A stretch of DNA of 64,000 bases, from NCBI GenBank assembly GCA_964552045.1, contig CAZKFF010000007.1, positions 3,949-67,948 of the forward strand, written 5' to 3'. Both the position numbers and the translations under genes were made by a program. The DNA is from an uncultured Candidatus Saccharibacteria bacterium (GTDB taxonomy: Bacteria > Patescibacteriota > Minisyncoccia > Phycocordibacterales > UBA918). Positions 1 to 64,000 of the stretch are shown in pieces (the first letter of the stretch is position 1; each line of letters starts with the position of its first letter). The notes under the pieces were generated by a model. It searched no databases. It was not told the DNA's origin and saw only the letters and a list, made by a program, of their open reading frames with translations.

Positions 1-405
1 ACGTTTTACTTCTGTGTTTTCCTGTGCAGTGAACGGGTCGAGACGTTCCATAAGCTGCTGCACCTGCAGCACCGTCCCCACACCAGCGAGAAAAAATGCA
101 GTGATCCACGTTATACCGAGTACCAGAAGGAGCGAAAGCCGCAGAAAATGCCTGCCTTCAACGAGACTCCTTCCGATGAGGAAGCAGACAAAGAACGGTA
201 TGAAAATGAAGATGAAGAATGCTGTTGCGGCGATCACCCCTTCCGGATTGAAGACCATATCGCGCAGAAAGCGCTGAACAGTATCCGGGAACAGCGTATC
301 CGCCGAGAATAAAACCAGCATGTACGCAACAGCTAACAGACCCATGCCAAAACTGCCGACAAGCATCAGGAGAGTTCCTATTACTTTGGTGAGTATGGAT
401 TCCAT
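1..405 (-). CDS. Partial integral membrane protein (N-terminus in window, gene runs off the 5' edge)
   Basis: Reverse-strand ATG near 405 opens frame MESILTKVIGTLLMLVGSFGMGLLAVAYMLVLF... with several hydrophobic helices and no stop before position 1. It lies 30 nt downstream of the NUDIX gene stop. Absent from the ORF track because it has no in-window stop. Confidence 0.4.
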   Translation of the reverse strand, partial: MESILTKVIGTLLMLVGSFGMGLLAVAYMLVLFSADTLFPDTVQRFLRDMVFNPEGVIAATAFFIFIFIPFFVCFLIGRSLVEGRHFLRLSLLLVLGITWITAFFLAGVGTVLQVQQLMERLDPFTAQENTEVKR

Positions 406-434
406 CGCCCTATTGTGGCTTTTCTTGCGGAAAA

Positions 435-884
435 TTACAATTTGTCCGCACGCGCCTGCAGATCAGTACATACGTGTGCGAACATATCTCTGGCGTGCGC
501 AAAGGAGAGCTTCCTTTGGGCCTCTTCCGGGGTGAACCATCCCGCTTCCCGCACTTCATCCTCTTGAATGCTGAAATCAGCATCTTGGACAATACCAAGA
601 TAATACTGCACCTGCTTTCTGATGAGGAGATCCCCATAGACATAAGAATACTCCTGCGTATATATGTGGTCCGCAAGAAGCTCAGCTGGCTCCATACCCG
701 TCTCTTCATGCAGTTCACGCACTGCGGTCTCCTGTGGAGATTCGCCCTCTTCGGGATGCCCTTTGGGGAACGTCCAATAGACATCGCCCGCGCTTCCGTA
801 CTGATTGATGAGGAATACCCTCCACCCCTGTGTATCCCTCAACACCGGTATGACACCGTATGAGACATCATCTTTTGTTTCCAT
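435..884 (-). CDS. NUDIX hydrolase
   Basis: Nudix box GHPEEGESPQETAVRELHEETG (Gx5Ex7REUxEExGU pattern) in a 149-aa ORF. Confidence 0.8.
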   Translation of the reverse strand: METKDDVSYGVIPVLRDTQGWRVFLINQYGSAGDVYWTFPKGHPEEGESPQETAVRELHEETGMEPAELLADHIYTQEYSYVYGDLLIRKQVQYYLGIVQDADFSIQEDEVREAGWFTPEEAQRKLSFAHARDMFAHVCTDLQARADKL

Positions 885-937
885 ACCGTTAGTATACAGC
901 GCGCACAGATACGAGCGAATGCTACAATATTTCCATC

Positions 938-1663
938 ATGCGGAAGCACAGGAAGAATGCATTTTTTGAGATCGAAGACGCTCTGGAAGATCCCCGATCA
1001 AAATTCTTTACCGTAGCCAATGACATCCTTGCATGCGTAACGCTTGTCTCTGTCGGTTCGATAATTCTGGAAACGGTTCCGTCACTTTCTGCGTACGGCC
1101 CAGTATTTCAAAGCATAGAGTACATCGCAACCGGACTCTTTACCTGTGAGTACTTCCTGCGTCTGCATCGGGCTAAGCGTAAAACCGGCTACATATTCAG
1201 CTTTTTCGGCATTATTGATCTGCTGGCGATTCTTCCGACCTACCTCGGATTAGGAAACTTCACTTTTTTGAAGACCGCGCGCGCTTTGCGTATTGTCCGG
1301 CTGCTGCGGATGATCCGTCTGGCGAAGCTGGCAAAATTACGGAAAAAAGATGGGATGTCGTCGCTCTACCTTCTCAATATCCAGATTTATGCGATCACGT
1401 TGTTCACGGCGACATTGTTCCTTGGCGCGCTGTTCTATATCTTTGAAGGCACTGAAGCATACGCGCAGGATATCCCATCGGCGATGTTCTGGGTGTTCAA
1501 GACCATACTCGGCGGCATCTCAATGCCCCAGCCGCAGACTACCGGAGGCGCGGTCATCCAGATACTCGCCCGTTTCTGCAGCACGCTTCTGCTGGGGCTC
1601 ATGCTCACTCTCGTTGCCACCATGATGCGCAAGCTATTGACCGGTTCGGAGAAGGATGCGTGA
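938..1663 (+). CDS. Voltage-gated ion channel family protein (single 6-TM Ion_trans-like domain)
   Basis: Six predicted TM helices. S4-like segment with basic residue every third position (RALRIVRLLRMIRLAKLAKLRKK). Pore-loop-like ...MPQPQTTGGAV before the last helix. Confidence 0.65.
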   Translation: MRKHRKNAFFEIEDALEDPRSKFFTVANDILACVTLVSVGSIILETVPSLSAYGPVFQSIEYIATGLFTCEYFLRLHRAKRKTGYIFSFFGIIDLLAILPTYLGLGNFTFLKTARALRIVRLLRMIRLAKLAKLRKKDGMSSLYLLNIQIYAITLFTATLFLGALFYIFEGTEAYAQDIPSAMFWVFKTILGGISMPQPQTTGGAVIQILARFCSTLLLGLMLTLVATMMRKLLTGSEKDA

Positions 1664-1727
1664 GGCCAGCGCCGGTCTTTGGGCATAGATTGCTCTGTAC
1701 CATCAAGCGCAGGTTTTTAAGTCGCTG

Positions 1728-1749
1728 CACTCCCAAGACTGGATTTGAA
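1728..1749 (-). repeat. Partial copy of the tRNA-Leu 3' end (T-arm/acceptor fragment), direct repeat of 1860-1881
   Basis: 18 consecutive identical nt (cccaagactggatttgaa) shared with the 3' end of the intact tRNA-Leu about 130 bp away, same orientation. No complementary 5' acceptor strand found, so not a complete tRNA. Confidence 0.5.
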
Positions 1750-1856
1750 ACTTACAGTTTCAGGACAGGTCGTGGCTCTTTTGAAAAAGGAGCCACGACC
1801 TCTTCAAATTCAGAGACCAACACAAAAAGTCCGGCTTTATGCCGGACTTTTTGTGT

Positions 1857-1943
1857 TGGTGCCCAAGACTGGATTTGAACCAGCATGCCCTTGCGGGCGC
1901 TACCACCTCAAGGTAGTGCGTCTACCAATTTCGCCACCTGGGC
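1857..1943 (-). tRNA. tRNA-Leu (anticodon GAG), type II with long variable arm, CCA encoded
   Basis: Reverse complement GCCCAGGTGGCGAAATTGGTAGACGCACTACCTTGAGGTGGTAGCGCCCGCAAGGGCATGCTGGTTCAAATCCAGTCTTGGGCACCA folds as a cloverleaf. Anticodon loop TTGAGGT. Long variable arm typical of Leu. Confidence 0.85.
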
Positions 1944-2043
1944 AATCACCTTTTGTGAGGTCGCGCTATTATGCATGATGTACGCTCTTAATTCAAGCGG
2001 CAGAACAAAACACCGGCACGCTGTGCCGGTGTTTTGTTCCCAG

Positions 2044-2649
2044 TTAGTCTTTCTTCTCTTCTGCAGCAGTTTCCGCAACCGGAGCTTCAGGAGCGCTTTC
2101 TGTTTCCTTCGGAGCTTCCGCTTCAGCCTGTGTTGCCGCTTCTGCAGCTTTCGCTGCCGCTTCAGCCTCGGCTGCCTCCTTCTGTGCTCGTTCTTCGGCA
2201 ATCTTCGCTTCTGCCTCTTCGGCGGCTTTTGCAGCCGCTTCAGCTTTCGCTGCCTCTTCCATTCCTGATTCCGTCGACATTGAAACGAGGTTCATGCGGC
2301 GCATCTGTCGCTTGATCTCACGAGCAACCTTCTCACGGATGTAGTACAGCTTTGCTCGACGTACCTTCGCGCGTTTGACGATCTCGATCTTGTCGATGTT
2401 CGGAGAATACAGCGGATAGATCTTCTCAACGCCGACGCCGCTTGCGACCTTGCGTACCGTGAATGTGGCACCTGCCTCAGAGCCGTGCTTTCGGGCGAGG
2501 ACAGTGCCTTCGAAGATCTGGATGCGGGTCTTTCCCTTGTCCTGGATCTTCTGGTGAACACGCACAGTATCTCCGGCCTTAAGCCCAAGGTCCTTGCGGT
2601 CGTTCATATTTACTGGAGAAATACTGATCCCCGTGAGTGTTGTGTTCAT
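2044..2649 (-). CDS. rplS: 50S ribosomal protein L19 with about 85-aa Ala/Glu-rich C-terminal extension
   Basis: Core GDTVRVHQKIQDKGKTRIQIFEGTVLARKHG...YSPNIDKIEIVKRAKVRRAKLYYIR matches L19. Internal ATG chosen (MNTTLTG...) because the upstream part of the ORF overlaps the rluA-like gene. Tail AEAKIAEERAQKEAAEAEAAAKAAEAATQAEAEAP... Confidence 0.85.
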   Translation of the reverse strand: MNTTLTGISISPVNMNDRKDLGLKAGDTVRVHQKIQDKGKTRIQIFEGTVLARKHGSEAGATFTVRKVASGVGVEKIYPLYSPNIDKIEIVKRAKVRRAKLYYIREKVAREIKRQMRRMNLVSMSTESGMEEAAKAEAAAKAAEEAEAKIAEERAQKEAAEAEAAAKAAEAATQAEAEAPKETESAPEAPVAETAAEEKKD

Positions 2650-2695
2650 ATAAATAAAAATAGCGCTGTTAAGCCCGCGTACTTTACCACAGGGT

Positions 2696-3430
2696 TCATT
2701 CATCTGCAATACGTTCGGCAGCCTCTTCAAATGCCTGGGGCAACGGCGCAATAAAGCGCTGTAATCCACCTTCCTGCAGTTCAATTTCAAGCGCATGCGC
2801 GTGGAGCGCAAGCCTGTTGAACTGCAAATTGTTCGACCGCGACATCTCCGCTTTCGCGTAAAGCGCGTCTCCGACAATCGGCCGACCGATGGCCTGCAGA
2901 TGGACCCGGATCTGATGCGTACGGCCGGTTTTCGGTGTGAGCTTCATATATGAGAATGCCTCCCCTTCGAAACGTCCGGTACCGATGCATTCCCAGTTGG
3001 TCACCGATTCACGCAAAAGTCCGCGTGCGCCGTGCTGCGCCGACCGGAGACGGAAATCTTTTGTACTGCGGCCGATCGGGCGGTCTATGGTCCCCCACCG
3101 CTCCCGCACTGCGCCATACACAAACGCGCGGTATTCTTTTTTGGCCAAACGGTCATGGAATTGGCGTTTGAGGTGCGCGAACGTATCCTGATCTTTCGCG
3201 AGGATCATTACCCCCGAGGTTTCTTTGTCCAGACGGTGCACTACGCCCGAACGCTCCAGTTCCTCCCCTTTCTGCGAAAGCTGAGGCTCGCCGACACCCT
3301 TCGCCTCCGGACAGTGCTGCAAGAACCAGTCCACCACGGTCGTTTCGTTTGAATGCCCGGTGTTATGCACCATAAGGCCTTCGGGCTTATTGATGACAAC
3401 TGCATGCTCATTCTCAAAAAGAATATCCAT
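2696..3430 (-). CDS. RluA-family pseudouridine synthase
   Basis: Catalytic motif HRLDKETSGVMILAKD and C-terminal GRTHQIRVHL typical of the RluA/RsuA family. Confidence 0.8.
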   Translation of the reverse strand: MDILFENEHAVVINKPEGLMVHNTGHSNETTVVDWFLQHCPEAKGVGEPQLSQKGEELERSGVVHRLDKETSGVMILAKDQDTFAHLKRQFHDRLAKKEYRAFVYGAVRERWGTIDRPIGRSTKDFRLRSAQHGARGLLRESVTNWECIGTGRFEGEAFSYMKLTPKTGRTHQIRVHLQAIGRPIVGDALYAKAEMSRSNNLQFNRLALHAHALEIELQEGGLQRFIAPLPQAFEEAAERIADE

Positions 3431-3448
3431 AATATGTATGTGCGCAAT

Positions 3449-3763
3449 TTAGAAAAGTATTGAAAAATCGTCTGCAATTTTCCTGGCGGTCCGCCAATCC
3501 ACCGACACCGCATCCACTTTTGACTGGAGCGATCCCTCGTGAAGATGTTCCACCAACTCCTTCAGCGTATCCGGCAATCCTTGGGCGCAAACCTCGACCG
3601 TACCATCCGGAAGATTGCGCACCCACCCGGTCAGGCCCAGCTGCGTTGCAGCAGTCTGTACATAATCCCGATACCGGACGTTCTGAACGGCACCGCTTAC
3701 AATGCAGTGGATTTCCATCATCGTATGTGAGTATACATCAAATCTCCCGCCCTGCACCGCCAT
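3449..3763 (-). CDS. Acylphosphatase
   Basis: Acylphosphatase signatures VSGAVQNVRYRDYV and GWVRNLPDGTVEV. Start ambiguous (MAVQGG... at 3763 or MMEIHC... at about 3721). Confidence 0.7.
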   Translation of the reverse strand: MAVQGGRFDVYSHTMMEIHCIVSGAVQNVRYRDYVQTAATQLGLTGWVRNLPDGTVEVCAQGLPDTLKELVEHLHEGSLQSKVDAVSVDWRTARKIADDFSILF

Positions 3764-3801
3764 TGAAAATATTTTAAAAACAGGTACTATGTTGCGTACT
3801 T

Positions 3802-3910
3802 GCGCGATTAGCTCAGTTGGTGGAGGTGAGGAAGTCTGGGAGACTTTCGAAACGTTTACACCTGTAAACGAGCTGCTCACGCGGGAGTTACAGATACAAT
3901 TTCATAATCC
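3802..3910 (+). pseudogene. Degenerate tRNA-Val-like copy (shares first 21 nt with the downstream tRNA-Val, then diverges with an insertion)
   Basis: GCGCGATTAGCTCAGTTGGT identical to the tRNA-Val 5' end. The D-stem cannot pair (GGAG instead of GAGC). It contains an anticodon-loop-like GTTTACAC inside a perfect hairpin cgtttacacctgtaaacg. The 3' part is degenerate. Confidence 0.5.
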
Positions 3911-3912
3911 AT

Positions 3913-3985
3913 GCGCGATTAGCTCAGTTGGTAGAGCAGCTCGTTTACACCGAGAAGGTCGGGAGTTCAAGTCTCTCATCGCGCA
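3913..3985 (+). tRNA. tRNA-Val (anticodon TAC)
   Basis: GCGCGATTAGCTCAGTTGGTAGAGCAGCTCGTTTACACCGAGAAGGTCGGGAGTTCAAGTCTCTCATCGCGCA folds as a canonical cloverleaf. Anticodon loop TTTACAC. Confidence 0.9.
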
Positions 3986-4067
3986 CAACGGGAAATGCCG
4001 TCAGCTTCTACTGGTGGCATTTTACATTTGAGCCAGAGACTCAAAAGATGTACAGACTCTGTAAGAA

Positions 4068-4084
4068 TCAAGTCTCTCATCGCG
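4068..4084 (+). repeat. Partial copy of the tRNA-Val 3' end (tcaagtctctcatcgcg), direct repeat of 3967-3983
   Basis: 17-nt exact repeat of the T-arm/acceptor 3' half, located about 85 nt downstream of the intact tRNA-Val. Confidence 0.5.
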
Positions 4085-4488
4085 TCGCCCACCACTAGTT
4101 TTGCAGGCTCTGTTCTTTACTTTTCGCCATATCAGGCGCTATGATGATGCCAGTTATCTGTACACGGGGAGGAAGAGATGACTTTTGGCGACGCCGTGCG
4201 CTTTTGGCGGAATTGCACGGTGAATGAGCTCATACTGCTTGAGCACCTGTTTGCGCAACGAAAGGCGAGACGCGAAAAGGAGCGCGCCCGCAAAGAGCTG
4301 CAAAAGCAAGCTACCGCTATGCAGCTCCTATAAGAAAGAGGCACTACCCACACACGAGCACCGGAATCCGGTGCTCGATTTGCTATGGAATTGCGCTAAA
4401 GTTTTGTAGAGTTTCCATAAACCCCGGTATCTGCTATCGTAGGTCCGAACACGGCGCTGTGTTCGTTCAGGCGCTGCGTTCAGAGTTT

Positions 4489-4560
4489 GCCCCTGTAGTT
4501 AAATGGATATAACTGCGGACTTCTAAGCCGTTATTCGAGGTTCGATTCCTCGCGGGGGCA
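4489..4560 (+). tRNA. tRNA-Arg (anticodon TCT)
   Basis: GCCCCTGTAGTTAAATGGATATAACTGCGGACTTCTAAGCCGTTATTCGAGGTTCGATTCCTCGCGGGGGCA. Acceptor pairs 7/7 (one G-U). T-arm CGAGG/CCTCG. Anticodon loop CTTCTAA. Confidence 0.8.
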
Positions 4561-4712
4561 CAGATACTGAAGAGCTGGCCTTGTGCCGCAATTCACTCAA
4601 ATACCCTTGGGGCTGATACGCAGACCGCCAGAGCGCGGATACGGCATGCGGCTTTCTTAAAGAAAAACCCCGCCAGCATAAGAGCCAGCGGGGCAATGCG
4701 CAGGGGTGTGCA

Positions 4713-5780
4713 TCAGACTGATTGGACACGCCACTGCATCGGTACTTCCTGCCGGAACGGCACGACCTGATTATCACCGAAGTCATATGACGATTCTGCC
4801 GACCAGGTGTGTCGGGCGAGCCTGACGCTGCCCTCATTGCGAGGCAGTTCGTAAAACTCGGCACCGAAACGCGAGGAGAAACCATCAAGCCGGTAGAGCC
4901 GGTCGACTGAATCGAACGCCTCGGCATAGAGCTCGATCGCGGCGTGAGCAGTGAAGCACCCGGCACATCCGCAGTCGCACTCCTTCGCCTTCCCTGCCTC
5001 ACCCTGTTGCGGATGCGGCGCAGAGTCGGTTCCCAGAAAGAAGCGGGTGTTGCCGGAGACTGCTGCCGAAAGCAGAGCCTGTCGGTCTTCTTCGGCCTTC
5101 AGGATCGGCTTACAGAACGCATGCGGCCGCAGATGTCCCCCGAGCAGATAGTTCCGGTTCACAAGCAGATGCTGCGCAGTCATAGTGGCGCCGAGCCGCA
5201 GATGGTTCGGCGCCCGTTCGATCATTTCTACGGCAGCCTTTGTCGTGATGTGCTCGCAGCTCACGCGGAGCCTCGAGAACGTCGATGTGATCCAGAGGAA
5301 CGCTTCGCCGTAAAAGATCGACTCACGTTCGAATACATCGTCATTGGTATCAGCAGATTCACCATGAATGAGAAGCGGCATGTCCACTTCTTCCATGGCG
5401 CGCAGCTGCTCCTCTACATCCTGCACCCGCACGACGCCGCCTTCCGAGTTGGTGGTAGCTCCAGCGGGATACATCTTGATGCCGTGAATGAACCCGGATC
5501 GCTTCGCTTCCCTGATAGTGTCCGGGCTCATCGTGGTCTGGAGGTAGAGTGTCATAAGCGGCGTAAAATCCGCTCCGCTCGGTACTGCAGCCATGATCCG
5601 GTCGCGGTACCGTGCCGCCTCATCGACTGTACGGATGTACGGTATAGTATTCGGCATCACGATAGCGCGGCCAAACTGCCGAGCGGTGAACGGCACCACT
5701 GACGCGAGTCTACCGTCCTGGCGAAAATGCACGTGCATATCATCTGGACGACCGATGGTTATCTCTTCTTGTGCTGACAC
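4713..5780 (-). CDS. pyrC: Dihydroorotase (class II, homodimeric type)
   Basis: N-terminal metal-binding DMHVHFR. Motifs AIVMPNT and FLGTDSAPH conserved in PyrC. Adjacent to pyrD. Confidence 0.85.
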   Translation of the reverse strand: MSAQEEITIGRPDDMHVHFRQDGRLASVVPFTARQFGRAIVMPNTIPYIRTVDEAARYRDRIMAAVPSGADFTPLMTLYLQTTMSPDTIREAKRSGFIHGIKMYPAGATTNSEGGVVRVQDVEEQLRAMEEVDMPLLIHGESADTNDDVFERESIFYGEAFLWITSTFSRLRVSCEHITTKAAVEMIERAPNHLRLGATMTAQHLLVNRNYLLGGHLRPHAFCKPILKAEEDRQALLSAAVSGNTRFFLGTDSAPHPQQGEAGKAKECDCGCAGCFTAHAAIELYAEAFDSVDRLYRLDGFSSRFGAEFYELPRNEGSVRLARHTWSAESSYDFGDNQVVPFRQEVPMQWRVQSV

Positions 5781-5794
5781 AATGCTCTCCTTAG

Positions 5795-6694
5795 TCAGTT
5801 GAGGTAGATTTCGAGACGGTTACCGGTATTCTGGTCGAGCAGCGTCTCCCAGAAATGTCCCGGGTGACCCATCCAGAACGGGAGCGAAGTCATTTGCACG
5901 GCCTTCGCTCCCGCGTCGAGAAAGTCGGCGACATCGTTGCCCGTAGTGATGCCGCCGACGCCGATGACGTCGATCTGCGAAATCAGATGTTGCCGGAACT
6001 GAATAACTTGTCCGAGCGCGATCTGCTTGAGTGCCGGACCGGAAAGCCCGGCGAGGCCGCCCATCGGCGAGATCGCGTCTGTGCCGACATATGCGTTCGG
6101 GAACGTATTGCAGGATACGACCGCCCTGATTGCTGCTCCGGCCGTATTGACGACCGCAGCAACTTCCTTCAGCAGACCGGGGTCCGAGTACGGTGAGAAC
6201 TTCACCCAGATCGGCACCCTGACTGATGTGTTGAGGCGCGCACAGAGCGTCTCAAGCGAGCGAAGATCGAATGACATGATCTTGCCGTGCTCGGTATTCG
6301 GACAGCCGAAGTTGAGTTCAATGGCCTTGACGCTCTTAATGGCGAAGACCTCTGCGCCCGCGACATAGTCGTCGACGCTGAAGCCCGCAACCGAAGCGAT
6401 GAGTGGCTGTTCGCCCTGGTATGCAGCGAGTTCGTATGCCGCCGGCGCAAAACCCATGTTCGGCATCCCGAACGAGTTGAGCCCGTACCCTATGCGACGC
6501 AACTCCTCCTGCGTATCGGGATAGAAGAGCCGATCGCCCTTGTTGCCCTCACGCTTCAAAGGCGTATACGATCCTGAAACCACCGGAGCGACAGTAAGCC
6601 ATTCTCTGGCCGCTTGGGGAGACTTGCAGACGCCTGCACCGATCATGATCGGAGCAGACGGCAGAGAAATACCACCGACACTGTATGTGTGCAT
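5795..6694 (-). CDS. pyrD: Dihydroorotate dehydrogenase
   Basis: ELNFGCPN and IGVGGITTGNDVADFLDAGA motifs typical of PyrD (class 1). Confidence 0.85.
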   Translation of the reverse strand: MHTYSVGGISLPSAPIMIGAGVCKSPQAAREWLTVAPVVSGSYTPLKREGNKGDRLFYPDTQEELRRIGYGLNSFGMPNMGFAPAAYELAAYQGEQPLIASVAGFSVDDYVAGAEVFAIKSVKAIELNFGCPNTEHGKIMSFDLRSLETLCARLNTSVRVPIWVKFSPYSDPGLLKEVAAVVNTAGAAIRAVVSCNTFPNAYVGTDAISPMGGLAGLSGPALKQIALGQVIQFRQHLISQIDVIGVGGITTGNDVADFLDAGAKAVQMTSLPFWMGHPGHFWETLLDQNTGNRLEIYLN

Positions 6695-6921
6695 CGTGAT
6701 TGTACCTTTCTATTGTTGAAGGACATGCATACCTCTGCGGTATGGTACTGGAGCGTACTATATAGAAAACGGAGCAATTTACAATATTGGATATCAGATC
6801 TGCAATGATGACCATCTGCATGCATGTATGTGATGCGCATATGAAAAGTCGCGCACGAATCTCCCTGCAAAACAGGTCACTGGCGCGATGCCCATTGTGT
6901 TCTCACAAGAAACCGGGCCGA

Positions 6922-7335
6922 TCAGTGGGACAATACCGCTGAAGAAGTGCCTATTTCCTGCCCTGCTTCTGCATCGCCCGTGTCCCCCTCAGACGAAGTC
7001 GCTGTCTGCGTATCGGGAACATTCTCTGGCGGAACGATGCTGTCCCTGAGCTCCTCAAGCGCACGCGCACGTTCGCCATAGGCTGTAAGCGTCTTCTGCA
7101 CAAGCTCCTGGTTGTAGTGCGTGCCGATCTCCTCCGAACTTCCTCCCTCGACAGTGATGTTTCTATACGTGACAAATGTGTGGGCGCTCTGCGCGACGCC
7201 CAGAAGTACAAGCATGCAAAAGAAGGAGAGCCCCAGAAGCCAATCTCGCACCGGATAGATCAGACGCTTGTCAAATGACACATTCGATTGCGCCAACGCT
7301 GAGAGCGGTGTGAGGATGTTTTTTTTATTTATCAT
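6922..7335 (-). CDS. Hypothetical membrane-anchored protein, last gene of the pilM/N/O operon
   Basis: One TM helix (LLGLSFFCMLVLLGVA) followed by an acidic, Ser/Thr-rich tail. Overlaps the end of the pilO-like gene by 11 nt. Confidence 0.4.
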   Translation of the reverse strand: MINKKNILTPLSALAQSNVSFDKRLIYPVRDWLLGLSFFCMLVLLGVAQSAHTFVTYRNITVEGGSSEEIGTHYNQELVQKTLTAYGERARALEELRDSIVPPENVPDTQTATSSEGDTGDAEAGQEIGTSSAVLSH

Positions 7336-7846
7336 GATTGAGAAGCGCTACACTCAGGGCGATGGTGCTTTTTACTGAACCATCCGTTTCGCGGGAAAAT
7401 GATAATGACTGCACGGTACTGTGGTACGGCAGCGACTCCAGTATGCGCAACATGCGCTTCACCGGCTCCTCTTCCCCCTCCACCGAAAATGAGATGAGGA
7501 GGTTGCTGAATGTCGTTTTTTTCTCGTCGACTTCGAGCGAGACCGTATCCAACGCGACGCCGAGCTGTGCACCCAAGGCTTCCATATCAGTAAGGAACCG
7601 GCTCGTCTGATCTTCAGTGAGTACATACTGCTGCAACTGGGCCCGCTCCTCCTGAGTGTCCGCCATGAGCTGCGACAGTTCCGTGTACGCTTTCACCTGC
7701 GCGTTATTGTCGGCGATAGCGGCAATACGCTCTTTCAGGGTTGCACCTGAGATCGAGACCTCGTAGAGCATCAATGCAATGACAACAGATGCTGCCAAAA
7801 GGTAGACCAACGAAAGTATGCCGATAATGAATGTCTTGCGTGTCAT
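7325..7846 (-). CDS. PilO-like type IV pilus assembly protein
   Basis: N-terminal TM (IIGILSLVYLLAASVVIALMLY), coiled-coil segment, about 170 aa. Start overlaps the pilN stop. Position after pilM-pilN as in canonical operons. Confidence 0.5.
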   Translation of the reverse strand: MTRKTFIIGILSLVYLLAASVVIALMLYEVSISGATLKERIAAIADNNAQVKAYTELSQLMADTQEERAQLQQYVLTEDQTSRFLTDMEALGAQLGVALDTVSLEVDEKKTTFSNLLISFSVEGEEEPVKRMLRILESLPYHSTVQSLSFSRETDGSVKSTIALSVALLNHDK

Positions 7847-7847
7847 A

Positions 7848-8384
7848 TTATTCGCTCTGCTGTGGGGTTATGGTTATGGAAAATTCAATATCACTGTCCT
7901 TGGCGAGGTTTGACAGCGGCAGATCGGCGGTCTTGAACATCTCATGCGCTTCGATCGCATCACGGAAAGTGGTAAGCGCCAGACGCGTCTGCGCAACGCC
8001 GTGTATGACAATGGGTTGCAATTCCTTTTTCTCAACAGCCACTGAAAAGTCGGTTATCGTCACTTCCGCGTGCGTCAGCCCCTCAAGCGTTGTGATGATC
8101 TCCAAAAGCGGCGTTCTTTGTTCTGCTGCAAGCAATTGTGCTATTTCATTCGCACGGACAACCTCCCGTTCAGATTCCTGGAAAGATTTACTTTCAAGAT
8201 TCGCCTGCATGAATTCCGGCAGGAATGCGCTCAGCTGGCTGCGGATGAGCACATATACCGGCACATTGAGAAGTGCAGTGATGACGCATGCGGTTGCAAG
8301 GAGCATCATCCACACTGATACCACGCGTATCCAATATTCGCGTTTGACCTGATGCTGTGCGGTTGGAGGAATGAGATTAATCAT
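7848..8384 (-). CDS. pilN: PilN type IV pilus assembly protein
   Basis: N-terminal INL(I/L)P motif (MINLIPPTAQ) followed by a TM helix, the hallmark of PilN/fimbrial assembly proteins. Immediately downstream of pilM. Confidence 0.65.
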   Translation of the reverse strand: MINLIPPTAQHQVKREYWIRVVSVWMMLLATACVITALLNVPVYVLIRSQLSAFLPEFMQANLESKSFQESEREVVRANEIAQLLAAEQRTPLLEIITTLEGLTHAEVTITDFSVAVEKKELQPIVIHGVAQTRLALTTFRDAIEAHEMFKTADLPLSNLAKDSDIEFSITITPQQSE

Positions 8385-8387
8385 AGG

Positions 8388-9482
8388 TCACATAAATGGC
8401 GCGAGGGCTAAGCCGATGGCTGTCGCGTACCCGAACGAGAAGCGCCGACCGATGGGCGGGACCTTCTCTTCTATTGAAAAGGCATTCTGCCACACATTAG
8501 CGCGCTTGGCTTCGACCTCGAGCGTCTCAGTGAAATACGCGGGGAGTCCCTTCATATTGACGCTGCCGCCGCAGAGAATGATCGACTGTATCTGCCGGTC
8601 CTCATGCGCAATATCCTTGGTGTTCCAGTACTGAATGCGCATGCCGATCTCTTCTGAGATGGACGACATGGCGGTAAGAAGCACGTCATAGACGCTGCTG
8701 TCACTTACCCCCTGTATCAACCCCTGGGTGTTCTTGATCTGCGTGAGCTTCGATTCCTCCAGATCGCCCAGTTTTTTGCGCATTGCTGCGGACAGTTCCG
8801 CTCCGCCGATATCAATGGTGGAGGTGTACATCAGTATCCCCCGGTGCACAATACCCACACCGGTACGCGTTTTCCCGAAGTCAACGATCATGTGCGTGCC
8901 AGTGTCTCCGCGCGGAATGGTCGCCCGGGCGATCGCCTGTGCTTCGATCTCAAACGAGACCGGGACGACACCGGCTGCGCGGCAGGCATCGTAATAGCTC
9001 ATGACCGTATCCTTCGCGTATGCGGTTACCGATACCCGCAGCATATTCTCATCATTGCTACCCTCAATGATGTCGTAGTCGAAGAATGCATCCCGTGGAT
9101 TGAGGGGCACGTTTTCCTCGAGACGGAACTCAAGCAGACCGCGCACCTCCTTCTGCGGCGTATCGCGCTTTATTTCGGTTTCAAACAGGTAGGCCCGCTC
9201 TTCGGGAAGTGATACGCGCACATTATCTATGCCAATGCGGTCTTTGACCTCCCGAAGCGCCTCTGAGAGCTTTTTCCCGTCGTGCACGACGCCACGCGAA
9301 AGCGCCCCTTGTGCGATGTCGATATCGCCCCAGTACAGGAGCTGCAGCTGTATGCCGCTGCGGCTGTCGCTCTTGAATTGGATATATTTGAGCGACGTGT
9401 CAGAGACATCCACCCCGGCACTCGGAAGCTGAATATATGAAGGCGGCGGTATGATCTTGCCGAGCGTCTGAAGAACTTTCAT
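8388..9482 (-). CDS. pilM: PilM type IV pilus assembly protein (actin-like ATPase fold)
   Basis: Actin/FtsA-like motifs (IVDFGKTRTGVGIV, ILCGGSVNMKGL). Internal ATG (MKVLQTLG...) chosen as start, 55 nt after the upstream gene. Confidence 0.75.
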   Translation of the reverse strand: MKVLQTLGKIIPPPSYIQLPSAGVDVSDTSLKYIQFKSDSRSGIQLQLLYWGDIDIAQGALSRGVVHDGKKLSEALREVKDRIGIDNVRVSLPEERAYLFETEIKRDTPQKEVRGLLEFRLEENVPLNPRDAFFDYDIIEGSNDENMLRVSVTAYAKDTVMSYYDACRAAGVVPVSFEIEAQAIARATIPRGDTGTHMIVDFGKTRTGVGIVHRGILMYTSTIDIGGAELSAAMRKKLGDLEESKLTQIKNTQGLIQGVSDSSVYDVLLTAMSSISEEIGMRIQYWNTKDIAHEDRQIQSIILCGGSVNMKGLPAYFTETLEVEAKRANVWQNAFSIEEKVPPIGRRFSFGYATAIGLALAPFM

Positions 9483-9537
9483 ATAGTAAGCATTATACGC
9501 TGTTGGGCACTTCAATTCACGGATGCAACTCACACGT

Positions 9538-9873
9538 TTAGTGTACACGTGTCCCCGCAGGGAGCGCTGCGCTCGGATGAAGCAGCGCGAACGTCGCCTC
9601 ATGGTCGGCAGCCAGGATCATGCCCTGACTCTCGAGGCCTCTGATGACCCGCACCTGCAGATTGAGAATAAAGGGGCACTGCTTCCCCACCAGCACGGAT
9701 ATGTCTTCAAAATACTCCCGGATGCCTGAGATGATCTGCCGGGGCGCTTCCTCGCCGACATCGACGGTAAGCTTCAGGAGCTTATCTGCTCCTTCCACGT
9801 ACGCAACTTCCGTGATCGTTCCGAGTGCTATATCGAGCTTCGCAAAATCGTCGTATGAGATGATCTCTTTCAT
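9538..9873 (-). CDS. tRNA-binding domain protein (CsaA/EMAP/Myf-like OB fold)
   Basis: DIALGTITEV...GADKLLKLTVDVGEE..RQIISGI pattern of the tRNA-binding domain family. Confidence 0.7.
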   Translation of the reverse strand: MKEIISYDDFAKLDIALGTITEVAYVEGADKLLKLTVDVGEEAPRQIISGIREYFEDISVLVGKQCPFILNLQVRVIRGLESQGMILAADHEATFALLHPSAALPAGTRVH

Positions 9874-9874
9874 G

Positions 9875-10255
9875 TTATTTTTTCCGTGTTATGAAACTGT
9901 TAAGGATTATTGCTGCAGCCGAGGCGTCGGTTTTCGCGTTCCTCCCCTGGAGGCGGATGGCCTCCTGTGTTGAGTACTGCTCGGGCTCGAGATACACCGG
10001 CAAGCCTGTGTGGAGCGTCAGGTCGGTCACCAGTTCAGTGATACGCTCCTGTATCTCATTGGGCTTGCCGTTCCTACCAAGAGAATGACCAACAACGATC
10101 TCTCCGACATGCTTTTCCTGCGCAAGCGCAATGATCTTTTGGAGTGCGTCATCAGTATTCTCCACCACCTGGTCGGGAAACGCCATACTGCCCGCCTCGT
10201 CTGTGAACGCGATACCGATCCGCCGCTTCCCATAATCTATTCCCATTTTTCTCAT
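9875..10255 (-). CDS. ruvX: Holliday-junction resolvase-like / pre-16S rRNA nuclease YqgF (RuvX)
   Basis: MRKMGIDYGKRRIGIAFTD N-terminus and overall 126-aa RNase H-like pattern of YqgF. Confidence 0.8.
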   Translation of the reverse strand: MRKMGIDYGKRRIGIAFTDEAGSMAFPDQVVENTDDALQKIIALAQEKHVGEIVVGHSLGRNGKPNEIQERITELVTDLTLHTGLPVYLEPEQYSTQEAIRLQGRNAKTDASAAAIILNSFITRKK

Positions 10256-10273
10256 TGCTATAGAGTAGCATAG

Positions 10274-10302
10274 TTGGAAAATTCATACTTTTCTGCTACT
10301 AT
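10274..10302 (+). promoter_or_regulatory. Putative sigma70-type promoter for tRNA-Ser
   Basis: TTGGAA - 17 nt - TACTAT located about 45 nt upstream of the tRNA-Ser 5' end. Confidence 0.3.
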
Positions 10303-10348
10303 CCAGGTCACATTGCTGTGTTCGAACAGCTGTGGACATAAATATTAC

Positions 10349-10435
10349 GGAGGGATGGCTGAGTGGTTGAAGGCGGCGGTCTTGAAAACCGTTAGGGATG
10401 AAAGTCTCTCGAGGGTTCGAATCCCTCTCCCTCCG
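10349..10435 (+). tRNA. tRNA-Ser (anticodon TGA), type II
   Basis: GGAGGGATGGCTGAGTGGTTGAAGGCGGCGGTCTTGAAAACCGTTAGGGATGAAAGTCTCTCGAGGGTTCGAATCCCTCTCCCTCCG. Anticodon loop CTTGAAA. Long variable arm. Confidence 0.85.
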
Positions 10436-10572
10436 CATACGACGTGGAAGCCCAATGCGACCAAGCATCGGGCTGATTGCTTCATACGAAATGGAGAGGA
10501 TTCGAAGCTGTTTTGAGATAGTTCGAGAGCGAAGCAAATCAAAATATCCAAAACGGGTACTGAACATGGAGT

Positions 10573-10587
10573 GTTCGAATCCCTCTC
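10573..10587 (+). repeat. Partial copy of the tRNA-Ser T-arm/3' end (gttcgaatccctctc), direct repeat of 10415-10429
   Basis: 15-nt exact repeat 140 nt downstream of tRNA-Ser, embedded in a tRNA-like but non-foldable segment (about 10492-10595). Confidence 0.45.
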
Positions 10588-10702
10588 TCCGTAGCCCGTA
10601 CGTGCCTGCGCCTTTCCATCCATCCTGCTTTTTGTCGCATTCGCAAAAGAGCCCCCATACGGCGGCTCTTTGCATGATCCGACATTGGTTCAGTTCTTCG
10701 GT

Positions 10703-12526
10703 TCAGTCCTTCTTCTCCTCGACTGCGAAGTGGAACATCATTCCTGAGTGCAGATGCTCTGCAATGTGGCAGTGCGCCATCCACTTTCCCGGATTGCTCA
10801 TATCGACCAAAAGGTCAACAGTCTGCCCCATCGGAATGAGCACCGTGTCCTTCCACTGGAGGTTGTCGTTGACGACGCCGTCCCTTCCGAGGACCACGAA
10901 GCGCTGTCCGTGGAAGTGGATCGGATGCTGCATAGGATGGAGTCCGCGACCGTCATTGAATATTCTCACCTTTACCATATCTCCCTGCGTAAAGGACCAA
11001 TCAATGTCGCCGTTTCTCTTGCCGGTATCCTGATCTTCGATGATCCACTCTATGGTCTGATCAGTACTGAGCTCATTTATCTCCACCATTCCATCTTCCC
11101 ACTCGATGCCATCGGGATGTGAATGCATCTGCATCGCACTCATACCTTCTATTGTGTAGGCGTCACAGCCATTGGTGTCCGGCATGAGCTGGCAGTGCTG
11201 CTCTGCCTGTGCCCGGGTCATTTCTGTACCATCCAAGACAACCATGTCTGCGTTATCCAGTTGCCTCAGCGCATCACATTCCGCCATCTGCGGCATTATC
11301 TTGCAGTGTTCGACCCCTTGCTCCTTGGTCATCTTCACCCCCATCAGAGTCACATTTCCGTCCGCATCTATCAGACCCTCGCCTTCGGTTGATGCCGTTT
11401 TCAACGCGACATCAAGTCGCAGGCTTTTATCCGGCTTCTGTTTTAGGAGCTCGATGATATTCTCCCGGATACTCGCATAATCGGATGCATTGGAACGGAG
11501 GTTCCGGAACTCCGCGATCCGTGAACCATCATTTTCTTCTACGATCACCTCACCGATCTTCTGGCCGCGGTTGAGGATATCGAACGTCCCTGCATCCTCA
11601 TACAGAAGCTCGACCACCGACCGTTCTGACGGGGCGATGACCGTATTATCGACCATTACCTCCTTTTCAGCCCTGCCATTATCTCCTCCGACCTGCTTCA
11701 TCTGTGCTCCCGAGAAGCTCAGGTCGAATGTACGGGTATTTGCCACATCGGTCATGAAGAACCGCGAGATCTCCCCCTGTTTGACCGTGATCTGGAAATC
11801 CTCCGAGTCATTGATGCGGATGCTGTTCCCATATCTGCCCATCAGGGCGTGGGTTACTATCTCAGGGTCGAAATCCGCATTCTCAAGGAAATCATCGAAG
11901 ATAAGATAGGACTCCTGATCAACTTCATTCCAATACCCCGGTTCTGACACGATGATATTCCCGAACAGACCGAGTCCCTGCTGGTAATCTTCACGGATGT
12001 GCGGGTGATACCAGTAGACGCCCGCGTCAGGGAATGTAAGCTCATAGGTGAATGTTCCTCCTACAGGAATCGGGTCCTGAGCAAGCGGCGCTGACCCGTC
12101 GAAATGCCAATCTCCGCGCAACCCATGGGAATGAAGGGTTGTCTCCATATCAATGCTGTTCTTGAAATTGACGGTCACCTTTGCTCCTTTTTCCACCTTC
12201 AGTACCGGACCTGGTATCTGATCGTTATACGCAAGGCGCTTAACGAGCTTATTGCCGACCTCCTGCGTTACGATCTTTGCCTCGAGATTGAATGTGTCGC
12301 CGTCGTGCAATTCAACGATCTGCGTGGGCTGTATGCGGTCGACATCTTCATGCACGGCGGTGAGTCCGCCGACGAAGTTGTCAGGCACGCGGATCTCTCG
12401 CGTCGCACTATTCTGCAGCAGCGCATTTCCGTACAAGGTGTATACCGCTGCACAGACAGCGAGCAGAAGCACGCTTCCAAGACACAGTAGCGTGTAGGTG
12501 ATCCCGGTTTTAGTAAGTGTAATCAC
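10703..12526 (-). CDS. Multicopper oxidase (CueO/laccase-like) with Met/His-rich insert, membrane-anchored
   Basis: All four copper-ligand motifs present: HSHGLRGDWHFDG, WYHPHIRED, HPIHFHGQRF, HCHIAEHLHSGMMFHF. Met-rich insert ...CKIMPQMAEC...CQLMPDTNGCDAYTIEGMSAMQMHSH. N-terminal hydrophobic anchor. Confidence 0.85.
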   Translation of the reverse strand: MITLTKTGITYTLLCLGSVLLLAVCAAVYTLYGNALLQNSATREIRVPDNFVGGLTAVHEDVDRIQPTQIVELHDGDTFNLEAKIVTQEVGNKLVKRLAYNDQIPGPVLKVEKGAKVTVNFKNSIDMETTLHSHGLRGDWHFDGSAPLAQDPIPVGGTFTYELTFPDAGVYWYHPHIREDYQQGLGLFGNIIVSEPGYWNEVDQESYLIFDDFLENADFDPEIVTHALMGRYGNSIRINDSEDFQITVKQGEISRFFMTDVANTRTFDLSFSGAQMKQVGGDNGRAEKEVMVDNTVIAPSERSVVELLYEDAGTFDILNRGQKIGEVIVEENDGSRIAEFRNLRSNASDYASIRENIIELLKQKPDKSLRLDVALKTASTEGEGLIDADGNVTLMGVKMTKEQGVEHCKIMPQMAECDALRQLDNADMVVLDGTEMTRAQAEQHCQLMPDTNGCDAYTIEGMSAMQMHSHPDGIEWEDGMVEINELSTDQTIEWIIEDQDTGKRNGDIDWSFTQGDMVKVRIFNDGRGLHPMQHPIHFHGQRFVVLGRDGVVNDNLQWKDTVLIPMGQTVDLLVDMSNPGKWMAHCHIAEHLHSGMMFHFAVEEKKD

Positions 12527-12542
12527 GATTTTTTGAGCGCAA

Positions 12543-13226
12543 CTATTCCACTACCAGGTATCCGATCATTCCTTTCTGGCGATGATTCATCACCGAACAA
12601 TAATATTGGAATGTTCCTGTTTTGTCAGCAGTAAAGGTAATTGAGGTATGTTCCCCGTCGTTCACGCGTTCGGTTGCCACACCCAGCTCATCAATGACCC
12701 AGTCGTGGAAACCTTGAGTACTCTTGAAGTTGATAGTGACCGTGTCGCCCTTCTTCACCTTGATCTGGTTGAGATTGTATTCGTAGTCTTTTCCCTCCAC
12801 GTCGAATTCGACATGATGCTGTTGCGAAACGGAGACTGCTGCGTCTGACTTCTCGCGCATATCGATTGCCGGGGTCACTATTGTTCCGTCACTCATCTGT
12901 ATGGTGCCGTTTGCGAGAATGACCGCGTCAGGAATCGTATCGCCGTTTTTCTTCATCACCGTACCGTCAGGCATGATGTGGACTCCCTCATAATTTTCAG
13001 CGTTTGAAGAAGACGAAGGAGCGTCGGACTGGTCCATTGACACAGGCATTGTGGCATTCTCAGCTGTATCTTGCCCGGTTTGGATGTTGGTGTTCTCCTG
13101 CTTTAGATTCACGACCTCGGGAGCGGGTATCATCCCAACTCCTTTGAGGCTATTGAACGCAAGATACCCGCCCACCAAAAGAATGATGGCTGCAATCCCG
13201 GCTAGTATCTGGTATTTTTGAGACAT
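12543..13226 (-). CDS. Cupredoxin (type-1 blue copper protein), membrane-anchored
   Basis: C-terminal domain has the plastocyanin/azurin ligand pattern H (GFHDWVIDE) ... C-x4-H-x4-M (YYCSVMNHRQKGMIGYLVV). N-terminal TM anchor, Ser-rich linker, Met-containing HIMPDGTVM / MSDGTIV motifs. Confidence 0.7.
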   Translation of the reverse strand: MSQKYQILAGIAAIILLVGGYLAFNSLKGVGMIPAPEVVNLKQENTNIQTGQDTAENATMPVSMDQSDAPSSSSNAENYEGVHIMPDGTVMKKNGDTIPDAVILANGTIQMSDGTIVTPAIDMREKSDAAVSVSQQHHVEFDVEGKDYEYNLNQIKVKKGDTVTINFKSTQGFHDWVIDELGVATERVNDGEHTSITFTADKTGTFQYYCSVMNHRQKGMIGYLVVE

Positions 13227-13229
13227 ACG

Positions 13230-13892
13230 TTAGCGGAGATCAAATTTAGGTTCGATAATCCTTCCGTCAGAGAGCTTCACTTTGCCGTCAGCGGTAATGG
13301 TCGCTCCTTCAACCTCATCCCCGTCTCCCCACATGATCATGCCGTCGCTCATGATATGGATTCCAGACACATCTTCAGCAGCTGATGTCGCAGCATCTTC
13401 ATCAACGGAATCACCCTTCTCATTGAGTTCTCCTTCAGGCAAAGTGAGGATCGCTGCAACCTCAGCTTCAGAAAATTCAGTCTTCTCCGCGATCGCCTTC
13501 GCTACTGCCGCCTTGTCTGTGTATGAGACTCCCTCAAGGAAGAACTCTTCGAGTTCCTTGCCCGGGCGCTGCACATGGGCATGCGGCTTATAGCTGTGCA
13601 CCTCTACCCAGATCTTCAGTTCCTCTGCAGTGCCGTGATCTGTCTCATCATGATGATGGACATGCATATCGGCTACAGCGTCTCCTGACAACGCTGCCTT
13701 TTGTTCCAAGAGGTCGATGAGCTGCGTAAGCACAGTGATCAACTGCTGCATGCGCGCAAGCTGCGGATCCGATGCAATTTCGGTCTCGTGTGCTTCGTCG
13801 CCATGAGCTGAAGCGAAGCTGTAGGAAGCTCCGAAAACGAGCGTAGCTATCGTCAGCAAAACCATTAGTCGCATATTCAATTGTACTGTCAT
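13230..13892 (-). CDS. His-rich exported protein (putative periplasmic metal-binding protein)
   Basis: Signal peptide (MRLMVLLTIATLVFGASYSFASA). His clusters HGDEAHETE and MHVHHHDETDHG. C-terminal IHIMSDGMIMWGDGDE...SDGRIIEP repeats resembling those of the adjacent cupredoxin. Confidence 0.5.
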   Translation of the reverse strand: MTVQLNMRLMVLLTIATLVFGASYSFASAHGDEAHETEIASDPQLARMQQLITVLTQLIDLLEQKAALSGDAVADMHVHHHDETDHGTAEELKIWVEVHSYKPHAHVQRPGKELEEFFLEGVSYTDKAAVAKAIAEKTEFSEAEVAAILTLPEGELNEKGDSVDEDAATSAAEDVSGIHIMSDGMIMWGDGDEVEGATITADGKVKLSDGRIIEPKFDLR

Positions 13893-13944
13893 AGGTGAAA
13901 TATAATCTAAATGTTTAATACTGTGTGTACGAAAGCAGACGCAA

Positions 13945-14364
13945 TTAGTGCAGTTTTGGATTCAATATTCCTGCAGCATACAGAAGACCGATATACGCAT
14001 TGGGTTGCGGAGGACGAAGCTTCTGGAGATACCTGCAGCGTATGAGGGAGCGCGTGATCATGTTCCGGCATGCTGCCGCCAGCGAAAGCGAGAAAATAAG
14101 GATGAAAAGCGGCGCAGTCGGAATGGAAAAGAGGAATTTCTTCTCCGCCATGTGCATCTTATCCGCAAGTGACTCAGACGCCTGTACGGGAACAACGGGA
14201 GCTTCCTTGGCATGTACATGCTTTTCAAACGGCAGCACAGACGCGTGCGCGATGCCATAGTGCGCATGCTTCGCCTGGATCGCATGGAGACCCAAAGAAC
14301 AGATGACGATGATCGCACAGGCGATGGAGAATGCGTTTTTGATCATGTCAGTAGACATACTCAC
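13945..14364 (-). CDS. Small His-rich exported/membrane protein
   Basis: Signal-peptide-like MIKNAFSIACAIIVICSLGLHAIQA, then KHAHYGIAHASVLPFEKHVHAKE, and a C-terminal TM helix. First gene of the co-directional copper locus. Confidence 0.4.
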   Translation of the reverse strand: MSMSTDMIKNAFSIACAIIVICSLGLHAIQAKHAHYGIAHASVLPFEKHVHAKEAPVVPVQASESLADKMHMAEKKFLFSIPTAPLFILIFSLSLAAACRNMITRSLIRCRYLQKLRPPQPNAYIGLLYAAGILNPKLH

Positions 14365-14420
14365 TGTATACCATACCCTTTTCAGTATGTGCTGTAAACC
14401 ATATTTACTCCCGAAAATAC

Positions 14421-14936
14421 GTGAGCATGCGCATGGCGCGTCCTCTTCCGTGCTACAATTTTGGCATGGCAGAAGAACTCAGAGGAGTGACGTGGGAAGC
14501 ATATGAGCACCACCACGTGGAGAAAAAAAGCGACTGGTACTGGGTCGTCGGCATACTCGTCATTGCCTGTGCGCTCGGCGCGATCCTGCTCGGCAATGTC
14601 CTTCTCGGCATCGCTATCTTCACCGGCGGAGCAGTGATGCTTATCCTGGCCGCGCGGGAGCCGAAGATTGTCTCCTATGCAGTCACTCAGCGGGGGTTGC
14701 GTATCGACCAGCAGCTCTTTCCCTACTCGACACTTGAGGCATATCATATTGATGAAGAGAATGTGCTCGGTCCGCAGCTGTTGGTAATGTCCGAAAAAAT
14801 GTTCATGCCGCTTCTGGTGATCCCTGTCCCGGAGGAATACACCGACGACATAGAGGACATTATCGGGGCAAAACTCCCTGAACAACATCTCGAAGAGCCG
14901 TTCGGCCACAAAATGCTTGAATTCATCGGATTCTAA
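14421..14936 (+). CDS. Hypothetical membrane protein
   Basis: Two adjacent TM helices (WYWVVGILVIACALGAILLGNVLLGIAIFTGGAVMLILAA) followed by an acidic soluble domain. Preferred over the overlapping antisense ORF on composition. Confidence 0.45.
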   Translation: MSMRMARPLPCYNFGMAEELRGVTWEAYEHHHVEKKSDWYWVVGILVIACALGAILLGNVLLGIAIFTGGAVMLILAAREPKIVSYAVTQRGLRIDQQLFPYSTLEAYHIDEENVLGPQLLVMSEKMFMPLLVIPVPEEYTDDIEDIIGAKLPEQHLEEPFGHKMLEFIGF

Positions 14937-14973
14937 CGACCGCGTCTGAAGCGCTTCCATTAATATGTTCTTG

Positions 14974-14982
14974 TGGTATTAT
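14974..14982 (+). promoter_or_regulatory. Extended -10 promoter element (TGgTATTAT) upstream of tRNA-Arg(GCG)
   Basis: TGGTATTAT matches the extended -10 consensus TGnTATAAT and ends 8 nt before the tRNA 5' end. Confidence 0.3.
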
Positions 14983-14990
14983 CGCTGCAC

Positions 14991-15062
14991 GCTCTCATAG
15001 TTCAATGGATAAAACTCCGGTTTGCGGTACCGGCACTCCAGGTTCGATTCCTGGTGAGAGCA
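14991..15062 (+). tRNA. tRNA-Arg (anticodon GCG as read)
   Basis: GCTCTCATAGTTCAATGGATAAAACTCCGGTTTGCGGTACCGGCACTCCAGGTTCGATTCCTGGTGAGAGCA. Perfect 5-bp anticodon stem CCGGT/ACCGG. Loop TTGCGGT. Confidence 0.8.
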
Positions 15063-15210
15063 CACAATGAAGACCCTCTGGGTTTTGTTTTGCGCACAAA
15101 CTTCTGCGTGCCTCCAAGAAACAGCAGACCTAACCGGATTTCCCTCTCAAAAATCGCACTCAGCGTGAGACTTCGCTGTGGTACACTAGGGTAAACGCAC
15201 GATCGCATTC

Positions 15211-16734
15211 ATGACACGAAAAAGAATACAGATTCTTATTTTTATTTTTTTGGGTGTGTGTCTGCTTGGACTCGGTGCATATCTGTACACAAACCAGGTA
15301 TCCGAAGCAGGAACCTACAAACTGACCGATCCTGATTCTTCCGTACATGTCGTTACGCTCACCGCAAAGGGCTTCAAACCGGAACGGCTCATTATTCGGA
15401 AGGGCGATCAGGTTATCTTCGAGAGCGCCGAAGACAGACCCTACTGGCCTGCCTCGGATGTGCACCCGACACATGAGGCCTACCCTGAATTCGATGCGAA
15501 GAAACCGATTGTTCCTCCGGAGAACTACGAGTTTGTCTTCGACAAGCCGGGAGTATGGTCGTACCACGACCATATCGCACACACACTTACCGGGGTTATC
15601 TATGTATTGGAAACAGGCAAAGAAAGCATAGCGGCGATCGATTACGCCAAAGCCGACTGTACGACACTTGATGGCAATGAACGCACCATGTGCTGGGATG
15701 AACATATTCGTGAAGTCGCACGTACGCAGGGACTTGATGCCGCTTTTGATTTCTTCATTTCGCTCTATGACGAAGAGGAAGGTGTGGAAAAATCCTGCCA
15801 CGAATGGATACATGCGCTCGGAGAGGCCGCATACGAGATCTATGCCCAAGGCGGAGAGGTCCAACTGCGAGCGGAGACTTCATGGTGCAGCTACGGCTAC
15901 TATCACGGCTTCATCAATGGCCTCATCTGGGACACCGGAAGCCTCGAAAAGGTTATGGACTTTTGCAATACTGCGGTCGCGAAATACGGTGATGCCCTGC
16001 CGCAGATCAAAAGCAATTGTTTCCATGGCACTGGGCACGCTGGAGTAGACTTGTTCTTCGACGATCCGGCGTATTGGGGTGATTTCAATAAAATAGCTAA
16101 GGCGGGATTCAAACAGTGCGATGATCTGTTCGGCGACGATCCGCTCATAAATGAATGCTACGGCGGGGTCATTCATGGCATCAGGTTCAGCATGCGCAAC
16201 AATATACACGGGATGAACTTTGACATTGTGATCAATCAAAAAGACCCGTACTACTACTGCCGTGATCTCGACGAGAAATACCATCGGGCCTGCTATTCCG
16301 ATTTCGCAAGCATGTTCTGGGATGTTTTCAACGGCGATGTGAAACAGGCAGTGGCCTATATCGTCAACGAGCATATTCCAAACGACGCGGTTACTGCCTA
16401 CTCGCTTCTGAAAGTGTCTGCCGCATGGGTAGAACATGACCTTGCCACCGGTGAACACCAAGCAAACGTCGAAGCGTGCCGCACGGTACAGGGTGAGCTC
16501 TTCGCTGAGTGCTTCCTCGGTATCGGTATCGGCTTTGTACAGCACGGCGAGCCGGACAATATGCACGAAAAGGCCTTTGCCTTCTGCCGGAGTGATTACC
16601 TGACGCCGGCAGAACGGACAACCTGTTTTACCCAGATGCCTGATCTGCTTGTCTCCTCCTATTCTCCTGAACGGATCGCACAGGCGTGCAGCACGCTTGC
16701 CCCGTCTGAGCGATACGGCCGTTGCGCACTGTAG
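15211..16734 (+). CDS. Exported two-module protein, family A: Cys-less cupredoxin-like domain plus Cys/His-rich repeat domain
   Basis: N-terminal TM anchor. Domain 1 PYWPASDVHPTHEAYPEFD...WSYHDHIAHTLTGVIYV. Domain 2 with CHEWIHALGE, CSYGYYHGFINGL, CFHGTGHAGVD, CYGGVIHGI and about 20 Cys. Paralog of 24071-25564 and 46361-47806. Confidence 0.7.
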   Translation: MTRKRIQILIFIFLGVCLLGLGAYLYTNQVSEAGTYKLTDPDSSVHVVTLTAKGFKPERLIIRKGDQVIFESAEDRPYWPASDVHPTHEAYPEFDAKKPIVPPENYEFVFDKPGVWSYHDHIAHTLTGVIYVLETGKESIAAIDYAKADCTTLDGNERTMCWDEHIREVARTQGLDAAFDFFISLYDEEEGVEKSCHEWIHALGEAAYEIYAQGGEVQLRAETSWCSYGYYHGFINGLIWDTGSLEKVMDFCNTAVAKYGDALPQIKSNCFHGTGHAGVDLFFDDPAYWGDFNKIAKAGFKQCDDLFGDDPLINECYGGVIHGIRFSMRNNIHGMNFDIVINQKDPYYYCRDLDEKYHRACYSDFASMFWDVFNGDVKQAVAYIVNEHIPNDAVTAYSLLKVSAAWVEHDLATGEHQANVEACRTVQGELFAECFLGIGIGFVQHGEPDNMHEKAFAFCRSDYLTPAERTTCFTQMPDLLVSSYSPERIAQACSTLAPSERYGRCAL

Positions 16735-16841
16735 ACGAGCATAATCCGACATCAGTACTGCTTTTATTCACTGATGCAAAGACACGCGTGCCCAAGCACG
16801 CGTGTCTTTCTGCTGTCTCTCTTGTAAGGTTGTTTGCAGTC

Positions 16842-18020
16842 TTAATTAGAATCGGCGATCCAGCTGTCCAAGAAGAGTGCATTGAAATTGTAACCGGCGA
16901 ACGAGTATTGGAATACGACATTTTTCCCAAGAAGCGGCCGTACCTCAAGACGCGGATTCTTTCTTCCTTCGCCTTGCCGTTCCGGGTCGTTGATCGCCTG
17001 AACCGCATAGTAGGCGCCGTCAGGAGAGAATACCGGCCAATAGAACTGGATATTGTCCTGTTCAATTCTTCCGATCTCTTTCAAAGCAAAGGTCTCCCAC
17101 GATTCGATGTCATAGACCGCGATGACTCCGTTTCCTGGAATGGTCCATATCAGGTGTTTCTTGTCAGGAGAAACCTCCATCATGGCATTCACGAGGAACT
17201 GTCCTTCGCCCTCTGAGCCAAGCACCTTGACTTCCTCGCCTTCTCCGAGCGGGGCTGCGTACAGCCCGTCATGCTTTATATAGATGAGTGTTGTCCCATC
17301 CGGAGACCACTTTGGCTGTGATGCATCGGGGATAACCTTCACGATCTCGTCTGTCTCTGGGTCAACTATGACCGTTTCCCAGTTCTGTATCTGAATATTG
17401 TCGACGCTTCGAGCATGACTGTTCGATGTCCGGCTGAACGCGAGCAATGCTGCTTCGGGAGACCATGCGAGATAGCGTTCACCGGTGCTTGATGCGCTTT
17501 TGAGGTATTTGACTGTTTTCGCTTCTGCATCAACTGCATGGATGCCAAAACTATCCTCATAGACGAGCGGGAACTTTGAAACAGCCGAGACAAAGAATTC
17601 GCTCGGATCGAGCGGATCCTTGAACTCTGCAAGTGCGCTGATAGCGAAGAACGTCTCAAAGAGCTCAGGTTCTGATGAGGTACTTACATCCAACGCATGT
17701 ACCTGTATGGATGATGTGGAATTTGTTTTTCTTCCGCTGAAGATTATTTTTCCTGCAGGCGGCGTGTCCAGCATGACCTCGTCCTGCAAACCGCCCGCAT
17801 CACTGCCCGCAGGCACGGCCTCGGAATGAAGCACTTTGATCAGAGCCATGTCTGCTTCTGTAGGCTGATACTCCTGCGGGCCTGACGGAGCAGCATCGTT
17901 GTCTACGAGCGCAGTATATACGCCCGCGCAGACAGCGACGATCACAACAGCAACGACCACCATCCAATTGATCGCTGTACGTCCTTGAACCTGATCCTTA
18001 AAAGTGCCGTGTGTTTCCAT
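16842..18020 (-). CDS. TolB-like beta-propeller protein (PD40/WD40-like repeats), membrane-anchored
   Basis: N-terminal TM helix, then repeated (W/F)SPDG blades: WSPEAALLAF, WSPDGTTLIY, VSPDKKHLIW, FSPDGAYYAV. Start overlaps the stop of the upstream giant repeat protein. Confidence 0.7.
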   Translation of the reverse strand: METHGTFKDQVQGRTAINWMVVVAVVIVAVCAGVYTALVDNDAAPSGPQEYQPTEADMALIKVLHSEAVPAGSDAGGLQDEVMLDTPPAGKIIFSGRKTNSTSSIQVHALDVSTSSEPELFETFFAISALAEFKDPLDPSEFFVSAVSKFPLVYEDSFGIHAVDAEAKTVKYLKSASSTGERYLAWSPEAALLAFSRTSNSHARSVDNIQIQNWETVIVDPETDEIVKVIPDASQPKWSPDGTTLIYIKHDGLYAAPLGEGEEVKVLGSEGEGQFLVNAMMEVSPDKKHLIWTIPGNGVIAVYDIESWETFALKEIGRIEQDNIQFYWPVFSPDGAYYAVQAINDPERQGEGRKNPRLEVRPLLGKNVVFQYSFAGYNFNALFLDSWIADSN

Positions 18021-18021
18021 A

Positions 18022-20703
18022 CTACGATTTGTATACTCTCAAATTTTTAAGCAGCGTGCGGCTGTCCTTGTCCAGAGTCTTATACCAAGAGGCTCCCAGT
18101 TTTGTACGCAGTGCAGGCGACAGCTTCGTATAGAACCCGTGTGCCTTCAGCTGATACTGCCGCGTGTAACCGTCGCGTCGGGGTGCATCCTCCATCTCAA
18201 CAGCAATCGTGTCTCCCGGCTGAGTGTGGACGAACGTGTGGTTCTGCTCGGCGAGCTCGCGTGACACTTCCCTGTTCTCGCGCTCGTGATACATGCGCTT
18301 CACTGCAAGCGGGGTAAACGTCACATCCTTGGACTCTACCGGGTCTGCCGTAAAGAGGAACGCTGTGCGCACCTTGTGTTTCTTTGTTGCGCGGATGCGC
18401 ATGGTAAGGAACGCCCCCTGTGCGCGCTTGAGCACTTCTTTTGGTATACGGACCACTTCCTGAGACGCCTGCACATAGCGCGGGAAGAGTGTCTGCAGAT
18501 AGGTGATCTCGCCTCCTGCCTCTGCACTTATTACGAGGGACTTTGATGAGTAGCTGCCCTGAGCATAATACGAGCTCTGGGAGTAATAGGAACTCTGGCT
18601 GTAGTACGAGCTCTGGCTGTAATAACCCGATTGCACATATATTGGCGGATAACTGCCCTGGCTATATATAGGATCGTAACTGCTTTGCGTGTAATACCCG
18701 CTCTGGGTATATCCATACGCGCTTTGCGTGTATGGCGTATCCGCATAGGCAGTCTGCCCTAAGGCGAGACCAGATGCGAAGAGCAAACCCATTGCTGCAG
18801 CCGGTGCATTCTTCAGCAGCGTCTGGGAATGTATGTGAAGCTGTTCAAGGGCTGAGAATGGCACCTGATTACCGAGCGTCCAGTCACGGAAATGAGCATC
18901 GACCAGAAGCCACATATCCTCGGTTGGGATATCCTGTACCGGAATCTTGATGAGAAGCTCATCACCGGTATTGAGGGTGATATCCTTCCCGTCCTGTGTC
19001 GGTCCAAGCTGTGTGTATGCCACAGAGGTCGGCGTAAGTCGCGCAGTACGCGTATCGAAATAGTAAGTGCTCTGGGATGGATGCACCTCTGCTTTTTGTG
19101 TATCAAAAATATAGGTATCTTTGAGATTGCCATCAGTTACGGGGTGATGAGAAGCGGGGGTGTCAATAGCAATAAGAGCAAACGAGTCTATATAACTCTC
19201 TTCTGGCTCAACCTCCTTTATCTGCATGCGTATAAGGCCATTTTCACTGTGCGGCTCGTGTTTGAGGAGGTAGGTATCACCACCGATGCCCTGCGCATAT
19301 GCCTTTCTTCCCTCATGCTCGGTGTCGAAAGCGGTGTTCGGTTTTCCGAACAGGAAGTCATTTTCAAAGACGTATTCGCGGCCGTTCCATACCTTCAGGA
19401 ACGGTGTGGAGGTCGGAGTCGAGTATGAACCCTGCTCGTAATATCCGCTCTGGTTGTATATCGGATCATAGCTCGCTTCGCTGTATGTCGGAGTCGGATC
19501 CTCGTATACCAATTCGTAGTACCCTTCGGCATTCATGGTTACATTCTCCGATTTTTCCCAATGACCAGCGTAGTTGGTGCAGTCAACTTCATAGACCGGA
19601 ACACCACCTTCGGCAATGATCGCCTCATACTGTGCCTGATCCTCTTCGTCCATTCGATTGAAGACTTCAATATCACCGTTTACCAGAGCGAGGGTAGCAT
19701 CACCGAGTTGTAAAGAGTTATCAATAATGATCAATCCGTCATCCCCGCTGTCTGACTCAAGATAAAGATCATCCGCCGCTTGCGTGGCACTATACGAACC
19801 CTGCGCATAGGCATACCCATAGCTTCCCTGCGCATAGGCATAGGAACTCTGCGAATATCCGTAGGTGTAGCTTCCCTGTGCATAGGCATAGGAACTCTGC
19901 GAGTAACCGTATGTATAGCTTCCCTGTGCGTAATAGGAGCTCTGTGAATACCCGTAGGTGTAGCTTCCCTGCGCATAATAGCTACTTTGCGAGTAACCAT
20001 ATGTATAACTACCTTGGCTGTAGTAGGAACTTTGTGAATAATAACTGCCCTGTGAATATCCATAGCCGTAACTTCCCTGCGCATAGTAGGAGCTCTGCGC
20101 GTAGTAGGTGTAGCTTCCCTGCGCGTAATATGAACCCTGCGCATAACCATATGTATAGGAACCCTGGGAGTAGTACGAGCTTTGGCTGTAGTATGAGCTC
20201 TGAGAATAGTAGCTTCCCTGCGCGTAGTAGCTTCCCTGCGCGTAGTAGCTGCCTTGCGAGTAATACGAACCCTGGCTGTAGTAGGAATATGAACCCTGGG
20301 AATAGTAGCTTCCCTGTGCATAATAAGAACCCTGGCTGTAGTAGGAATATGAACCCTGGGAATAGTAGGAACCCTGTGAGTAGTATGAACCTTGGGAATA
20401 GTACGAACCCTGTGAGTAGTATGAACTCTGGGAATAGTAGGAACCCTGTGAGTAGTATGAACCCTGCGAGTAGTATGAACCTTGAGAATAATAGCTGCCT
20501 TGGCTGTAGTACGAACCCTGTGAGTAGTATGAACCCTGGCTGTAGCCGTAGAGCATCAGGAACACGGACTGCAGGATCGTTGAGACGCTTTCGGTGTCCC
20601 CCAAAAGGGTCGAATAGACATACCCAACAGCGAGGAGCAAAAGCTGCAGTTTGTTCCTGGACACATAATCGAACGCACGTGATACGTTCAGTACCGTAAA
20701 CAT
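18022..20703 (-). CDS. Giant exported Tyr/Ser/Gln/Gly-rich low-complexity repeat protein (SYYSQG-type repeats)
   Basis: About 890 aa. N-terminal hydrophobic segment (LQLLLLAVGYVYSTLLG). About 265 aa of (S/A)YY(S/A)QG(S)Y repeats. A 350-aa non-repetitive middle domain. An internal signal-peptide-like stretch AAAMGLLFASGLALGQTAYA. A second 65-aa repeat block. A 155-aa basic C-terminal domain. Internal ATG at 20703 taken as start. Confidence 0.75.
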   Translation of the reverse strand: MFTVLNVSRAFDYVSRNKLQLLLLAVGYVYSTLLGDTESVSTILQSVFLMLYGYSQGSYYSQGSYYSQGSYYSQGSYYSQGSYYSQGSYYSQSSYYSQGSYYSQGSYYSQGSYYSQGSYSYYSQGSYYAQGSYYSQGSYSYYSQGSYYSQGSYYAQGSYYAQGSYYSQSSYYSQSSYYSQGSYTYGYAQGSYYAQGSYTYYAQSSYYAQGSYGYGYSQGSYYSQSSYYSQGSYTYGYSQSSYYAQGSYTYGYSQSSYYAQGSYTYGYSQSSYAYAQGSYTYGYSQSSYAYAQGSYGYAYAQGSYSATQAADDLYLESDSGDDGLIIIDNSLQLGDATLALVNGDIEVFNRMDEEDQAQYEAIIAEGGVPVYEVDCTNYAGHWEKSENVTMNAEGYYELVYEDPTPTYSEASYDPIYNQSGYYEQGSYSTPTSTPFLKVWNGREYVFENDFLFGKPNTAFDTEHEGRKAYAQGIGGDTYLLKHEPHSENGLIRMQIKEVEPEESYIDSFALIAIDTPASHHPVTDGNLKDTYIFDTQKAEVHPSQSTYYFDTRTARLTPTSVAYTQLGPTQDGKDITLNTGDELLIKIPVQDIPTEDMWLLVDAHFRDWTLGNQVPFSALEQLHIHSQTLLKNAPAAAMGLLFASGLALGQTAYADTPYTQSAYGYTQSGYYTQSSYDPIYSQGSYPPIYVQSGYYSQSSYYSQSSYYSQSSYYAQGSYSSKSLVISAEAGGEITYLQTLFPRYVQASQEVVRIPKEVLKRAQGAFLTMRIRATKKHKVRTAFLFTADPVESKDVTFTPLAVKRMYHERENREVSRELAEQNHTFVHTQPGDTIAVEMEDAPRRDGYTRQYQLKAHGFYTKLSPALRTKLGASWYKTLDKDSRTLLKNLRVYKS
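18507..18740 (-). repeat. Coding tandem repeat block 2 (degenerate 18-nt units encoding YSQxSY)
   Basis: Recurrent (a/g)ctctgg(g/c)(a/t)gta(a/g)ta(g/c)ga units seen directly in the sequence, within the giant ORF. Confidence 0.7.
19746..20541 (-). repeat. Coding tandem repeat block 1 (about 45 degenerate 15-18-nt units encoding SYYSQG / SYTYGY)
   Basis: Long run of near-identical units, e.g. tagtaggaaccctgtgagtagtatgaaccctg...; all three forward and reverse frames are open here, giving spurious overlapping ORFs. Confidence 0.8.
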
Positions 20704-20807
20704 ATGTATGATTATATATTCATTGGCTCTTCCGCTTGGTGCAAGGGTGTTGACAAGTTTGTGGGAGTGCGCTGCATGTCCGAAAAACACGGTGCGCCGC
20801 ATCAGCG

Positions 20808-21884
20808 CTAGAGCGCGGCAATCTCAAAGCAATAGGCCTTATGTTCCTCATTATCAAACCACGAACAGAACGGATCGAAGGAGACCGAATGGTCATGCAT
20901 CTGTGTTTTGAAGAAACTGTCATGGAATGAACGGATATATGTCCTGGTCAGTTCGTCCGAGAATGACCGGACAATAGGCAGCGGAGTTACGTCTTCGCCT
21001 TTTCCAAGCATAAAGTCTGCAGCAGCAGTTGCTACGCTTTCTACACAGCCTTTCTGCACGGTCGAAGCGATAGCCGGCGCGATACACAGCGCAAGTGCCT
21101 CCTCGATCTCACTTTCCTGCGCTGTTGTGCTCAGACCCAAGCCATTGAGCTCCTTCGCGCAATATCCCTGCAGTTCTTCTGCCAATGAGCTGCAGAAAGA
21201 AAGGAGGTCTCCAGCACTGCTTCCTGCCTTGTGTTGTTGGTCTGCGTGCTCGCTGAATACTCCCCGATAACAGCTTGCGTGAGTAATTGTATCGTCATAG
21301 GTAAGCAGATCGCACTGCTTGAGCGCTTCGAGCGGATCGCGCGTATTTTCCATGAACGAGTGCCCAGCGCCGTGATAGCAGCCCTGATAGTACGGATCCA
21401 GAGGCATGGCAAGCTTGCAGAACTCATAGAGCTTTTCAACGTTCTGTGGGTACGGCTCATTGGCAAGCTGGCCTTCCACCCCATGCATGAAGCCGCTTCC
21501 GCAGAAATCAAGATTCTCTTTGGAAAGAAAATCATGCACTTGTCCGTAATTCTCGCCATAGCCGCCATAGTGTCCGATCACATGAGCGAGCGAATGGCAG
21601 TCGAACATATCGATCTGGCCCTCGACCAGCGCCTGGGTGACCTGATCAATCATTCCATTTATCCCATCATGCTTGAAGAGCACATCGATCTTTTTTTCAA
21701 AATAGCGCTGATATTCAAGATTGCGGAGCTGACTCAGATCGCGTTGCGCCTCTTCGTACGCCGGATCAGACCGCCAGCCCTGTGGCGCGAAGGTCAACAA
21801 CAAAGCCCCGCACAGCACGAGCGCTGCAGTCCCTCCCAGAAAAAGTAATGATATGGTTTTTCTCTGCATGCTCCTGAACATCAC
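20808..21884 (-). CDS. Exported Cys/His-rich repeat-domain protein, family B (paralog 1)
   Basis: TM anchor, then motif triad CHSLAHVIGH / CGSGFMHGVEG / CYHGAGHSFME and about 14 Cys. Module B only. Confidence 0.7.
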   Translation of the reverse strand: MMFRSMQRKTISLLFLGGTAALVLCGALLLTFAPQGWRSDPAYEEAQRDLSQLRNLEYQRYFEKKIDVLFKHDGINGMIDQVTQALVEGQIDMFDCHSLAHVIGHYGGYGENYGQVHDFLSKENLDFCGSGFMHGVEGQLANEPYPQNVEKLYEFCKLAMPLDPYYQGCYHGAGHSFMENTRDPLEALKQCDLLTYDDTITHASCYRGVFSEHADQQHKAGSSAGDLLSFCSSLAEELQGYCAKELNGLGLSTTAQESEIEEALALCIAPAIASTVQKGCVESVATAAADFMLGKGEDVTPLPIVRSFSDELTRTYIRSFHDSFFKTQMHDHSVSFDPFCSWFDNEEHKAYCFEIAAL

Positions 21885-21891
21885 GTGCGTG

Positions 21892-22293
21892 TTATGAACC
21901 GGTTACGGTTATGGTTCCCGTCTTGTTTGCGCGGATGTGGTCGTGATACTTCCATACGCCTACCTTGTCGAATTTGAATGACCACTCATCGCCGGGCGCT
22001 ATAGGAGTCAGCGGATCGAACTCAGGATAGACGCCATGCGTAGGATGCAGATCAGAAGCCGGCCAGTGGAATTCCCCGGACTCATTCACCCAGGTGACCA
22101 CGTCTCCCTGATGTATGGTCACTTCCTTCGGCTCATATCCTGATTCAGTTCGGGTTATGACAACCGCAGGCTCCCCTAGGTTTTGCACTACTGGAGCAAC
22201 TTCGGCGTCCCGATTCTGGAGTAGCAGATAGAGCGCTCCTCCGGCGAGAACAGCAGCAATAATAAGTGCAGCGATAATGAGCTTTTTGTCCAT
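21892..22293 (-). CDS. Membrane-anchored Cys-less cupredoxin-like domain protein, family C (paralog 1)
   Basis: TM anchor plus a single domain VTIHQGDVVTWVNESGEFHWPASDLHPTHGVYPEFDPLTPIAPGDEWSFKFDKVGVWKYHDHIRANKTGTITV. Confidence 0.7.
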   Translation of the reverse strand: MDKKLIIAALIIAAVLAGGALYLLLQNRDAEVAPVVQNLGEPAVVITRTESGYEPKEVTIHQGDVVTWVNESGEFHWPASDLHPTHGVYPEFDPLTPIAPGDEWSFKFDKVGVWKYHDHIRANKTGTITVTGS

Positions 22294-22296
22294 ATG

Positions 22297-22821
22297 TTAT
22301 ATGTTCTTATTTTTTCGGGGAATAAAAAGTGCCACAGCGATGCCAATCATGAGACCCGAGAGGCCAAACAACGCATAGAGTATCCTCGGGTCGACGCCGC
22401 TTTTCTCCTCTAGTGGCGGCAATATCTCGATCGGAAATTCTGTTGCCACTACAGCTTCACCTTCTTTTTGGAAGCGTGCAGTAAGTACGTAACTTCCCTG
22501 CTCGGGAAACACGAAAGTGAATCCGGTTGCGCCGAACACCGGCTTGCTGATGCCACCTGCAAAGAATATTTTCTTATCCTTGGTCAGCGTCACCCAGACA
22601 TCCTCGAATACCTCTCCTTCCACAGCATCAGTATTCTCGGGATAGATGGCAAAATCGAACCGCACTGATTCGTTCTCCGCGATGAACTCATCGTATCCGA
22701 TGTCGATCTTGTATCCGTCCTTGATCTCTTCATGCGAAAAGCTCGAGCCGTGTGCGCCTGCAAAAAAAGGGACGCTAACGGCGAGAACACTGACGAACAA
22801 ACTGATAATTATATGCTTCAT
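22297..22821 (-). CDS. Hypothetical exported protein with C-terminal TM anchor and basic tail
   Basis: Signal peptide MKHIIISLFVSVLAVSVPFFAGAHG, soluble domain, and C-terminal ILYALFGLSGLMIGIAVALFIPRKNKNI (hydrophobic segment plus basic tail, sorting-signal-like). Embedded in the paralog array. Confidence 0.5.
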   Translation of the reverse strand: MKHIIISLFVSVLAVSVPFFAGAHGSSFSHEEIKDGYKIDIGYDEFIAENESVRFDFAIYPENTDAVEGEVFEDVWVTLTKDKKIFFAGGISKPVFGATGFTFVFPEQGSYVLTARFQKEGEAVVATEFPIEILPPLEEKSGVDPRILYALFGLSGLMIGIAVALFIPRKNKNI

Positions 22822-22839
22822 ATCGGGATTATAGCACTG

Positions 22840-24060
22840 TTAATGTCCTGCACGGCACGTCTGTCCCCATGCTGTCGGCAATGTGGAACACAGTTCCTCA
22901 AATGCGGGGGAATTAGGATGGAAGTTGAATGAAGCAACCCGCGCAAGGAAGCTGTAACATTCATCCTGTGCCGCTTTTTCCTGCGCCCGGCTGCACATAT
23001 CCACCGCCGCGCTGACCAGACCCGGGTCTTCTTCAGGGAAGGCATTCGCACTGCGCGCGAAACACGTGCCCATATATTCGCTTGGCAGGCCGTTGCAGGT
23101 TGCGGCCATCTTGTCTGCATCGCCGAGGTTGTGCCGTCCATTTATCGTGAATGCGGACACGAAGCACAGCGACCGATCTTGGTTTTCGCTCAGAGCCGAA
23201 CAGTAATTGATGACACCCTCGCTTGTATAGATATCATTGCCGAACAGCGGCCAGGCTTCCCGCCAGCAGGCGCCGTATTGTTGATCGGTCGCGCTGTTCT
23301 CCGTACAGAATGTCTCAAGAGTTTCGCGGGTCGGCGCACCGTCAGGAAGCATATCCACCAGAGCAAAATCTTCTGGTTCGAGCGGCTGGAAAAGCTGCAT
23401 ATATACGCCTTCAGTGCACAGCTTGCGATAGTCGCGGCCGTCTGCTTTCAGGCCGACCACCTCGCATCCTTCAAGCGACTGCTGCACGTCAGCGAGCGTC
23501 ATATGGATGAGCACATGCCCTATCCCGTGGTAGCAGATCGCTTTGGTGAGGTCGGTAGGATTCCAGCCTTCGCGTTCCTCGCAGGCGATGGAAAGGTCTC
23601 CAAGCGCATACTCGAACTCTTCGTCGCTTAAATCTTCATCGTTAAAACGGGCGACCAACGCTCCATGCGCATAGCCGTTGGAGCACAGACCGTCGGTCGG
23701 CCCTTTAGCGACCACGTCAAGCCATTTGTCTGGATCAAGCGATACTTCATAGTTCCCGAGCTCATGCGCGAGCACATGGCAGTACAGATATTCCGGATCA
23801 TCGCGGCGTATTTGCCGCACCACATCGAATATTCTCTCGGTGGGCATCTCACTGACGAGTTTCGGCACCTCGGTCTCATAGCACGTCGGGCGGTATGGTG
23901 CATCTGCGCACTTCTCCACCATCATGTGCGCATACGCTTCAATACTCTGCGACGACTGTGTGTGTCCGGTGCTCTTGAAGTAGTTATAGCTGAAGACCCC
24001 GGCTGCGATGAGAACTGCGAGGACTATTGCACTGATGATTAATTTATGAGTGTATGCCAT
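22840..24060 (-). CDS. Exported Cys/His-rich repeat-domain protein, family B (paralog 2)
   Basis: TM anchor. CHVLAHELGN / CSNGYAHGALV / CYHGIGHVLIHM. Internal ATG (MAYTHK...) chosen to avoid overlap with the upstream gene. Confidence 0.65.
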   Translation of the reverse strand: MAYTHKLIISAIVLAVLIAAGVFSYNYFKSTGHTQSSQSIEAYAHMMVEKCADAPYRPTCYETEVPKLVSEMPTERIFDVVRQIRRDDPEYLYCHVLAHELGNYEVSLDPDKWLDVVAKGPTDGLCSNGYAHGALVARFNDEDLSDEEFEYALGDLSIACEEREGWNPTDLTKAICYHGIGHVLIHMTLADVQQSLEGCEVVGLKADGRDYRKLCTEGVYMQLFQPLEPEDFALVDMLPDGAPTRETLETFCTENSATDQQYGACWREAWPLFGNDIYTSEGVINYCSALSENQDRSLCFVSAFTINGRHNLGDADKMAATCNGLPSEYMGTCFARSANAFPEEDPGLVSAAVDMCSRAQEKAAQDECYSFLARVASFNFHPNSPAFEELCSTLPTAWGQTCRAGH

Positions 24061-24070
24061 ATATGCCTGG

Positions 24071-25564
24071 TTATAGTAAACAATACTTATTTCTGTATTC
24101 TGCTGCAACCTGGTCGCAGATCATTTGTGTAGTCTCCTGATCGTAGCGCGAACCCATCCGCGGCAGCGTGTAGCTGTAGCAGCTGTCGCGCTCTTCTGGG
24201 GTAAGCTCAGGCAGTTCGCAGAAAGCAAGATTCTGGATGTACTCAATGCCCGGCTCCCCGTACTTGATGTGTCCCCCTGAAAGCCCCTCAATGCACGGCA
24301 GGTGGTCCTCCTGCGGGAATGACCGGCAGAGTGCTATGCCCGTCTGCGCATAGTCAGGCTTCTCGCCATACACGCGGATGTACTCGAACATGAGGCCGAG
24401 CGTGACCATGTCGTTGATGGTGTGGCCGTCGATTGCTGTCTCATTGTTGTCGATCATGTGTTCGTTTATGTACGCAGCAGCCTTTTTGAAGTCGTCATCG
24501 GTGAGGTCGAGCACCACCGGGATCATATTGCTGTAGCATGCTTCACGCCGGGCGAGCGTCTGCTTATTGCAGAATTCAAACGGATGCTGCCGCAGCTCCG
24601 TTATTTGGTACTTCGGGTCCATTGCAAGTATCTCGATGGCGTTGAACACCCCCGTTTCGCAGAGATACGTCTCTAGCTCATTCTGCGCCAAAAGGCCGCA
24701 CACCTTGAAACCGGGTTCCATCATGGCATTGGGATTCCCCCATGTGGTCGGATCACTGCCGTCAATGGCTCCATGCCCCGTCCCATGGAAGCAGGCAGTT
24801 GCCGCTGCTGATGCTTTGCCGCGGAGTTTCTCGTCAACCACCCTGCAGAATTCGCGCGCCTCATCAATGTCGCCGGTAGTGAGGAGAAGCTGCTCCATGA
24901 AGCCGTGATAAAAACCATATCCGCATAGTGCTGTGGCAGGGGTGAGGTCGAAATTACGATGTTCGGCATAGAGCTCATAGGCTTTTTCTCCGATGAGGTG
25001 ACTGTACCCATGGCAATCGTTGAGGAACAACGGCTCGGTCTCCGAGAGGTAAAGCACCTGGTTGAGTGCTGCCTCAACGCCATCGCGGTCAAGCGTATCA
25101 AGCATCATCTTTTCCCAGCACTGAACCGTCCGTTCCTGCGTGCAATCGACAACAACATGCGTGCCGTCTTGTCGTTCAACGAGTATCTCCCCCTCGAAAT
25201 TCGAAGCGATATGGTCGTGGTAGAGGTAGGTGCCCGGTTTATCGAACGTGAATTCCCACGTCTCATCTGCAGGTACCGGCTGCTTCGGATCGAATGCGGG
25301 AAATGCGGTATGCGTTGGATGCACGTTTGATGCCGGCCAGAACGGCCTGTTCACTGTAGCCCTGAAGACCACCGTATCCCCTGCCTGAATGGTGAGCTTC
25401 TGCGGATGGAAGCCGTCGTCTTTGAGGACCACCTCGTAGCGGGTCTTATTAAAGAGATCCGGGATTGGGATCAGGTCAAAGAAGAGCGCTGCAGCAGCGC
25501 CAGCTGTGACAATGCCCACGAGCGTCCCCGCTATCCATATTCTTTTGTATTTCAAAAACTGCAT
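24071..25564 (-). CDS. Exported two-module protein, family A (paralog 2): cupredoxin-like plus Cys/His repeat domain
   Basis: TM anchor. RPFWPASNVHPTHTAFPAFD...YLYHDHIASNFEGEILV, then CHGYSHLIGE / CGYGFYHGFMEQL / CFHGTGHGAIDG. Confidence 0.7.
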   Translation of the reverse strand: MQFLKYKRIWIAGTLVGIVTAGAAAALFFDLIPIPDLFNKTRYEVVLKDDGFHPQKLTIQAGDTVVFRATVNRPFWPASNVHPTHTAFPAFDPKQPVPADETWEFTFDKPGTYLYHDHIASNFEGEILVERQDGTHVVVDCTQERTVQCWEKMMLDTLDRDGVEAALNQVLYLSETEPLFLNDCHGYSHLIGEKAYELYAEHRNFDLTPATALCGYGFYHGFMEQLLLTTGDIDEAREFCRVVDEKLRGKASAAATACFHGTGHGAIDGSDPTTWGNPNAMMEPGFKVCGLLAQNELETYLCETGVFNAIEILAMDPKYQITELRQHPFEFCNKQTLARREACYSNMIPVVLDLTDDDFKKAAAYINEHMIDNNETAIDGHTINDMVTLGLMFEYIRVYGEKPDYAQTGIALCRSFPQEDHLPCIEGLSGGHIKYGEPGIEYIQNLAFCELPELTPEERDSCYSYTLPRMGSRYDQETTQMICDQVAAEYRNKYCLL

Positions 25565-25977
25565 TATTCGGTGACGATGATAGTGCCCTGCAGGGTTGAG
25601 TTCAGATGGTCATGGTAATCCCACTGCCCAACGCGAGTGAACTGGAACGACCAGGTCTGGTCCTGCGGGACCGGCTGGAGCGGATCAAACGCACGGTACT
25701 GCGAATGGGTCGGATGCTGGTCGGAGGCAGGCCAGAATGGGTATGCACGCACAGAACTCCATTCCACCACATCCCCTTTCTTGATGGTCAGCTCTTTGGG
25801 CTCAAAACCAGAGTCGTACAAGACCACGGAATGATGGGCTCCTTCGGGCATGGTCTCTTCCGCAGTTGCCCCTTGTTGCGACATAAGCAGCAAAGCCGCA
25901 GCAGCCGCACATACGGCACAGGCGAGCACTGCGGCAATGATACTGATTCTTCTGTTCATGTTTAATCCGATATGCAT
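25564..25977 (-). CDS. Membrane-anchored Cys-less cupredoxin-like domain protein, family C (paralog 2)
   Basis: TM anchor plus YPFWPASDQHPTHSQYRAFDPLQPVPQDQTWSFQFTRVGQWDYHDHLNSTLQGTIIV. The stop abuts or overlaps the start of the family A gene upstream (shared coordinate 25564). Confidence 0.7.
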   Translation of the reverse strand: MHIGLNMNRRISIIAAVLACAVCAAAAALLLMSQQGATAEETMPEGAHHSVVLYDSGFEPKELTIKKGDVVEWSSVRAYPFWPASDQHPTHSQYRAFDPLQPVPQDQTWSFQFTRVGQWDYHDHLNSTLQGTIIVTE

Positions 25978-25986
25978 GGTTCGCCT

Positions 25987-27075
25987 TTACACATCGCTGA
26001 AGATGCTTTCGCACAGCTGCGTATCTTCCTGTTCTGTGAACTCACCGCAGAACGATTGCCAGTCGCGTCCGGTGCCACTTATGAGATACTGTTTCATTTC
26101 AGTACCTGCGCCGATGATATACGCCCGGCGGAGTTCGTCGCTTAAGCCCAATATGTGCTGCGGCACGATGATCGTGTGCTTGGCTGCAAGCTCATGCTGC
26201 GTACCGACCGCAGACACGCTACGGATGCACGCTTCTTCGAGCTCAGCATCATACTCTTCGTTCGAACACGCAATCAGCTTCTTTTCGATGTCTTCAGGCG
26301 TCGACGCTTCGCTTACTCCCAGACCGCTGAACTCAAACACGCACTGAATGCGGTAACGATCGCCGAACTTCGAACAATATTCAAGCGGGGTCTTCTCATC
26401 CATAGTAAGCGGCGGGCCGCCCGTGTAGACGATCCCCGTACCGCCGTCGGTGCCACCCACGAGGTTGGTCAGCTCAGCAAAGACAGCGTTGTAGCACGGA
26501 GTTACGTCCTCAACAGTGTGCGTTTCATTGATCAGGTCATCGCACATCTTAAGCGAGGCGTCGACGTCGAGCGACTCGTTCATAAAAGCATGTCCAGCTC
26601 CGTGGTAACAGGCAGCGTCAGGATTCTTCCGCTTGATGGCATCGCACATGCGGTACAGATTGTTCTTATAGTCACCGCCGCTTAATGCGACCTGTGCTTC
26701 CGCCCCGTGGCGGTACCCAAGTTCGCAGAAATGCGTATCATGTGAGACGACCTTATCGTAATCCTCGCCATAATACACCACTGCCTCATGACCCGTCATG
26801 TGGGAGAGCACATGACAGTTGTAGATACCGTACTTGTTGTGCGTAAAGGCATATTCATTGATATCAATGGCCCCCTGCACCCCCCACTTGTTGATGATGT
26901 CAGGCAACGTATCGCGTATGGTCACAAAGACCTCTTCACCCTCGCCCATCCCTGCCACAACTGCTGCGACGTCAAGTTTTTCAACGTCAGGCTTCAGCTG
27001 CAGATACGTGCCTGCTGTAAGCAAGAGAACGATGATGATGCCATACATCGCATAGACCGGCTTCATATTCTTCAT
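25987..27075 (-). CDS. Exported Cys/His-rich repeat-domain protein, family B (paralog 3)
   Basis: TM anchor. CHVLSHMTGH / CELGYRHGAEA / CYHGAGHAFMNE. ATG at 27075 forms an ATGA start/stop overlap with the upstream paralog. Confidence 0.7.
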   Translation of the reverse strand: MKNMKPVYAMYGIIIVLLLTAGTYLQLKPDVEKLDVAAVVAGMGEGEEVFVTIRDTLPDIINKWGVQGAIDINEYAFTHNKYGIYNCHVLSHMTGHEAVVYYGEDYDKVVSHDTHFCELGYRHGAEAQVALSGGDYKNNLYRMCDAIKRKNPDAACYHGAGHAFMNESLDVDASLKMCDDLINETHTVEDVTPCYNAVFAELTNLVGGTDGGTGIVYTGGPPLTMDEKTPLEYCSKFGDRYRIQCVFEFSGLGVSEASTPEDIEKKLIACSNEEYDAELEEACIRSVSAVGTQHELAAKHTIIVPQHILGLSDELRRAYIIGAGTEMKQYLISGTGRDWQSFCGEFTEQEDTQLCESIFSDV

Positions 27076-28073
27076 TGCAATTTTTGAAAACATTGTGCTT
27101 TATATGGTTCTTGTAATACGTCGCACAGTTGTGCCGCCAAAACATCTCCCCCCTCTTCAGCCCGCACCAGCCATGTCGCTCCTTCGTGGCAGAGCCCCTG
27201 TGAAGCGCCATTTGGCATCAGGGCGCACCATGCAATGATCTGGTCAACATCGAATTTCGCATCAGCGGCGATGTAATTGCCGGTGCCATTGTAACACGCT
27301 TGATATTCAGCACTGTTGCTCGGCAGCTTCGCGCACAGCGCTCCTATGCGTGCATAATCCTTCCCGACCACTGATTGCCACCATTGGACCTGTTCAAAAT
27401 AACAAGACGCCTGGAAACGCTGCGGAAGGACATTGCACGGCGCATAGAGATCGTCTCCGGCCTCGCGGACAAAATCAGTGCTGTCGTCCATGGTGTGAAA
27501 GTTGTACTCCATGAAGACGCCACTTGAGCAGCCGCCGGTTGGAAGTGTTGAGATGGTCTCGCACAGTTCAAGCGCCTGCAGGAGATTATCGTAATCGGTA
27601 TAGACCAAAAGACCGTGTCCGATGCCGTGCTGGCATGGTAAATCCTTGTCACCGAACTTGTCCTTGCATGCTTCGCTGAAGCGCGGCAACGTGCCGATCC
27701 CTTCGGCGTTCACCGCGACGCCGAAGAAACTGTGGTAACAGCCGAATTCAAATGAACTGTCGCAGTAGCGCAGTCCGCTTATGCCCTCCGCCTCATAGAG
27801 AGCCTCACCGAATGCATGGGCTTGGGAGTGCGTCGCAAGCGAGCTGCGCGGCGCTTCTTCGAGAAAATCCGCATATGCCTTTTCCGGACCGATCGCTTCT
27901 ATGGTTGCCTTCCAGTGTTCCTTCAGTTCACGAAGCTCGCTTGCTACCGCAGGAAACGTGTCGCCGAGGTTATCTTCTTTTTGTTTTTCGCCCAAAAAAT
28001 ACCAGAGAATGCCGCCGCACAAAAGCGCAGCGATGAGAACTCCTGGAATGATGAATCGGGCAGTACGCAGCAT
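27072..28073 (-). CDS. Exported Cys/His-rich repeat-domain protein, family B (paralog 4, more divergent)
   Basis: TM anchor. AHAFGEALYEAEG / CYHSFFGVAVNAEG / CQHGIGHGLLVY. Confidence 0.65.
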   Translation of the reverse strand: MLRTARFIIPGVLIAALLCGGILWYFLGEKQKEDNLGDTFPAVASELRELKEHWKATIEAIGPEKAYADFLEEAPRSSLATHSQAHAFGEALYEAEGISGLRYCDSSFEFGCYHSFFGVAVNAEGIGTLPRFSEACKDKFGDKDLPCQHGIGHGLLVYTDYDNLLQALELCETISTLPTGGCSSGVFMEYNFHTMDDSTDFVREAGDDLYAPCNVLPQRFQASCYFEQVQWWQSVVGKDYARIGALCAKLPSNSAEYQACYNGTGNYIAADAKFDVDQIIAWCALMPNGASQGLCHEGATWLVRAEEGGDVLAAQLCDVLQEPYKAQCFQKLQ

Positions 28074-28076
28074 GGT

Positions 28077-29333
28077 TTATTGCAAGAGTACGTCGGTGCA
28101 CTCCTGTTTGTATGCTTCCGGCACCGCATTGCAGATTGACTGCCGCGCGCTGAAATCAGGCCGGTAATACGTTGTAATCTCAAAGAGATGGTCAAAGCAC
28201 TCTTGTGCAACACTGTCATCAAGAAGCGAGCAGTACCGGATGGAAACCTCGGGGTCGTTCTCTCCTCCCCAATACAACGAGTCGAGTATCTCAATGAGGC
28301 ACGCAACCTGCGCTTCTTCCTTATGCGCGAGCATACACCAGCTTGCAGCAAGTTCGAGCTTGTCATTCGGCGTATCTTCTATGCGGCGGATATCACGATC
28401 CTGCGCAAGCACAATGAACTCCTTGCCGAGACCTGCGTAGCATGCCTCACGCTGCACATCGTTCTGCACCTCGTCACAGAATGCAAAGCTCTTCGGATAA
28501 ATGTCAGGGGTAGGATTACCATTGACCGCTCCTGCTGCATCAAAGATGTACGGTGTGATATATGAATAGCAGAGCACTTTCGCCTCCTCTGGCATATAGT
28601 CCTCCTTGCACAGTCGAAGCGGATCGTCCGGCGTCAGGTATTTGTCGCGCTTCTGCGCCCAGATCTCCGGATCATGCACTCCCTGATGCATTTCCATGAC
28701 AATGCCGCCCATGCACTGGTATGCCTCCTCGTTGTGATACTGTGCGGTTCCGACCTTTTTACACAGCTCAATGGCATCGGGTATTTCGTACTCAGTATAG
28801 GCGAGCACGCCGTGGCCGAAACCGTGGAAGCACATGGTATACGCCCCCGGGCCGCCTGGAGCCTTCTTGCACACCTCATTCACCTTGTCGAAGACGGCGA
28901 GACCGTCAGCTAAAAGCGCGCCGACGACAATGGAGTGGGAGCATGCATTGCGGAAATCATGCGTGCAGTACTGCATGCCCTCGAGATTTTCCTGCTTATA
29001 AAGCTCGTCGCCAACCGCATGTCCGAGAAGATGGAGGTCCATATTAGGCGGAAGAATGGCGCGTTTGAGTACCTCAAAAGAGTATACTCCGCCTTTTTCC
29101 TGCGCGAGATCGACAAAAAATGCCCGAATGGAAGCAAAATCGTCGTCTACGGTTTCGAGTTTCTGCAGATCCTCTGCGAAAGCGGCTTCACTGAACTGCA
29201 CTGCCTGCTTCGGACCAGCATCAAGATTACTATTGATCGTGCCGGCATACAGTAGATACCCGAGTACGGATACAGCACATATCCCAAGGATGCCCAATGC
29301 GATGGCTTTATATGGAAGGTTTATTTGTCTCAT
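28077..29333 (-). CDS. Exported Cys/His-rich repeat-domain protein, family B (paralog 5), first gene of the array
   Basis: TM anchor. LHLLGHAVGDELY / CSHSIVVGALL / CFHGFGHGVLAY. Confidence 0.65.
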   Translation of the reverse strand: MRQINLPYKAIALGILGICAVSVLGYLLYAGTINSNLDAGPKQAVQFSEAAFAEDLQKLETVDDDFASIRAFFVDLAQEKGGVYSFEVLKRAILPPNMDLHLLGHAVGDELYKQENLEGMQYCTHDFRNACSHSIVVGALLADGLAVFDKVNEVCKKAPGGPGAYTMCFHGFGHGVLAYTEYEIPDAIELCKKVGTAQYHNEEAYQCMGGIVMEMHQGVHDPEIWAQKRDKYLTPDDPLRLCKEDYMPEEAKVLCYSYITPYIFDAAGAVNGNPTPDIYPKSFAFCDEVQNDVQREACYAGLGKEFIVLAQDRDIRRIEDTPNDKLELAASWCMLAHKEEAQVACLIEILDSLYWGGENDPEVSIRYCSLLDDSVAQECFDHLFEITTYYRPDFSARQSICNAVPEAYKQECTDVLLQ

Positions 29334-29356
29334 TGTGCACAGTGTAGCACAAAGCT

Positions 29357-29393
29357 ACCTATACGAATAAAGCACAGCGTGCGTGCTGTGCTT
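29357..29393 (-). terminator. Stem-loop downstream of rpsT (10-bp stem aaagcacagc/gctgtgcttt)
   Basis: Perfect inverted repeat with 6-nt loop between the rpsT 3' end and the first array gene. The downstream U-tract is weak. Confidence 0.4.
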
Positions 29394-29414
29394 TATTACG
29401 TGCAGCTCTTCAGT

Positions 29415-29678
29415 TTATTTCACGCGCTTGATCGCGGCAACCAGCCGTGACTTTTTGCGGGCAGCGGTATTGTCTTTGATCACTCCCCTTTTTGCCGCCT
29501 TGTCGATAGCTTTGTAGGCCTGCGGAAGCATGTTTTGCGCTTCATCCTTCTTCCCTGACTCAGCGAGCTTGCGCAGTTTTTTGACCGTATCGTTCATTGC
29601 GGTCTTGCGGCGCACATTGAAAACGTGCTTTTTCTGCGATGAACGAAGTGCTTTGTGTGCTCCTTTGGTAATTGGCAT
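29415..29678 (-). CDS. rpsT: 30S ribosomal protein S20
   Basis: 87-aa basic protein. ...KSAKKRAR-type pattern: MPITKGAHKALRSSQKKHVFNVRRK...AARKKSRLVAAIKRVK. Confidence 0.85.
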   Translation of the reverse strand: MPITKGAHKALRSSQKKHVFNVRRKTAMNDTVKKLRKLAESGKKDEAQNMLPQAYKAIDKAAKRGVIKDNTAARKKSRLVAAIKRVK

Positions 29679-29743
29679 ATGTTACGTTTATGTGGCGCAA
29701 ACTATACCCTACTCACTCCAAAAAAGCAATACAATACGAGTTT

Positions 29744-30220
29744 TTATGTTTCCTGGATGCGCGGAAGCACCTTCACCGACGCGGAATCCTCGTTTCCTGC
29801 GCCGTCGCAGGTAATGGTGTACGTGGTCTCTCCCGACGGGATCGACGAGCGTGAATCAGCAACATTGCCGTCGGGAGTCGCAGGCGGAAGAGCCATAACG
29901 TTGTCAGAAAGGACACAATTGGTGTTTGACCGCGGATCCCACGACACGATGACCGGATCGCCGAGCCGTATGATGGACTTGTTGACATTGATCTCAGGCA
30001 CGAGCGCGCAGTCATGTATCGGTCCATGCGACGTGTCGCTGCAACCGCTTGCGGGCATGGCAAATCCTCCCGCTTCGCCCCGTGGAGAGACTTCGCTCAG
30101 ACCGAACTCCACCGAAGGCTGCTGCAGCGTAGCAACAAGCGGGGTGGCATCAGAACCCAGGCCCACGATGCTCCCAACAAAGAGGACGGCGGAAGCGACT
30201 ATATTAATTAAAGTTTCCAT
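29744..30220 (-). CDS. Hypothetical secreted protein
   Basis: Signal peptide METLINIVASAVLFVGSIVGLGSDA, 4 Cys, Ser/Thr/Pro-rich. Preferred over the overlapping plus-strand ORF. Confidence 0.45.
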   Translation of the reverse strand: METLINIVASAVLFVGSIVGLGSDATPLVATLQQPSVEFGLSEVSPRGEAGGFAMPASGCSDTSHGPIHDCALVPEINVNKSIIRLGDPVIVSWDPRSNTNCVLSDNVMALPPATPDGNVADSRSSIPSGETTYTITCDGAGNEDSASVKVLPRIQET

Positions 30221-30271
30221 ACCCTTCTATTATTCCATACCCTGCAAATAGCCGGGTATGCCACGTGTGAA

Positions 30272-31081
30272 CTACTGTGAAGCAATGTCGATATTCTTCT
30301 GTATGATCGCCCGAAACTCAGCGAGACCCTGCGACCATGCCTGCGGATCATTTCCCGGATACGAGCGTCCCCAGTCCTGTACGCTCAGGAGCGCTGCTGC
30401 TTCTTTTGCCCGTTGCAGGTACGGCAGCGCCGCATCTGCATCGCGCGTATTCATGACCGCCAGGCCGTACATATTGAGGAGCCACGCATTGTCCGGCTCG
30501 TATTCGAGGCCCTCTTCAAGCACGGGGAGCATGGATTCGTATTTTCCCTGCGCAAAATATATCCATGCGAGATCGACACGCGACCACGGCGCCTGCGGCG
30601 CAAATGTTATGAAATGTGTGAATGCCTCCTCGGCGCGGACCCAGTCGTCTTGGTTTCCTCCCACGCGCGCCTGATATCCGTAGGTCAGTCCGATCATGTA
30701 ATAGACATTGGGGACGCTGTCACCGAACAGACGTATCTGCGTATTGAAATTCTCGAGGGCGGCATCGAACTTGCCTTCGATGAAATCGATGCGGCCGAGC
30801 TGATAGTACACGTATTTGTTCTCACTGGGGCGCGCAGCGATCTCAAGCTCGAAATAATGCCGCGCCTTTTGAATATCGTACGGGCCTTCGGGATCCTCGT
30901 CATGGTTGAAGTAGTATTGGCCGATCTCAAAATAGGTCCTGTTCTGGAGTTCCAGAGCCTGCGCCTGCTGCGCTTGCATCACAGACGAAAACAAAAGCCA
31001 CACGCCAAAAGTGAAGAAGAGGCAGGCGCCGCCAATTGCCAGCAGCAGCTCCCCGGAAACAGACTGTAAATGCAACTTCAT
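30272..31081 (-). CDS. TPR-repeat protein, membrane-anchored
   Basis: N-terminal TM, then several 34-aa TPR-like units (YYQLGRIDFIEGKFDAALENF..., YYMIGLTYGYQ..., WIYFAQGKYESMLPVLEEGL...). Confidence 0.7.
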   Translation of the reverse strand: MKLHLQSVSGELLLAIGGACLFFTFGVWLLFSSVMQAQQAQALELQNRTYFEIGQYYFNHDEDPEGPYDIQKARHYFELEIAARPSENKYVYYQLGRIDFIEGKFDAALENFNTQIRLFGDSVPNVYYMIGLTYGYQARVGGNQDDWVRAEEAFTHFITFAPQAPWSRVDLAWIYFAQGKYESMLPVLEEGLEYEPDNAWLLNMYGLAVMNTRDADAALPYLQRAKEAAALLSVQDWGRSYPGNDPQAWSQGLAEFRAIIQKNIDIASQ

Positions 31082-31158
31082 GCGAGTTAAGTATAGCAAA
31101 CAGATACCGCGCCTCGTGCGCTATCACATCCGCTACATATATATAGTATAGTAGTGCC

Positions 31159-31752
31159 ATGATCCGCAGAATCCACGGCATCGCTGTTGATGTGCATCCG
31201 ACCTATGTGGTTATTGATGTGCAGGGAGTGGGGTATCTGGTCTACACGACAGCACGGAGCGCGTTCGGAGAAGGAAGCGAGGTGACGCTCTTTACGCACC
31301 TGGCTGTGCGTGAGAATGCACTTGACCTGTATGGCTTTACCTCTATGCACGAGCTCGCCTTTTTTGAACAGCTTTTGACGCTGCCAAAGATCGGGCCGAA
31401 GTCAGCAATCCAGATACTCTCGCAGGCTGATGTCTCTCTCATACAAAATGCAATCATATCTCAAGACCCAGCTCACTTGTCCAAGATGTCTGGCATCAGC
31501 AGGAAAACTGCAGAAAAGATCGTACTCGGGCTGAAGGACTTATTTGACGCTCAGCATTATACCTATGATGGAAGTTCGCCTGATTCCTCACCTGAATACA
31601 ATGCTTTGCTCAGTGATACTATCGATGCTTTGGTGACTTTAGGATATCCTCAGGCTGATGCGCGCAAGACAGTCCAGCAATTGCTTTCAGATAAACCCCA
31701 GATAGACTCCGTAAACGACGCAATAAAAGAAGCTTTGAAAGTACTTGCATAA
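31159..31752 (+). CDS. ruvA: Holliday junction DNA helicase RuvA
   Basis: MIRRIHGIAVDVHPTYVVIDVQGVGYLVYT... OB domain plus HhH region LTLPKIGPKSAIQIL and C-terminal domain III. Confidence 0.9.
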   Translation: MIRRIHGIAVDVHPTYVVIDVQGVGYLVYTTARSAFGEGSEVTLFTHLAVRENALDLYGFTSMHELAFFEQLLTLPKIGPKSAIQILSQADVSLIQNAIISQDPAHLSKMSGISRKTAEKIVLGLKDLFDAQHYTYDGSSPDSSPEYNALLSDTIDALVTLGYPQADARKTVQQLLSDKPQIDSVNDAIKEALKVLA

Positions 31753-31757
31753 CATGC

Positions 31758-33266
31758 CTATTTCCTCTTAAGAAGGCACTTGTTGAGTCTTATATAATTG
31801 TTTTCTATGTACTGACGACTTCGTGGTGAGAGGAGGTCCCTATGTTCTCCTGGATCAGCAATGATAAATCTGACTTTTTTATCCTCAAGTGCGCGAATGA
31901 GATCGTCACCATACACATCATACCCGGCAATTGCTCTTGCGGTTTCCCCGTGCAGCAGATTATAAGACCAATAATATTGCACGTCTTCGTTAAAAACGTA
32001 CCCGCCACATACATTCCAAAAGAAAAAAACTGGTTCTGAACGTTGCGTATGCTTAAGCATAAAACGTGATAAATCCTTCTGCTCCTGCAAGAGTACCGGC
32101 TCCCGATCTATACTGTTCAATCTTTCAACAAGATAATCCTCCATTGGTACAAAGAAAAGTAAGAGTAGGATTGGAGAAAATACTAATAGTTCACCGGTGT
32201 TTATTTTCAGGAGCCGAAATACCCTAGTAGCGCCATAGGCACAGAGTATCGCTAAAAGCGGGAGAAAGACCAAAAATGATTGTGAATACATACCGAGGAG
32301 TATTGTAGAGGTGGAACCAGCAGTAACCCACAAGAATAAAACGTGTTCAGCACAACGTTTAGTTGCCACTTCCCACAGAAGAAGCAAGAAACTCAGGCAG
32401 GTTAGAATGAGCAACGGCAGCTGATGTGTGTATATCTCCTTCCAATAGAAAGGGAGCATTCCAAGCTCTTTATCCATACCCAGCAGTACCCAGTTGTAGT
32501 AGTAATTACTGCGCAGATACGCTTCGCCGCCGCCAAGCGCATAGAAACAAAGAACGATGAATCCAAGCACGCTCACAATGCCTAAACAGATTGCAACCAA
32601 CTTAAAGAGGTTAGCTCGAAATTGAGCCTTTTGGAGGATAAGATTGAGGAAGAGAAAAAGAAACACAAAAGCAATCCCCAATATTGCTTTTGTGTTTGCA
32701 GCAATAGCCAGACCGAAGAGTATGCCCGATACATAAAATGCACGCGGCGTATCTTTACGGAGATGAGCGATAATGACATACAAGCCTAAAAGCCAGAAAA
32801 TATTTTGAAGCTGATCAGGTCTGATCTCAATCCCGTTGAGATGGAAATAATAAATGCTTGAAAGTATCGCAACAGAAAGAAAGGAGAGAAGATGAGATCT
32901 GAATAGCAGTTGCGCCAACTGGAAAGTAATATAGGCGAGAATCACCATATAAAAAAAACTAACGCAACGCAGGAACGTGAATGTAGAGAAATCAGCATCG
33001 AGATCAAAGACGGAAAACAGTACGTAGTTAACTACAGGATAAACGACACCATGATGTTCCCAAAAATCTGCATAGATGAGCTTGGCATTGTGGAACATAT
33101 TCCAGACGATATGTGTATGTTGGAATTCATCTGGATAGAATGGCTTGTTAAAAATAAACAAGAGTGAAAGACTGAAATTATAAGCAGTTACTAACGATAA
33201 AAAACCCCACAAGAAATAGCGGAGCAGTGGATTTTTACTTTTCTTTTTGGGAGAGTCTTCGGACAT
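31758..33266 (-). CDS. GT-C fold membrane glycosyltransferase (ArnT/PMT-like, family 39/83)
   Basis: About 12 TM helices, N-terminal loop with acidic motif (YPDEFQHTH), 502 aa. AT-rich relative to surroundings. Confidence 0.65.
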   Translation of the reverse strand: MSEDSPKKKSKNPLLRYFLWGFLSLVTAYNFSLSLLFIFNKPFYPDEFQHTHIVWNMFHNAKLIYADFWEHHGVVYPVVNYVLFSVFDLDADFSTFTFLRCVSFFYMVILAYITFQLAQLLFRSHLLSFLSVAILSSIYYFHLNGIEIRPDQLQNIFWLLGLYVIIAHLRKDTPRAFYVSGILFGLAIAANTKAILGIAFVFLFLFLNLILQKAQFRANLFKLVAICLGIVSVLGFIVLCFYALGGGEAYLRSNYYYNWVLLGMDKELGMLPFYWKEIYTHQLPLLILTCLSFLLLLWEVATKRCAEHVLFLWVTAGSTSTILLGMYSQSFLVFLPLLAILCAYGATRVFRLLKINTGELLVFSPILLLLFFVPMEDYLVERLNSIDREPVLLQEQKDLSRFMLKHTQRSEPVFFFWNVCGGYVFNEDVQYYWSYNLLHGETARAIAGYDVYGDDLIRALEDKKVRFIIADPGEHRDLLSPRSRQYIENNYIRLNKCLLKRK

Positions 33267-33343
33267 TCCTAGAATTTTAATAGACTATGTTATGCATTCT
33301 TAACGCATCCATATTATAATATAGTCACAATTATTTCTGCACC

Positions 33344-34036
33344 ATGCATGTCTCCGTCATTATTCCCTGCCTCAATGAAGAGAGGACGATCGAAGCATGT
33401 ATATGTAAAGCCCATACAGGCCTACAGGTTTTTGAAGACACGAGCGAAATTATCGTTGCAGACAATGGCAGTATCGATAATTCTGTATTTATCGCTCGCT
33501 CGCTCGGTGCCCGTGTCGTGCATGTGAAAGAACGAGGATACGGAAGTGCAATCATGGGAGGCATTACAGCAGCAAGCGGCACCTATATAGTTATAGGTGA
33601 CGCGGACGAAAGCTACGATTTCTCTGTCATACCTCTCTTTATTGAAAAACTGCAGAAAGATTCCTGCGACTTGGTAATCGGCAATAGATTTATTGGGACC
33701 ATACTGCCCGGAGCGATGCCATTTCTGAATCGTTATCTTGGAAATCCCGTCTTGAGTTTCATTGGTAGACTCCTGTATGGAAATGTCTGTGGTGATTTCC
33801 ACTGCGGCCTCCGAGCAGGACGGAGAAATTCGCTCCTCTCCCTTAACCTCTCATGTACAGGCATGGAGTTTGCAACTGAAATGATAATCAAGGCGGCGCG
33901 GCACAAACTCAAGATAGGCGAAGTTCCGATAACATTGTACCCCGATGGTCGCAATCGCCCACCTCATCTGCGACCATGGAGAGACGGGTTGCGACATCTC
34001 ATATTCATGTTGAGGTACAGACTGCAGAAAAAATAA
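33344..34036 (+). CDS. Family 2 glycosyltransferase (polyprenyl-phosphate sugar synthase-like, ArnC/DPM1-type)
   Basis: VSVIIPCLNEE, ADNGSIDNS, GDADESYD (DxD) motifs and a C-terminal TM region. Confidence 0.8.
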   Translation: MHVSVIIPCLNEERTIEACICKAHTGLQVFEDTSEIIVADNGSIDNSVFIARSLGARVVHVKERGYGSAIMGGITAASGTYIVIGDADESYDFSVIPLFIEKLQKDSCDLVIGNRFIGTILPGAMPFLNRYLGNPVLSFIGRLLYGNVCGDFHCGLRAGRRNSLLSLNLSCTGMEFATEMIIKAARHKLKIGEVPITLYPDGRNRPPHLRPWRDGLRHLIFMLRYRLQKK

Positions 34037-34040
34037 TTCG

Positions 34041-35381
34041 GTGATCAATACACCACTTATTTTTTGTTTTAAGTTCATGCGCTATACTAACAACATGAAC
34101 ACGGCGCTTTACTGGATCAAACGTTTTATCCCCCCTATTCTGCTTAACAAGATCCGGCCAGCGTATCACTTCATGCTTGCCTACTTCGGAAGCATCATTT
34201 ACAAACACCCATCGCGCAACATCACCGTCATCGCCGTAACCGGTACTAAAGGCAAGTCCACAGTAACTGAGCTTATTGCTGCCATACTCGAAGCCAATGG
34301 ATACAAAGTTGCTTCCCTTTCGACCATTCAGTTCAAGATCGGACAGGATGTCAGGCGAAACCTCTTCAAGATGACATTGCCTGGGCGGTTCTTTGTGCAG
34401 CACTTTCTGCGTGAAGCAGTTGATGAGAAATGCACACATGCGGTTGTTGAAATGACCTCTGAAGGAGCGCGGCAGTTCCGCCACCGGTTCATTGAGCTTG
34501 ACGCGCTTGTGTTCACCAACCTCTCCCCAGAGCATATCGAATCGCATGGTTCTTTTGAAAAGTATAAGGAGGCGAAGCTGCAGATCATGCACCAGCTTGA
34601 GGCATCTGCCAAACAGCCTCGGTACATAGTAGCCAACAGCGACGACCCGCATGGCGCTGATTTTCTCAAGGCAAAAGTTGAGGAAAGGCTCCCCTATGGC
34701 CTTGCAAGTCTCAAGCTCTATACTCTTCATAAGGACGGTATCGGATTGATATTCAAAGACGGCGACGAGGAGATGACCATCCGCGTGCCGCTTGTGGGAC
34801 TGTTCAATGTCTACAACACGCTTGCAGCGATCACGCTCACCCGCGCGCTCGGCGTCCCGCTTACGATCATTGAAAGCGCGCTTCGGTCGCTTCCGCCGAT
34901 CCGTGGCAGAGTTGAACATTTTTATGCTCCGAAAACCGCATCAAAACAGGTCACAGCGATCGTCGACTACGCGCACACGCCCGATTCGCTCGAGCAGCTC
35001 TATAAGGCCTTCAAGGATGTGCCGAAGGTGTGCGTGCTCGGGAACACCGGCGGCGGACGCGACACATGGAAGCGTCCTGAGATGGCCTCCATCGCCGAAC
35101 GCTACTGCGACCACATCATCCTCACCAACGAAGACCCATATGACGAGGATCCCCGGAAGATCGTCGAGGAGATGAGCAAGGGCATCACAAACCAGTCGAA
35201 ACTTGAGATCATCATGGACCGGCGTCTGGCGATACAGACCGCGCTGCAGGCAGCCGCCCCAGGCGGGTATGTGCTCATCAGCGGCAAAGGAACCGACCCG
35301 TACATCATGGGGCCGCACAATACCCGACAGGTGTGGAGCGACGCAGAGGTGGTAGAGGAGGAATTAGCGAAACTCGTATAA
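34041..35381 (+). CDS. Mur ligase family protein (MurE-like)
   Basis: P-loop VTGTKGKST, DYAHTPDSLEQL and ISGKGTD motifs of Mur ligases. Possible alternative start at 34095. Confidence 0.65.
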   Translation: MINTPLIFCFKFMRYTNNMNTALYWIKRFIPPILLNKIRPAYHFMLAYFGSIIYKHPSRNITVIAVTGTKGKSTVTELIAAILEANGYKVASLSTIQFKIGQDVRRNLFKMTLPGRFFVQHFLREAVDEKCTHAVVEMTSEGARQFRHRFIELDALVFTNLSPEHIESHGSFEKYKEAKLQIMHQLEASAKQPRYIVANSDDPHGADFLKAKVEERLPYGLASLKLYTLHKDGIGLIFKDGDEEMTIRVPLVGLFNVYNTLAAITLTRALGVPLTIIESALRSLPPIRGRVEHFYAPKTASKQVTAIVDYAHTPDSLEQLYKAFKDVPKVCVLGNTGGGRDTWKRPEMASIAERYCDHIILTNEDPYDEDPRKIVEEMSKGITNQSKLEIIMDRRLAIQTALQAAAPGGYVLISGKGTDPYIMGPHNTRQVWSDAEVVEEELAKLV

Positions 35382-35425
35382 AAAATAAAAAAGGCGCGCC
35401 TGCAGGCGCGCCTTTTTATTTTTCC
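35382..35425. terminator. Bidirectional rho-independent terminator
   Basis: aaaaaaggcgcgcctgcaggcgcgccttttt: GC-rich 11-bp perfect hairpin flanked by an A-tract and a T-tract, between convergent genes. Confidence 0.65.
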
Positions 35426-35892
35426 CAGAACAATACGATTCCCGCAGCAACACTTACATTAAGCGACTCTTTCTGCCCGTGCATGGGTATGTGCACGCAT
35501 ATGTCAGCAGCCTGCAGAAGCTCCTGCGAAACACCCTCGACCTCATTCCCCAGGATATAGGCGACCTTCTTCGGAACCGTAAAATCATACAGCGAAACAG
35601 CCGACGGTGTCTGTTCGACCGCGACAACAGAGAACCCCTCTCCCTGCAACGCACGCATATATGCGAGCACCTCCTCCATCGTTTCTTTCTGCTGCCACGC
35701 TACCATATCGCTTGCGCCGAGCGACGTCTTCCTGATCTCTTCTCGCACTCTTCCGAAACGGTCAATCGGCGCAGGCGTGTATCCGCACAGCACGATGCGC
35801 GAAACACCCGCGCCGTCGCCAGTCCTGAAGATCGAACCAACATTGTGCGCGCTGCGCACATTGTCTACGATGACCTGTTTTTCATATTGCAT
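35416..35892 (-). CDS. SpoU/TrmH-family tRNA/rRNA 2'-O-methyltransferase (TrmL-like)
   Basis: SPOUT motifs VDNVRSAHNVGSIFRTGDGAG, LGNEVEGVS, IPMHGQKESLNVSVAAGIVLF. 158 aa. Confidence 0.75.
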   Translation of the reverse strand: MQYEKQVIVDNVRSAHNVGSIFRTGDGAGVSRIVLCGYTPAPIDRFGRVREEIRKTSLGASDMVAWQQKETMEEVLAYMRALQGEGFSVVAVEQTPSAVSLYDFTVPKKVAYILGNEVEGVSQELLQAADICVHIPMHGQKESLNVSVAAGIVLFWEK

Positions 35893-35964
35893 GGCACTAT
35901 AGTACAGCCACTCGTCGGTTGATTTACCATTTCAACATGGTATAGTTTTCGCACAAAAACACAT

Positions 35965-36037
35965 GCGCCCATAGCTCAGTTGGTAGAGCGGCTCCCTTTT
36001 AAGGAGATGGTCCTAGGTTCGAGCCCTAGTGGGCGCA
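35965..36037 (+). tRNA. tRNA-Lys (anticodon TTT)
   Basis: GCGCCCATAGCTCAGTTGGTAGAGCGGCTCCCTTTTAAGGAGATGGTCCTAGGTTCGAGCCCTAGTGGGCGCA. Anticodon loop CTTTTAA. Confidence 0.9.
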
Positions 36038-36042
36038 CTGGT

Positions 36043-36080
36043 AAGAGAAAGACCGCACTTCATATGTGGTCTTTCTATTT
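36043..36080 (+). terminator. Rho-independent terminator after tRNA-Lys
   Basis: agaaagaccgcacttcatatgtggtctttct followed by attttcct. Confidence 0.5.
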
Positions 36081-36118
36081 TCCTCAATAAAGGTTCTAAT
36101 ATCGCCCCCTAATACGCA

Positions 36119-36185
36119 CTGGAGCACAGGCAGCTAGCTGCCTGTGCTCCGATCGCCGCATCGAAAGATGCGGCGATCTCCTTTC
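36119..36185. repeat. Two adjacent perfect palindromic hairpins
   Basis: ggagcacaggcagctagctgcctgtgctcc (13-bp stem) followed by gatcgccgcatcgaaagatgcggcgatc (12-bp stem), at the 3' end of the MBL-fold gene. Confidence 0.5.
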
Positions 36186-36205
36186 AAAAGCTCCTTTGTT
36201 CAAGC

Positions 36206-37006
36206 CTAGCCTCCTTCCTCATCCGGATACCAGTCCAGAAGCACGACGTCAATATCCTTTCCTCCCGCTTCGACAAGCGCCTTGAATTTTTCCACGTCGC
36301 TGAGGCCGTCCTGTCCACGATAATGGTACGGATACACAACCGACGGCGCGAACGCCAGAACCGCGTCGGCTGCAGTCTCCACATCCATGGTGTACGGAGG
36401 ATTCATCGGAACGAACGCGACATTGATATTGCGCAGTGCGCGCATTTCCGGGGTATCCGCAGTGTCGCCCGCGATATATACCCGGGTATCGATGCGCTCC
36501 ACTATGTACCCGTTGCCTCTTCCTTTGACATGGCGGCTGTCCGGAGACTCCGGCAGGTTGTACATCGGCACCGCTTCAATAACGAAGCCCTCAAGCGTGG
36601 TTGAGGCACCGTTTACCAGAACCGTTGCCTGTTCCTGCAGCGCAGAAGGAAGCAGATCGGCCACAGCCTGCGGGACAACCAGGCGTGTCTGCGGCACAGC
36701 AAGCGCCTCAAGCGTGCTCGTACTGAAATGATCGCCATGGATGTCGGTTATCAGAATGATGTCAGGAGTTGATGTCGGATACTTCGCTTTTTCTCCCACA
36801 GGATCGACATAGATGGTCTGCCCTCCCCACTCCAATACCATCGAGGCATGTTCGATAGGCGTAAAGGTGAAGACCGCCTCCCCTGCTTCGGTGCCCGCAG
36901 TATCAGACGCGGTATTGTTGTATATGGTGTCTGTGCTTCTGTTCACAAGCCAAAAAACGATGCCGGCCAGAGCGGCGATCACGACGATGCCAATGATACT
37001 TTTCAT
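36206..37006 (-). CDS. Metallo-beta-lactamase-fold hydrolase, membrane-anchored
   Basis: ILITDIHGDH (HxHxDH) motif and further His/Asp ligands. N-terminal TM helix. Confidence 0.7.
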   Translation of the reverse strand: MKSIIGIVVIAALAGIVFWLVNRSTDTIYNNTASDTAGTEAGEAVFTFTPIEHASMVLEWGGQTIYVDPVGEKAKYPTSTPDIILITDIHGDHFSTSTLEALAVPQTRLVVPQAVADLLPSALQEQATVLVNGASTTLEGFVIEAVPMYNLPESPDSRHVKGRGNGYIVERIDTRVYIAGDTADTPEMRALRNINVAFVPMNPPYTMDVETAADAVLAFAPSVVYPYHYRGQDGLSDVEKFKALVEAGGKDIDVVLLDWYPDEEGG

Positions 37007-37111
37007 AGGATTTCAGTATGTTCCTTACAGATGAATAAATAATGAACCAACGATTCATCCATTATAGTCCAGGAAATTTATCTGTTAAGTTGTGTGCCAT
37101 AATTATGGGTA

Positions 37112-38167
37112 ATGCCCAAAGGCCGCAAAAACAGCATTCTCTACAGCGTGCTGTTTGCGCGTATAGCTGTGTGGCTTCTTTTCTGTGTGCTGGTGGGATG
37201 CAGCGGCGTGCTCATCTTCCTTTTGAAGACCCAGCAGATCGCGTTCGACGCGGCAGTGCACAGCACACGCCATGTCGCACATACCGAACAAGCTGCCGGG
37301 GAGATCGTCGCTTTCCCGCTCGGGGTCGATCCTTTGCGCGAAGTGATCGTTGAAGACCCCGCAGTTGAAACATTCCTGAAGACGAACATCACCCAACGGC
37401 GCACGCCTGCGGGAAAGCTCTCCTGGCTGCACACCCTCACCTCCAAGCTCGCGCTTTTTGAGTGGTACCAGAATCTCGCCTCGCCGGTAAGCAGGCTCCT
37501 CATAATCGACTCCGGAGAACGAAAAGAGGAGGTCGCGTCACATTTCGGTTCCATACTCCAGTGGGACGAGCAGCAGCGCGCGCGTTTTGTGGCGCTCGTT
37601 GCAAGCTCGTCCCCAGAACTCTCCGAAGGGAAGTTCTATCCGGGGAACTATGCAGCATACACAGACGCGAGCCCGGAGGATATTGCAACACTCGTCACCG
37701 ACCGGTTCAATACGAACATCGTCTCCCGCTACCCCGAGGAAATAGACGAGGTGGTACCGCTTGAGAATGCGCTCATCATCGCATCCCTTCTTGAACGCGA
37801 GGCGTACGATTTCGAAGACATGCGCTATATCTCCGGCGTGATCTGGAACCGCCTTTTTATTGACATGCACCTACAGATAGACGCGAGCCTCCAATACGCG
37901 AAAGGCACGCACTCAGACTCACAGTGGTGGCCCTCGGTAGTGCCTGCAGACAAATACATAGAGTCGCCGTTCAATACGTACGAACATGCGGGACTTCCTC
38001 CCGCGCCGATCGCTAATCCTTCTCCTGAGGCGATACTTGCGGCGCTCAATCCGAAGAAGACAGACTGTCTCTTCTATTTTCATGATCGCAACGGGGGTTT
38101 CCACTGCACAGCAACCTACGAGGAACATGTGGCGCTTCTGAAACAGCTGTACGGAAGAGGACAATAA
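37112..38167 (+). CDS. mltG: Endolytic murein transglycosylase MltG (YceG-like)
   Basis: N-terminal TM plus YceG-family body with GLPPAPIANPS motif. Confidence 0.85.
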   Translation: MPKGRKNSILYSVLFARIAVWLLFCVLVGCSGVLIFLLKTQQIAFDAAVHSTRHVAHTEQAAGEIVAFPLGVDPLREVIVEDPAVETFLKTNITQRRTPAGKLSWLHTLTSKLALFEWYQNLASPVSRLLIIDSGERKEEVASHFGSILQWDEQQRARFVALVASSSPELSEGKFYPGNYAAYTDASPEDIATLVTDRFNTNIVSRYPEEIDEVVPLENALIIASLLEREAYDFEDMRYISGVIWNRLFIDMHLQIDASLQYAKGTHSDSQWWPSVVPADKYIESPFNTYEHAGLPPAPIANPSPEAILAALNPKKTDCLFYFHDRNGGFHCTATYEEHVALLKQLYGRGQ

Positions 38168-38443
38168 CGCGGTGCGTGTGTCACTCTGCCGACGTCGATG
38201 CACGCGATTGTACCTCAACGATCTCGAGGTCAGGCAGATTGAGACTGAACCAGACCAGTGCAAGCGAGCCGATGAGCAACACTCCTATTATCAGATACGT
38301 TAGTTTCATACGTGTCCATGCTACACCGCACATATTAATGTGATGTGAAACAACGCTTCACATACAACTCATATGCCCAATAGAAATGCCCCGCGCATTA
38401 CTGCGCGGGGCGGGAACTCAGAATGAACACAGATGCTGGGGGA

Positions 38444-39196
38444 TCACTGTCCGGGCCGACGAGAACGCCGGGCAATGGCGGAAGCGACGCCAGCGAGCAT
38501 CTCAGAGAGGCCCTTGCCGTCGCGCGAAGCGCCCGGCACGGAACGCGCACGAACCGTACCCACGATCTCCGCAAGGTCGCCCTTGATGGCTTCCGCCATG
38601 CCCGGCGGGAGGTCCTTCAGGGCTTCGTCGACCGACATCGGCCGGCCGTCTGGGCCGAGGGCCATGATCCCGTCGAGGGGATCGGACCGATCGCCGCCAA
38701 ACATCTCCTTGAAGTACTCTTCGTAGAGCGTGGTGTGATCAACCCAGCCGATGGTCCAGTCCTCGTCGACGTACAGATGGTCGATCTTGTTGTCGCCGGC
38801 TTCGGGAAACTGCCGGACGACCTCCTCGTGGAGGAGGGTCATCACATAGCTGATGCGCCGCATCCGCGTGTCGAGCTGTGCGTCGAACAGCTTCTGCTGC
38901 TCCTTCACCGACTCGACGCCAGCCTTGGTATCCGCTTCGTTCTCGGCGAAGATCGTGTCGACCTTGTCGTGCAGGTCTTTCTTCTTGAAATCCCGCACGA
39001 ACCGATCGCACTCGCCTTTGAGGTCGGAGAGGTGGATGATGATCCGTTTGGTGAAGTCGTCCGGCATGCCGAACGCCTTGAAGTGGCTGAATTTCTGCGC
39101 GCCAGGTGCGTAGGTCTCGCCGACCTCGATTGTTGCGAGTATATCCAGCAGACCCTGGATGGAGGAAGCGGCCGAGATGGCAGCGTGTGCGTTCAT
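38444..39196 (-). CDS. Hypothetical protein, markedly GC-rich gene
   Basis: Protein-like composition (K/E/D-rich), 250 aa, no motif recognised. Third-position GC much higher than neighbours. Followed by hairpin ccccgcgcattactgcgcgggg. Confidence 0.5.
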   Translation of the reverse strand: MNAHAAISAASSIQGLLDILATIEVGETYAPGAQKFSHFKAFGMPDDFTKRIIIHLSDLKGECDRFVRDFKKKDLHDKVDTIFAENEADTKAGVESVKEQQKLFDAQLDTRMRRISYVMTLLHEEVVRQFPEAGDNKIDHLYVDEDWTIGWVDHTTLYEEYFKEMFGGDRSDPLDGIMALGPDGRPMSVDEALKDLPPGMAEAIKGDLAEIVGTVRARSVPGASRDGKGLSEMLAGVASAIARRSRRPGQ

Positions 39197-39341
39197 TGAG
39201 TGCTCCTCTTGAGGTGATCAGGACGTTTTTTGTCCGTCGATATAATGACACAAAAATTTTTTGAGTCAATACCCTCCCTTTAAAGCCTGATGCGGCTTGC
39301 TCTGTGGTGCACCGCATACGGTATGTGTATACTCTGTGGCA

Positions 39342-39947
39342 ATGGAACACATCAGGAAGCATTTCAAGAAAGCCGACCCCGTTCTCTATGCCGCTATCGC
39401 GGGAGAAGGCTGGCATGCTCTCACGCGTACGCACGACCACTTCGCCGGACTGTGCCGCATTGTCATCGGACAGCAGGTCTCGACCAAAGCAGCGGCATCT
39501 ATCTACGAAAAATTTCGCACGCTCTTTCCCCGCAAGAAACCGACCATGCAGGGAGTGCTCGCCTTAAGCGAAGAAGCTCTGCGCTCGGCAGGACTCTCCC
39601 GTTCAAAGGCGCTGTCGATCAAAGACATCGCCACCGGCATCCAGAACAAGGAGATCATACTCAAAGGCATTGAGAACAGAAGCAATGAAGAGGTCATCGC
39701 CATGCTTGTACAGGCACGCGGCATTGGGCCATGGAGTGCGGAGATGTTTCTCATCTTCTATCTCGGCCGCGAAGACGTGTTCTCCCCGGGCGATTACGGC
39801 CTGCGCATGGCGATCATGAAGCTCTATAAGAAACGAAACCTCCCCTCTCCGGAAGCATCCGCGAAGATCGCAAAAGCCTGGGCGCCGTACCGCAGCTACG
39901 CCTGCCTGATACTCTGGGAGACGCTCAACAACAAGCCTGCTGAATAG
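39342..39947 (+). CDS. HhH-GPD DNA glycosylase (AlkA / 3-methyladenine DNA glycosylase II-like)
   Basis: HhH-GPD signature ARGIGPWSAEMFLIF...SPGDYGLRMAIMKLY. Start set at internal ATG (MEHIRKH...). Confidence 0.75.
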   Translation: MEHIRKHFKKADPVLYAAIAGEGWHALTRTHDHFAGLCRIVIGQQVSTKAAASIYEKFRTLFPRKKPTMQGVLALSEEALRSAGLSRSKALSIKDIATGIQNKEIILKGIENRSNEEVIAMLVQARGIGPWSAEMFLIFYLGREDVFSPGDYGLRMAIMKLYKKRNLPSPEASAKIAKAWAPYRSYACLILWETLNNKPAE

Positions 39948-40099
39948 TGCACACAATACACGGCTGCGGGGGTGTGACCCCGCAGCCGTGTTCCACACGC
40001 TCCAGTGTATCTTTATTTCAAAAGCATATTTTGCAAAAAGCACATGTGCGTGCTTAAGTAGGTACAGACCACTCTGTTCCAACACAACGGGAGAAGATC

Positions 40100-40828
40100 A
40101 TGCCCATCACTGATGCCGACAAGGAAAAATGGCCCCTCGTGCAAGCACGTCTGCGTGCCGTCGTCGGAGAAGATGCATACGCTTCCTTTCTTGTGTCTTT
40201 GCGCCTGGAGGAGATCGACGAAGCGAAGCTGTACTGCTCGGTCCCGTCGCCATTCCTCAAGAAATGGATCAAAGACCACTATGCGGAAGAGCTTCTTGCC
40301 GCCGCTGTGCAGGAATGGCCAGACACCACCACGGTGTATGTCCTCAGGCGGAGCATCGGCGTCCCGATTATTATCGGGGAGCAGCACGAGGAGACCGAAG
40401 CCCCGCAGCAGGGGCCGCAGCGCTTCAGCTATACTCGGATGGTCGCAGAGACACAGCCGATGTATGAAAAGCAGGAGGATCTGGAATCTGACGATCCGCC
40501 TGTGCTTCCGCAACAGGGATCCGATCGCCGCATCCACATCGAAGAGATACAGCAGGGCACGGGCCGAAAGTACAAGATCGCCCGCACACGTTTGCTTTCA
40601 CGCGAACGTCCACGCGATATCTCCCTGCCGCGCCAGATCGGGATGTTCCTTTCCAAGTACATGACCGACCGTTCGCTTCACGAGATCGGCCGCCATTTCG
40701 GCGGGCGGGACCACACGACGGTCGTGCAGGCCATCAAAAAGATACGAACGCTCATCTACTCCGACCTCGAGTTCGCCTACGAAGTGGCGAGCCTCGAAGC
40801 ACAGATCAGGAACCTCACGATCGCCTGA
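40100..40828 (+). CDS. DnaA-like protein lacking the AAA+ domain (domain I plus domain IV only)
   Basis: N-terminus KEKWPLVQARLRAVVGEDAYASFLVSLRLEEIDEAKLYCSVPSPFLKKWIKDHY resembles DnaA domain I. C-terminus LPRQIGMFLSKYMTDRSLHEIGRHFGGRDHTTVVQAIKKI matches the DnaA domain IV HTH signature. No Walker A/B. Confidence 0.65.
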   Translation: MPITDADKEKWPLVQARLRAVVGEDAYASFLVSLRLEEIDEAKLYCSVPSPFLKKWIKDHYAEELLAAAVQEWPDTTTVYVLRRSIGVPIIIGEQHEETEAPQQGPQRFSYTRMVAETQPMYEKQEDLESDDPPVLPQQGSDRRIHIEEIQQGTGRKYKIARTRLLSRERPRDISLPRQIGMFLSKYMTDRSLHEIGRHFGGRDHTTVVQAIKKIRTLIYSDLEFAYEVASLEAQIRNLTIA

Positions 40829-40881
40829 TGTCTGATCACAACTCCAAAGCCGCCGCCATAGGCGGCTTTTTGTTTTGCTGC

Positions 40882-41430
40882 TCAAAACCGTTTTGTGATG
40901 CGCTCCACAGTATTAAGCGTCCGTGTGGTGATATCTTTCCCAAGCAGTTTCTCGAGCTTCAGCATGAAGTCCGGCGTCTTTGCGACAGTGGTATCAACCA
41001 CACTGCACAGGGCATTGAGCTCTGTGTCATAGCTGATACTCCCTGACTGCTTGTCCTTCAGAAGCGGCGCAAGCGCCGTGGTGTATGCGCCAGCTTTCAG
41101 AAAGGTGATAATGAGGTACGTCTCTTTCGAGTGCTTCAGCGTCCCAAAGGGTACAGTTTTCAAGAAAGTTTCAAGCTCCCCTTTTGTGCGGATGAATGTC
41201 GCCACGTCTATGCCGTGCGTATCGCGGAATGCCTGCTCCACCTGCTTCTCGAGCTTCGCAGTATTCTTCTCTGCCGACTCGAAGAGCATGTTCCCGCTTG
41301 AGATGAACGAACGGACATTTTCGAAGCCGCAGGATTCAAACACCTTCCGCAGGCTTTCATTGGATTTTCTCGGGTCGCCCGGCCCGATGCCGCGTAAGAA
41401 AGCGGCGTATGAAATTGGTTTCGCTTTCAT
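40882..41430 (-). CDS. DUF1697 family protein
   Basis: N-terminus YAAFLRGIGPG...LRKVFESCGFENVRSFISSGNMLFES matches the DUF1697 consensus (LRGINVGG...GF.nV.TyIqSGNv.F). Confidence 0.7.
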   Translation of the reverse strand: MKAKPISYAAFLRGIGPGDPRKSNESLRKVFESCGFENVRSFISSGNMLFESAEKNTAKLEKQVEQAFRDTHGIDVATFIRTKGELETFLKTVPFGTLKHSKETYLIITFLKAGAYTTALAPLLKDKQSGSISYDTELNALCSVVDTTVAKTPDFMLKLEKLLGKDITTRTLNTVERITKRF

Positions 41431-41432
41431 GG

Positions 41433-42128
41433 CTAGTACACTTCTGTTTTTTCAACCTGCTTGATGAGCTCGTAGGGGATCACCTCGCCTTCTTTGCTTA
41501 AGAAATACGGCAGCTGGTTGTGCGTGAACCCGACGATCTCGTTGGTCTTCGCATCCTCCCATTTCTTCCAGACCTTGCGGATGTGCGAGAGCTCCGCCTT
41601 TGAAAGAAGATCGAGCTTGCGCCCCTGCGATGCACGTGTCTCCTCTATCTCGTACATGTGGTAGTCCTCGCGCAAAACCTGTCTGATGTTGAGCTCGCCC
41701 TTCTCCTCCATCTCCTCAACAAGCCGGAAGTACGCGTCCGAGACCGGACCGAAGGCGATCTTGCGGTATGAAAGTCCGCTCATGCTCTCCCCGTGCTCGT
41801 AGTACCAGGAGAAGTCTGCCAGATACAAAAGCTTCGCAAGCTTCGTCTTCTTCAGGACCTTCCCGCTTGCCTTCGCTTCGCGCAAAAAGGCCAGAAGCAT
41901 CTGCTTGTACTTCAGCACATTGGGTATCTGCGTGCGCGAGAGCTCGTCAACGGTGATGCCGAAGAGATTCGCAATGGCCGCAGCCTCTGCGAGTGTGAGT
42001 TCCTTTGTTCCTTTCTCCACCGCCACGTACGACGGGCGCGACATGTGCGCGTTCTCTGCCACCTCTGCCTGCGAGAGCTGCTTCTCCTCGCGCAGCCGTT
42101 TTATAAATGATGCGTATACTGTACTCAT
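41433..42128 (-). CDS. XRE-family HTH fused to Panacea/DUF4065 domain (antitoxin-like, SocA/PanA type)
   Basis: HTH QLSQAEVAENAHMSRPSYVAVEKG...LTLAEAAAIANLFGITVDEL. C-terminal KLLYLADFSWYYEHGESMSGLSYRKIAFGPV typical of DUF4065. Stop is 3 nt from the DUF1697 start. Confidence 0.7.
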   Translation of the reverse strand: MSTVYASFIKRLREEKQLSQAEVAENAHMSRPSYVAVEKGTKELTLAEAAAIANLFGITVDELSRTQIPNVLKYKQMLLAFLREAKASGKVLKKTKLAKLLYLADFSWYYEHGESMSGLSYRKIAFGPVSDAYFRLVEEMEEKGELNIRQVLREDYHMYEIEETRASQGRKLDLLSKAELSHIRKVWKKWEDAKTNEIVGFTHNQLPYFLSKEGEVIPYELIKQVEKTEVY

Positions 42129-42204
42129 ATACGCATATGATACACCCGTTATGTCAATTTTTAGACACAAGGTGTTGATATTTTGACATACACCTTTTCT
42201 TGTC

Positions 42205-44808
42205 CTACAACGTTGGACTCAGGATAGTATGTAGTGATGAGATCAGCTTCTCCTTCTGTGTATCTACACTTTGGAGGAGTTCACCAATCCCCCCTTCAAT
42301 CTTATTAAATTCTTGATTAATTTTTTGCTGCTTTGATTGCTTAATTTGGGGAGTTCGAATTGTTCCGAGAGTATCAAAACTCAAAGAATCGCGTATTGAA
42401 CCTGTCGAAACAACATCCATATACATCTTATAGAATGGTGATCGAAGCAAATGTACTAAAAATTGTGGATCATATTGGGTTGAACGAAACACAACATACG
42501 CAGGACTAACATATGCACCATCGTACTCTTCAGATACTACCCCTATACTTCCAATATTTATACGATATGGATTATAAGCAATGTCACCTTTGCTTACCCG
42601 CTTGTATGACTGCGTAAAATCCTCCCCTTTAAGATAATTATTAAGAGAGATTTTTCCATCATTTGTGACTGAAAGTATCGGATACTCAGCATCCATTTCC
42701 TCATCAGTTCTTGGACGGAATCGTTCACTATGTTCCTTGATAACTCCAGCCAGCGGTTCAAAAGAATTGAGTATATCTCCAACTTGGTAGCGCAAAAAAT
42801 AAAATGGTGGATCTAATCTATTCTCAATCTCACTGAAATTGACGACAAATGAAGTCTTTAGTCCTTTTTGAGTACCCCTTATAGTTTGTTCGACACGTCG
42901 CAGAGGTTTCTCGTCGTAGTGATTTTTTGCAAATTCAATCACATCAATATCTGGCGTTGAGATAACCTGTTGTTTAACAAAGTCCTCAAGGATCAAATCA
43001 AGATCTGTTTTTTCATCTTTTTTTACGATCAAACGCCCGCTGGGTTCATATCCCACGAACTCGGCAGATGCCATGAAAATCGGATAATTGAAATCTGGAT
43101 TAGTAGCTAGTAACTTTCTGATTTGGTCTACATTTTTACCTTTTGTTTGCTCTTCGTAGAGTTTCCTTTTTTCTTCAGTAAACTTCTGCACGTAGAGTAC
43201 ACAGGTCTTTACAGTCTGTACTCCAGACTGGACAAAGGTGTGCGTGGGTAGCGAAATTATACCCCGAACCTCAACTTCACTGTGCAGATAATCTCTTACA
43301 TATTGATAACTTTCGTTGCTCAAAATACCCTGCGGAATTACTATAAGCATTTTCCCTTGGGGGCGAAGCAACTTTATTCCTTTTTCAAGGAAAAGTATCT
43401 CAGTTTTCTGTGACCCACGCTCCGCCTGCTTGCTACCGAGTTCATAACGACGGAGAACTTCCGGTTTCTTTTCTGCACTACCGAAAGGAGGATTGGCTAA
43501 AATGACACTGCACCCACTATTTTTTACCTCAGGATCATATTCGGTCGGCTCGTAGGCTTTTCCATTAAAATCAACGTCATCAAGGGCATTACCTCGAACC
43601 ACATTTTTCCCATCCCCCCACATAAGCATGTTCATTTTTGCTGTACGCGCTGCTCGTGGTTCAGCATCTATCCCATGCAACTGGCCTACTCGTATGTCAT
43701 CCATGAATTCGTCCTTGTTTACACCCAGTCGATCCCAAGTACCATCTGGCAATTGATCAACCAAACGTTGCATCCTTTCGAATGCTTTGATCAAAAAACC
43801 ACCAGAGCCGCATGCAAAATCAACAACAACATCATGTATTGATATTTCAGCGAGATCTACCATAAAGTTGACGACGGGGCGAGGTGTGAAGAACTGGCCC
43901 AGCCCTTTGCCTCGCAATTGTGTTGGCAAGAACTCCTCAAAAGCTCGCCCCTTTACGTCAACTTCCCCACTCCGAACGTGAAATCCCTGCATCGCACTTA
44001 AGACTTGCTTAAGAGTTTGAAGTGAGAGATTTATTTTAGTGTTCTCTTCAAAAATATCTGAATAAAATTCTCGAGTTACTTTACTGAACCACATATTTAC
44101 GTGGTCCCTGCCGGTACCCAATGTCTCGAGCTCCTCAATACGTTCTGGTGTCAAAACTGATTGTCCCCCCTTCTGTTTTTTCCACTCATCTTCTGCTGCT
44201 TTGAGGAATAATATTTTACTCATTTCATCAAAAGAACCTGCAGGATCCAACTTATCTCCATCTCGAATAATGTTATGAATGCTTCTGAAAAATCTGCGAT
44301 AATCTTTTATCTTTTGCTCGTCAGGTCTCTCAACCTTGTTTTCTTGCTCACTCATGGCAGACAAGACATTTGCAAACGAGATCAGCTCTTTCAGTTTCTT
44401 CCAGTTATTCTTTTTGAGCTCCTCGACGCTTTCCTCAAGAATGTTTATACGACTATTGAAAGAGTAGTACCCTCGTAGGATAAACCGACGGCCATTTGTG
44501 ACAATACTATAAGGAGTCTGGAGAGCAAACGCGTAGGAGTCAACTTGGTCAATTCCTGACTGAAGTGTTTCAGTTGGCTTCTTTGCCTCAACAACTAGAA
44601 CTGGTTTACCATTATGAAATGCAACCAGATCAGCTTTTTTGGTTGTTTTCTGCCTACCGAAAGTAAGTTTAACTGGATAGTCAGTTTGAATACTCTCTTC
44701 TGGATACCCTAGAGTATCTTTGAAGAGGGGGTAGACTAATTTTGTTTCAATATCCCTTTCAGATTCAATAATATTTAAAGTCGGCATATCAGATAAAAAT
44801 ACGAACAA
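42205..44808 (-). CDS. Fused restriction-modification-specificity enzyme (Type IIG/IIB-like: HsdR-N-type PD-(D/E)xK nuclease plus gamma-class N6-adenine MTase plus HsdS-type TRD)
   Basis: N-terminus ...KADLVAFHNGKPVLVVEAKK (HSDR_N-like D...EAK). MTase motif I VDFACGSGGFL and motif IV ANPPFG. C-terminal 250 aa resembles a single HsdS target-recognition domain. No helicase domain. AT-rich. Confidence 0.8.
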   Translation of the reverse strand: MFVFLSDMPTLNIIESERDIETKLVYPLFKDTLGYPEESIQTDYPVKLTFGRQKTTKKADLVAFHNGKPVLVVEAKKPTETLQSGIDQVDSYAFALQTPYSIVTNGRRFILRGYYSFNSRINILEESVEELKKNNWKKLKELISFANVLSAMSEQENKVERPDEQKIKDYRRFFRSIHNIIRDGDKLDPAGSFDEMSKILFLKAAEDEWKKQKGGQSVLTPERIEELETLGTGRDHVNMWFSKVTREFYSDIFEENTKINLSLQTLKQVLSAMQGFHVRSGEVDVKGRAFEEFLPTQLRGKGLGQFFTPRPVVNFMVDLAEISIHDVVVDFACGSGGFLIKAFERMQRLVDQLPDGTWDRLGVNKDEFMDDIRVGQLHGIDAEPRAARTAKMNMLMWGDGKNVVRGNALDDVDFNGKAYEPTEYDPEVKNSGCSVILANPPFGSAEKKPEVLRRYELGSKQAERGSQKTEILFLEKGIKLLRPQGKMLIVIPQGILSNESYQYVRDYLHSEVEVRGIISLPTHTFVQSGVQTVKTCVLYVQKFTEEKRKLYEEQTKGKNVDQIRKLLATNPDFNYPIFMASAEFVGYEPSGRLIVKKDEKTDLDLILEDFVKQQVISTPDIDVIEFAKNHYDEKPLRRVEQTIRGTQKGLKTSFVVNFSEIENRLDPPFYFLRYQVGDILNSFEPLAGVIKEHSERFRPRTDEEMDAEYPILSVTNDGKISLNNYLKGEDFTQSYKRVSKGDIAYNPYRINIGSIGVVSEEYDGAYVSPAYVVFRSTQYDPQFLVHLLRSPFYKMYMDVVSTGSIRDSLSFDTLGTIRTPQIKQSKQQKINQEFNKIEGGIGELLQSVDTQKEKLISSLHTILSPTL

Positions 44809-44902
44809 ACGTCAGAATTTTATTGTACACCCTGAGGGTGTGGGGTGGGAAGAGAAGTTATTAGGAGGGTACCATTACTCAATATTAACAAAACAAGAGG
44901 CT

Positions 44903-45424
44903 TTACAATTGAAGAACTGTGCTTATCTTCTCAACCTCTTCCTGAAAATCGCTCCCAACCACCACCCTTCGGAGCGGCAAACCGGCTTTTTTAAATATCT
45001 CATCCTTTCGCCTGTCTTTTTCTATTTGGGCATCATTGTTGTGGTACTTTCCATCAAGCTCAATAGCGAGTAGAGGCCTGAACTGCAGATCGCAAATAAG
45101 AAAATCAATATGCTTGGGTAGAATTTTGTTTCTCCGAACTTTATATCCGTCGCCTTTTACAGTCTCCAGAACGTCCGCAATCCGCATGTTTGGAAAAATA
45201 AAAAAGTCATCTCCCAGTTCCTTCTCAAGAAGATAGTAAAAAGACGCCTCACTGGCGTTCAGTACACGCCGCTTTATTCGGTACTCAGGAAGTATTCGTA
45301 TCTCTTTTTCTTCTTCGGCGAGAGCAGTTTCGGCTTCTATCATCCGTCTGATTTTCTTGCGGAACCACAGAACCACAAACATCAGGATGAGAAGCCAAAA
45401 GAGTAACGAGAAGATCAGTTCCAT
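44903..45424 (-). CDS. DUF2726-like membrane-anchored PD-(D/E)xK nuclease-fold protein
   Basis: N-terminal TM, then HIDFLICD ... LAIELDGKYH ... D (restriction-endonuclease-like D / E-x-K arrangement). Confidence 0.55.
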   Translation of the reverse strand: MELIFSLLFWLLILMFVVLWFRKKIRRMIEAETALAEEEKEIRILPEYRIKRRVLNASEASFYYLLEKELGDDFFIFPNMRIADVLETVKGDGYKVRRNKILPKHIDFLICDLQFRPLLAIELDGKYHNNDAQIEKDRRKDEIFKKAGLPLRRVVVGSDFQEEVEKISTVLQL

Positions 45425-45452
45425 GTCTTTTCATTATATATCCTGAACAGCA

Positions 45453-46271
45453 CTATAACACCGATTTGTTTTCATTGAGTGCATCAAGCGCGTCCATGTC
45501 CTCAAGCGCAAGCTCAAAGTCGAAGACGTCGATATTTTCCTGAATGCGCTCCTTGTGAACCGACTTCGGAATCGGCACGCAGCCGTGCTGCAGGCTCCAG
45601 CGTATGAGTACTTGGGCGTTGGTCTTGTCGTATTTCACCGATACCTCGTCTATGCGCTGGTCATTGAGCTTCCACCCGCGGGCAAGCGGACTGTATGCCT
45701 CGAGCACAATGCTGTGTTCCCTGCAGTAGTTTAAGAGACGCGCATTGTACTTGAACGGATGGAACTCCACCTGATTGACCGCCGGCATGAGGTTCGCGTA
45801 GTTCTTCATCTCTTCGAGGTTCTCTATGGAGTAGTTGGAAACACCGATGGCCTTCGCCTTCCCTGAGGCATGTATTTCCTCCATGGCCTTCCATGACGCC
45901 TGACGGATGTCTTTGTCTTCGCTTGGCCAATGCACGAGATAGAGGTCAACATACTCCTGCTGCAGTCTAGAGAGCGACTGGTCGATCGCTTCGTGTGCGC
46001 TCTCATACCCTTGATCGGCGTTCCACAGCTTGGTGGTGAGGAAGATATCCTGCCGGGGTACAGCCGCCTCAGCAAGCGCGCTGCCCACGCCAGCTTCATT
46101 GCCGTAGATCTTCGCAGTATCAATAAGCCGGTACCCGGCCTGCAGCGCCCAGGCGATAGCCTGCTTCACCTCTTCGCCATCCGCAGCCTGCCATACCCCC
46201 AGGCCGATAACAGGCATACAAAGACCGTTTTCGAGCTTCACTTTCGAATCGCTCTGTAGTGATGTGTCCAT
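45453..46271 (-). CDS. Aldo/keto reductase (2,5-diketo-D-gluconate reductase-like)
   Basis: KLENGLCMPVIGLGVW N-terminus, catalytic tetrad context (D..Y..K..H: IDTAKIYGNE, LVHWP), IGVSNY. Confidence 0.8.
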   Translation of the reverse strand: MDTSLQSDSKVKLENGLCMPVIGLGVWQAADGEEVKQAIAWALQAGYRLIDTAKIYGNEAGVGSALAEAAVPRQDIFLTTKLWNADQGYESAHEAIDQSLSRLQQEYVDLYLVHWPSEDKDIRQASWKAMEEIHASGKAKAIGVSNYSIENLEEMKNYANLMPAVNQVEFHPFKYNARLLNYCREHSIVLEAYSPLARGWKLNDQRIDEVSVKYDKTNAQVLIRWSLQHGCVPIPKSVHKERIQENIDVFDFELALEDMDALDALNENKSVL

Positions 46272-46360
46272 ACAGAGCATCATACACAACAGCAATGAAG
46301 ATTCCATGGATTTTACATTGAGCGCATTGCCGGTACCTGAACTGTGATACACTCAAATCA

Positions 46361-47806
46361 ATGGTGCGTCGTGTCCCCATCCTCATACCTGTACTGGTAC
46401 TTTCTTTCATACTTGCGGTTATTCTCGGAGCTTCCGTGGTCTTTCACACAGACGCTTTTTTAGGGAACGTGATCGTCTATGACGGTTCGTCTTTCACTCC
46501 GGAAACGCTCACGGTTTCGCTCGGCGAAACCGTGATATTCAAAAACAAAAGTGGGCAGCCCTTCTGGCCCGCGTCGAATCTGCATCCGTCGCATCTGCAG
46601 TGGTCAGAGTTCGACCCGAAAGAACCCATAGCCGCAGGGGAAAGCTGGAGCTTCACCTTCACGAAAGCAGGCAACTGGGGATACCATGACCACATCGCTC
46701 CTACCCTAGGCGGCGTGGTGCGCGTGCGTGACGAGAACGGGGACACAGTAGACCCAAACGACTGTACGATCGCATCGAATAAGCTCCGCTGCTGGGAAAA
46801 GGACATAACCGCGCTTTTGGACAAGGGAGACGTCGAAGGCGCCTTCGACTACATGGCGCAACAGGAGGAAGAACCGTACTTTCTGCAGAACTGCCATGCG
46901 CTCGTACACCTCATCGGCGAATCCGCGTACACTCTTTTCTCCAGCGGCGAACAATTCGAGATCAGCCAGAAGACCACATACTGCGGATATGGGTTCTACC
47001 ATGGGTTCATGGAGACTCTTCTGACCACAACCGGAGACCTGCAGGAGGCGCTCGATTTCTGCGCGTATGTCAATGACGCGCTCGGCCAGGCGAAAGAGGA
47101 TGCGCGCGACGCCTGCTACCACGGCATCGGACACGGAGCAGTTGACGGCGGCGACCCGCGCACGTGGGGAGATGCCTACGCGGTCATCCAGCCGGCCTTG
47201 CAGCTGTGCGACAGGATCACCGTCAATACGCTTGAGGAAGTGCAGTGCGGAAGCGGCGTGTTCGACGGTCTTGTGACCGCGTACAGTGAACAGAGCTTCG
47301 GCTTCAGCGAGATCCCCGAAGACTTCTACACGCTCTGCGCTGAAGTGGAGAACCCCCACTACAAGGAAGGCTGCTACCGGCAGATGAATCCGCTTGCCGC
47401 CTATTTCGGAGAAGGCGACATACAGAAAACGTTTGATCTTGTCAAAAATATTTCCGAGCCGGCATACCGCGGAGCGGCAATGAGCACGGTCATAGCGACG
47501 TTTGCACGAAACCGTATGGACAAAGCCGATTACGACACGATCATAAACGCATGTCATACGCTTGAGAAGGATCTGCGTAAAAGCTGCATCACCGGCTTCG
47601 TCACACGACTCATGGGGTATGGCACGCCTGAAACCGGCTATCTGCTCGGTATTGATTTCTGCAGATCAGACCTGCTTCAGGGCGAGGAACGGACCATGTG
47701 TTTTGCGACGGTCCCTTCAGCTTCCTATACTCGTAAGGCCGCCTGCGAAGCCATAACACCGTACACCGACATCTCTGTGATCGTCGGGTGCCATCAATTC
47801 CAATGA
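46361..47806 (+). CDS. Exported two-module protein, family A (paralog 3, dispersed copy)
   Basis: TM anchor. QPFWPASNLHPSHLQWSEFD...WGYHDHIAPTLGGVVRV, then CHALVHLIGE / CGYGFYHGFMETL / CYHGIGHGAVDGGD. Confidence 0.7.
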   Translation: MVRRVPILIPVLVLSFILAVILGASVVFHTDAFLGNVIVYDGSSFTPETLTVSLGETVIFKNKSGQPFWPASNLHPSHLQWSEFDPKEPIAAGESWSFTFTKAGNWGYHDHIAPTLGGVVRVRDENGDTVDPNDCTIASNKLRCWEKDITALLDKGDVEGAFDYMAQQEEEPYFLQNCHALVHLIGESAYTLFSSGEQFEISQKTTYCGYGFYHGFMETLLTTTGDLQEALDFCAYVNDALGQAKEDARDACYHGIGHGAVDGGDPRTWGDAYAVIQPALQLCDRITVNTLEEVQCGSGVFDGLVTAYSEQSFGFSEIPEDFYTLCAEVENPHYKEGCYRQMNPLAAYFGEGDIQKTFDLVKNISEPAYRGAAMSTVIATFARNRMDKADYDTIINACHTLEKDLRKSCITGFVTRLMGYGTPETGYLLGIDFCRSDLLQGEERTMCFATVPSASYTRKAACEAITPYTDISVIVGCHQFQ

Positions 47807-47815
47807 TCGCCAGAC

Positions 47816-47838
47816 AAAAAGCACCCGAAGGTGCTTTT
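47816..47838 (+). terminator. Rho-independent terminator after family A paralog 3
   Basis: aaaagcacccgaaggtgcttttcgcc hairpin plus T-run. Confidence 0.5.
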
Positions 47839-48014
47839 CGCCGCAGCTGACACTCCATCTTACTGGAGCGGGCTACTTAAGTATTTTACAACAAGCGGAT
47901 GAGCGCTTGTCTATTGGTGTCTCAGGAAAGAACTAATAAATAACAATTTCACATACAGTAAGCCACAGACACATGAAGATGGCATGAAACTGATGAACCT
48001 CCGTTTAACGGGGC

Positions 48015-48752
48015 TCATTCCACCTCCAAAAGGAGCGGAGCGTGGTCAGAAACCACATCGGGGAGCACTGCAAATTCCTTTACGCGCAGGCCCTTTGAGA
48101 CGAACATGTAGTCCGCAAATTTCTCCGGCTTGTCATAGAAGGAGGTGCGGGTTGAAGTGATGCCGTACTCTGCAACCAGGTTGCGCAGTCCGGTGTCTTC
48201 GATGATCTTCATGCTCTGCGTATCCGGCAGCAGGTTGAAGTCGCCGCAGAAGATGACCTCTCCTTCGACCTCCGCAATAAACGCGGCGATCTTCCTGGAC
48301 TGCTCTATCCGCTCGGAGCAGTCCGTCTTTCCTTTGCCGTTCCACAGTCCGTGGAAGTTGATGATGGTAAGCGGAACTCCGTTGAACGTCATATGTCCGT
48401 ATTGGAGGTTCTTCGCAGTATGCCCCAGAACTTCGCGCTCCATGTCGTGCCCTTTATACAGATGCACGTACGACTCTCCGACCTCATGGAATGCGATGCT
48501 CTTTTCTGCAAGGAGCGCCAGACCCCACCAGTCGCCCAGATGCGGATGGTAGAAAACGGCATGGTCAGGAAGCACATTCCTGATGTCGTCGAGCGTATCG
48601 AGATTCGCCATCTTCCAGATGGTGTCTTTTCCGTGGGCGTTATGGTACACCTCCTGCAGACAGAATACATCAATATCGTTCCTGCGCCTGAAGAATTCCA
48701 TGAGTTCGTTCCGCATGCGGCCTCCCCACAGATTGAGACTTACGAGCTTCAT
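48015..48752 (-). CDS. Endonuclease/exonuclease/phosphatase (EEP) family protein
   Basis: Nuclease-fold motifs LQEV, CGDFN and SDHAPLLLEV. Confidence 0.75.
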   Translation of the reverse strand: MKLVSLNLWGGRMRNELMEFFRRRNDIDVFCLQEVYHNAHGKDTIWKMANLDTLDDIRNVLPDHAVFYHPHLGDWWGLALLAEKSIAFHEVGESYVHLYKGHDMEREVLGHTAKNLQYGHMTFNGVPLTIINFHGLWNGKGKTDCSERIEQSRKIAAFIAEVEGEVIFCGDFNLLPDTQSMKIIEDTGLRNLVAEYGITSTRTSFYDKPEKFADYMFVSKGLRVKEFAVLPDVVSDHAPLLLEVE

Positions 48753-48828
48753 AGCGTGTCTATTATTGTACGCTCAGCAGAAAACGCAAGGGCAAACACC
48801 GCCCACAAAACCTCCATTCTCTGGTATT

Positions 48829-49563
48829 ATGGAAGTTACTATGGCAGCGTTTCCCCCCGAGGTTGTATGCATCACTTCAACTGCGCAGGACGGCAATATG
48901 GATTTCCGTTTCGGCGAAAAAGAAACGGTGATCGCCAACCGCACTCACTTTTTGGAAAAGCATGGCATTCTCTACGAGGACCATATCGCCATGCGCTGCG
49001 ACCACGGGGACATCATTTCGCTTGTCACCTCCTTCAGCCCTGAAGCAGGCGCGACAAGCCAGGAGGACCAGATACACAGTGAGGTACTGGTAACACAGGA
49101 GAGGAATCTTGCATTGCTGCTTCTTACTGCAGACTGCCAGCCGACGAGCTTTTTTGATCCCGTGTCGCAAACCATCGCGCTTGCCCACATAAGCCGCAAG
49201 ACGCTCTGCAACAGGCTGTCCGAAAAGACTGTGCGCTTCCTGCAGGACACGTTCGGCACCAATCCCACTGACCTGCTGGTGACCATCGGCCCTTCTATAC
49301 AAAAAGATTCCTACTCATTTCCGCTTCCCCTTGCACAGATCCATCCGCTTCTTGAGGGATATATACAAGAAAAAGACGGATACGCGCACATAGACCTCAT
49401 CGGTGCCCACACGCAACAGCTGCGTGAGCTCGGCATTTCTGATGCACAGATCACTGTTTCGCGCGAAGACACTGCATCGGCAGACTACTTCTCCTACCAC
49501 CGGGCAAAAAAAGAGGGTACGGAAGACGACGCGCGCATGGCGACGATACTAATGCTGCGCTAA
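48829..49563 (+). CDS. YfiH/PgeF family (DUF152, laccase-domain / peptidoglycan editing factor)
   Basis: Conserved ...LLLLTADCQP... and H-containing motifs of the DUF152 family. Start at internal ATG (MEVTMAAF...). Confidence 0.7.
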   Translation: MEVTMAAFPPEVVCITSTAQDGNMDFRFGEKETVIANRTHFLEKHGILYEDHIAMRCDHGDIISLVTSFSPEAGATSQEDQIHSEVLVTQERNLALLLLTADCQPTSFFDPVSQTIALAHISRKTLCNRLSEKTVRFLQDTFGTNPTDLLVTIGPSIQKDSYSFPLPLAQIHPLLEGYIQEKDGYAHIDLIGAHTQQLRELGISDAQITVSREDTASADYFSYHRAKKEGTEDDARMATILMLR

Positions 49564-49569
49564 GGTATA

Positions 49570-49607
49570 AAACAAAACGCCCGGCAATTGCCGGGCGTTT
49601 TGTTTTA
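49570..49607. terminator. Bidirectional rho-independent terminator
   Basis: aaaacaaaacgcccggcaattgccgggcgttttgtttt: perfect hairpin with flanking A- and T-tracts between convergent genes. Confidence 0.65.
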
Positions 49608-50306
49608 TACGTTGAGCGTCCACTGCTCGAGCGCAAGATCGATATCCGATTCTCCCAGATGACCTTTATGGTATACCGCAAGCAGACTCCGCGAGAGACG
49701 TTCGATGTCGCCCTCCTTGAAGGACGACAATGCGCGCTTCGCCTTGTTGTATGGAAAATCCTTCATACCTGCTTCCGCAGCAGTATGCGTGCGCGCAGCC
49801 AGACGAAGCGTCTTCAACTGCCACCACAAGGTGCCGATGATCTCCTCGGAGGAAAGCCCGGCCTGTTTAGCCTCCCACAAACCGAGCCACAGCGTCTTCT
49901 TGTCCTTCCGCGCGAGGCTGTCTGCAAGCGCAAACACATTGAAACTGCGTGCCTTGTCCACCGATAGTTCCGTCATGGACACAGCGTGCTTCCCGTATGT
50001 TTTTTTGGGTGCGGTAAGGAGCGGCCCTTCGATGATGACAAACAGATTCGGCGATTCACCCAGTGCGGGAAGAAGGTCCTGCACCTCCTGCATGAATGCT
50101 GCAGATGCGGACGGCGTATCGAGCAGATACGCGGTCTCATCGCCGAAAAGCGATACCGCTCCGGCTGCATCCTGCAGCACGCCTTCCTGGAAGGAATCGG
50201 CGTCAATACGCTGTATCCTTATTCCCTTCTCCTCGAAGGGAGCGAAGAACGCATACGCTTGTGTGCGAACCAGAACCGTATCATTGCCATAGAAAAGGTG
50301 GATCAT
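49605..50306 (-). CDS. holA: DNA polymerase III delta subunit-like (HolA)
   Basis: N-terminus MIHLFYGNDTVLV and C-terminal helical domain ...LLAVYHKGHLGESDIDLALEQW typical of delta subunits. 233 aa (short). Confidence 0.6.
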   Translation of the reverse strand: MIHLFYGNDTVLVRTQAYAFFAPFEEKGIRIQRIDADSFQEGVLQDAAGAVSLFGDETAYLLDTPSASAAFMQEVQDLLPALGESPNLFVIIEGPLLTAPKKTYGKHAVSMTELSVDKARSFNVFALADSLARKDKKTLWLGLWEAKQAGLSSEEIIGTLWWQLKTLRLAARTHTAAEAGMKDFPYNKAKRALSSFKEGDIERLSRSLLAVYHKGHLGESDIDLALEQWTLNV

Positions 50307-50358
50307 GCTTTGATTGTAGCGTATTACGCCGGTTGTGAGAAAAGAGGAGGAAAAAGCC

Positions 50359-52770
50359 TTACCGCTGCAGCGGGCTGAGATTCCCCCAGCTGTCGCCCAC
50401 TCCGACGCTCGCTTCGATCGGTACGTCGTTTGCGGACATATCCTTCAGCACGCCCTCCATGATCTTCCGTATCTGTGCAATGTGCTTGTCACGATTTTTT
50501 TCTGCGATCTCGAACACGAGCTCGTCGTGCACCTGCAGGAGCATATGCACCTCGTCCTCGAGCTTCTCCTTTTTGATGTATGCGTACACTTCGTTCATCG
50601 CAATACGCATGATGTCTGCTGCGGTTCCCTGTACGGGCGCATTGATAGCCATGCGCTCAGCCTGTGCGCGGATGAACGGAGCCGATGAGCGGATGCCCGG
50701 GAAATGACGCTTTCTTCCGAAGAGCGTCTGTGTGTAGCCGCGATTGCGCGCAAAGGTCTTGATCTCTTCGAGATATTCCGCAAGCCGCGTGAACGTATTG
50801 AAGTAGGCGTTGAGGAATTCCTGTGCCTCTTCGCGCGACGTGCCCTCCCCGAGGTTCGCGCGCAGCGCGGTGACTCCCATGCCGTAGAGAATGCCAAAAT
50901 TGATGACCTTCGCTTTCCTTCGCATGTCCTTGGTCACCGCATCTTCGGGAACGCCGAACACACGCGAGGCAACGCCGCTATGGACGTCCTCCCCGTTTCT
51001 GAAGATCTCGATAAGCTTCGCATCGCCCGAGAGGACAGCAGCTATGCGCAGCTCTATCTGTGAGTAGTCGATGGAGACGATGTCATATCCATCTTCCGCA
51101 ATAAACGCGTTGCGTATGGCGCGGCCTTCTTCGGTGCGGATCGGAATGTTCTGCAGCCCCGGGTCTTTGGAGGCCATGCGTCCGGTCACCGCACCCGTTT
51201 GAAGGAATGTCGTACGGATACGGCCGTCCTTACCCACCATCGTGGGCAGGTTATCTATATATGTGGAGAGGAGTTTTTGCAGTTCGCGGTAACGCAGTAT
51301 CGCGTCTATGATCTCATGATCATCCCTCATCTTCTCGAGCTCCGACTCACGCGTTGAGCGCTGCCCGCCTGCGGTCTTCTTTTGCTGCTTGGGCTTTAAT
51401 CCGAGCGTATCGTACAGAATATCTCCCATCTGCTTGGGCGAGTTGATGTTGAACTCCGTGCCTGCAAGCGCATAGATCTGTGTCTGCAGCGCATCAAGCT
51501 CCGTGTGCATTTTCTTCGAAAGCTTCTGCAGGTAGCGCGTGTCGAGCCGGATGCCGAGCGCATTCATATAGGAAAGGACGTCCATGAGCGGAACCTCTAT
51601 CTCCTGATAAAGCTGCATGAGATCCTGTGCCTGCAGTTCCTGTCTGAACCGCTCGACGATGGCAGCAAAATCAGTGGTGTCGTAATATGACCGGCCATAG
51701 TCGATGATGTCGTCATACGATGCGTTGGTGCGGTCGGATTCCAAAAGCCACAGCATGACGCTCGCCTCGTGCACCTGTCTGTTGTCGATCCCGCTTTCCT
51801 TCTGGTCGACGGCAACTTCATCAGCAACCTCGAACAGATACTTGATACGGGACGTGAGCGTCCGGAAACCGAGCGCAGTGAACAGAGAAAGCAGTTTCTC
51901 GACATCAACCGCTTCCTTCCAGTGCACTGTCGGCGCTGTATACGTGATGGGTGCATCAGTGCGTATGACTGCGATCATCTTCGAGAACTCAGCCTCTTCC
52001 TTATTTTCCTTCAGCAGATTGATGATGCGCGGCTTGATACCGATATCGAGGAGCTTCTGTTCGCCTTTCGCTCCTTTTCCCAGAGTCGCATAGAGCTTTT
52101 CAATGGTGCCGAACTCTCTGATGAGCTCGGTTGCTGTCTTCTCCCCGATGCCCGCGATACCGGGGATATTGTCGGAGGGGTCTCCCCGCAGCCCTTTATA
52201 GTCCGGAACGGATTTGGGCCCAAATCCATAGCGTTCCACAACCGCCTTCTCGTCATAGAGAACCGTATCCTTGATGCCTTTGCGGAGCGTATATACCTGT
52301 ACGCGCTTCTTGTCGATGCACTGCATAGTGTCCATATCGCCTGAGGCGATTATGACCGTGAGGTCTTTCTGCCCCTTTGTCTGATGTGCGATAGTGCCGA
52401 GCATGTCGTCTGCTTCGAACCCGACGTGCTCATATATAGGTATGCCCATAGCTTCAAAAATATCCCGCGAGCGCTCTATCTGCACTACCAGGCCGTCGTC
52501 TGTTTTTTTGCGGCCGCTCTTGTATTCCTTGAAGACCTCATGCCGGTACGTCGGCTCAGGCAGGTCATAGCAGGCTGTGATGTAGTCGGGCTTCAGTTCC
52601 TCGATGATCTTCAGCAGCATGGCGACCACACCGTAAAGTGCACCGGTAGGCTCGCCTGAAGGCGAGGAGAAATCCGGGAGCGCATGGAATGCCCGATGAA
52701 GGATCGCGTGCGCATCAAGAAGCACCAGTGTCTTTCCGTTGTCTTTTTCTGTTGCAGTCTTTTTAGGCAT
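50359..52770 (-). CDS. polA: DNA polymerase I (5'-3' exonuclease plus polymerase domains)
   Basis: 5' nuclease N-terminus LVLLDAHAILHRAFHAL..., polymerase motifs DYSQIELR, RRKAKVINFGILYG, QVHDELVFE. Start at internal ATG (MPKKTATE...). Confidence 0.9.
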   Translation of the reverse strand: MPKKTATEKDNGKTLVLLDAHAILHRAFHALPDFSSPSGEPTGALYGVVAMLLKIIEELKPDYITACYDLPEPTYRHEVFKEYKSGRKKTDDGLVVQIERSRDIFEAMGIPIYEHVGFEADDMLGTIAHQTKGQKDLTVIIASGDMDTMQCIDKKRVQVYTLRKGIKDTVLYDEKAVVERYGFGPKSVPDYKGLRGDPSDNIPGIAGIGEKTATELIREFGTIEKLYATLGKGAKGEQKLLDIGIKPRIINLLKENKEEAEFSKMIAVIRTDAPITYTAPTVHWKEAVDVEKLLSLFTALGFRTLTSRIKYLFEVADEVAVDQKESGIDNRQVHEASVMLWLLESDRTNASYDDIIDYGRSYYDTTDFAAIVERFRQELQAQDLMQLYQEIEVPLMDVLSYMNALGIRLDTRYLQKLSKKMHTELDALQTQIYALAGTEFNINSPKQMGDILYDTLGLKPKQQKKTAGGQRSTRESELEKMRDDHEIIDAILRYRELQKLLSTYIDNLPTMVGKDGRIRTTFLQTGAVTGRMASKDPGLQNIPIRTEEGRAIRNAFIAEDGYDIVSIDYSQIELRIAAVLSGDAKLIEIFRNGEDVHSGVASRVFGVPEDAVTKDMRRKAKVINFGILYGMGVTALRANLGEGTSREEAQEFLNAYFNTFTRLAEYLEEIKTFARNRGYTQTLFGRKRHFPGIRSSAPFIRAQAERMAINAPVQGTAADIMRIAMNEVYAYIKKEKLEDEVHMLLQVHDELVFEIAEKNRDKHIAQIRKIMEGVLKDMSANDVPIEASVGVGDSWGNLSPLQR

Positions 52771-52772
52771 GG

Positions 52773-53225
52773 TTACGAAATGGTTATGCTGCGGACATCC
52801 GCATCCTTGATCTCCAGGCGCAGAAAGACCGTGTGTGCGGGCAGAAGCGCCTGTATATGCTCCGCCCACTCAATGCAGATAAGCGTCCCCGCGTCGGACA
52901 GCAGTTCTTGAAAGCGTAGCGGCCGCATCTCATCAATATCCTCAATGCGGTACGCATCAATATGCACCAGCTTCTCATAGGGCCCTTGTGTGCATGCGTA
53001 TGACTTCAGGATGACGAACGTCGGACTCGTTACGTCCTCCTGTACGCCGAGTGCGAAGGCAAGCGCTTTCGTGAAAGCAGTCTTCCCCGCTCCGAGGTTC
53101 CCGGAAAGCCCAAGAACAGCCGCAGCACTGTGCGGAGTTTGCTCCGCAAGCCTGCGGAGAGCTGTGTGTGCGGCGATACTGAGTTCTGATTCCTTTCTGA
53201 TTTCCAGCTGTTCCATAGGATGCAT
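52773..53225 (-). CDS. tsaE: tRNA threonylcarbamoyladenosine biosynthesis protein TsaE
   Basis: P-loop GNLGAGKTAFTKALAFALGV, SPTFVI and HIDAYRI motifs. Confidence 0.75.
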   Translation of the reverse strand: MHPMEQLEIRKESELSIAAHTALRRLAEQTPHSAAAVLGLSGNLGAGKTAFTKALAFALGVQEDVTSPTFVILKSYACTQGPYEKLVHIDAYRIEDIDEMRPLRFQELLSDAGTLICIEWAEHIQALLPAHTVFLRLEIKDADVRSITIS

Positions 53226-53254
53226 TCTACCACTGATGCTACAATTACCCATAT

Positions 53255-54991
53255 ATGCCCCAGTTCGATGACACATTCGCCGAAGGACGCATGGACGAGA
53301 TCCGCCGCAAGGAAGAGGAGCACCTCATCAGCGCGCTCGCGTCCCAAAACGGCTACGGCTATATCGACCTGCGCGGGGTCACCATCAACCCCTCAGCGCT
53401 TCTAATCATTCCCGAAGAAGAAGCGCGGGAAGGCGGCATTGTCGCGTTCGAGACGGTCCGCAAGCGCATCTCCGTTGCGGTGCGAAACCCCAACAAAGCA
53501 GAGACGAAGGCCGCGATCGGCAATCTTCAGGAGCGCGGCTACACCGTTACCGTTTTTATGACCCCGACTGCAAGCCTTGAGCACGGCTGGGAACGCTACA
53601 GCGACCAGAAGAATACGTCAGCAGTAGTGCACGGCGTGATGGACATCAATGCGGAGAACATAACCGCACAGATACAGAAATTCAAGACGCCCGAATCGGT
53701 TGCGGAACACATCGAGCAGACGCGCACGCTCAATAATGTGCGCCGCGTCTCTGAAACGCTCGAGTCGATCTTCGCAGGCGCGATCGCACTTGGCGCATCG
53801 GACATCCATATCGAGCCGGAGCAAACGGGCGTGCGACTGCGCTACCGCCTCGACGGCGTTCTGCACGACGTCATGGATTTAGAGCGCGATCTGTATGCGC
53901 GGCTGATGTCCCGCCTGAAATTGCTCTCAGGGATGATTCTCAACCGCAAAGACGAGGCACAGGATGGGCGCTTCACCTTCACTACAAGCGACAAAGAGGT
54001 CGAGGTACGTTCGTCGATCATTCCCGGAGCTTCAGGAGAAGCCATGGTCATGCGTCTGCTCGACCCGACAGTGGCGAGCTTCAATCTCGAACAGCTCGGA
54101 CTCAACGAGATCCTGTACGGGATCATGATCGAAGAGATCAAGCGCCCCAACGGGCTTATCGTCACCACCGGTCCCACCGGTTCCGGAAAGACTACTGCGC
54201 TGTACGCCTTCCTGCGCAAAGCGCATACGCCGGAGGTGAAGATCATCACGATCGAAAACCCGGTTGAATACAAAATAGACGACATCGTGCAGACGCAGGT
54301 GAGCGATGATTACACCTTTGAATCCGGACTACGGGCGATACTGCGTCAGGATCCTGACATCATCATGGTCGGCGAGATCCGCGACCGTGAGGTCGCCGAA
54401 ACCGCGATCCATGCGGCGCAGACCGGGCATCTCGTCTTCACCACGCTTCACACCAACAGCGCGGTGGGCGCTTTCCCTCGCATGATCGATCTCGGCGTCG
54501 ATTACCGGATGATTGGCAGCTCGGTCAATATCGTGCTCGGCCAGCGCCTCGTGCGCGTTCTGTGCGAACACTGCAAGAAACAGCGCGAAGCAACCGTGCA
54601 GGAAGCGGAACAGATACGGAAGATACTCGCCACCCATCCGAAACCGCCCACTGTGCCCGATCCCATACAGCTGTTTGATGCGGTCGGCTGCGACAAATGC
54701 AACCACACAGGATTCAAAGGCAGGCAGGGAGTCTATGAGGCTATCCGCGTCGATGAAGCGGTCGAGGAAGCGGTCATCAACGATCCCCGCGAACATATCA
54801 TCCTGCAGGCGGCAATGAAGCAAGGTATACCAACCATGGCAGAGGACGGCGTTGAGAAAGTACTCCAAGGAAAGACATCATTCGCAGAACTGCAGCGCGT
54901 TGTCGACCTCGCCTCAGGACGGCATACGATCGGCACAGAAGCGGCAACAGACCCGCACACTGACGATGACTTCCTTTCGCACGTTGTGTGA
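53255..54991 (+). CDS. pilB: Type IV pilus assembly ATPase PilB / GspE family
   Basis: Walker A GPTGSGKTT, Asp/His boxes, C-terminal tetracysteine zinc motif CEHCKK...CDKCNHTG. Confidence 0.85.
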   Translation: MPQFDDTFAEGRMDEIRRKEEEHLISALASQNGYGYIDLRGVTINPSALLIIPEEEAREGGIVAFETVRKRISVAVRNPNKAETKAAIGNLQERGYTVTVFMTPTASLEHGWERYSDQKNTSAVVHGVMDINAENITAQIQKFKTPESVAEHIEQTRTLNNVRRVSETLESIFAGAIALGASDIHIEPEQTGVRLRYRLDGVLHDVMDLERDLYARLMSRLKLLSGMILNRKDEAQDGRFTFTTSDKEVEVRSSIIPGASGEAMVMRLLDPTVASFNLEQLGLNEILYGIMIEEIKRPNGLIVTTGPTGSGKTTALYAFLRKAHTPEVKIITIENPVEYKIDDIVQTQVSDDYTFESGLRAILRQDPDIIMVGEIRDREVAETAIHAAQTGHLVFTTLHTNSAVGAFPRMIDLGVDYRMIGSSVNIVLGQRLVRVLCEHCKKQREATVQEAEQIRKILATHPKPPTVPDPIQLFDAVGCDKCNHTGFKGRQGVYEAIRVDEAVEEAVINDPREHIILQAAMKQGIPTMAEDGVEKVLQGKTSFAELQRVVDLASGRHTIGTEAATDPHTDDDFLSHVV

Positions 54992-55008
54992 AAACTCCAT
55001 TTTCCAAA

Positions 55009-55040
55009 ATACGAAAACGTCCCTCGGTCAAGGGACGTTT
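55009..55040 (+). terminator. Rho-independent terminator after pilB
   Basis: gaaaacgtccctcggtcaagggacgttttcg hairpin followed by tatgcgtt. Confidence 0.55.
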
Positions 55041-55098
55041 TCGTATGCGTTATGCTATAGTCGCATCAGTTTGAAGAGAGCACTTCGACGTTCCAGTA

Positions 55099-55227
55099 TA
55101 TAACCCTCTAAGCAAGAACTTCAGGGATGAAGAGGTTACAGAACTAAGGGGTACCGCAGTGCTCTCACTCGAAGGTGAGTACCACCGTATCCTCGCAAAG
55201 CAACCTTTTGTTGTTTAGAGGGTTATA
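55099..55227. other. Inverted-repeat-flanked structured element (13-bp arms TATAACCCTCTAA / TTAGAGGGTTATA enclosing about 103 nt)
   Basis: Perfect 13-bp inverted repeat seen directly in the sequence. Interior contains a further hairpin (ctcac tcgaag gtgag). Lies in the 480-nt pilB-ruvB intergenic region. Confidence 0.3.
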
Positions 55228-55472
55228 GCTTGGAACACCAAAAACAAAACGCCGCGCATGAGGCGCATTTGGTTTTTGTATTCTCTGTGTGAGGATCAGC
55301 GCATCTCTGCGCGGGAACTGTATGTGCACAATACTAGCACAATATGAAGCATTGTCAAGTGAGCAAGCGAGCGTATGCGACTATTGCGAACTTCTGCCCC
55401 GATTTGCCCTATCCCGGGGTAAATCGCTGGGCCAAGCGTACTCTTGAATTTTCGTATACAATAGAACTACCT

Positions 55473-56468
55473 ATGAGCGACCTCTCCACACAAAAACAAG
55501 GCTTTACAAGGGAAAATGCCTCAAACCTCGACCAAACCCTGCGCCCACAGAGCTGGGAAGAGTATATCGGCCAGCCGAAAACGAAGGAGAATCTGCGCAT
55601 TCTGCTCACCGCAGCAAAGGAGCGCGGCCACGCCGCCGAGCACGTGCTCTTGTACGGTCCCCCAGGGCTCGGGAAAACCACGCTTGCCCACCTGATCTCC
55701 AAGACGCTCGGCACCAATATGCGCACAACCTCCGGGCCCGCTATAGAACGGGTGGGTGACCTCGCGGCCATACTCACCAATCTCTCGCCGGGAGATGTGC
55801 TCTTCATTGACGAGATACATCGACTTTCGAAATCCATCGAGGAAGTGCTCTACCCCGCAATGGAATCGGGCGTGCTCGACATCATCATCGGCAAGGGGCC
55901 GTCCGCGCGGACCGTCCAGCTTGAGCTTCCACCGTTCACACTCGTTGCCGCAACCACACGAATATCGCTTCTATCTGCACCTTTGCGCTCGCGGTTCTCA
56001 GGCGGCACATTCCGGCTTGAATTCTACAGCAATGAGGAGATAGCGGACATCCTCCACCGTTCGTCACACATCCTCGGTATTGAAGCAGACAACGGTATCA
56101 TGAACACCATCGCGTCCCGCTGCAGAGCCACGCCGCGCACTGCAAACTATCTCCTGAAGCGATGCCGGGATCTCGCCCAGCTTGAAGGCTCTGAACTGAA
56201 TCGAGACATCGTCGACCGCACGTTCACGCTTTTGGAGATCGATGCACTCGGACTCGGCAGCCCCGATAGAGCAGTGCTCGAGGTCATCATCAACAAGTTC
56301 AACGGTGGTCCGGTAGGACTCAATACCATCGCCGCAGCAACCGGCGAGGAGCAATCCACCATTGAAGATGTCATCGAGCCCTACCTCATCCGCCAAGGAC
56401 TGCTCGAGCGGACCCCTCGGGGTCGTATTGCAAGCGCGAGCGCCTACTCGCACATCCAGTACACATGA
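55473..56468 (+). CDS. ruvB: Holliday junction branch migration ATPase RuvB
   Basis: [12 protein letters not shown]..., Walker [10 protein letters not shown], sensor motifs. Start at internal ATG (MSDLSTQ...). Confidence 0.9.
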
Positions 56469-56779
56469 ACAAAACAGATATCATCAACGAACACATCCGT
56501 GCCATTGACCGCTACTTCAGAGACACACGGCCGGGCCAGTCAGCGAACGAGCGATTGTTCTCCCGCATGGTCAAACTGACTGAAGAGGTTGGCGAAGTGA
56601 GTGAGGCGGTGCTCCAGGAAGCAGGCGAACAGCGGAACAGCAAAGAGCAGTGCGACCTCGATAGCGAACTTGCGGACGTACTCATCACTACCCTTCTTCT
56701 CGCAGCAACCCGTGAAGAAGATATCTGGGAGAACGCCATTGCGATACTTGAAAGATTTAGAAAGAACCATACTATATAG
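56465..56779 (+). CDS. MazG-like nucleotide pyrophosphohydrolase domain protein
   Basis: Small all-alpha protein with [11 protein letters not shown]...[13 protein letters not shown] pattern (EExxE...D metal site) of MazG/NTP-PPase. ATGA overlap with the ruvB stop. Confidence 0.55.
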
Positions 56780-56799
56780 AAGCCCAATAAAACAAAACT

Positions 56800-57339
56800 A
56801 TGTCAGGACATAATAAATGGTCAAAGATCAAGCACAAAAAAGCCGCCGGTGATGCAGCGAAAAGCAAGGTGTTCAGCAAACATGCTGCACTGATCGCAAT
56901 GGAATCGCGGAAGGCGAACGGCAACCTCGCGTCTGCGGGATTAGCCGCGGCAATTGACCGGGCGAAGAAGGATTCGATGCCTAAAGAGAATATCGACCGT
57001 GCAGTGGCAAAAGGCGCAGGCGGCGACGGTGCAAAACTCGAGGAGGTCACCTACGAGGCATTCGGACCGGGTGGCGTCGCAATGGTCATCACGGCAGTGA
57101 CCGACAACAACAACCGCACTGCGCCGGAGATCCGCCATATCTTCAGCAAAGCAGGGCTGCAGCTCGGCACCCCCGGCTCGGCATCATGGGCGTTCACCAA
57201 AACTGCAGAGGGATATACCCCAACAAGCCCCGTGGAACTTTCGGATGCCGATGGCGAGAAACTCGCGAATCTCATCGACGCGCTTGAGGAGAATGACGAC
57301 GTGCAGGACGTGTTTACCACCGCAGACAGCGCAGAATAG
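56800..57339 (+). CDS. yebC: YebC/PmpR family DNA-binding regulator (short form, 179 aa)
   Basis: MSGHNKWSKIKHKKAAGDAAKSKVFSK... and YEAFGPGGVAMVI..DNNNRTAPEIRH conserved YebC motifs. Classical position upstream of ruvC. Confidence 0.8.
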   Translation: MSGHNKWSKIKHKKAAGDAAKSKVFSKHAALIAMESRKANGNLASAGLAAAIDRAKKDSMPKENIDRAVAKGAGGDGAKLEEVTYEAFGPGGVAMVITAVTDNNNRTAPEIRHIFSKAGLQLGTPGSASWAFTKTAEGYTPTSPVELSDADGEKLANLIDALEENDDVQDVFTTADSAE

Positions 57340-57375
57340 AACAGACCGGCCTGAAGCCGGTCTGTTCTATTCTGC
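57340..57375 (+). terminator. Hairpin after yebC
   Basis: gaacagaccggcctgaagccggtctgttc followed by tattct. Confidence 0.45.
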
Positions 57376-57392
57376 GCTATAATGGCGCTACC

Positions 57393-57869
57393 ATGAGAGT
57401 ACTCGCGATTGATCCCGGATACGACCGCCTTGGGGTTGCCATACTTGAAAAAGAACACGGTGCGGAAGTGCTTCTCTATTCCGCCTGCATTGAGACGCAA
57501 CCCTCCGATGAACTTTCGGTGCGGCTCGTGCATATCGGAACGGAAATACAGAAGCTCATTGATACATATAAACCCAATGCACTGGGCATTGAGACGCTCT
57601 TTTTCAATGCCAACAGGACAACCGCCATCGGCGTCGCGCAGGCGCGCGGGGTCATCCTGTTCCTTGCGCGACAATCCGGCTGCGCCGTATATGAGTTCGG
57701 CCCCCAGGAAATAAAGGTTGCGGTGACCGGCTACGGGAAAAGCGACAAAAAAGCGGTCACCGATATGGTAAAACGGCTCGTACCAAGCGTAAAAGAGGAG
57801 GCTCATGACGATGAGTATGACGCTGTGGCGGTCGGCATAACCTGCCTTGCGCATTATCGAGGCGCTTAG
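57393..57869 (+). CDS. ruvC: Crossover junction endodeoxyribonuclease RuvC
   Basis: MRVLAIDPGYDRLGVAIL (catalytic Asp), ...GIETLFFN..., DAVAVGITCLAH. Confidence 0.9.
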   Translation: MRVLAIDPGYDRLGVAILEKEHGAEVLLYSACIETQPSDELSVRLVHIGTEIQKLIDTYKPNALGIETLFFNANRTTAIGVAQARGVILFLARQSGCAVYEFGPQEIKVAVTGYGKSDKKAVTDMVKRLVPSVKEEAHDDEYDAVAVGITCLAHYRGA

Positions 57870-57959
57870 TAAAATCTCTCTCCGAAACATGGCTCTGACA
57901 TGTTGCAAAAAGTGCAGACTTTGATACAACGTTAGTAATTAAATTTTAAGTGAGAACAT

Positions 57960-58223
57960 ATGAACCCAGAGGAGGAAGAAGAAATTGATGATGAGGAAGA
58001 TGCTTCGCTTGATGACGACCTTCTTGCCGAACTCGACCCCCTTGAAGACGATGCAGAGGATGACCCGCTCGCAGAAGGGTTCGGAGAAGTTCCCGACGAA
58101 GAGGAGAAGGCAATCGAGAAGGCTGCGCAAGAGACCGATGACAGCGATGATGAGGACGAAGACCTCGAGGAGGACGCTGAGGACGTGGATTACGACACCT
58201 TCGATGATGTCGATGAGTTTTAG
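57960..58223 (+). CDS. Highly acidic small protein (87 aa, about 50% Asp/Glu)
   Basis: MNPEEEEEIDDEEDASLDDDLLAELDPLEDDAEDDPLAEGF...; bounded by a strong shared terminator. Confidence 0.4.
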   Translation: MNPEEEEEIDDEEDASLDDDLLAELDPLEDDAEDDPLAEGFGEVPDEEEKAIEKAAQETDDSDDEDEDLEEDAEDVDYDTFDDVDEF

Positions 58224-58310
58224 GGAAATGTAGAGGGCGTCAGCGCGACAATATTTTTCTTATACAAACGTTTCGTATTTTCGATCTTTTGAAGAACATC
58301 TGTTAGCGTC

Positions 58311-58354
58311 TTGCCATAACAAAAGCACCGAGCGATCGCCCGGTGCTTTTGTTA
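58311..58354. terminator. Bidirectional terminator shared by the acidic-protein gene and tyrS
   Basis: ccataacaaaagcaccgagcgatcgcccggtgcttttgttatgg: 17-bp stem. Confidence 0.6.
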
Positions 58355-59533
58355 TGGCATAAGCCGCACGAACCGGCGTTTGCCAACCTTCAGTGTCACT
58401 GGCGCATCGACAGACTCCGGAAGCGCTGTAAGCTTCTCTCCGGTATGCGCGTCTTTCACTCCTCCCGCTTCGAGCAGGCGTCGTAATTCTGTCTTGGATG
58501 CGACGATCTGCAGTGCAAGCAGATGCTCAGTGTAGTCAGGACGGATCTCCGCAATATCTTCCGGTATCACGCCTTTCTGGAAAGTTTCGATAAACAGCTC
58601 CTGAGCATGCCGGGCCTCATCTGCACCATGGTAGAGAGAGACGATCTCAAACGCAAGACGCATCTTCGCATCCCGGGGATTGCCGCCGGAGTTGAGCGCG
58701 GATTCCAGTTCATGCACCTCCGCAAGCGGCACGCGGGTGCAGATAGTGAAATATGGCACGATCTCGCTGTCCTGCATGCTCATGACCTTTCCGTACATGT
58801 CCGCCGGTTCCGCAAGAAGATTGATGGTATTGCCCCAGCTTGAACTCATCTTCCGGCCGTCAGTGCCGTTGATCAAGGGATTCATGAGGATACTCTGCGG
58901 CTCCTGAAGAAAGTGCGGCTGCAGCGTTCGTCCCGCCAGCAGATTGAAGCGCTGATCGGTGCCGCCTATCTCGACATCAGCCTTGATAGCCACGCTGTCA
59001 TAACCCTGCATTAACGGATACAAGACTTCGCGGAGCGACACACGCTTGCCTGCATCAAGCCGGCGCTTGATATTGTCGCGCGCGATAAAGTCGGCAACCG
59101 AGAACAGATCAGCGTGCTCGCCTATCTCCCGGTACGTCAATCCTTCGAGCCATTCGGAGTTATGGTGGAACTCGACTGTATCGATATCAAGGACTTTCGC
59201 CACCTGCGCGTAGTAGTTCTGCTTGTTCTCATCAACAACTTCCTTGCTGAGCATGGGGCGCTCGCTGTCCTTGTCGGACGTATCGCCGATAACACTCGTG
59301 AAATCGCCGACAATGAAGACGATCTTATGCCCGAGTTCCTGGAAATCCCGCAGCTTCAAAAGCGGAATTGAACGGCCAATATGTATATTGGGACTTGTTG
59401 GGTCGATGCCGAGCTTGATACGCAGCTGCGTACCGCTTGAGAGTTTTTTCCGAAGATCATCAATGTGAATGACCTCCTCCACTCCGCGGGTCAGAAGCTC
59501 CTCTATCTTTTTGGGATCGGTATTCACGTCCAT
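58352..59533 (-). CDS. tyrS: Tyrosyl-tRNA synthetase
   Basis: Class I HIGH-region (PNIHIGRSIP), KMSKS variant (GRKMSSSWGN), C-terminal S4-like domain. Confidence 0.85.
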   Translation of the reverse strand: MDVNTDPKKIEELLTRGVEEVIHIDDLRKKLSSGTQLRIKLGIDPTSPNIHIGRSIPLLKLRDFQELGHKIVFIVGDFTSVIGDTSDKDSERPMLSKEVVDENKQNYYAQVAKVLDIDTVEFHHNSEWLEGLTYREIGEHADLFSVADFIARDNIKRRLDAGKRVSLREVLYPLMQGYDSVAIKADVEIGGTDQRFNLLAGRTLQPHFLQEPQSILMNPLINGTDGRKMSSSWGNTINLLAEPADMYGKVMSMQDSEIVPYFTICTRVPLAEVHELESALNSGGNPRDAKMRLAFEIVSLYHGADEARHAQELFIETFQKGVIPEDIAEIRPDYTEHLLALQIVASKTELRRLLEAGGVKDAHTGEKLTALPESVDAPVTLKVGKRRFVRLMP

Positions 59534-59592
59534 ATGCAGATAACTCTAGCATATCACTCTGTTGTATCTATATATGGACAAAACGTGCTAAT

Positions 59593-61863
59593 ATGGCCAT
59601 ATTAAGCAATCACATGAAGATCAAAACCTGGGTAAAGCGGCACTATAAGGACATTGCCATTGATGCAGCCATTGGATTTTTTGTTGTGGGTCTGATCGCC
59701 GCCGGCGGACTGTTTATCTGGGTCTCGACACTCGAGATCCCCGACCTCTCAGCTTTTGAGCAGCGCCGTATCCAGCAGTCGACGAAGATATACGACAAGA
59801 CCGGTGAGGTGCTCCTTTACGACCTCCACCAGGATGTGAAACGGACCATTGTCCCTTTCGAAGACATCTCCTACCACATCAAAAATGCTACGGTTGCTAT
59901 TGAGGATGACCAGTTCTACAAGCACTATGGGATCGATCCGCTCGCGATCATCCGTTCAATGATCAACAACGTAAGCCGCGGCGGCGGACCGTTCGACGGC
60001 GCAGGAGGGTCAACCATCACCCAGCAGGTGATCAAGAACTCGATCCTTGAGCAGGAGAAGCGTCTGACCCGAAAGATCAAGGAGGCCATTCTTGCCATTA
60101 AGATCGAGCGCGTGCTCACCAAAGAGGAGATTCTCTCGCACTACCTCAATGAATCTCCGTACGGCGGCACCATCTACGGTGTTGAAGAAGCATCGCAGGC
60201 GTTTTTTGCAAAATCAGCGGCGGATGTAACTTTGCCGGAAGCGGCGTACCTTGCGGCTCTGCCGCAGGCGCCGACCTACCTCTCACCGTACGGAAACAAC
60301 CGCGATGCGCTTGATGCCCGGCAAAAGCTCGTGCTCGAGCGTATGCTCGTCAATAAGTTCATAACGCAGGAGGAGTATGATGCTGCAATTGCGACCGAAG
60401 TGCAGTTCCAGCCGCAGGCGGTGACCGGCATCCGCGCCCCGCATTTTGTCATGTACATCCGTGAGCTTCTTGTTGAGAAGTACGGCGAGGAAGCGCTTTC
60501 AGAAAAGGGACTGCGTGTGATCACCTCGCTCGACTGGGAACTTCAACAGGAGGCCGAACGTATCGTCGCTGAAAAAGCGAAGCATAATGAAGAGACATTC
60601 AATGCCTCCAACGCTGGTATGGTCGCGCTCGATCCGCAGACAGGCGACATACTCGTCATGGTGGGCTCACGCAATTATTTCGACGAAGAGATCGACGGCA
60701 ATTTCAATACCACGCTTGCGCCACGGCAGCCGGGCTCGTCGATCAAGCCGATCGTGTACGCCTCAGCCTTCAGCAAAGGATACACGCCTGATACGAAAGT
60801 ATTCGACGTGAAGACGCAATTCAGTTCAGTCTGTGAGCCATGGGACCTCAGCAGCGAGACGCCATGCTACTCGCCAAACAATTACAATCACAAGTTTGTA
60901 GGGCCGATCAGCCTGCGCAATGCGCTCGCACAGTCGTTGAACATCCCTGCGGTGAAAGTGCTCTACCTCACCGGCATCAAGGATGCGATGAAGCTCGCTT
61001 CAGACATGGGTATCTCTACACTCAATGACCCTGATCGGCTCGGACTCACCATGGTGCTCGGAGGCGGCGAGGTCAAGCTTTTGGAGCATGCCAGTGCGTA
61101 TGCCGTATTCGCCAACGAGGGCGTCAAAGCCGACCTTCGGCCGATACTCCGCATCGAAGACGCTCAGGGCACGGTCATTGAGGAAATGGACGTGGAGGAA
61201 CATCGCGTTCTCGACCGCAATGTCGCTCTCCAGATCAGCGATGTCCTCAGCGACAACAATGCACGCGCTCCGTTGTGGGGCTATAACTCAGCAGTGTATT
61301 TCCCGAACCGGGATGTTGCTATCAAATCAGGTAGTACCAACAACTCGCGTGACGCATGGCTTATGGGCTACGCGCCTAACCTTGTGGTGGGCGTATGGGC
61401 AGGAAACAACGACAACAGCCCAATGAACGGGCTTTCCGGACTTATCGCCACGCCGATGTGGCGGTCATTCATGGACATCGCGCTCCCGAAGATCGATGAG
61501 AAGAGCTTCGGCGAACCTCCTGCGACCGATCCGACCATCAAGCCGATCCTGCGCGGAGAAATATTCGATACAACGACACTCATACAGAACATACAGTCGG
61601 GCAGCACGACGCTTGACCTTGCGGGGGTCGCCTCAAGCATCCACAACATCCTGCACTATGTCGACAGGAGCGATCCGCTCGGACCATATCCTTCCAACCC
61701 GACAAATGATTCGCAGTACAATAACTGGGAATACGCGGTTCAGAAATGGAAGCAGCAGACGTACGCGCCGATCATTCCGGAACTTTCAGAAAATGCAGAC
61801 GATACCGATGACGAGAACGAAGATGAGGATACTGACCGCAGGGGAAATCGCGATGACGATTAA
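59593..61863 (+). CDS. Penicillin-binding protein 1A (bifunctional glycosyltransferase/transpeptidase) with acidic C-terminal tail
   Basis: GT51 motifs EDDQFYKHYGIDP, GGSTITQQ. Transpeptidase SSIKP, SGSTNN, KSG. N-terminal TM. Tail ENADDTDDENEDEDTDRRGNRDDD. Confidence 0.9.
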   Translation: MAILSNHMKIKTWVKRHYKDIAIDAAIGFFVVGLIAAGGLFIWVSTLEIPDLSAFEQRRIQQSTKIYDKTGEVLLYDLHQDVKRTIVPFEDISYHIKNATVAIEDDQFYKHYGIDPLAIIRSMINNVSRGGGPFDGAGGSTITQQVIKNSILEQEKRLTRKIKEAILAIKIERVLTKEEILSHYLNESPYGGTIYGVEEASQAFFAKSAADVTLPEAAYLAALPQAPTYLSPYGNNRDALDARQKLVLERMLVNKFITQEEYDAAIATEVQFQPQAVTGIRAPHFVMYIRELLVEKYGEEALSEKGLRVITSLDWELQQEAERIVAEKAKHNEETFNASNAGMVALDPQTGDILVMVGSRNYFDEEIDGNFNTTLAPRQPGSSIKPIVYASAFSKGYTPDTKVFDVKTQFSSVCEPWDLSSETPCYSPNNYNHKFVGPISLRNALAQSLNIPAVKVLYLTGIKDAMKLASDMGISTLNDPDRLGLTMVLGGGEVKLLEHASAYAVFANEGVKADLRPILRIEDAQGTVIEEMDVEEHRVLDRNVALQISDVLSDNNARAPLWGYNSAVYFPNRDVAIKSGSTNNSRDAWLMGYAPNLVVGVWAGNNDNSPMNGLSGLIATPMWRSFMDIALPKIDEKSFGEPPATDPTIKPILRGEIFDTTTLIQNIQSGSTTLDLAGVASSIHNILHYVDRSDPLGPYPSNPTNDSQYNNWEYAVQKWKQQTYAPIIPELSENADDTDDENEDEDTDRRGNRDDD

Positions 61864-62150
61864 ATAATTTCCTTAGGGGCATTCTTTTCCCCTATCCTTC
61901 CTTTCATGTGTGTGAGGATCTCACTCTTGCGTAACTTTATTTCGCTCTTAAGCGGCCCAGAAACGCTTACGGAGAGCGTTTGCGAGTAAACGGTATACTT
62001 TACTGCTTTGTGCGGCACACGCAGACCGATGACGTCCTCTACCACTTCGGTGAAGCAGTCAACGACGGTTTTCTCCGGCGCCTGCAGGGTATTTTTGTAC
62101 TTTTCAAAAAGAGCACTGATCTTCGTAATCTCGCCTCTTCCTTTGCGCAT
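61860..62150 (-). CDS. DUF721-family small protein (common dnaN-neighbour)
   Basis: 96 aa, basic. Positioned directly downstream of dnaN as in many bacteria. Confidence 0.5.
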   Translation of the reverse strand: MRKGRGEITKISALFEKYKNTLQAPEKTVVDCFTEVVEDVIGLRVPHKAVKYTVYSQTLSVSVSGPLKSEIKLRKSEILTHMKGRIGEKNAPKEII

Positions 62151-62153
62151 AGG

Positions 62154-63248
62154 CTACTTATTCATTGGCATTACCAGATAGCGGAGCGATTTATCATTCA
62201 AACCCTCGATCACGAGCGGCCGCCCAATGCCGGCAAAATGCATGAGGATACTGTCATCAACGATGTGCTGCAGCGGTTCGGAAAGGTATCGCTGATTGAA
62301 GTTAAGCTGCAGTTCGTCTCCTGTCGATTGCGCCTTTATAGATTCCGTTGTTGTGCCTACGTCTCCGCTGTTTGCCGAGACGGTGAGTGATTTATCTGTT
62401 ATATACAGACCCACCTGCTGAAACTTGTTGAGGAATATGTTCGTCTTCTTGAATGCGGAAGCAAGGTCGTTCTTCAACAACGTCGCGTGGGTGCTGTACT
62501 CCTTGGGGATGATCTGCTCATAATCAGGGAATGATCCGGATGTGAGACGCGAGGTGATGTATACCCCGTCCTCGAACTGCAGCGCGCACTGATTCTCATT
62601 TACCTTGAATTCCGGATCACTTGACCGCATATCACACACCCGTGAGAGTTCTATAGCATTCTTTTGTGGAATAAGGACCGGGTCCTGCAGGACAAATCCC
62701 TTCTGCGGGACTGTTTTTTCCATGAGCCGGAATGAGTCTGTAGCCACAAAAGTGAGCGAATGTTCTTTTTTTTGGAGTATATACACGCTTCCAAGTTCCG
62801 GCTTGATGGAAGAGACACTCGCAGCAAACGATGCGGTCTTGATACCAAGAGAAAAAAGTTCGCGCTGTACTTTTTGGCCCGTGCCGTCTATTTTTGGGAT
62901 ATGCGGAAACTCATCATGTGGAATTGTTTTGATATATGTCTCCGATCCTGTTCCTTCGATCACTAATGATCCTTCTTCAGTACGAAGCGTCACATCCTTT
63001 ACGGACATACATTGCACTGTCTGTGTGAGTGTCGACGCCGGAACAGCTATACTTCCTTCCTCTTTTACTGAAGCAGCAAGCGTCGACTCAATACCAATCT
63101 CAAGATTGGTCGCATGGAGGGAGAGGGAGTTGCCGGATGCTGAAATTAATACACACTGAAGTACTGGTAGAGTGATGTGCTTGGTACTCACTCGTGACAC
63201 AAGTTCCAACCGGTCAAGCAACTGTTCTTTTTCTATAGTGACGTGCAT
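62154..63248 (-). CDS. dnaN: DNA polymerase III beta sliding clamp
   Basis: MHVTIEKEQLLDRLELVSRV... three-domain clamp pattern, 364 aa. Upstream of the oriC-like region and dnaA. Confidence 0.9.
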   Translation of the reverse strand: MHVTIEKEQLLDRLELVSRVSTKHITLPVLQCVLISASGNSLSLHATNLEIGIESTLAASVKEEGSIAVPASTLTQTVQCMSVKDVTLRTEEGSLVIEGTGSETYIKTIPHDEFPHIPKIDGTGQKVQRELFSLGIKTASFAASVSSIKPELGSVYILQKKEHSLTFVATDSFRLMEKTVPQKGFVLQDPVLIPQKNAIELSRVCDMRSSDPEFKVNENQCALQFEDGVYITSRLTSGSFPDYEQIIPKEYSTHATLLKNDLASAFKKTNIFLNKFQQVGLYITDKSLTVSANSGDVGTTTESIKAQSTGDELQLNFNQRYLSEPLQHIVDDSILMHFAGIGRPLVIEGLNDKSLRYLVMPMNK

Positions 63249-63582
63249 ATCTTATTTTTTTATTAATTATAGTACTCCTTATTATTAGCCCTGTGGATTT
63301 GTGGAAATCTAAAATCTATGGCCTGCTTCTTAACTTTTTTAAAACAGATTGGTGTGCAGAGCTGTTGATACGGTATTGTTTTTCTTTGCATAGACCCGGG
63401 GATAACCTCATCTATTTTTCACTGCTGGGGATTACTCCCACTTATGCACATCTGTACTCATTCTTGTATACACCCTTGTTTTATTTATACACCGTGTTCA
63501 ACCTTTCCTATTGTTAGGATACCCACACGAGTATACACAGCTCTCTGTCAGTAAAAAACTGGCCCAAAGAAGGGCCAGTTTT
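63249..63582. promoter_or_regulatory. Predicted oriC / dnaN promoter region with DnaA-box-like 9-mers and AT-rich unwinding element
   Basis: AT-rich run cttatttttttattaattatag next to the dnaN start. Box-like sites TGTGGATTT and TGTGGAAAT (about 63292-63308), GGGGATAAC (about 63398), TTATGCACA (about 63442), TTATACACC (about 63484), GTATACACA (about 63531). Ends with a bidirectional hairpin aaaaaactggcccaaagaagggccagtttttt. Confidence 0.5.
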
Positions 63583-64000
63583 TTACTTGAGAAGCAGCCG
63601 TATCTGTGTGATCTCTTCTTCAAGTTCAGAATTGCTCTTGAGGTCGTTTTTGATCTTCTCACAAGAGTGTATGACTGTGGTGTGGTCCCTCCCCCCCAGT
63701 TTCTGTCCTATTGCCGGGTATGATACTTGGAAATCTTCGCGGAGGATGTACATGATGAGCTGCCGCGGCTTTACGATCTCCTTGCGTCTGGTCTTCTCGT
63801 AGATCGAGGACGGCTCAACATCAAAGTAACGGGCGATCTTATCAACAACGTCCGAAACAGCGAGCGTCTTTCGCGGACGAGTGCTGTTTTTGATGATCTG
63901 CTTGACCTCGTCAAGTGACAGTGTACGTCCCAAAAGCTGCGACTGGCACATGATGGTGTTCAAGGCACCCTCAAGTTCGCGGATATTGCCCTCGATAGTG
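63583..64000 (-). CDS. dnaA: Chromosomal replication initiator DnaA (C-terminal part; gene continues beyond window end)
   Basis: Domain IV signature IMYILREDFQVSYPAIGQKLGGRDHTTVIHSCEKI. Upstream in-frame residues to the window edge read ...NIRELEGAL (DnaA motif). No stop before position 64000. Confidence 0.9.
   Translation of the reverse strand, partial: TIEGNIRELEGALNTIMCQSQLLGRTLSLDEVKQIIKNSTRPRKTLAVSDVVDKIARYFDVEPSSIYEKTRRKEIVKPRQLIMYILREDFQVSYPAIGQKLGGRDHTTVIHSCEKIKNDLKSNSELEEEITQIRLLLK

Follow-up and report, generated by a model that had tools for sequence, protein, structure and literature searches.

The question raised by this locus is whether a long run of Tyr-rich low-complexity sequence belongs to a genuine gene and, if so, what kind of protein carries it. 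The window (the whole stretch of DNA analyzed, 64,000 nt) contains an ORF at 18022..20802 (-) that encodes 926 aa if read from its first ATG. With all six frames open over the repeat, the length of the ORF says little by itself about whether it is a gene, and the overlapping ORFs at 19731-20321 (-) and 19878-20699 (+), which both exist and both lie wholly inside the repeat, are spurious, as the earlier note had held. An orthologue with 80% identity across the domains and conserved synteny was found in an independent MAG (L007). Its alignment begins at M34 of the 926-aa reading, corresponding to the ATG at 20703, and the DNA 5′ of this ATG matches L007 solely as non-coding islands separated by indels that are not multiples of three. 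Because the orthologue N-terminus aligns there and the upstream conservation pattern is non-coding, the true start is likely the ATG at 20703, in agreement with the ORF of the earlier note. The coding sequence is thereby placed at 18022..20703 (-), with the stop codon at 18022-18024, and encodes 893 aa, a length that does not qualify for the description "giant".

A TATAAT (-10-like) box at 20711..20716 (-), 7 nt 5′ of the ATG, forms an identical block with L007 amid diverged intergenic DNA, which suggests that the gene is transcribed from a promoter of its own, with a leader that is very short or missing. The 14-mer ACTTGTCAACACCC (20745..20758, -), also identical between the window and L007, is a possible regulatory site. 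A scan for consensus promoters and terminators over 16-30 kb yielded fewer promoter-like sites than shuffled sequences, and the conserved TATAAT was not among them.

Two arrays make up most of the repeat. Block 1 (19792..20547, -; aa 53-304 of 893) comprises 252 aa in 37 degenerate hexapeptide-type units, including 13 SYYSQG, 7 SYYAQG, 4 SYYSQS and 4 SYTYGYSQS. Its composition is 33.3% Tyr, 29.0% Ser, 14.7% Gly and 14.7% Gln, these four residues accounting for about 92%; charged residues and Cys are absent, and a G-S dipeptide is found in most (nearly all) units. Block 2 (18547..18741, -) comprises 65 aa with 27.7% Tyr and 27.7% Ser. Together with a short Tyr-rich stretch ahead of domain A (see below), the blocks sum to the approximately 330 repeat residues first counted. 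No further Tyr-tract genes were found elsewhere in the window.

At the DNA level, TRF reported periods of 18, 36, 45, 48, 54, 90 and 150 nt with scores up to 331 and matches of 69-92%, indicating that the DNA units are not near-identical. The differences between them are mostly synonymous: all six Ser codons are used within the units, and peptide units of identical sequence mix TAC with TAT and CAG with CAA. The order of the units and the overall length are almost unchanged in the L007 array; the few unit indels that set it apart are all in frame, and the higher-order pattern is intact. The six open frames would also fit a simple repeat that the assembly had expanded or collapsed, or a pseudogene kept open by its repeat. 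Such an artefact or decay is nonetheless extremely improbable in view of the non-identical and mostly synonymous DNA units, the intact orthologue with the same unit order in an independent MAG, and the flanking domains, which are full-length and retain every invariant family residue. The heavily synonymous units and the nearly identical array of the orthologue also speak against slippage at a contingency locus, which had been suggested earlier; unit number is nearly constant in the comparison with L007, the single relative compared. As judged from codon diversity and the shared unit order, the arrays are old and maintained at the amino-acid level, and ORF 18022-20703 is a genuine, intact gene of Patescibacteria (CPR, Paceibacteria-type).

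Sequence search with the protein returned 64 homologues at E <= 3e-22 (best matches 3.7e-146 to 1e-100), and profile search returned 1088 representatives clustered at 50% identity at E<=1e-3, 156 of them at 1e-30. The titles of the relatives name Kaiserbacteria, Nomurabacteria, Moraniibacteriota, Saccharibacteria, Sungbacteria, Azambacteria and Paceibacterota. Pfam and NCBIfam searches assigned no family to the protein, a PDB sequence profile search gave no match, and literature searches on tyrosine-rich Patescibacteria proteins, on prion-like domains outside bacterial cells and on protein substrates of YcaO found nothing on the family or the Tyr tract. Family members are typically about 500 aa long and share the order hydrophobic N-terminus, low-complexity linker, acidic beta-sandwich A, hydrophobic helix with AxA-D-x-P, linker and basic beta-sandwich B, with the successive motifs STPFLxxWNG, ENDFLFGKP, EPEESYID, RDWTLG, AxAD, SLV, PRYVQ, ATKKHKV and GFYT. 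All invariant and nearly invariant columns were found in the 893-aa protein, which on this alignment is an expanded member of a widespread Patescibacteria family. The comparison showed that the family is built of two modules, each consisting of a hydrophobic export/anchor helix, a low-complexity linker and a beta-sandwich. The N-terminus of the homologues is a TM-like segment or a canonical signal peptide, and two members (P0055 and P0059) are without any N-terminal hydrophobic segment.

The repeats sit exactly at the variable-linker positions of the family, block 1 at linker 1 and block 2 at linker 2, and are extreme outliers there: 431 aa precede A, where the family median is 88 aa, and linker 2 has 65 aa, where the median is 16 aa. 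The linkers of most relatives are short and Gly/Ser-rich, and those of the YcaO-linked branch are Cys/Gly-rich. The compositions of linkers 1 and 2 showed no significant co-variation across the family (Y rho 0.2, p 0.15), so that a shared environment for both linkers is backed only in the Tyr-rich sub-branch. Identity to the relatives is 27-56% in the A-to-B alignment. For example, A2392_02360 of Candidatus Kaiserbacteria RIFOXYB1_FULL_46_14 (P0031) and H6783_01390 of a Candidatus Nomurabacteria MAG (P0041) have the same domain motifs in the same order and, like the protein described here, an internal hydrophobic helix with AxA-D-x-P and a downstream beta-propeller. Such relatives measure about 500-560 aa and carry short Gly/Ser, Pro or Cys-rich linkers, in contrast to the 252-aa and 65-aa Tyr arrays and the extra insert of about 120 aa in this protein.

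The layout of the 893-aa protein was examined with AF2. The N-terminal hydrophobic segment that had been proposed is present as a predicted helix, KLQLLLLAVGYVYSTLL (20602..20652, -; aa 18-34), with R/K before it and a maximum KD19 hydropathy of 1.27, and is a putative signal-anchor. A second short hydrophobic helix (20542..20595, -; aa 37-54), ending in ILQSVFLMLYGY, is the counterpart of the family motif LLPxFGL directly ahead of linker 1. The repeats of block 1 have a pLDDT of about 29 and no predicted secondary structure in the full-length model, and block 2 is likewise disordered. What had been taken for a 350-aa globular domain between the arrays is not a single domain; it resolves into an insert of about 120 aa, a beta-sandwich of about 190 aa and a helix. 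The insert (19423..19791, -; aa 305-427) is lineage-specific, alignable only with L007, and consists of a small beta-beta-alpha-beta element (pLDDT 51-72 over aa 336-372) followed by a disordered, acidic, Tyr-containing linker. The beta-sandwich is domain A (18853..19422, -; STPFLKVWNG ... EPEESYID ... RDWTLG), acidic and modelled with a jelly-roll/galactose-binding-like, CBM-like fold. The helix is the internal signal-peptide-like segment APAAAMGLLFASGLALGQTAYA (18742..18807, -), which ends in the family-invariant A-x-A ahead of D-x-P. Domain B (18025..18546, -; KSLV ... FPRYVQASQEVVRIP ... ATKKHKV ... GFYTKLS) is a basic beta-sandwich with two C-terminal helices, a pLDDT above 90 and invariant residues; its net charge of +11 bears out the basic character ascribed to the C-terminal domain, and its length is about 175 aa rather than 155 aa. 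The A-to-B construct was predicted with a pLDDT of 84 and a pTM of 0.81 despite 71 disordered residues, and on these confidence values A and B may pack into a single rigid body. Foldseek comparison of this two-domain body with the PDB gave no significant match. The idea that A and B arose by internal duplication was rejected (hhalign probability 2%).

The internal segment, KNAPAAAMGLLFASGLALGQTAYA followed by DTPY, lies 632 residues into the protein, and no stop codon intervenes between it and the N-terminal helix. Judged from sequence, it reads LLKN-APAAAMGLLFASGLALGQ-TAYA/D (the slash marking the apparent cleavage site), with a positive n-region, a hydrophobic h-region and an AxA c-region, and the same layout was seen in four relatives (P0001-P0004); in the family alignment A227 is invariant and D228 occurs in >=90% of sequences. 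The signal-peptide-like character claimed for this segment was thus retained, but its possible role as an alternative translation start was rejected, as its Met is Leu in the 80%-identical L007 orthologue and no Shine-Dalgarno sequence precedes it. In two relatives (L017/L018) A and B are encoded by separate genes, B followed by A, and the homologue of the internal segment is the N-terminal signal-anchor of B; in L021/L022 the AxAD motif and the linker sit directly ahead of domain A. The segment is conserved in the family and would be the export/anchor helix of module B retained in a fused gene.

By simple Sec logic, a single internal hydrophobic helix that follows an exported domain would stop transfer and leave B in the cytoplasm, giving a receptor-like type I membrane protein with block 1 and A exported and block 2 and basic B inside. 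The net charge of the domains, acidic for A in 96% of members and basic for B in 71%, fits this split, and hydropathy classes the segment as a true TM in 78% of relatives, the family median of KD19 being 1.87. In the 893-aa protein, however, the helix is just marginally hydrophobic (KD19 1.26), and K/R precede rather than follow it (mean 2.0 before vs 1.2 after). The separate B protein of L017/L018 starts with the same helix behind four Lys, which predict an N-in/C-out orientation and therefore an outside B. The joint rigid body that AF2 predicts for A and B (pTM 0.81) and the presence behind the helix of a Tyr tract of a kind otherwise found on secreted proteins also argue against a cytoplasmic B, and a type I topology is regarded as somewhat unlikely.

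The same Tyr-rich tract was found on metagenomic proteins with an N_methyl pilin-like domain, with fn3 (named LPXTG-anchored by JGI), with PG_binding_1 and with PT-HINT (a sub-threshold match), and on others whose N-termini read as signal peptides. In two Tyr-tract proteins the tract starts right behind an apparent AxA cleavage site, as read from the sequence, like the internal AYA/D here. Because pilin-like, LPXTG/FN3, peptidoglycan-binding and other signal-peptide proteins all carry it, the tract may be a reusable extracellular module acting as a flexible tether. Our preferred reading, to which we assign a probability of roughly 0.55, is that the gene encodes an envelope protein with A/B modules in which both linkers have been turned into Tyr-rich, extracellular, flexible and self-adhesive tethers. 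The lack of any N-terminal hydrophobic segment in P0055 and P0059 counts against this reading. The short linkers 1 and 2 of the family are replaced in this lineage by the 252-aa and 65-aa arrays, and the internal helix would serve the export or anchoring of module B inside the fused gene. The many Tyr/Gln "stickers" could give weak multivalent self-association or adhesion, and the tether could keep an A/B binding head clear of the membrane, within the wall layer or past it. That both linkers lie outside the cell, that they act as sticky tethers and that the A/B head has a ligand is inferred. The earlier description of an intact, repeat-rich, extracytoplasmic protein was upheld, its location being probable.

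A wider version of this reading, in which CPR bacteria use YY-hexapeptide sequence as an extracellular cohesive material on pili, wall proteins and the A/B complex, with FUS-like condensate or hydrogel formation, oxidative hardening, host attachment and an internal signal peptide exporting the second half of the protein, is considered unlikely in its entirety.

In the window a multicopper oxidase lies at 10703-12526, and cupredoxin-domain genes were found at 12543-13226, 21892-22293 and 25564-25977 and in the N-termini of 15211-16734 and 24071-25564; 46361-47806 is probably another, based on its sequence match to 25564-25977. Several of the copper genes share the strand and the gene run with the Tyr-rich gene, and Tyr makes up 33% of the array. 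The arrays could accordingly be pictured as substrates of copper oxidases, cross-linked through dityrosine or quinones into a coat that is covalently hardened or adhesive; spore coats with laccase, resilin and mussel foot proteins are parallels. Since these genomes are often rich in copper genes, the linkage may be incidental. The multicopper oxidase is absent within 10 kb of the L007 orthologue, and no copper genes lie near the Tyr-containing family member P0015 or the unrelated Tyr-tract protein P0189. The linkage is therefore not conserved and was dropped, and copper-dependent cross-linking is judged distinctly unlikely.

A different neighbour is conserved. The gene directly downstream (16842..18020, -) encodes a 392-aa membrane-anchored PD40/DPPIV_N-like beta-propeller (Pfam DPPIV_N, 1.6e-6), homologous to the genes directly after family members in L001 (4e-42) and L002 (8e-34), and a propeller gene adjoins the family gene in 16 of 24 non-redundant loci.

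Among the same 24 loci, 10 carry a SagD-type YcaO (TIGR03604, 268 bits, above cutoff) and a SagB dehydrogenase within 3 kb of the family gene, in most cases directly upstream and in the same direction, and YcaO-linked members have microcin-B17-like linkers such as LCSCDCSSGAGSGDGSCGCGNGG. Such linkers are suspected substrates of YcaO/SagB, and by extension the Ser residues of the linkers described here could be cyclised to oxazol(in)es, as in a RiPP. For the 893-aa protein this is very improbable: no YcaO or SagB homologue was detected across the 64-kb window or in L007 (E<1e-5), the entire near branch is without them (L001, L002, L008-L010, L025-L028), and Cys is absent from the linkers. The linkers of P0036 contain Cys, yet no YcaO lies within -3.4/+7 kb, and the rule that Cys-containing linkers always accompany YcaO failed. 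The YcaO association tracks the distant branch, not Cys content.

CPR/Patescibacteria are ultra-small and mostly episymbiotic, and their surface biology is almost unstudied. The locus points to a widespread two-gene envelope system, an A/B beta-sandwich protein with a beta-propeller, that is described in no database. Its linkers evolve freely across the family and became long prion-like Tyr tracts here, of a type also carried by pilin-like and other secreted proteins from metagenomes. If sticky, these tracts would offer a simple bacterial case of low-complexity "sticker" domains outside the cell, and would be candidates for a role in attaching to hosts. The family also raises the question of how a protein with an internal signal-peptide-like helix reaches its topology; an internal signal peptide exporting half of a fused two-subunit complex would, if true, be a rare polyprotein-like topology in bacteria. 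A further question is whether YcaO/SagB in the relatives install azoles on a membrane protein of about 500 aa instead of a short peptide.

Several known systems resemble parts of this arrangement. In fold, domain A recalls galactose-binding-like and CBM modules (CBM32, CBM6, F5/8 type C and the receptor-binding domains of binary toxins), with 4-15% identity; Pfam/NCBIfam and PDB profile searches gave no sequence-level relation to any CBM family, and sugar-binding residues were not identified in the protein. LAP clusters are reported to be common in CPR genomes (PMC7298704). The distant family members directly following SagD-type YcaO and SagB, with their Gly/Cys/Ser-rich, McbA-core-like tracts, resemble LAP/TOMM systems such as microcin B17, whereas the window has no YcaO/SagB, the tract has no Cys, and the "precursor" would be a membrane protein of about 500 aa, not a short peptide.

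The likeness to FUS-family [G/S]Y[G/S]Q prion-like domains, put forward in the earlier note, stood for the composition and the predicted disorder (pLDDT ~29) but not for the motif grammar, the Tyr content or the cellular context. Both share dominance of Ser, Tyr, Gly and Gln, lack of charge, predicted disorder and regularly spaced Tyr, a spacing that makes "sticker-spacer" behaviour plausible. The FUS LC sequence contains no YY doublets, 20 [G/S]Y[G/S] triplets and about 13% Tyr, whereas block 1 contains 27 YY doublets and only 11 such triplets in 252 aa and is a strict tandem array of a YY-doublet hexapeptide unit with 33% Tyr. The protein is also bacterial, probably extracytoplasmic and membrane-tethered, and has no RNA-binding partner domains. 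The FUS resemblance is compositional convergence only, without homology. Gram-positive stalks, namely the Ser-Asp repeats of Clf/Sdr and the serine-rich repeat adhesins, differ from the arrays described here, which are aromatic/Gln-rich and uncharged, have no LPXTG anchor and flank a hydrophobic helix on both sides, and for which a linked glycosylation system was not shown. Like those stalks, the protein presents a long Ser-rich disordered array between an anchor and a putative binding head, and related arrays occur on several unrelated surface proteins, in this case metagenomic ones.

The Tyr-rich tandem repeats of the 893-aa protein were recovered both as DNA arrays and as parsed protein units. 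Tandem Repeats Finder reported arrays across 19792-20539 (periods, 18-150 nt; highest score, 331) and a shorter second array at 18566-18624. Repeat block 1 (19792-20547; 252 aa) consists of 37 units, including 13 SYYSQG, 7 SYYAQG, 4 SYYSQS and 4 SYTYGYSQS together with variants; its composition is Y 33.3%, S 29.0%, G 14.7%, Q 14.7% and A 6.0%, and it contains no charged residue. Repeat block 2 (18547-18741; 65 aa) contains 27.7% Y and 27.7% S. No further tract of the repeat block 1 type was found to be encoded within the window. The ORFs at 19731-20321 and 19878-20699 are present and lie wholly within the repeat, indicating that they are spurious, as the earlier note had proposed.

The DNA units of the array are not identical: all six Ser codons are used, and TAC/TAT and CAG/CAA are mixed inside peptide units that are otherwise identical. 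This synonymous variation indicates an old array that is maintained at the protein level and constrained in its amino acids. Scanning one genome per species identified an ortholog locus, L007 (contig CBFGXL010000009.1, uncultured-bacterium MAG), with 80% identity in the best tblastn segment, which runs from domain A to domain B, the acidic and the basic beta-sandwich of the protein. The L007 gene encodes 875 aa from the equivalent Met with the same architecture. Its array aligns unit for unit with that of the window gene, with few unit indels, all in frame, and the gradient from SYY(S/A)QG to SYTYGY(S/A)QS-type units is retained. The order of the cupredoxin genes, a 175-aa gene and the propeller gene is also shared. 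Assembly artefact, pseudogene and contingency locus were rejected on the basis of the degenerate codons and of the array and synteny of L007. The first and the last had been raised by the earlier note; the independent MAG carries a matching array and gene order, and the few in-frame unit indels and DNA-level degeneracy of the units argue against a fast-slipping repeat. The gene is thus genuine and conserved.

In the ORF listing of the window, the minus-strand ORF covers 18022..20802 (926 aa). Several results place the start at the ATG at 20703, giving 893 aa: the N-terminus from this Met is alignable with the L007 ortholog, the DNA 5' of 20703 is alignable in short islands only, and the indels between these islands are not multiples of three. 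The start coordinate given earlier from sequence alone therefore agrees with the ortholog alignment and the upstream conservation pattern. A TATAAT box (20711-20716), 7 nt before the ATG, is identical in L007 within otherwise diverged upstream DNA, as is the 14-mer ACTTGTCAACACCC at 20745-20758, a possible operator. The close TATAAT-ATG spacing suggests that the gene is transcribed from a promoter of its own with hardly any leader or none, possibly as a leaderless transcript.

Searches of the 893-aa protein against Pfam and NCBIfam gave no family match, no PDB chain was related by sequence, and no literature on the A/B family was found; none of the three databases describes the family. With the sequence following repeat 1 as query, a homology search retrieved 64 proteins (E 4e-146 to 3e-22), nearly all of 460-615 aa and "hypothetical" wherever the source gives a name; two are named Candidatus Kaiserbacteria and Candidatus Nomurabacteria. 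Among 1.84 billion cluster representatives, a profile search detected 1088 family members at E<=1e-3 and 156 at the stricter 1e-30. The family is Patescibacteria-wide, with relatives in genome records of Kaiserbacteria, Nomurabacteria, Moraniibacteriota, Saccharibacteria, Sungbacteria, Azambacteria, Paceibacterota and Minisyncoccia.

Reading and alignment of the sequences gave a common plan. It begins with an N-terminal hydrophobic region of one of two forms: a canonical signal peptide that ends in AxA, or a TM-like helix together with a short helix of the LLPxFGL type. Next come low-complexity linker 1 and domain A (STPFLxxWNG ... ENDFLFGKP ... EPEESYID ... RDWTLG). An amphipathic K/R-containing helix then continues into a hydrophobic helix, the invariant A-x-A-D-x-P, low-complexity linker 2 and domain B (SLV ... 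PRYVQASQEVVRIP ... ATKKHKV ... GFYT ... W..LD). The domains also occur inside larger proteins (P0053, 900 aa, with a 400-aa C-terminal extension; P0107, 803 aa; P0169, 1311 aa; P0179, 1134 aa), and domain A occurs alone at the C-terminal end of some representatives of 1100-1300 aa, indicating that the two domains serve other architectures as well.

The Tyr tracts of the 893-aa protein occupy exactly the two linker positions of the family. The region before domain A is 431 aa long here, against a median of 88 and a next longest of 156 among 52 parsed members; linker 2, parsed in the same way, is 72 aa against a median of 16. Relatives have linkers rich in Gly/Ser, in Pro or, in a distant branch, in Cys/Gly/Asp. 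Tyr-rich linkers are restricted to a sub-branch comprising the window gene, L007, P0001 (50% identity by BLASTP; ~95 aa of (S/T)YY(S/K/L)Q(G/S) units), P0006 (Tyr-rich linker 2 of 125 aa) and, more weakly, P0015. Across the whole family, no significant co-variation between linker-1 and linker-2 composition was found.

AlphaFold2 modelling of aa 428-893 with a 62-sequence alignment gave pLDDT 84 and pTM 0.81, with both domains beta-rich and above 90, one long helix spanning the internal segment and 71 disordered residues over linker 2. From a pTM of 0.81 despite that much disorder, we infer that A and B are confidently placed relative to each other in the model. In the full-length model (pLDDT 62, pTM 0.57), repeats 1 and 2 (aa 52-335 and 655-718, respectively) lacked secondary structure, had pLDDT ~29 and are predicted to be disordered; N-terminal helices were placed at 2-16, 18-34 and 37-54, and a beta-beta-alpha-beta element was predicted weakly at 336-372. 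Foldseek returned nothing significant for the whole A/B body, and no homology between A and B was detectable.

The mid-protein stretch described earlier as signal-peptide-like (KN-APAAAMGLLFASGLALGQ-TAYA↓DTPY) is indeed organised into n-, h- and c-regions with an AxA site, like its counterparts in the closest relatives, P0001-P0004; it is a feature of the family, not peculiar to the window gene. At two loci (L017, 9737-11458; L018, 9671-11539), separate genes encode the two modules, with B ahead of A. The N-terminus of the split B protein is Lys-rich and leads into a hydrophobic helix, ~25 residues, AHADTPPPPPPP, a linker and domain B, so that the "internal" hydrophobic helix and AxADTP motif stand at the N-terminus of this protein; the split A protein carries a hydrophobic N-terminal region of its own but no strongly hydrophobic helix at its C-terminal end. 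At L021 and L022, an AxAD motif and a linker lie immediately before domain A. Together with the natural fission or permutation at L017 and L018, this assigns the internal segment to module B in the fused genes as well, probably as its export/anchor helix. An alternative internal start, as once suggested, was not supported: the only Met of the segment sits within the h-region and is Leu in L007, no Shine-Dalgarno sequence was found upstream of it, and Met positions in the segments of other relatives are not aligned.

Where an exported domain is followed by just one internal hydrophobic helix, transfer would be expected to halt there, with B staying inside; the charges of the domains (A, median net charge -12 and negative in 96% of members; B, median +7) and the lack of any N-terminal hydrophobic segment in P0055 and P0059 also speak for this view. 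For a location of A and B on the same, outer side, the split A and B genes each carry their own N-in type signal, A seems packed with B in the predicted structure, K/R residues are found before the internal helix rather than after it (mean 2.0 vs 1.2), and the Tyr tract downstream of the helix belongs to a type seen elsewhere on secreted proteins. Location of both domains outside is rated more likely than location of B inside. The hydropathy (KD19) of the two hydrophobic segments is marginal in the 893-aa protein (1.27 and 1.26; family median for the internal helix, 1.87), so that in this protein the translocon could let the internal helix through, or the helix could insert as a hairpin, with cleavage at AYA↓D.

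A search with repeat 1 alone retrieved 19 proteins, in which sequences and Pfam matches revealed the shared form (S/T/A)YY(S/T/A/N/G)Q(G/S) in unrelated contexts. The tract is C-terminal in type IV pilin-like proteins (P0190 and P0201, N_methyl; P0191, similar N-terminus) and N-terminal in P0200, which has an fn3 domain and is LPXTG-anchored by its JGI name. It directly follows an apparent cleavage site in P0192 (...SALA↓VDAPPPYLQSEYY) and P0196 (...VEA↓GYGQGGYY). In P0189, it lies between Ig-like domains, with an apparent signal peptide, a C-terminal TM and a sortase gene ~1.2 kb upstream. A PG_binding_1 protein (P0204) carries it too, and in P0188 it precedes a pretoxin-HINT domain (sub-threshold match, 21.6 bits). 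By our reading of the N-termini, tract-bearing proteins appear extracytoplasmic wherever location can be judged. Pili bearing such Tyr-rich tails would be interesting with regard to adhesion. The window encodes a PilM-type type IV pilus assembly ATPase-like protein (8388-9602, minus strand; PilM_2, 1.6e-24), ~8 kb from the locus.

Directly downstream of the gene is a membrane-anchored PD40/DPPIV_N-like beta-propeller (16842-18020), homologous to genes following family members elsewhere (4e-42 and 8e-34); in a phmmer survey, a propeller was immediately 3' of the family gene in 16 of 24 non-redundant loci. Mur-ligase and TPR genes also recur near family loci (34041-35381 and 30272-31099, respectively, in the window). 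A YcaO gene and a nitroreductase-fold gene, matching the NCBIfam SagD-type thiazole/oxazole maturase (268 bits vs cutoff 219) and SagB dehydrogenase, were within 3 kb of the family gene in 10/24 loci, mostly directly upstream and in the same direction. The family gene directly follows YcaO and SagB in L005 (1756-7596), L006 (3684-8502), L013 (3442-8521), L014 (7492-12490), L015 (2746-7754), L021 (6457-11218) and L023 (6631-10192), and is divergent from them in L004, L017 and L018. Linkers in these loci are Cys/Gly/Ser/Asp-rich with a recurrent CGCGN motif; those such as LCACDCDCSCDGGSGDCSGTCGCGNGG resemble the microcin B17 core. The association of Cys-rich linkers with YcaO is imperfect, P0036 being an exception. 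In this distant branch, the linkers of a ~500-aa membrane protein may be a YcaO substrate in an azole-forming RiPP system. LAP clusters have been reported to be frequent among CPR genomes, on the assumption of a short precursor (PMC7298704). The idea does not apply to the window gene: neither the 64-kb window nor L007 has a YcaO or SagB homolog, and the whole near branch lacks both.

The neighbourhood is unusually rich in copper proteins for a small genome, with an oxidase and small cupredoxin-type proteins within 10 kb. A multicopper oxidase with three Cu-oxidase domains is encoded at 10703-12526 (-), and cupredoxin-type genes at 12543-13226, 21892-22293 and 25564-25977 (all -). N-terminal cupredoxin domains were assigned at 24071-25564 (-) by Pfam, at 15211-16734 (+) by a weak ascorbase hit and a match to 25564-25977, and, as probable, at 46361-47806 (+) by a sequence match to 25564-25977 only. 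Apparent paralogs with a Cys/His-rich domain (C..H and CxHGxGH-like motifs; no Pfam match) surround the Tyr-rich gene at 15211-16734 (+), 20808-21884 (-), 22840-24108 (-), 24071-25564 (-) and 46361-47806 (+), the first four recognized by eye and the last only via its N-terminal match to 25564-25977. Oxidative cross-linking of a 33%-Tyr tract by the copper oxidase is chemically attractive; it is nevertheless improbable, since the multicopper oxidase is absent within 10 kb of the L007 ortholog and P0015 and P0189 have no flanking copper genes. Two low-GC islands were observed, at 31001-34000 (0.42-0.47) and 42001-45000 (0.39-0.44), against ~0.53 elsewhere; the second carries an 867-aa ORF (42205-44808) and the first a PMT_2-type (GT-C) glycosyltransferase (31758-33266), which might bear on the O-glycosylation of secreted tracts rich in Ser.

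We rate the window protein as a surface protein with a repeat stalk within an uncharacterised family. The Tyr tracts would serve as extracellular flexible tethers that keep a two-lobed CBM-like A/B head away from the membrane, where it may work with the membrane-anchored propeller; the dense Tyr/Gln content could confer weak multivalent self-association or adhesion. As a guess from the predicted fold, the ligand of the head might be a wall or host glycan. The interest lies in the recurrence of the Tyr tract as an extracellular module, in the topology puzzle of the internal signal and in the YcaO link in relatives. The resemblance to FUS-type low-complexity domains pointed out in the earlier note holds for composition and predicted disorder, but the tract differs from them in motif grammar, Tyr density, tandem regularity and cellular context, so that the likeness is convergence and not membership. 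Functionally, the closest counterparts are the low-complexity stalks of Gram-positive surface proteins, whose chemistry is different.

Follow-up and report, generated by a model that had tools for sequence, protein, structure and literature searches.

Eight open reading frames (ORFs) in the window, i.e., the whole 64,000-nucleotide stretch of DNA that was analysed, encode paralogs of one domain with five invariant His residues (the five-His domain). These proteins belong to a very large and so far uncharacterised family from CPR/Patescibacteria, whose members are helical-repeat proteins anchored in the membrane and locked by predicted disulfides. There is, in our estimate, an even chance that the domain serves as an extracytoplasmic metal-binding module, probably for copper, in a multi-paralog surface system.

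Five-His paralogs in the window

Two five-His ORFs were on the (+) strand (15211-16734 and 46361-47806) and six were on the (-) strand (20808-21884, 22840-24108, 24071-25564, 25987-27093, 27072-28073, and 28077-29333). A profile HMM built from the eight domains and searched against the six-frame translation recovered exactly these eight copies and no other (E 1e-81 to 6e-131). Even the most divergent copy pairs were significant in plain BLASTP (1e-5 and 6e-7), and the pattern C.HG.GH, which averaged 0.02 occurrences in 50 codon shuffles, was found eight times in the six frames. MAFFT alignment placed the three motifs in register, with invariant His and Gly columns (H197, H201, G204, H232, H272, G273, G275, and H276) and invariant Cys columns (C226, C252, C270, C303, C316, C350, C361, C459, and C472) in the numbering of the 15211 ORF.

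The sequence-only reading is borne out in its proposal that these ORFs are genuine paralogs, with the motifs in a common order. Of its C-H-x3-H motif, both His were invariant but the Cys was not, being absent from the 27072 and 28077 copies; these copies, which had been called weaker, nevertheless retained all five His. The 12-20 further Cys that it counted were actually 9-15, with 12-18 Cys in total per protein. The interval 20808-29333 that it flagged contained six of the eight copies and three other genes, namely two encoding cupredoxin-like proteins (21892-22293 and 25564-25977) and one encoding a 174-aa protein (22297-22821).

Operon content and organization

All operon genes were on the (-) strand. 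Gene 1 (28077..29333; 418 aa; HMM E 2e-105) encoded an N-terminal membrane anchor followed by the five-His helical-repeat domain. It belonged to subfamily C, class II, in which a predicted local C-x7-C disulfide (CTHDFRNAC) replaces the inter-helix one, and its orthologs, 41-51% identical, were present in 42 of 72 loci. The same anchor and domain made up gene 2 (27072..28073; 333 aa; HMM E 1e-81), gene 3 (25987..27093; 368 aa; HMM E 1.5e-105), gene 6 (22840..24108; 422 aa from a TTG start; HMM E 4.5e-110) and gene 9 (20808..21884; 358 aa; HMM E 1e-102). Gene 2 was assigned to subfamily D, a class II variant (CDSSFEFGC) with orthologs in 38 loci and 20 cases of C-to-D adjacency, and gene 3 to subfamily E, class I (predicted inter-helix disulfide). 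Gene 6, with 18 Cys and an alternative ATG at 24060 that would give 406 aa, represented subfamily G; its orthologs were found in 61 loci and followed a long form 53 times. Gene 9 represented subfamily H, with 29 homologs and His residues H97, H101, H134, H171, and H175.

Gene 5 (24071..25564; 497 aa) was a long form comprising an anchor helix (residues 7-31), a cupredoxin-like domain (approximately 42-130) and the five-His domain (approximately 140-497) with invariant His H185, H189, H220, H260, and H264. The two dispersed paralogs on the (+) strand were also long forms with both domains (15211..16734, 507 aa, HMM E 6e-131; 46361..47806, 481 aa, HMM E 1.4e-116).

Genes 4 (25564..25977; 137 aa) and 8 (21892..22293; 133 aa) encoded stand-alone membrane-anchored cupredoxin-like proteins (PF13473 in Pfam, E 1.1e-5 and 3e-4, respectively). 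Gene 7 (22297..22821; 174 aa) encoded a signal peptide ending in A|H, an Ig-like beta domain, a C-terminal transmembrane helix and a basic tail. Its profile matches were weak (PKD, Filamin, YtkA-like). In the gene 7 family alignment H24, D40, D56, and W76 were invariant, H24 being the predicted first residue of the mature protein, and the family was a conserved neighbour in 20 loci. Gene 10 (18022..20802; 926 aa), 5 nt downstream of gene 9, encoded tens of SYYSQG-type Tyr-rich repeats and possibly belongs to the system by association. Of 74 sequences examined, the window among them, 20 had a protein with at least five YY dipeptides no more than about 8 kb from the array.

Family size and locus conservation

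At a cut-off of E<=1e-10, with clustering at 50% identity, the family comprised at least 5,552 clusters, almost all from Patescibacteria. Across 72 loci the median number of family genes per locus was five (maximum 14), and the gene order C-D-long-G recurred. Orthologs of 28077, 27072, 22840, and the long cupredoxin-bearing type, 30-50% identical, were found in Kaiser-, Nomura-, Yanofsky-, Taylor-, and Daviesbacteria, among others. Since orthologous subfamilies occupy distant CPR lineages in similar order, the subfamilies are ancient and the expansion is not recent, contrary to the strong lineage-specific expansion that had been read from the eight copies. Giant proteins carried up to seven domain copies, fused with FG-GAP, GH3, and LRV/HEAT modules. 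Fusions to a GH3 N-terminal domain (P0168) and to Abhydrolase_2/DLH (P0237) were rarer than cupredoxin fusions.

Fold and predicted disulfides

All three motifs fall at the same place in a repeat, where the second helix of a disulfide-stapled helix hairpin begins, and the domain is built of about eight such hairpins. Off-diagonal probabilities of 65-89% in self-HHalign indicated internal repeats. The sequence-only reading had overlooked both this repetition of a single unit in the motifs and the link between the five-His domain and a cupredoxin-like domain without Cys. Structure models were confident (pLDDT 92.4 and 95.5); the AF2 model of gene 9 residues 38-358 (pLDDT 95.5, pTM 0.90) was all-alpha. 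As in the HEAT/ARM class, antiparallel helix pairs were stacked into an open superhelix, and fold matches were to generic protein-binding solenoids alone (HEAT, ARM, importins, designed repeats). No HEAT, ARM, TPR or similar repeat profile matched the eight proteins. The five-His domain is missing from Pfam, NCBIfam and PDB, and the searches gave no match to a known family or fold, just as the sequence-only reading could match it to no known fold; neither its fold nor its sequence resembled a metalloprotein. In each protein the only hydrophobic stretch was one N-terminal anchor or signal. This is consistent with the export that had been supposed, and the five-His proteins are probably exported.

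The ectodomain Cys count was even in each of the eight proteins. Among 319 domain instances, Cys pairs 110-126, 149-163, and 198-209 were jointly present in 319, and pair 306-318 in 317. In pairs 54-84 and 272-283, both Cys of a pair disappeared together. The pair statistics were 279 instances with both Cys, 31 with neither and nine with one, and where C54 was absent a compensating local C-x7-C usually appeared. Because Cys are gained and lost in pairs, they are best read as disulfides rather than ligands, as had been thought probable; the predicted C54-C84 bond would connect helix 1 with helix 2. DsbA-like or redoxin genes adjoined the arrays in other genomes, and MdbA/VKOR disulfide machinery is enriched in CPR (PMC6744442).

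Conserved His and Gly and the cupredoxin-like partner

With the Cys structural, His are the sole invariant polar residues remaining. The five His were 99.7-100% conserved in the 319 instances, in which overall identity falls below 20%, and G62, G87, G91, G129, G131, and G166 were at least 96% conserved. The His were placed one to six residues past the disulfide-anchored helix starts and formed i/i+4 pairs. The residue after the third and fourth His was a conserved Gly; after the other three it varied in the eight window copies and was non-acidic. Conservation of 80% was not reached by any sixth His column or by any Asp or Glu column, and no acidic or nucleophile residue was conserved beside the five His.

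The dominant association of the five-His domain was with a His-rich cupredoxin-like domain, either fused or adjacent. Among long forms, HPxH was found in 98 of 108 and H[DE]H in 96 of 108. The cupredoxin-like neighbour cluster was present at 41 loci and had 61 members, 34 of them with the gene 4 His motif, and the stand-alone alignment contained invariant HP.H and H-[D]-H. The motifs were WPASDQHPTH ... FDP ... YHDH in gene 4, which aligned with amicyanin, and HWPASDLHPTH ... FDP ... YHDH in gene 8. The partner has the Greek-key beta-sandwich of cupredoxins but keeps four His and one Asp and has no Cys, gene 4 included. Type-1 cupredoxins such as amicyanin and plastocyanin use the ligand set His-Cys-His-Met, including Cys and Met ligands, whereas here amicyanin Cys92 aligned with Asp and Met98 with Leu. 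Judged from its residues, the partner cannot be a blue copper site. We take its ligand set to resemble engineered C112D/M121L azurin, one of the Cys-to-Asp "type zero/type 2" azurins.

Proposed metal site and alternative explanations

In the model that we favour, one N-terminal helix would tether each protein to the outer face of the cell membrane, and the ectodomain would form an open alpha-solenoid of approximately eight helix-hairpin repeats. Each hairpin would be stapled by a disulfide from the end of helix A ("..FC") to the start of helix B ("C-x2-G.."). Just past the staple, three successive B-type helices may have gained His as H-x3-H / H / H-x3-H, flanked by Gly, the middle helix having Gly at the register where the outer helices have His. 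The five His would thus cluster in a rigid site with a metal ion or ion pair as its most likely ligand and copper as the best guess. Several anciently diverged paralogs, encoded in one tightly packed operon, would act as a set, perhaps hetero-oligomeric, alongside cupredoxin-like domains with swapped type-1 ligands (Cys to Asp, no Met) but with four His and one Asp kept and a small membrane-anchored Ig-like protein with an invariant His at its predicted mature N-terminus. The multi-His metal centre that had been suggested from the motifs is still plausible as a reading of the sequence. Genes for a multicopper oxidase, for a secreted His-rich protein and for a canonical type-1 cupredoxin were present at 10.7-13.9 kb of the window; at other loci this multicopper oxidase neighbourhood did not recur as a conserved feature, and no copper transporter or chaperone was found within the operon. 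Regular solenoid geometry would put the first and third helices roughly 18-20 Å apart, and therefore all five His may not share one ion. The cupredoxin-like partner, lacking canonical copper ligands, might bind nothing. In its boldest form, which we consider quite improbable, the model becomes a CPR-wide extracytoplasmic copper machine. Here surface-assembled paralogs, combining a multi-His, possibly binuclear, solenoid centre with a histidine-brace-like Ig protein and natural Cys-to-Asp cupredoxins, would oxidise or cross-link Tyr-rich repeat proteins or exchange electrons with the host or O2.

A surface scaffold or adhesion role is somewhat less improbable than that extension, though still unlikely: the disulfide-locked solenoid would be a rigid stalk or episymbiotic contact surface, with His and Gly structural (a hydrogen-bond network or structural zinc) and no redox or catalysis. 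It is favoured by fold likeness confined to protein-binding solenoids, by the giant multi-copy fusion proteins and by type IV pilus genes in the window; many CPR-enriched families are surface proteins (PMC6744442). The GH3, alpha/beta-hydrolase and FG-GAP fusions would fit a generic scaffold equally well. Packing residues, however, are not usually conserved at 99.7% or above, as the five His are among paralogs less than 20% identical. Adhesins tend to diversify, but these orthologous subfamilies stay 30-50% identical across phylum-level lineages, and the near-obligatory tie to the cupredoxin-like domain is left unexplained. The fusions to GH3 and Abhydrolase_2/DLH and the several paralogs in each genome could instead point to an extracytoplasmic enzyme, a hydrolase or one of another kind, that works on envelope polymers of the host or of the cell itself; its His cluster would be (metallo)catalytic and its paralogs would differ in substrate specificity. 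This reading is a distinctly poor prospect: such fusions are rare compared with those to cupredoxins, no conserved acidic or nucleophile residue accompanies the His and no hydrolase fold similarity was found.

Equally doubtful is a binuclear copper oxidase set, tyrosinase-like in function on another fold, that would hydroxylate or cross-link SYYSQG proteins into an adhesive or protective surface matrix while the Cys-less cupredoxins and the N-terminal-His protein deliver copper or electrons. The spread of H-x3-H / H / H-x3-H over three adjacent helices, the Tyr-rich protein ending the window operon, the YY-repeat proteins near other arrays, the copper context at 10.7-13.9 kb and the N-terminal-His protein kept in 20 loci argue for it. 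Against it, the His number five rather than six, similarity to type-3 copper proteins is absent, the YY-repeat count may reflect no more than the general frequency of such proteins in CPR genomes, and about 73% of loci were without a YY-repeat neighbour in the sequence examined. Least credible of all is the capture of haem or another tetrapyrrole by His ligation, scavenging cofactors from the host. CPR bacteria are auxotrophic episymbionts and the invariant His are exposed on helices, as such a role would suit; two His are enough for haem, however, leaving five invariant His and the Gly unexplained along with the cupredoxin tie, known haemophores are dissimilar, and the operon has no haem transporter.

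CPR/Patescibacteria account for much of bacterial diversity. Their genomes measure about 1 Mb, their surface biology is mostly uncharted, and this family occupies 5-14 genes in each genome, arranged as a conserved operon. If the five-His site binds copper or another metal, it would represent a new type of scaffold for a metal site. The "plastocyanin" annotation, widely used to infer CPR electron-transport chains, would then need correcting, and the CPR-enriched disulfide-forming machinery would have one of its major clients identified. The copper machine, if true, would be an unrecognised redox or surface-chemistry capability of supposedly fermentative ultra-small bacteria. Even a merely structural family would be a major unannotated part of the CPR cell surface.

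Comparison with known systems

The likeness to type-3 copper proteins (tyrosinase, catechol oxidase, hemocyanin) that had been remarked upon lies in the helical H-x3-H, the further helix-borne His and the extracytoplasmic copper context. Type-3 proteins have six His, three per copper (CuA and CuB), whereas the five-His family keeps five on an open alpha-solenoid rather than a four-helix bundle and matched no Tyrosinase or Hemocyanin_M profile or fold; type-3 identity was rejected. LanC-like (alpha/alpha)7 toroid zinc proteins were likewise rejected: there was no LANC_like match in Pfam, the solenoids are open rather than toroidal, and the Cys pair as predicted disulfides rather than in the manner of a Cys-Cys-His zinc site. 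EfeO/FtrB-type proteins also join a cupredoxin-like "Cup" domain to an all-alpha metal-binding domain. EfeO was matched solely through its Cup domain, identity with its M75/imelysin domain (HxxE metal motif) was rejected as both the Peptidase_M75 profile and fold matches were absent, and no EfeU/EfeB or FtrC partners were found in the operon.

In the Helicobacter cysteine-rich proteins HcpB/HcpC and other Sel1-like repeat proteins, secreted alpha/alpha hairpin repeats, each with an inter-helix disulfide, are stacked as an open solenoid. The five-His family has the same disulfide-bracketed hairpins, as predicted from covarying Cys pairs 8-18 residues apart around helix-turn-helix units. Hcp Cys spacing is shorter than this, the Sel1 profile (PF08238) had no match at E<=1 in the eight proteins, and we know of no Hcp protein with an invariant His cluster, a cupredoxin partner or a membrane anchor. 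Deoxyhypusine hydroxylase is a HEAT-repeat solenoid with a His-ligated di-iron centre drawn from equivalent positions of successive repeats. Although the five-His family has no counterpart to the four His-Glu motifs that this enzyme conserves on its symmetric HEAT repeats, the enzyme is a precedent for the mode of working proposed here.

Eight copies of a five-histidine domain

All eight open reading frames (ORFs, named by their start positions) listed in the sequence-only reading were present in the window, and the three motifs described there fell in register across the eight domains in a MAFFT alignment. This alignment contained 17 invariant ectodomain columns: five His, three adjoining Gly, and nine Cys. 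In the numbering of the 15211 ORF, the invariant His and Gly were H197, H201, G204, H232, H272, G273, G275, and H276. When the six-frame translation of the window was searched with a profile built from the eight domains, eight copies and no more were recovered (E 1e-82 to 6e-131). BLASTP matches were still significant between the most divergent pairs, and the heptapeptide pattern C.HG.GH occurred eight times in the window vs. 0.02 times in shuffles. By alignment, profile search, BLASTP, and shuffle counts, the eight-copy observation is therefore real and far above chance. The 27072 and 28077 copies, which had been called weaker, retained all five His. The Cys of the proposed CHxxxH motif was dispensable rather than fixed. 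The proteins were Cys-rich as described, but the total was 12–18 Cys per protein, leaving 9–15 further Cys rather than 12–20, and the ectodomain number was always even.

Domain architecture and disulfides

Each of the eight ORFs encoded one N-terminal hydrophobic helix and no further hydrophobic segments. AlphaFold2, run with family alignments, modeled the 24071 ORF as a transmembrane (TM) helix, a beta-sandwich (residues 42–130), and about 20 helices (pLDDT 92.4), and the 20808 ectodomain (residues 38–358) as all-alpha (pLDDT 95.5, pTM 0.90). Cys pairs were spaced 8–18 residues apart and bracketed helix-turn-helix units. Three Cys pairs were jointly present in all 319 of 319 domain instances and a fourth in 317, while two further pairs were gained or lost jointly (both in 279 instances, neither in 31, and one in 9). 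When the first Cys was missing, a compensating local C-x7-C was usually found ("CPxDFxxGCxHGF"; CDSSFEFGC and CTHDFRNAC in the window). Because pairs were co-present or co-lost and were compensated in this way, the Cys appear to be disulfides rather than ligands. In the 24071 ORF the predicted disulfides are C184-C214, C240-C258, C289-C302, C332-C343, C413-C424, C449-C462, and C483-C495.

Comparison of the family profile with itself gave off-diagonal alignments (probability 65–89%, E 2e-6 to 6e-5) that superposed CGYGFYHGF on CyHGiGHGa, on C-tGVFNAi, and on CIEGLSGGH. The three motifs of the sequence-only reading thus mark one and the same site, the N-terminal end of helix two, in consecutive copies of a single disulfide-stapled hairpin. 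Repeats 1–3 were set apart by His at +1/+5, +6, and +2/+6 after the staple, with Gly around them. Across the 319 domain instances the five His were conserved at 99.7–100% and the Gly at 96–99.7%. The five His correspond to H185, H189, H220, H260, and H264 in the 24071 ORF and to H97, H101, H134, H171, and H175 in the 20808 ORF.

The helical domain had no Pfam-A or NCBIfam model match at E ≤ 1, and a search of the family profile against PDB sequences returned nothing credible. Foldseek gave no match at E ≤ 0.001 and query-normalized TM-scores of at most 0.35; tyrosinase/hemocyanin, LanC, M75, and other metalloprotein folds were not among the matches. The likeness to type-3 copper centers drawn in the sequence-only reading failed on both features checked, because the domain has five rather than six His and lacks the four-helix bundle; with neither a profile nor a fold match, type-3 copper was rejected. 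A LanC-like toroid, prompted by repeated G-x-x-G/C-H-G-like motifs at helix starts, was ruled out on open-solenoid fold matches, the lack of a LANC_like match, and the pairing of Cys as disulfides. Membership in Sel1/Hcp was ruled out by the lack of a profile match, and the EfeO M75 domain likewise had no match.

Family size and distribution

An exhaustive profile search over 1.84 billion cluster representatives matched 6,923 proteins at E ≤ 1e-3; tightening the cutoff to 1e-10 left 5,552, and to 1e-30, 1,344. Among the matches were polypeptides bearing the five-His domain in two to seven tandem copies. A protein of 3,580 aa encoded on an 831-kb contig (locus L074, 6001–16743, + strand) carried seven copies of class II, the variant with a local C-x7-C, after which came a GH3 N-terminal domain plus LRV/HEAT repeats; genes for a PIG-L deacetylase and an FG-GAP protein adjoined it.

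A scan of species-representative genomes, seeded by an alignment of closer relatives and so biased toward arrays containing the long form (the cupredoxin-bearing ORFs), returned 71 loci, nearly all in Patescibacteria. Lineages represented were Kaiser-, Nomura-, Yanofsky-, Sung-, Taylor-, Doudna-, Adler-, Colwell-, and Daviesbacteria, and Microgenomates. The few loci labeled otherwise had CPR-like gene orders. Homologs were named "hypothetical," "cupredoxin domain-containing," or "plastocyanin" (JGI), and no curated family, solved structure, or publication describing the domain was found. The family is genuine, large, and uncharacterized, and it probably offers a new scaffold for a metal site.

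Among families enriched in CPR, the majority are membrane or surface proteins that lack annotation, and the MdbA/VKOR disulfide system is enriched in CPR (Méheust et al., PMC6744442). With 6–9 predicted disulfides per protein and 5–14 family genes per genome, we infer that five-His proteins are an obvious major client of that system.

Operon conservation

The number of family genes per locus in 72 loci had a median of five and a maximum of 14 within about 17 kb, and 67 loci had at least two. Members fell into clear-cut subfamilies, each orthologous to a window gene. Identity to cross-lineage orthologs was 41–51% for subfamily C (28077 ORF) and about 30–40% for subfamilies D (27072 ORF) and G (22840 ORF), vs. 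only 17–33% among the window paralogs. The recurring order was C-D-(E)-long-G, where E is the 25987 subfamily: long was followed directly by G 53 times, D by long 26 times, and C by D 20 times. In the window, ten genes ran from 29333 down to 18022 on a single strand; neighbors were separated or overlapped by no more than about 22–48 nt, depending on which start is taken for the 22840 ORF.

Orthologous subfamilies and a recurring order in distant genomes contradict the lineage-specific expansion first proposed, and orthology to distant genomes also ruled out recent tandem duplication. The array is an operon that is both ancient and conserved, and its paralogs have become differentiated, which argues for cooperation among them rather than redundancy; a hetero-oligomer is possible.

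Elsewhere in the window, a low-GC island (42205–45424, − strand; GC 0.42–0.44 vs. about 0.53) encoded an 867-aa N6_Mtase/Eco57I/MmeI-type restriction-modification enzyme and a DUF2726/REase-like protein and was probably horizontally acquired. It adjoined an HTH-SocA/Panacea antitoxin-like gene (41433–42170). A phage or mobile origin of the array was ruled out, as megablast of 20–30 kb against phages was empty and the neighbors were housekeeping genes. Type IV pilus genes (7325–9602, − strand, and 53255–54991, + strand) encoded PilM, a weak PilO-like protein, and a PilB-type T2SSE ATPase, a set typical of CPR genomes.

Cupredoxin-like partners and copper genes

A cupredoxin-like domain was the commonest association of the five-His domain. 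Three window proteins, and most proteins near 490 aa in length, carried it as an N-terminal fusion; in larger proteins it stood at either end. Two stand-alone membrane-anchored cupredoxin-like proteins (21892–22293 and 25564–25977, both − strand) belonged to a neighbor cluster present in 41 loci. In the cupredoxin-like domain, Asp aligned at the type-1 Cys position and Leu at the Met position, no Cys was present, and WPAS..HP.H, FD, and H-[D]-H were invariant. The type-1 copper site is lost, and the stand-alone proteins are natural "Cys-less" cupredoxins. JGI calls the fused versions "plastocyanin," which looks like over-annotation. Recent CPR papers have inferred electron transport from "plastocyanin" annotations (PMC12931201, PMC5581439), an annotation unjustified for the five-His family.

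The window also held a copper gene set (10703–13892, − strand) comprising a three-domain multicopper oxidase (10703–12526), a canonical type-1 cupredoxin with FHDW...YYCSVMNHRQKGM (12543–13226), and a secreted His-rich protein (13230–13892). A "G[VI]HIM.DG..M" segment was common to the His-rich protein and the linker of the type-1 cupredoxin.

Other neighbors of the arrays

A 174-aa protein (22297–22821, − strand) was a conserved neighbor in 20 loci. Its signal peptide ended in ...A|H, making the invariant H24 the predicted first mature residue; D40, D56, and W76 were likewise invariant. It contained an Ig-like domain (weak PKD, Filamin, and YtkA-like matches), a C-terminal TM helix or anchor, and a basic tail. 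The protein recalls histidine-brace copper proteins and is a possible metal binder.

The window operon ended with a gene (18022–20802, − strand) that began 5 nt beyond the final five-His gene and encoded a Tyr-rich protein of 926 aa, mostly "SYYSQG/SYYAQG" repeats with a non-repetitive central part. Of the 74 sequences examined, the window among them, 20 had proteins with at least five YY dipeptides near the family arrays. In eight loci (L019, L035, L037, L050, L057, L059, L066, and L071; e.g., L057 13834–14950), tandem genes encoded secreted proteins some 185 aa long that shared the strongly conserved motif "KGSGTFVIDHPLDPxNKLLYHSFVESPD," often adjoining YY-repeat proteins and five-His arrays.

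DsbA-like or redoxin proteins recurred beside arrays (DsbA-like in about seven loci). Adjoining thiol-disulfide oxidoreductase genes in other genomes included L001 5933–7660 (+ strand), encoding a 575-aa AhpC-TSA/Redoxin/Thioredoxin_10 protein, and L021 15540–16265 (− strand). Such neighbors are compatible with oxidative folding of the Cys-rich family proteins. TPR proteins were also recurrent, as were PMT_2 glycosyltransferases, found near arrays in eight loci besides the window, where the gene (31758–33266, − strand) lay in a low-GC stretch (0.43).

Proposed metal site and comparison with known systems

The domain would form a rigid solenoid, locked by disulfides and exposed on the outer side of the membrane, and the His register supports a pre-organized site. 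Helices 1 and 3 each carry an i/i+4 His pair and the middle helix a single His at equal depth, with Gly on the middle helix at the register where the flanking helices carry His; helix 1 is tied to helix 2 by a predicted disulfide. These features suggest that one or two metal ions could be bound there, and we rate the prediction that the five-His site binds metal at even chances. Copper is favored because of the cupredoxin fusion, the neighbor with N-terminal His, and the local copper genes, and is held less probable than metal binding itself.

The domain might instead be a purely structural or adhesive scaffold, or serve in haem capture. It might be an envelope-directed enzyme, a reading to which rare fusions with GH3 and esterase domains point. 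It might also be a tyrosine-oxidizing binuclear copper enzyme, for which the YY-repeat proteins would be the substrate. For the metal-binding reading, deoxyhypusine hydroxylase, whose defining His-Glu motifs are absent from the five-His domain, is a precedent for a His metal center borne on a solenoid.
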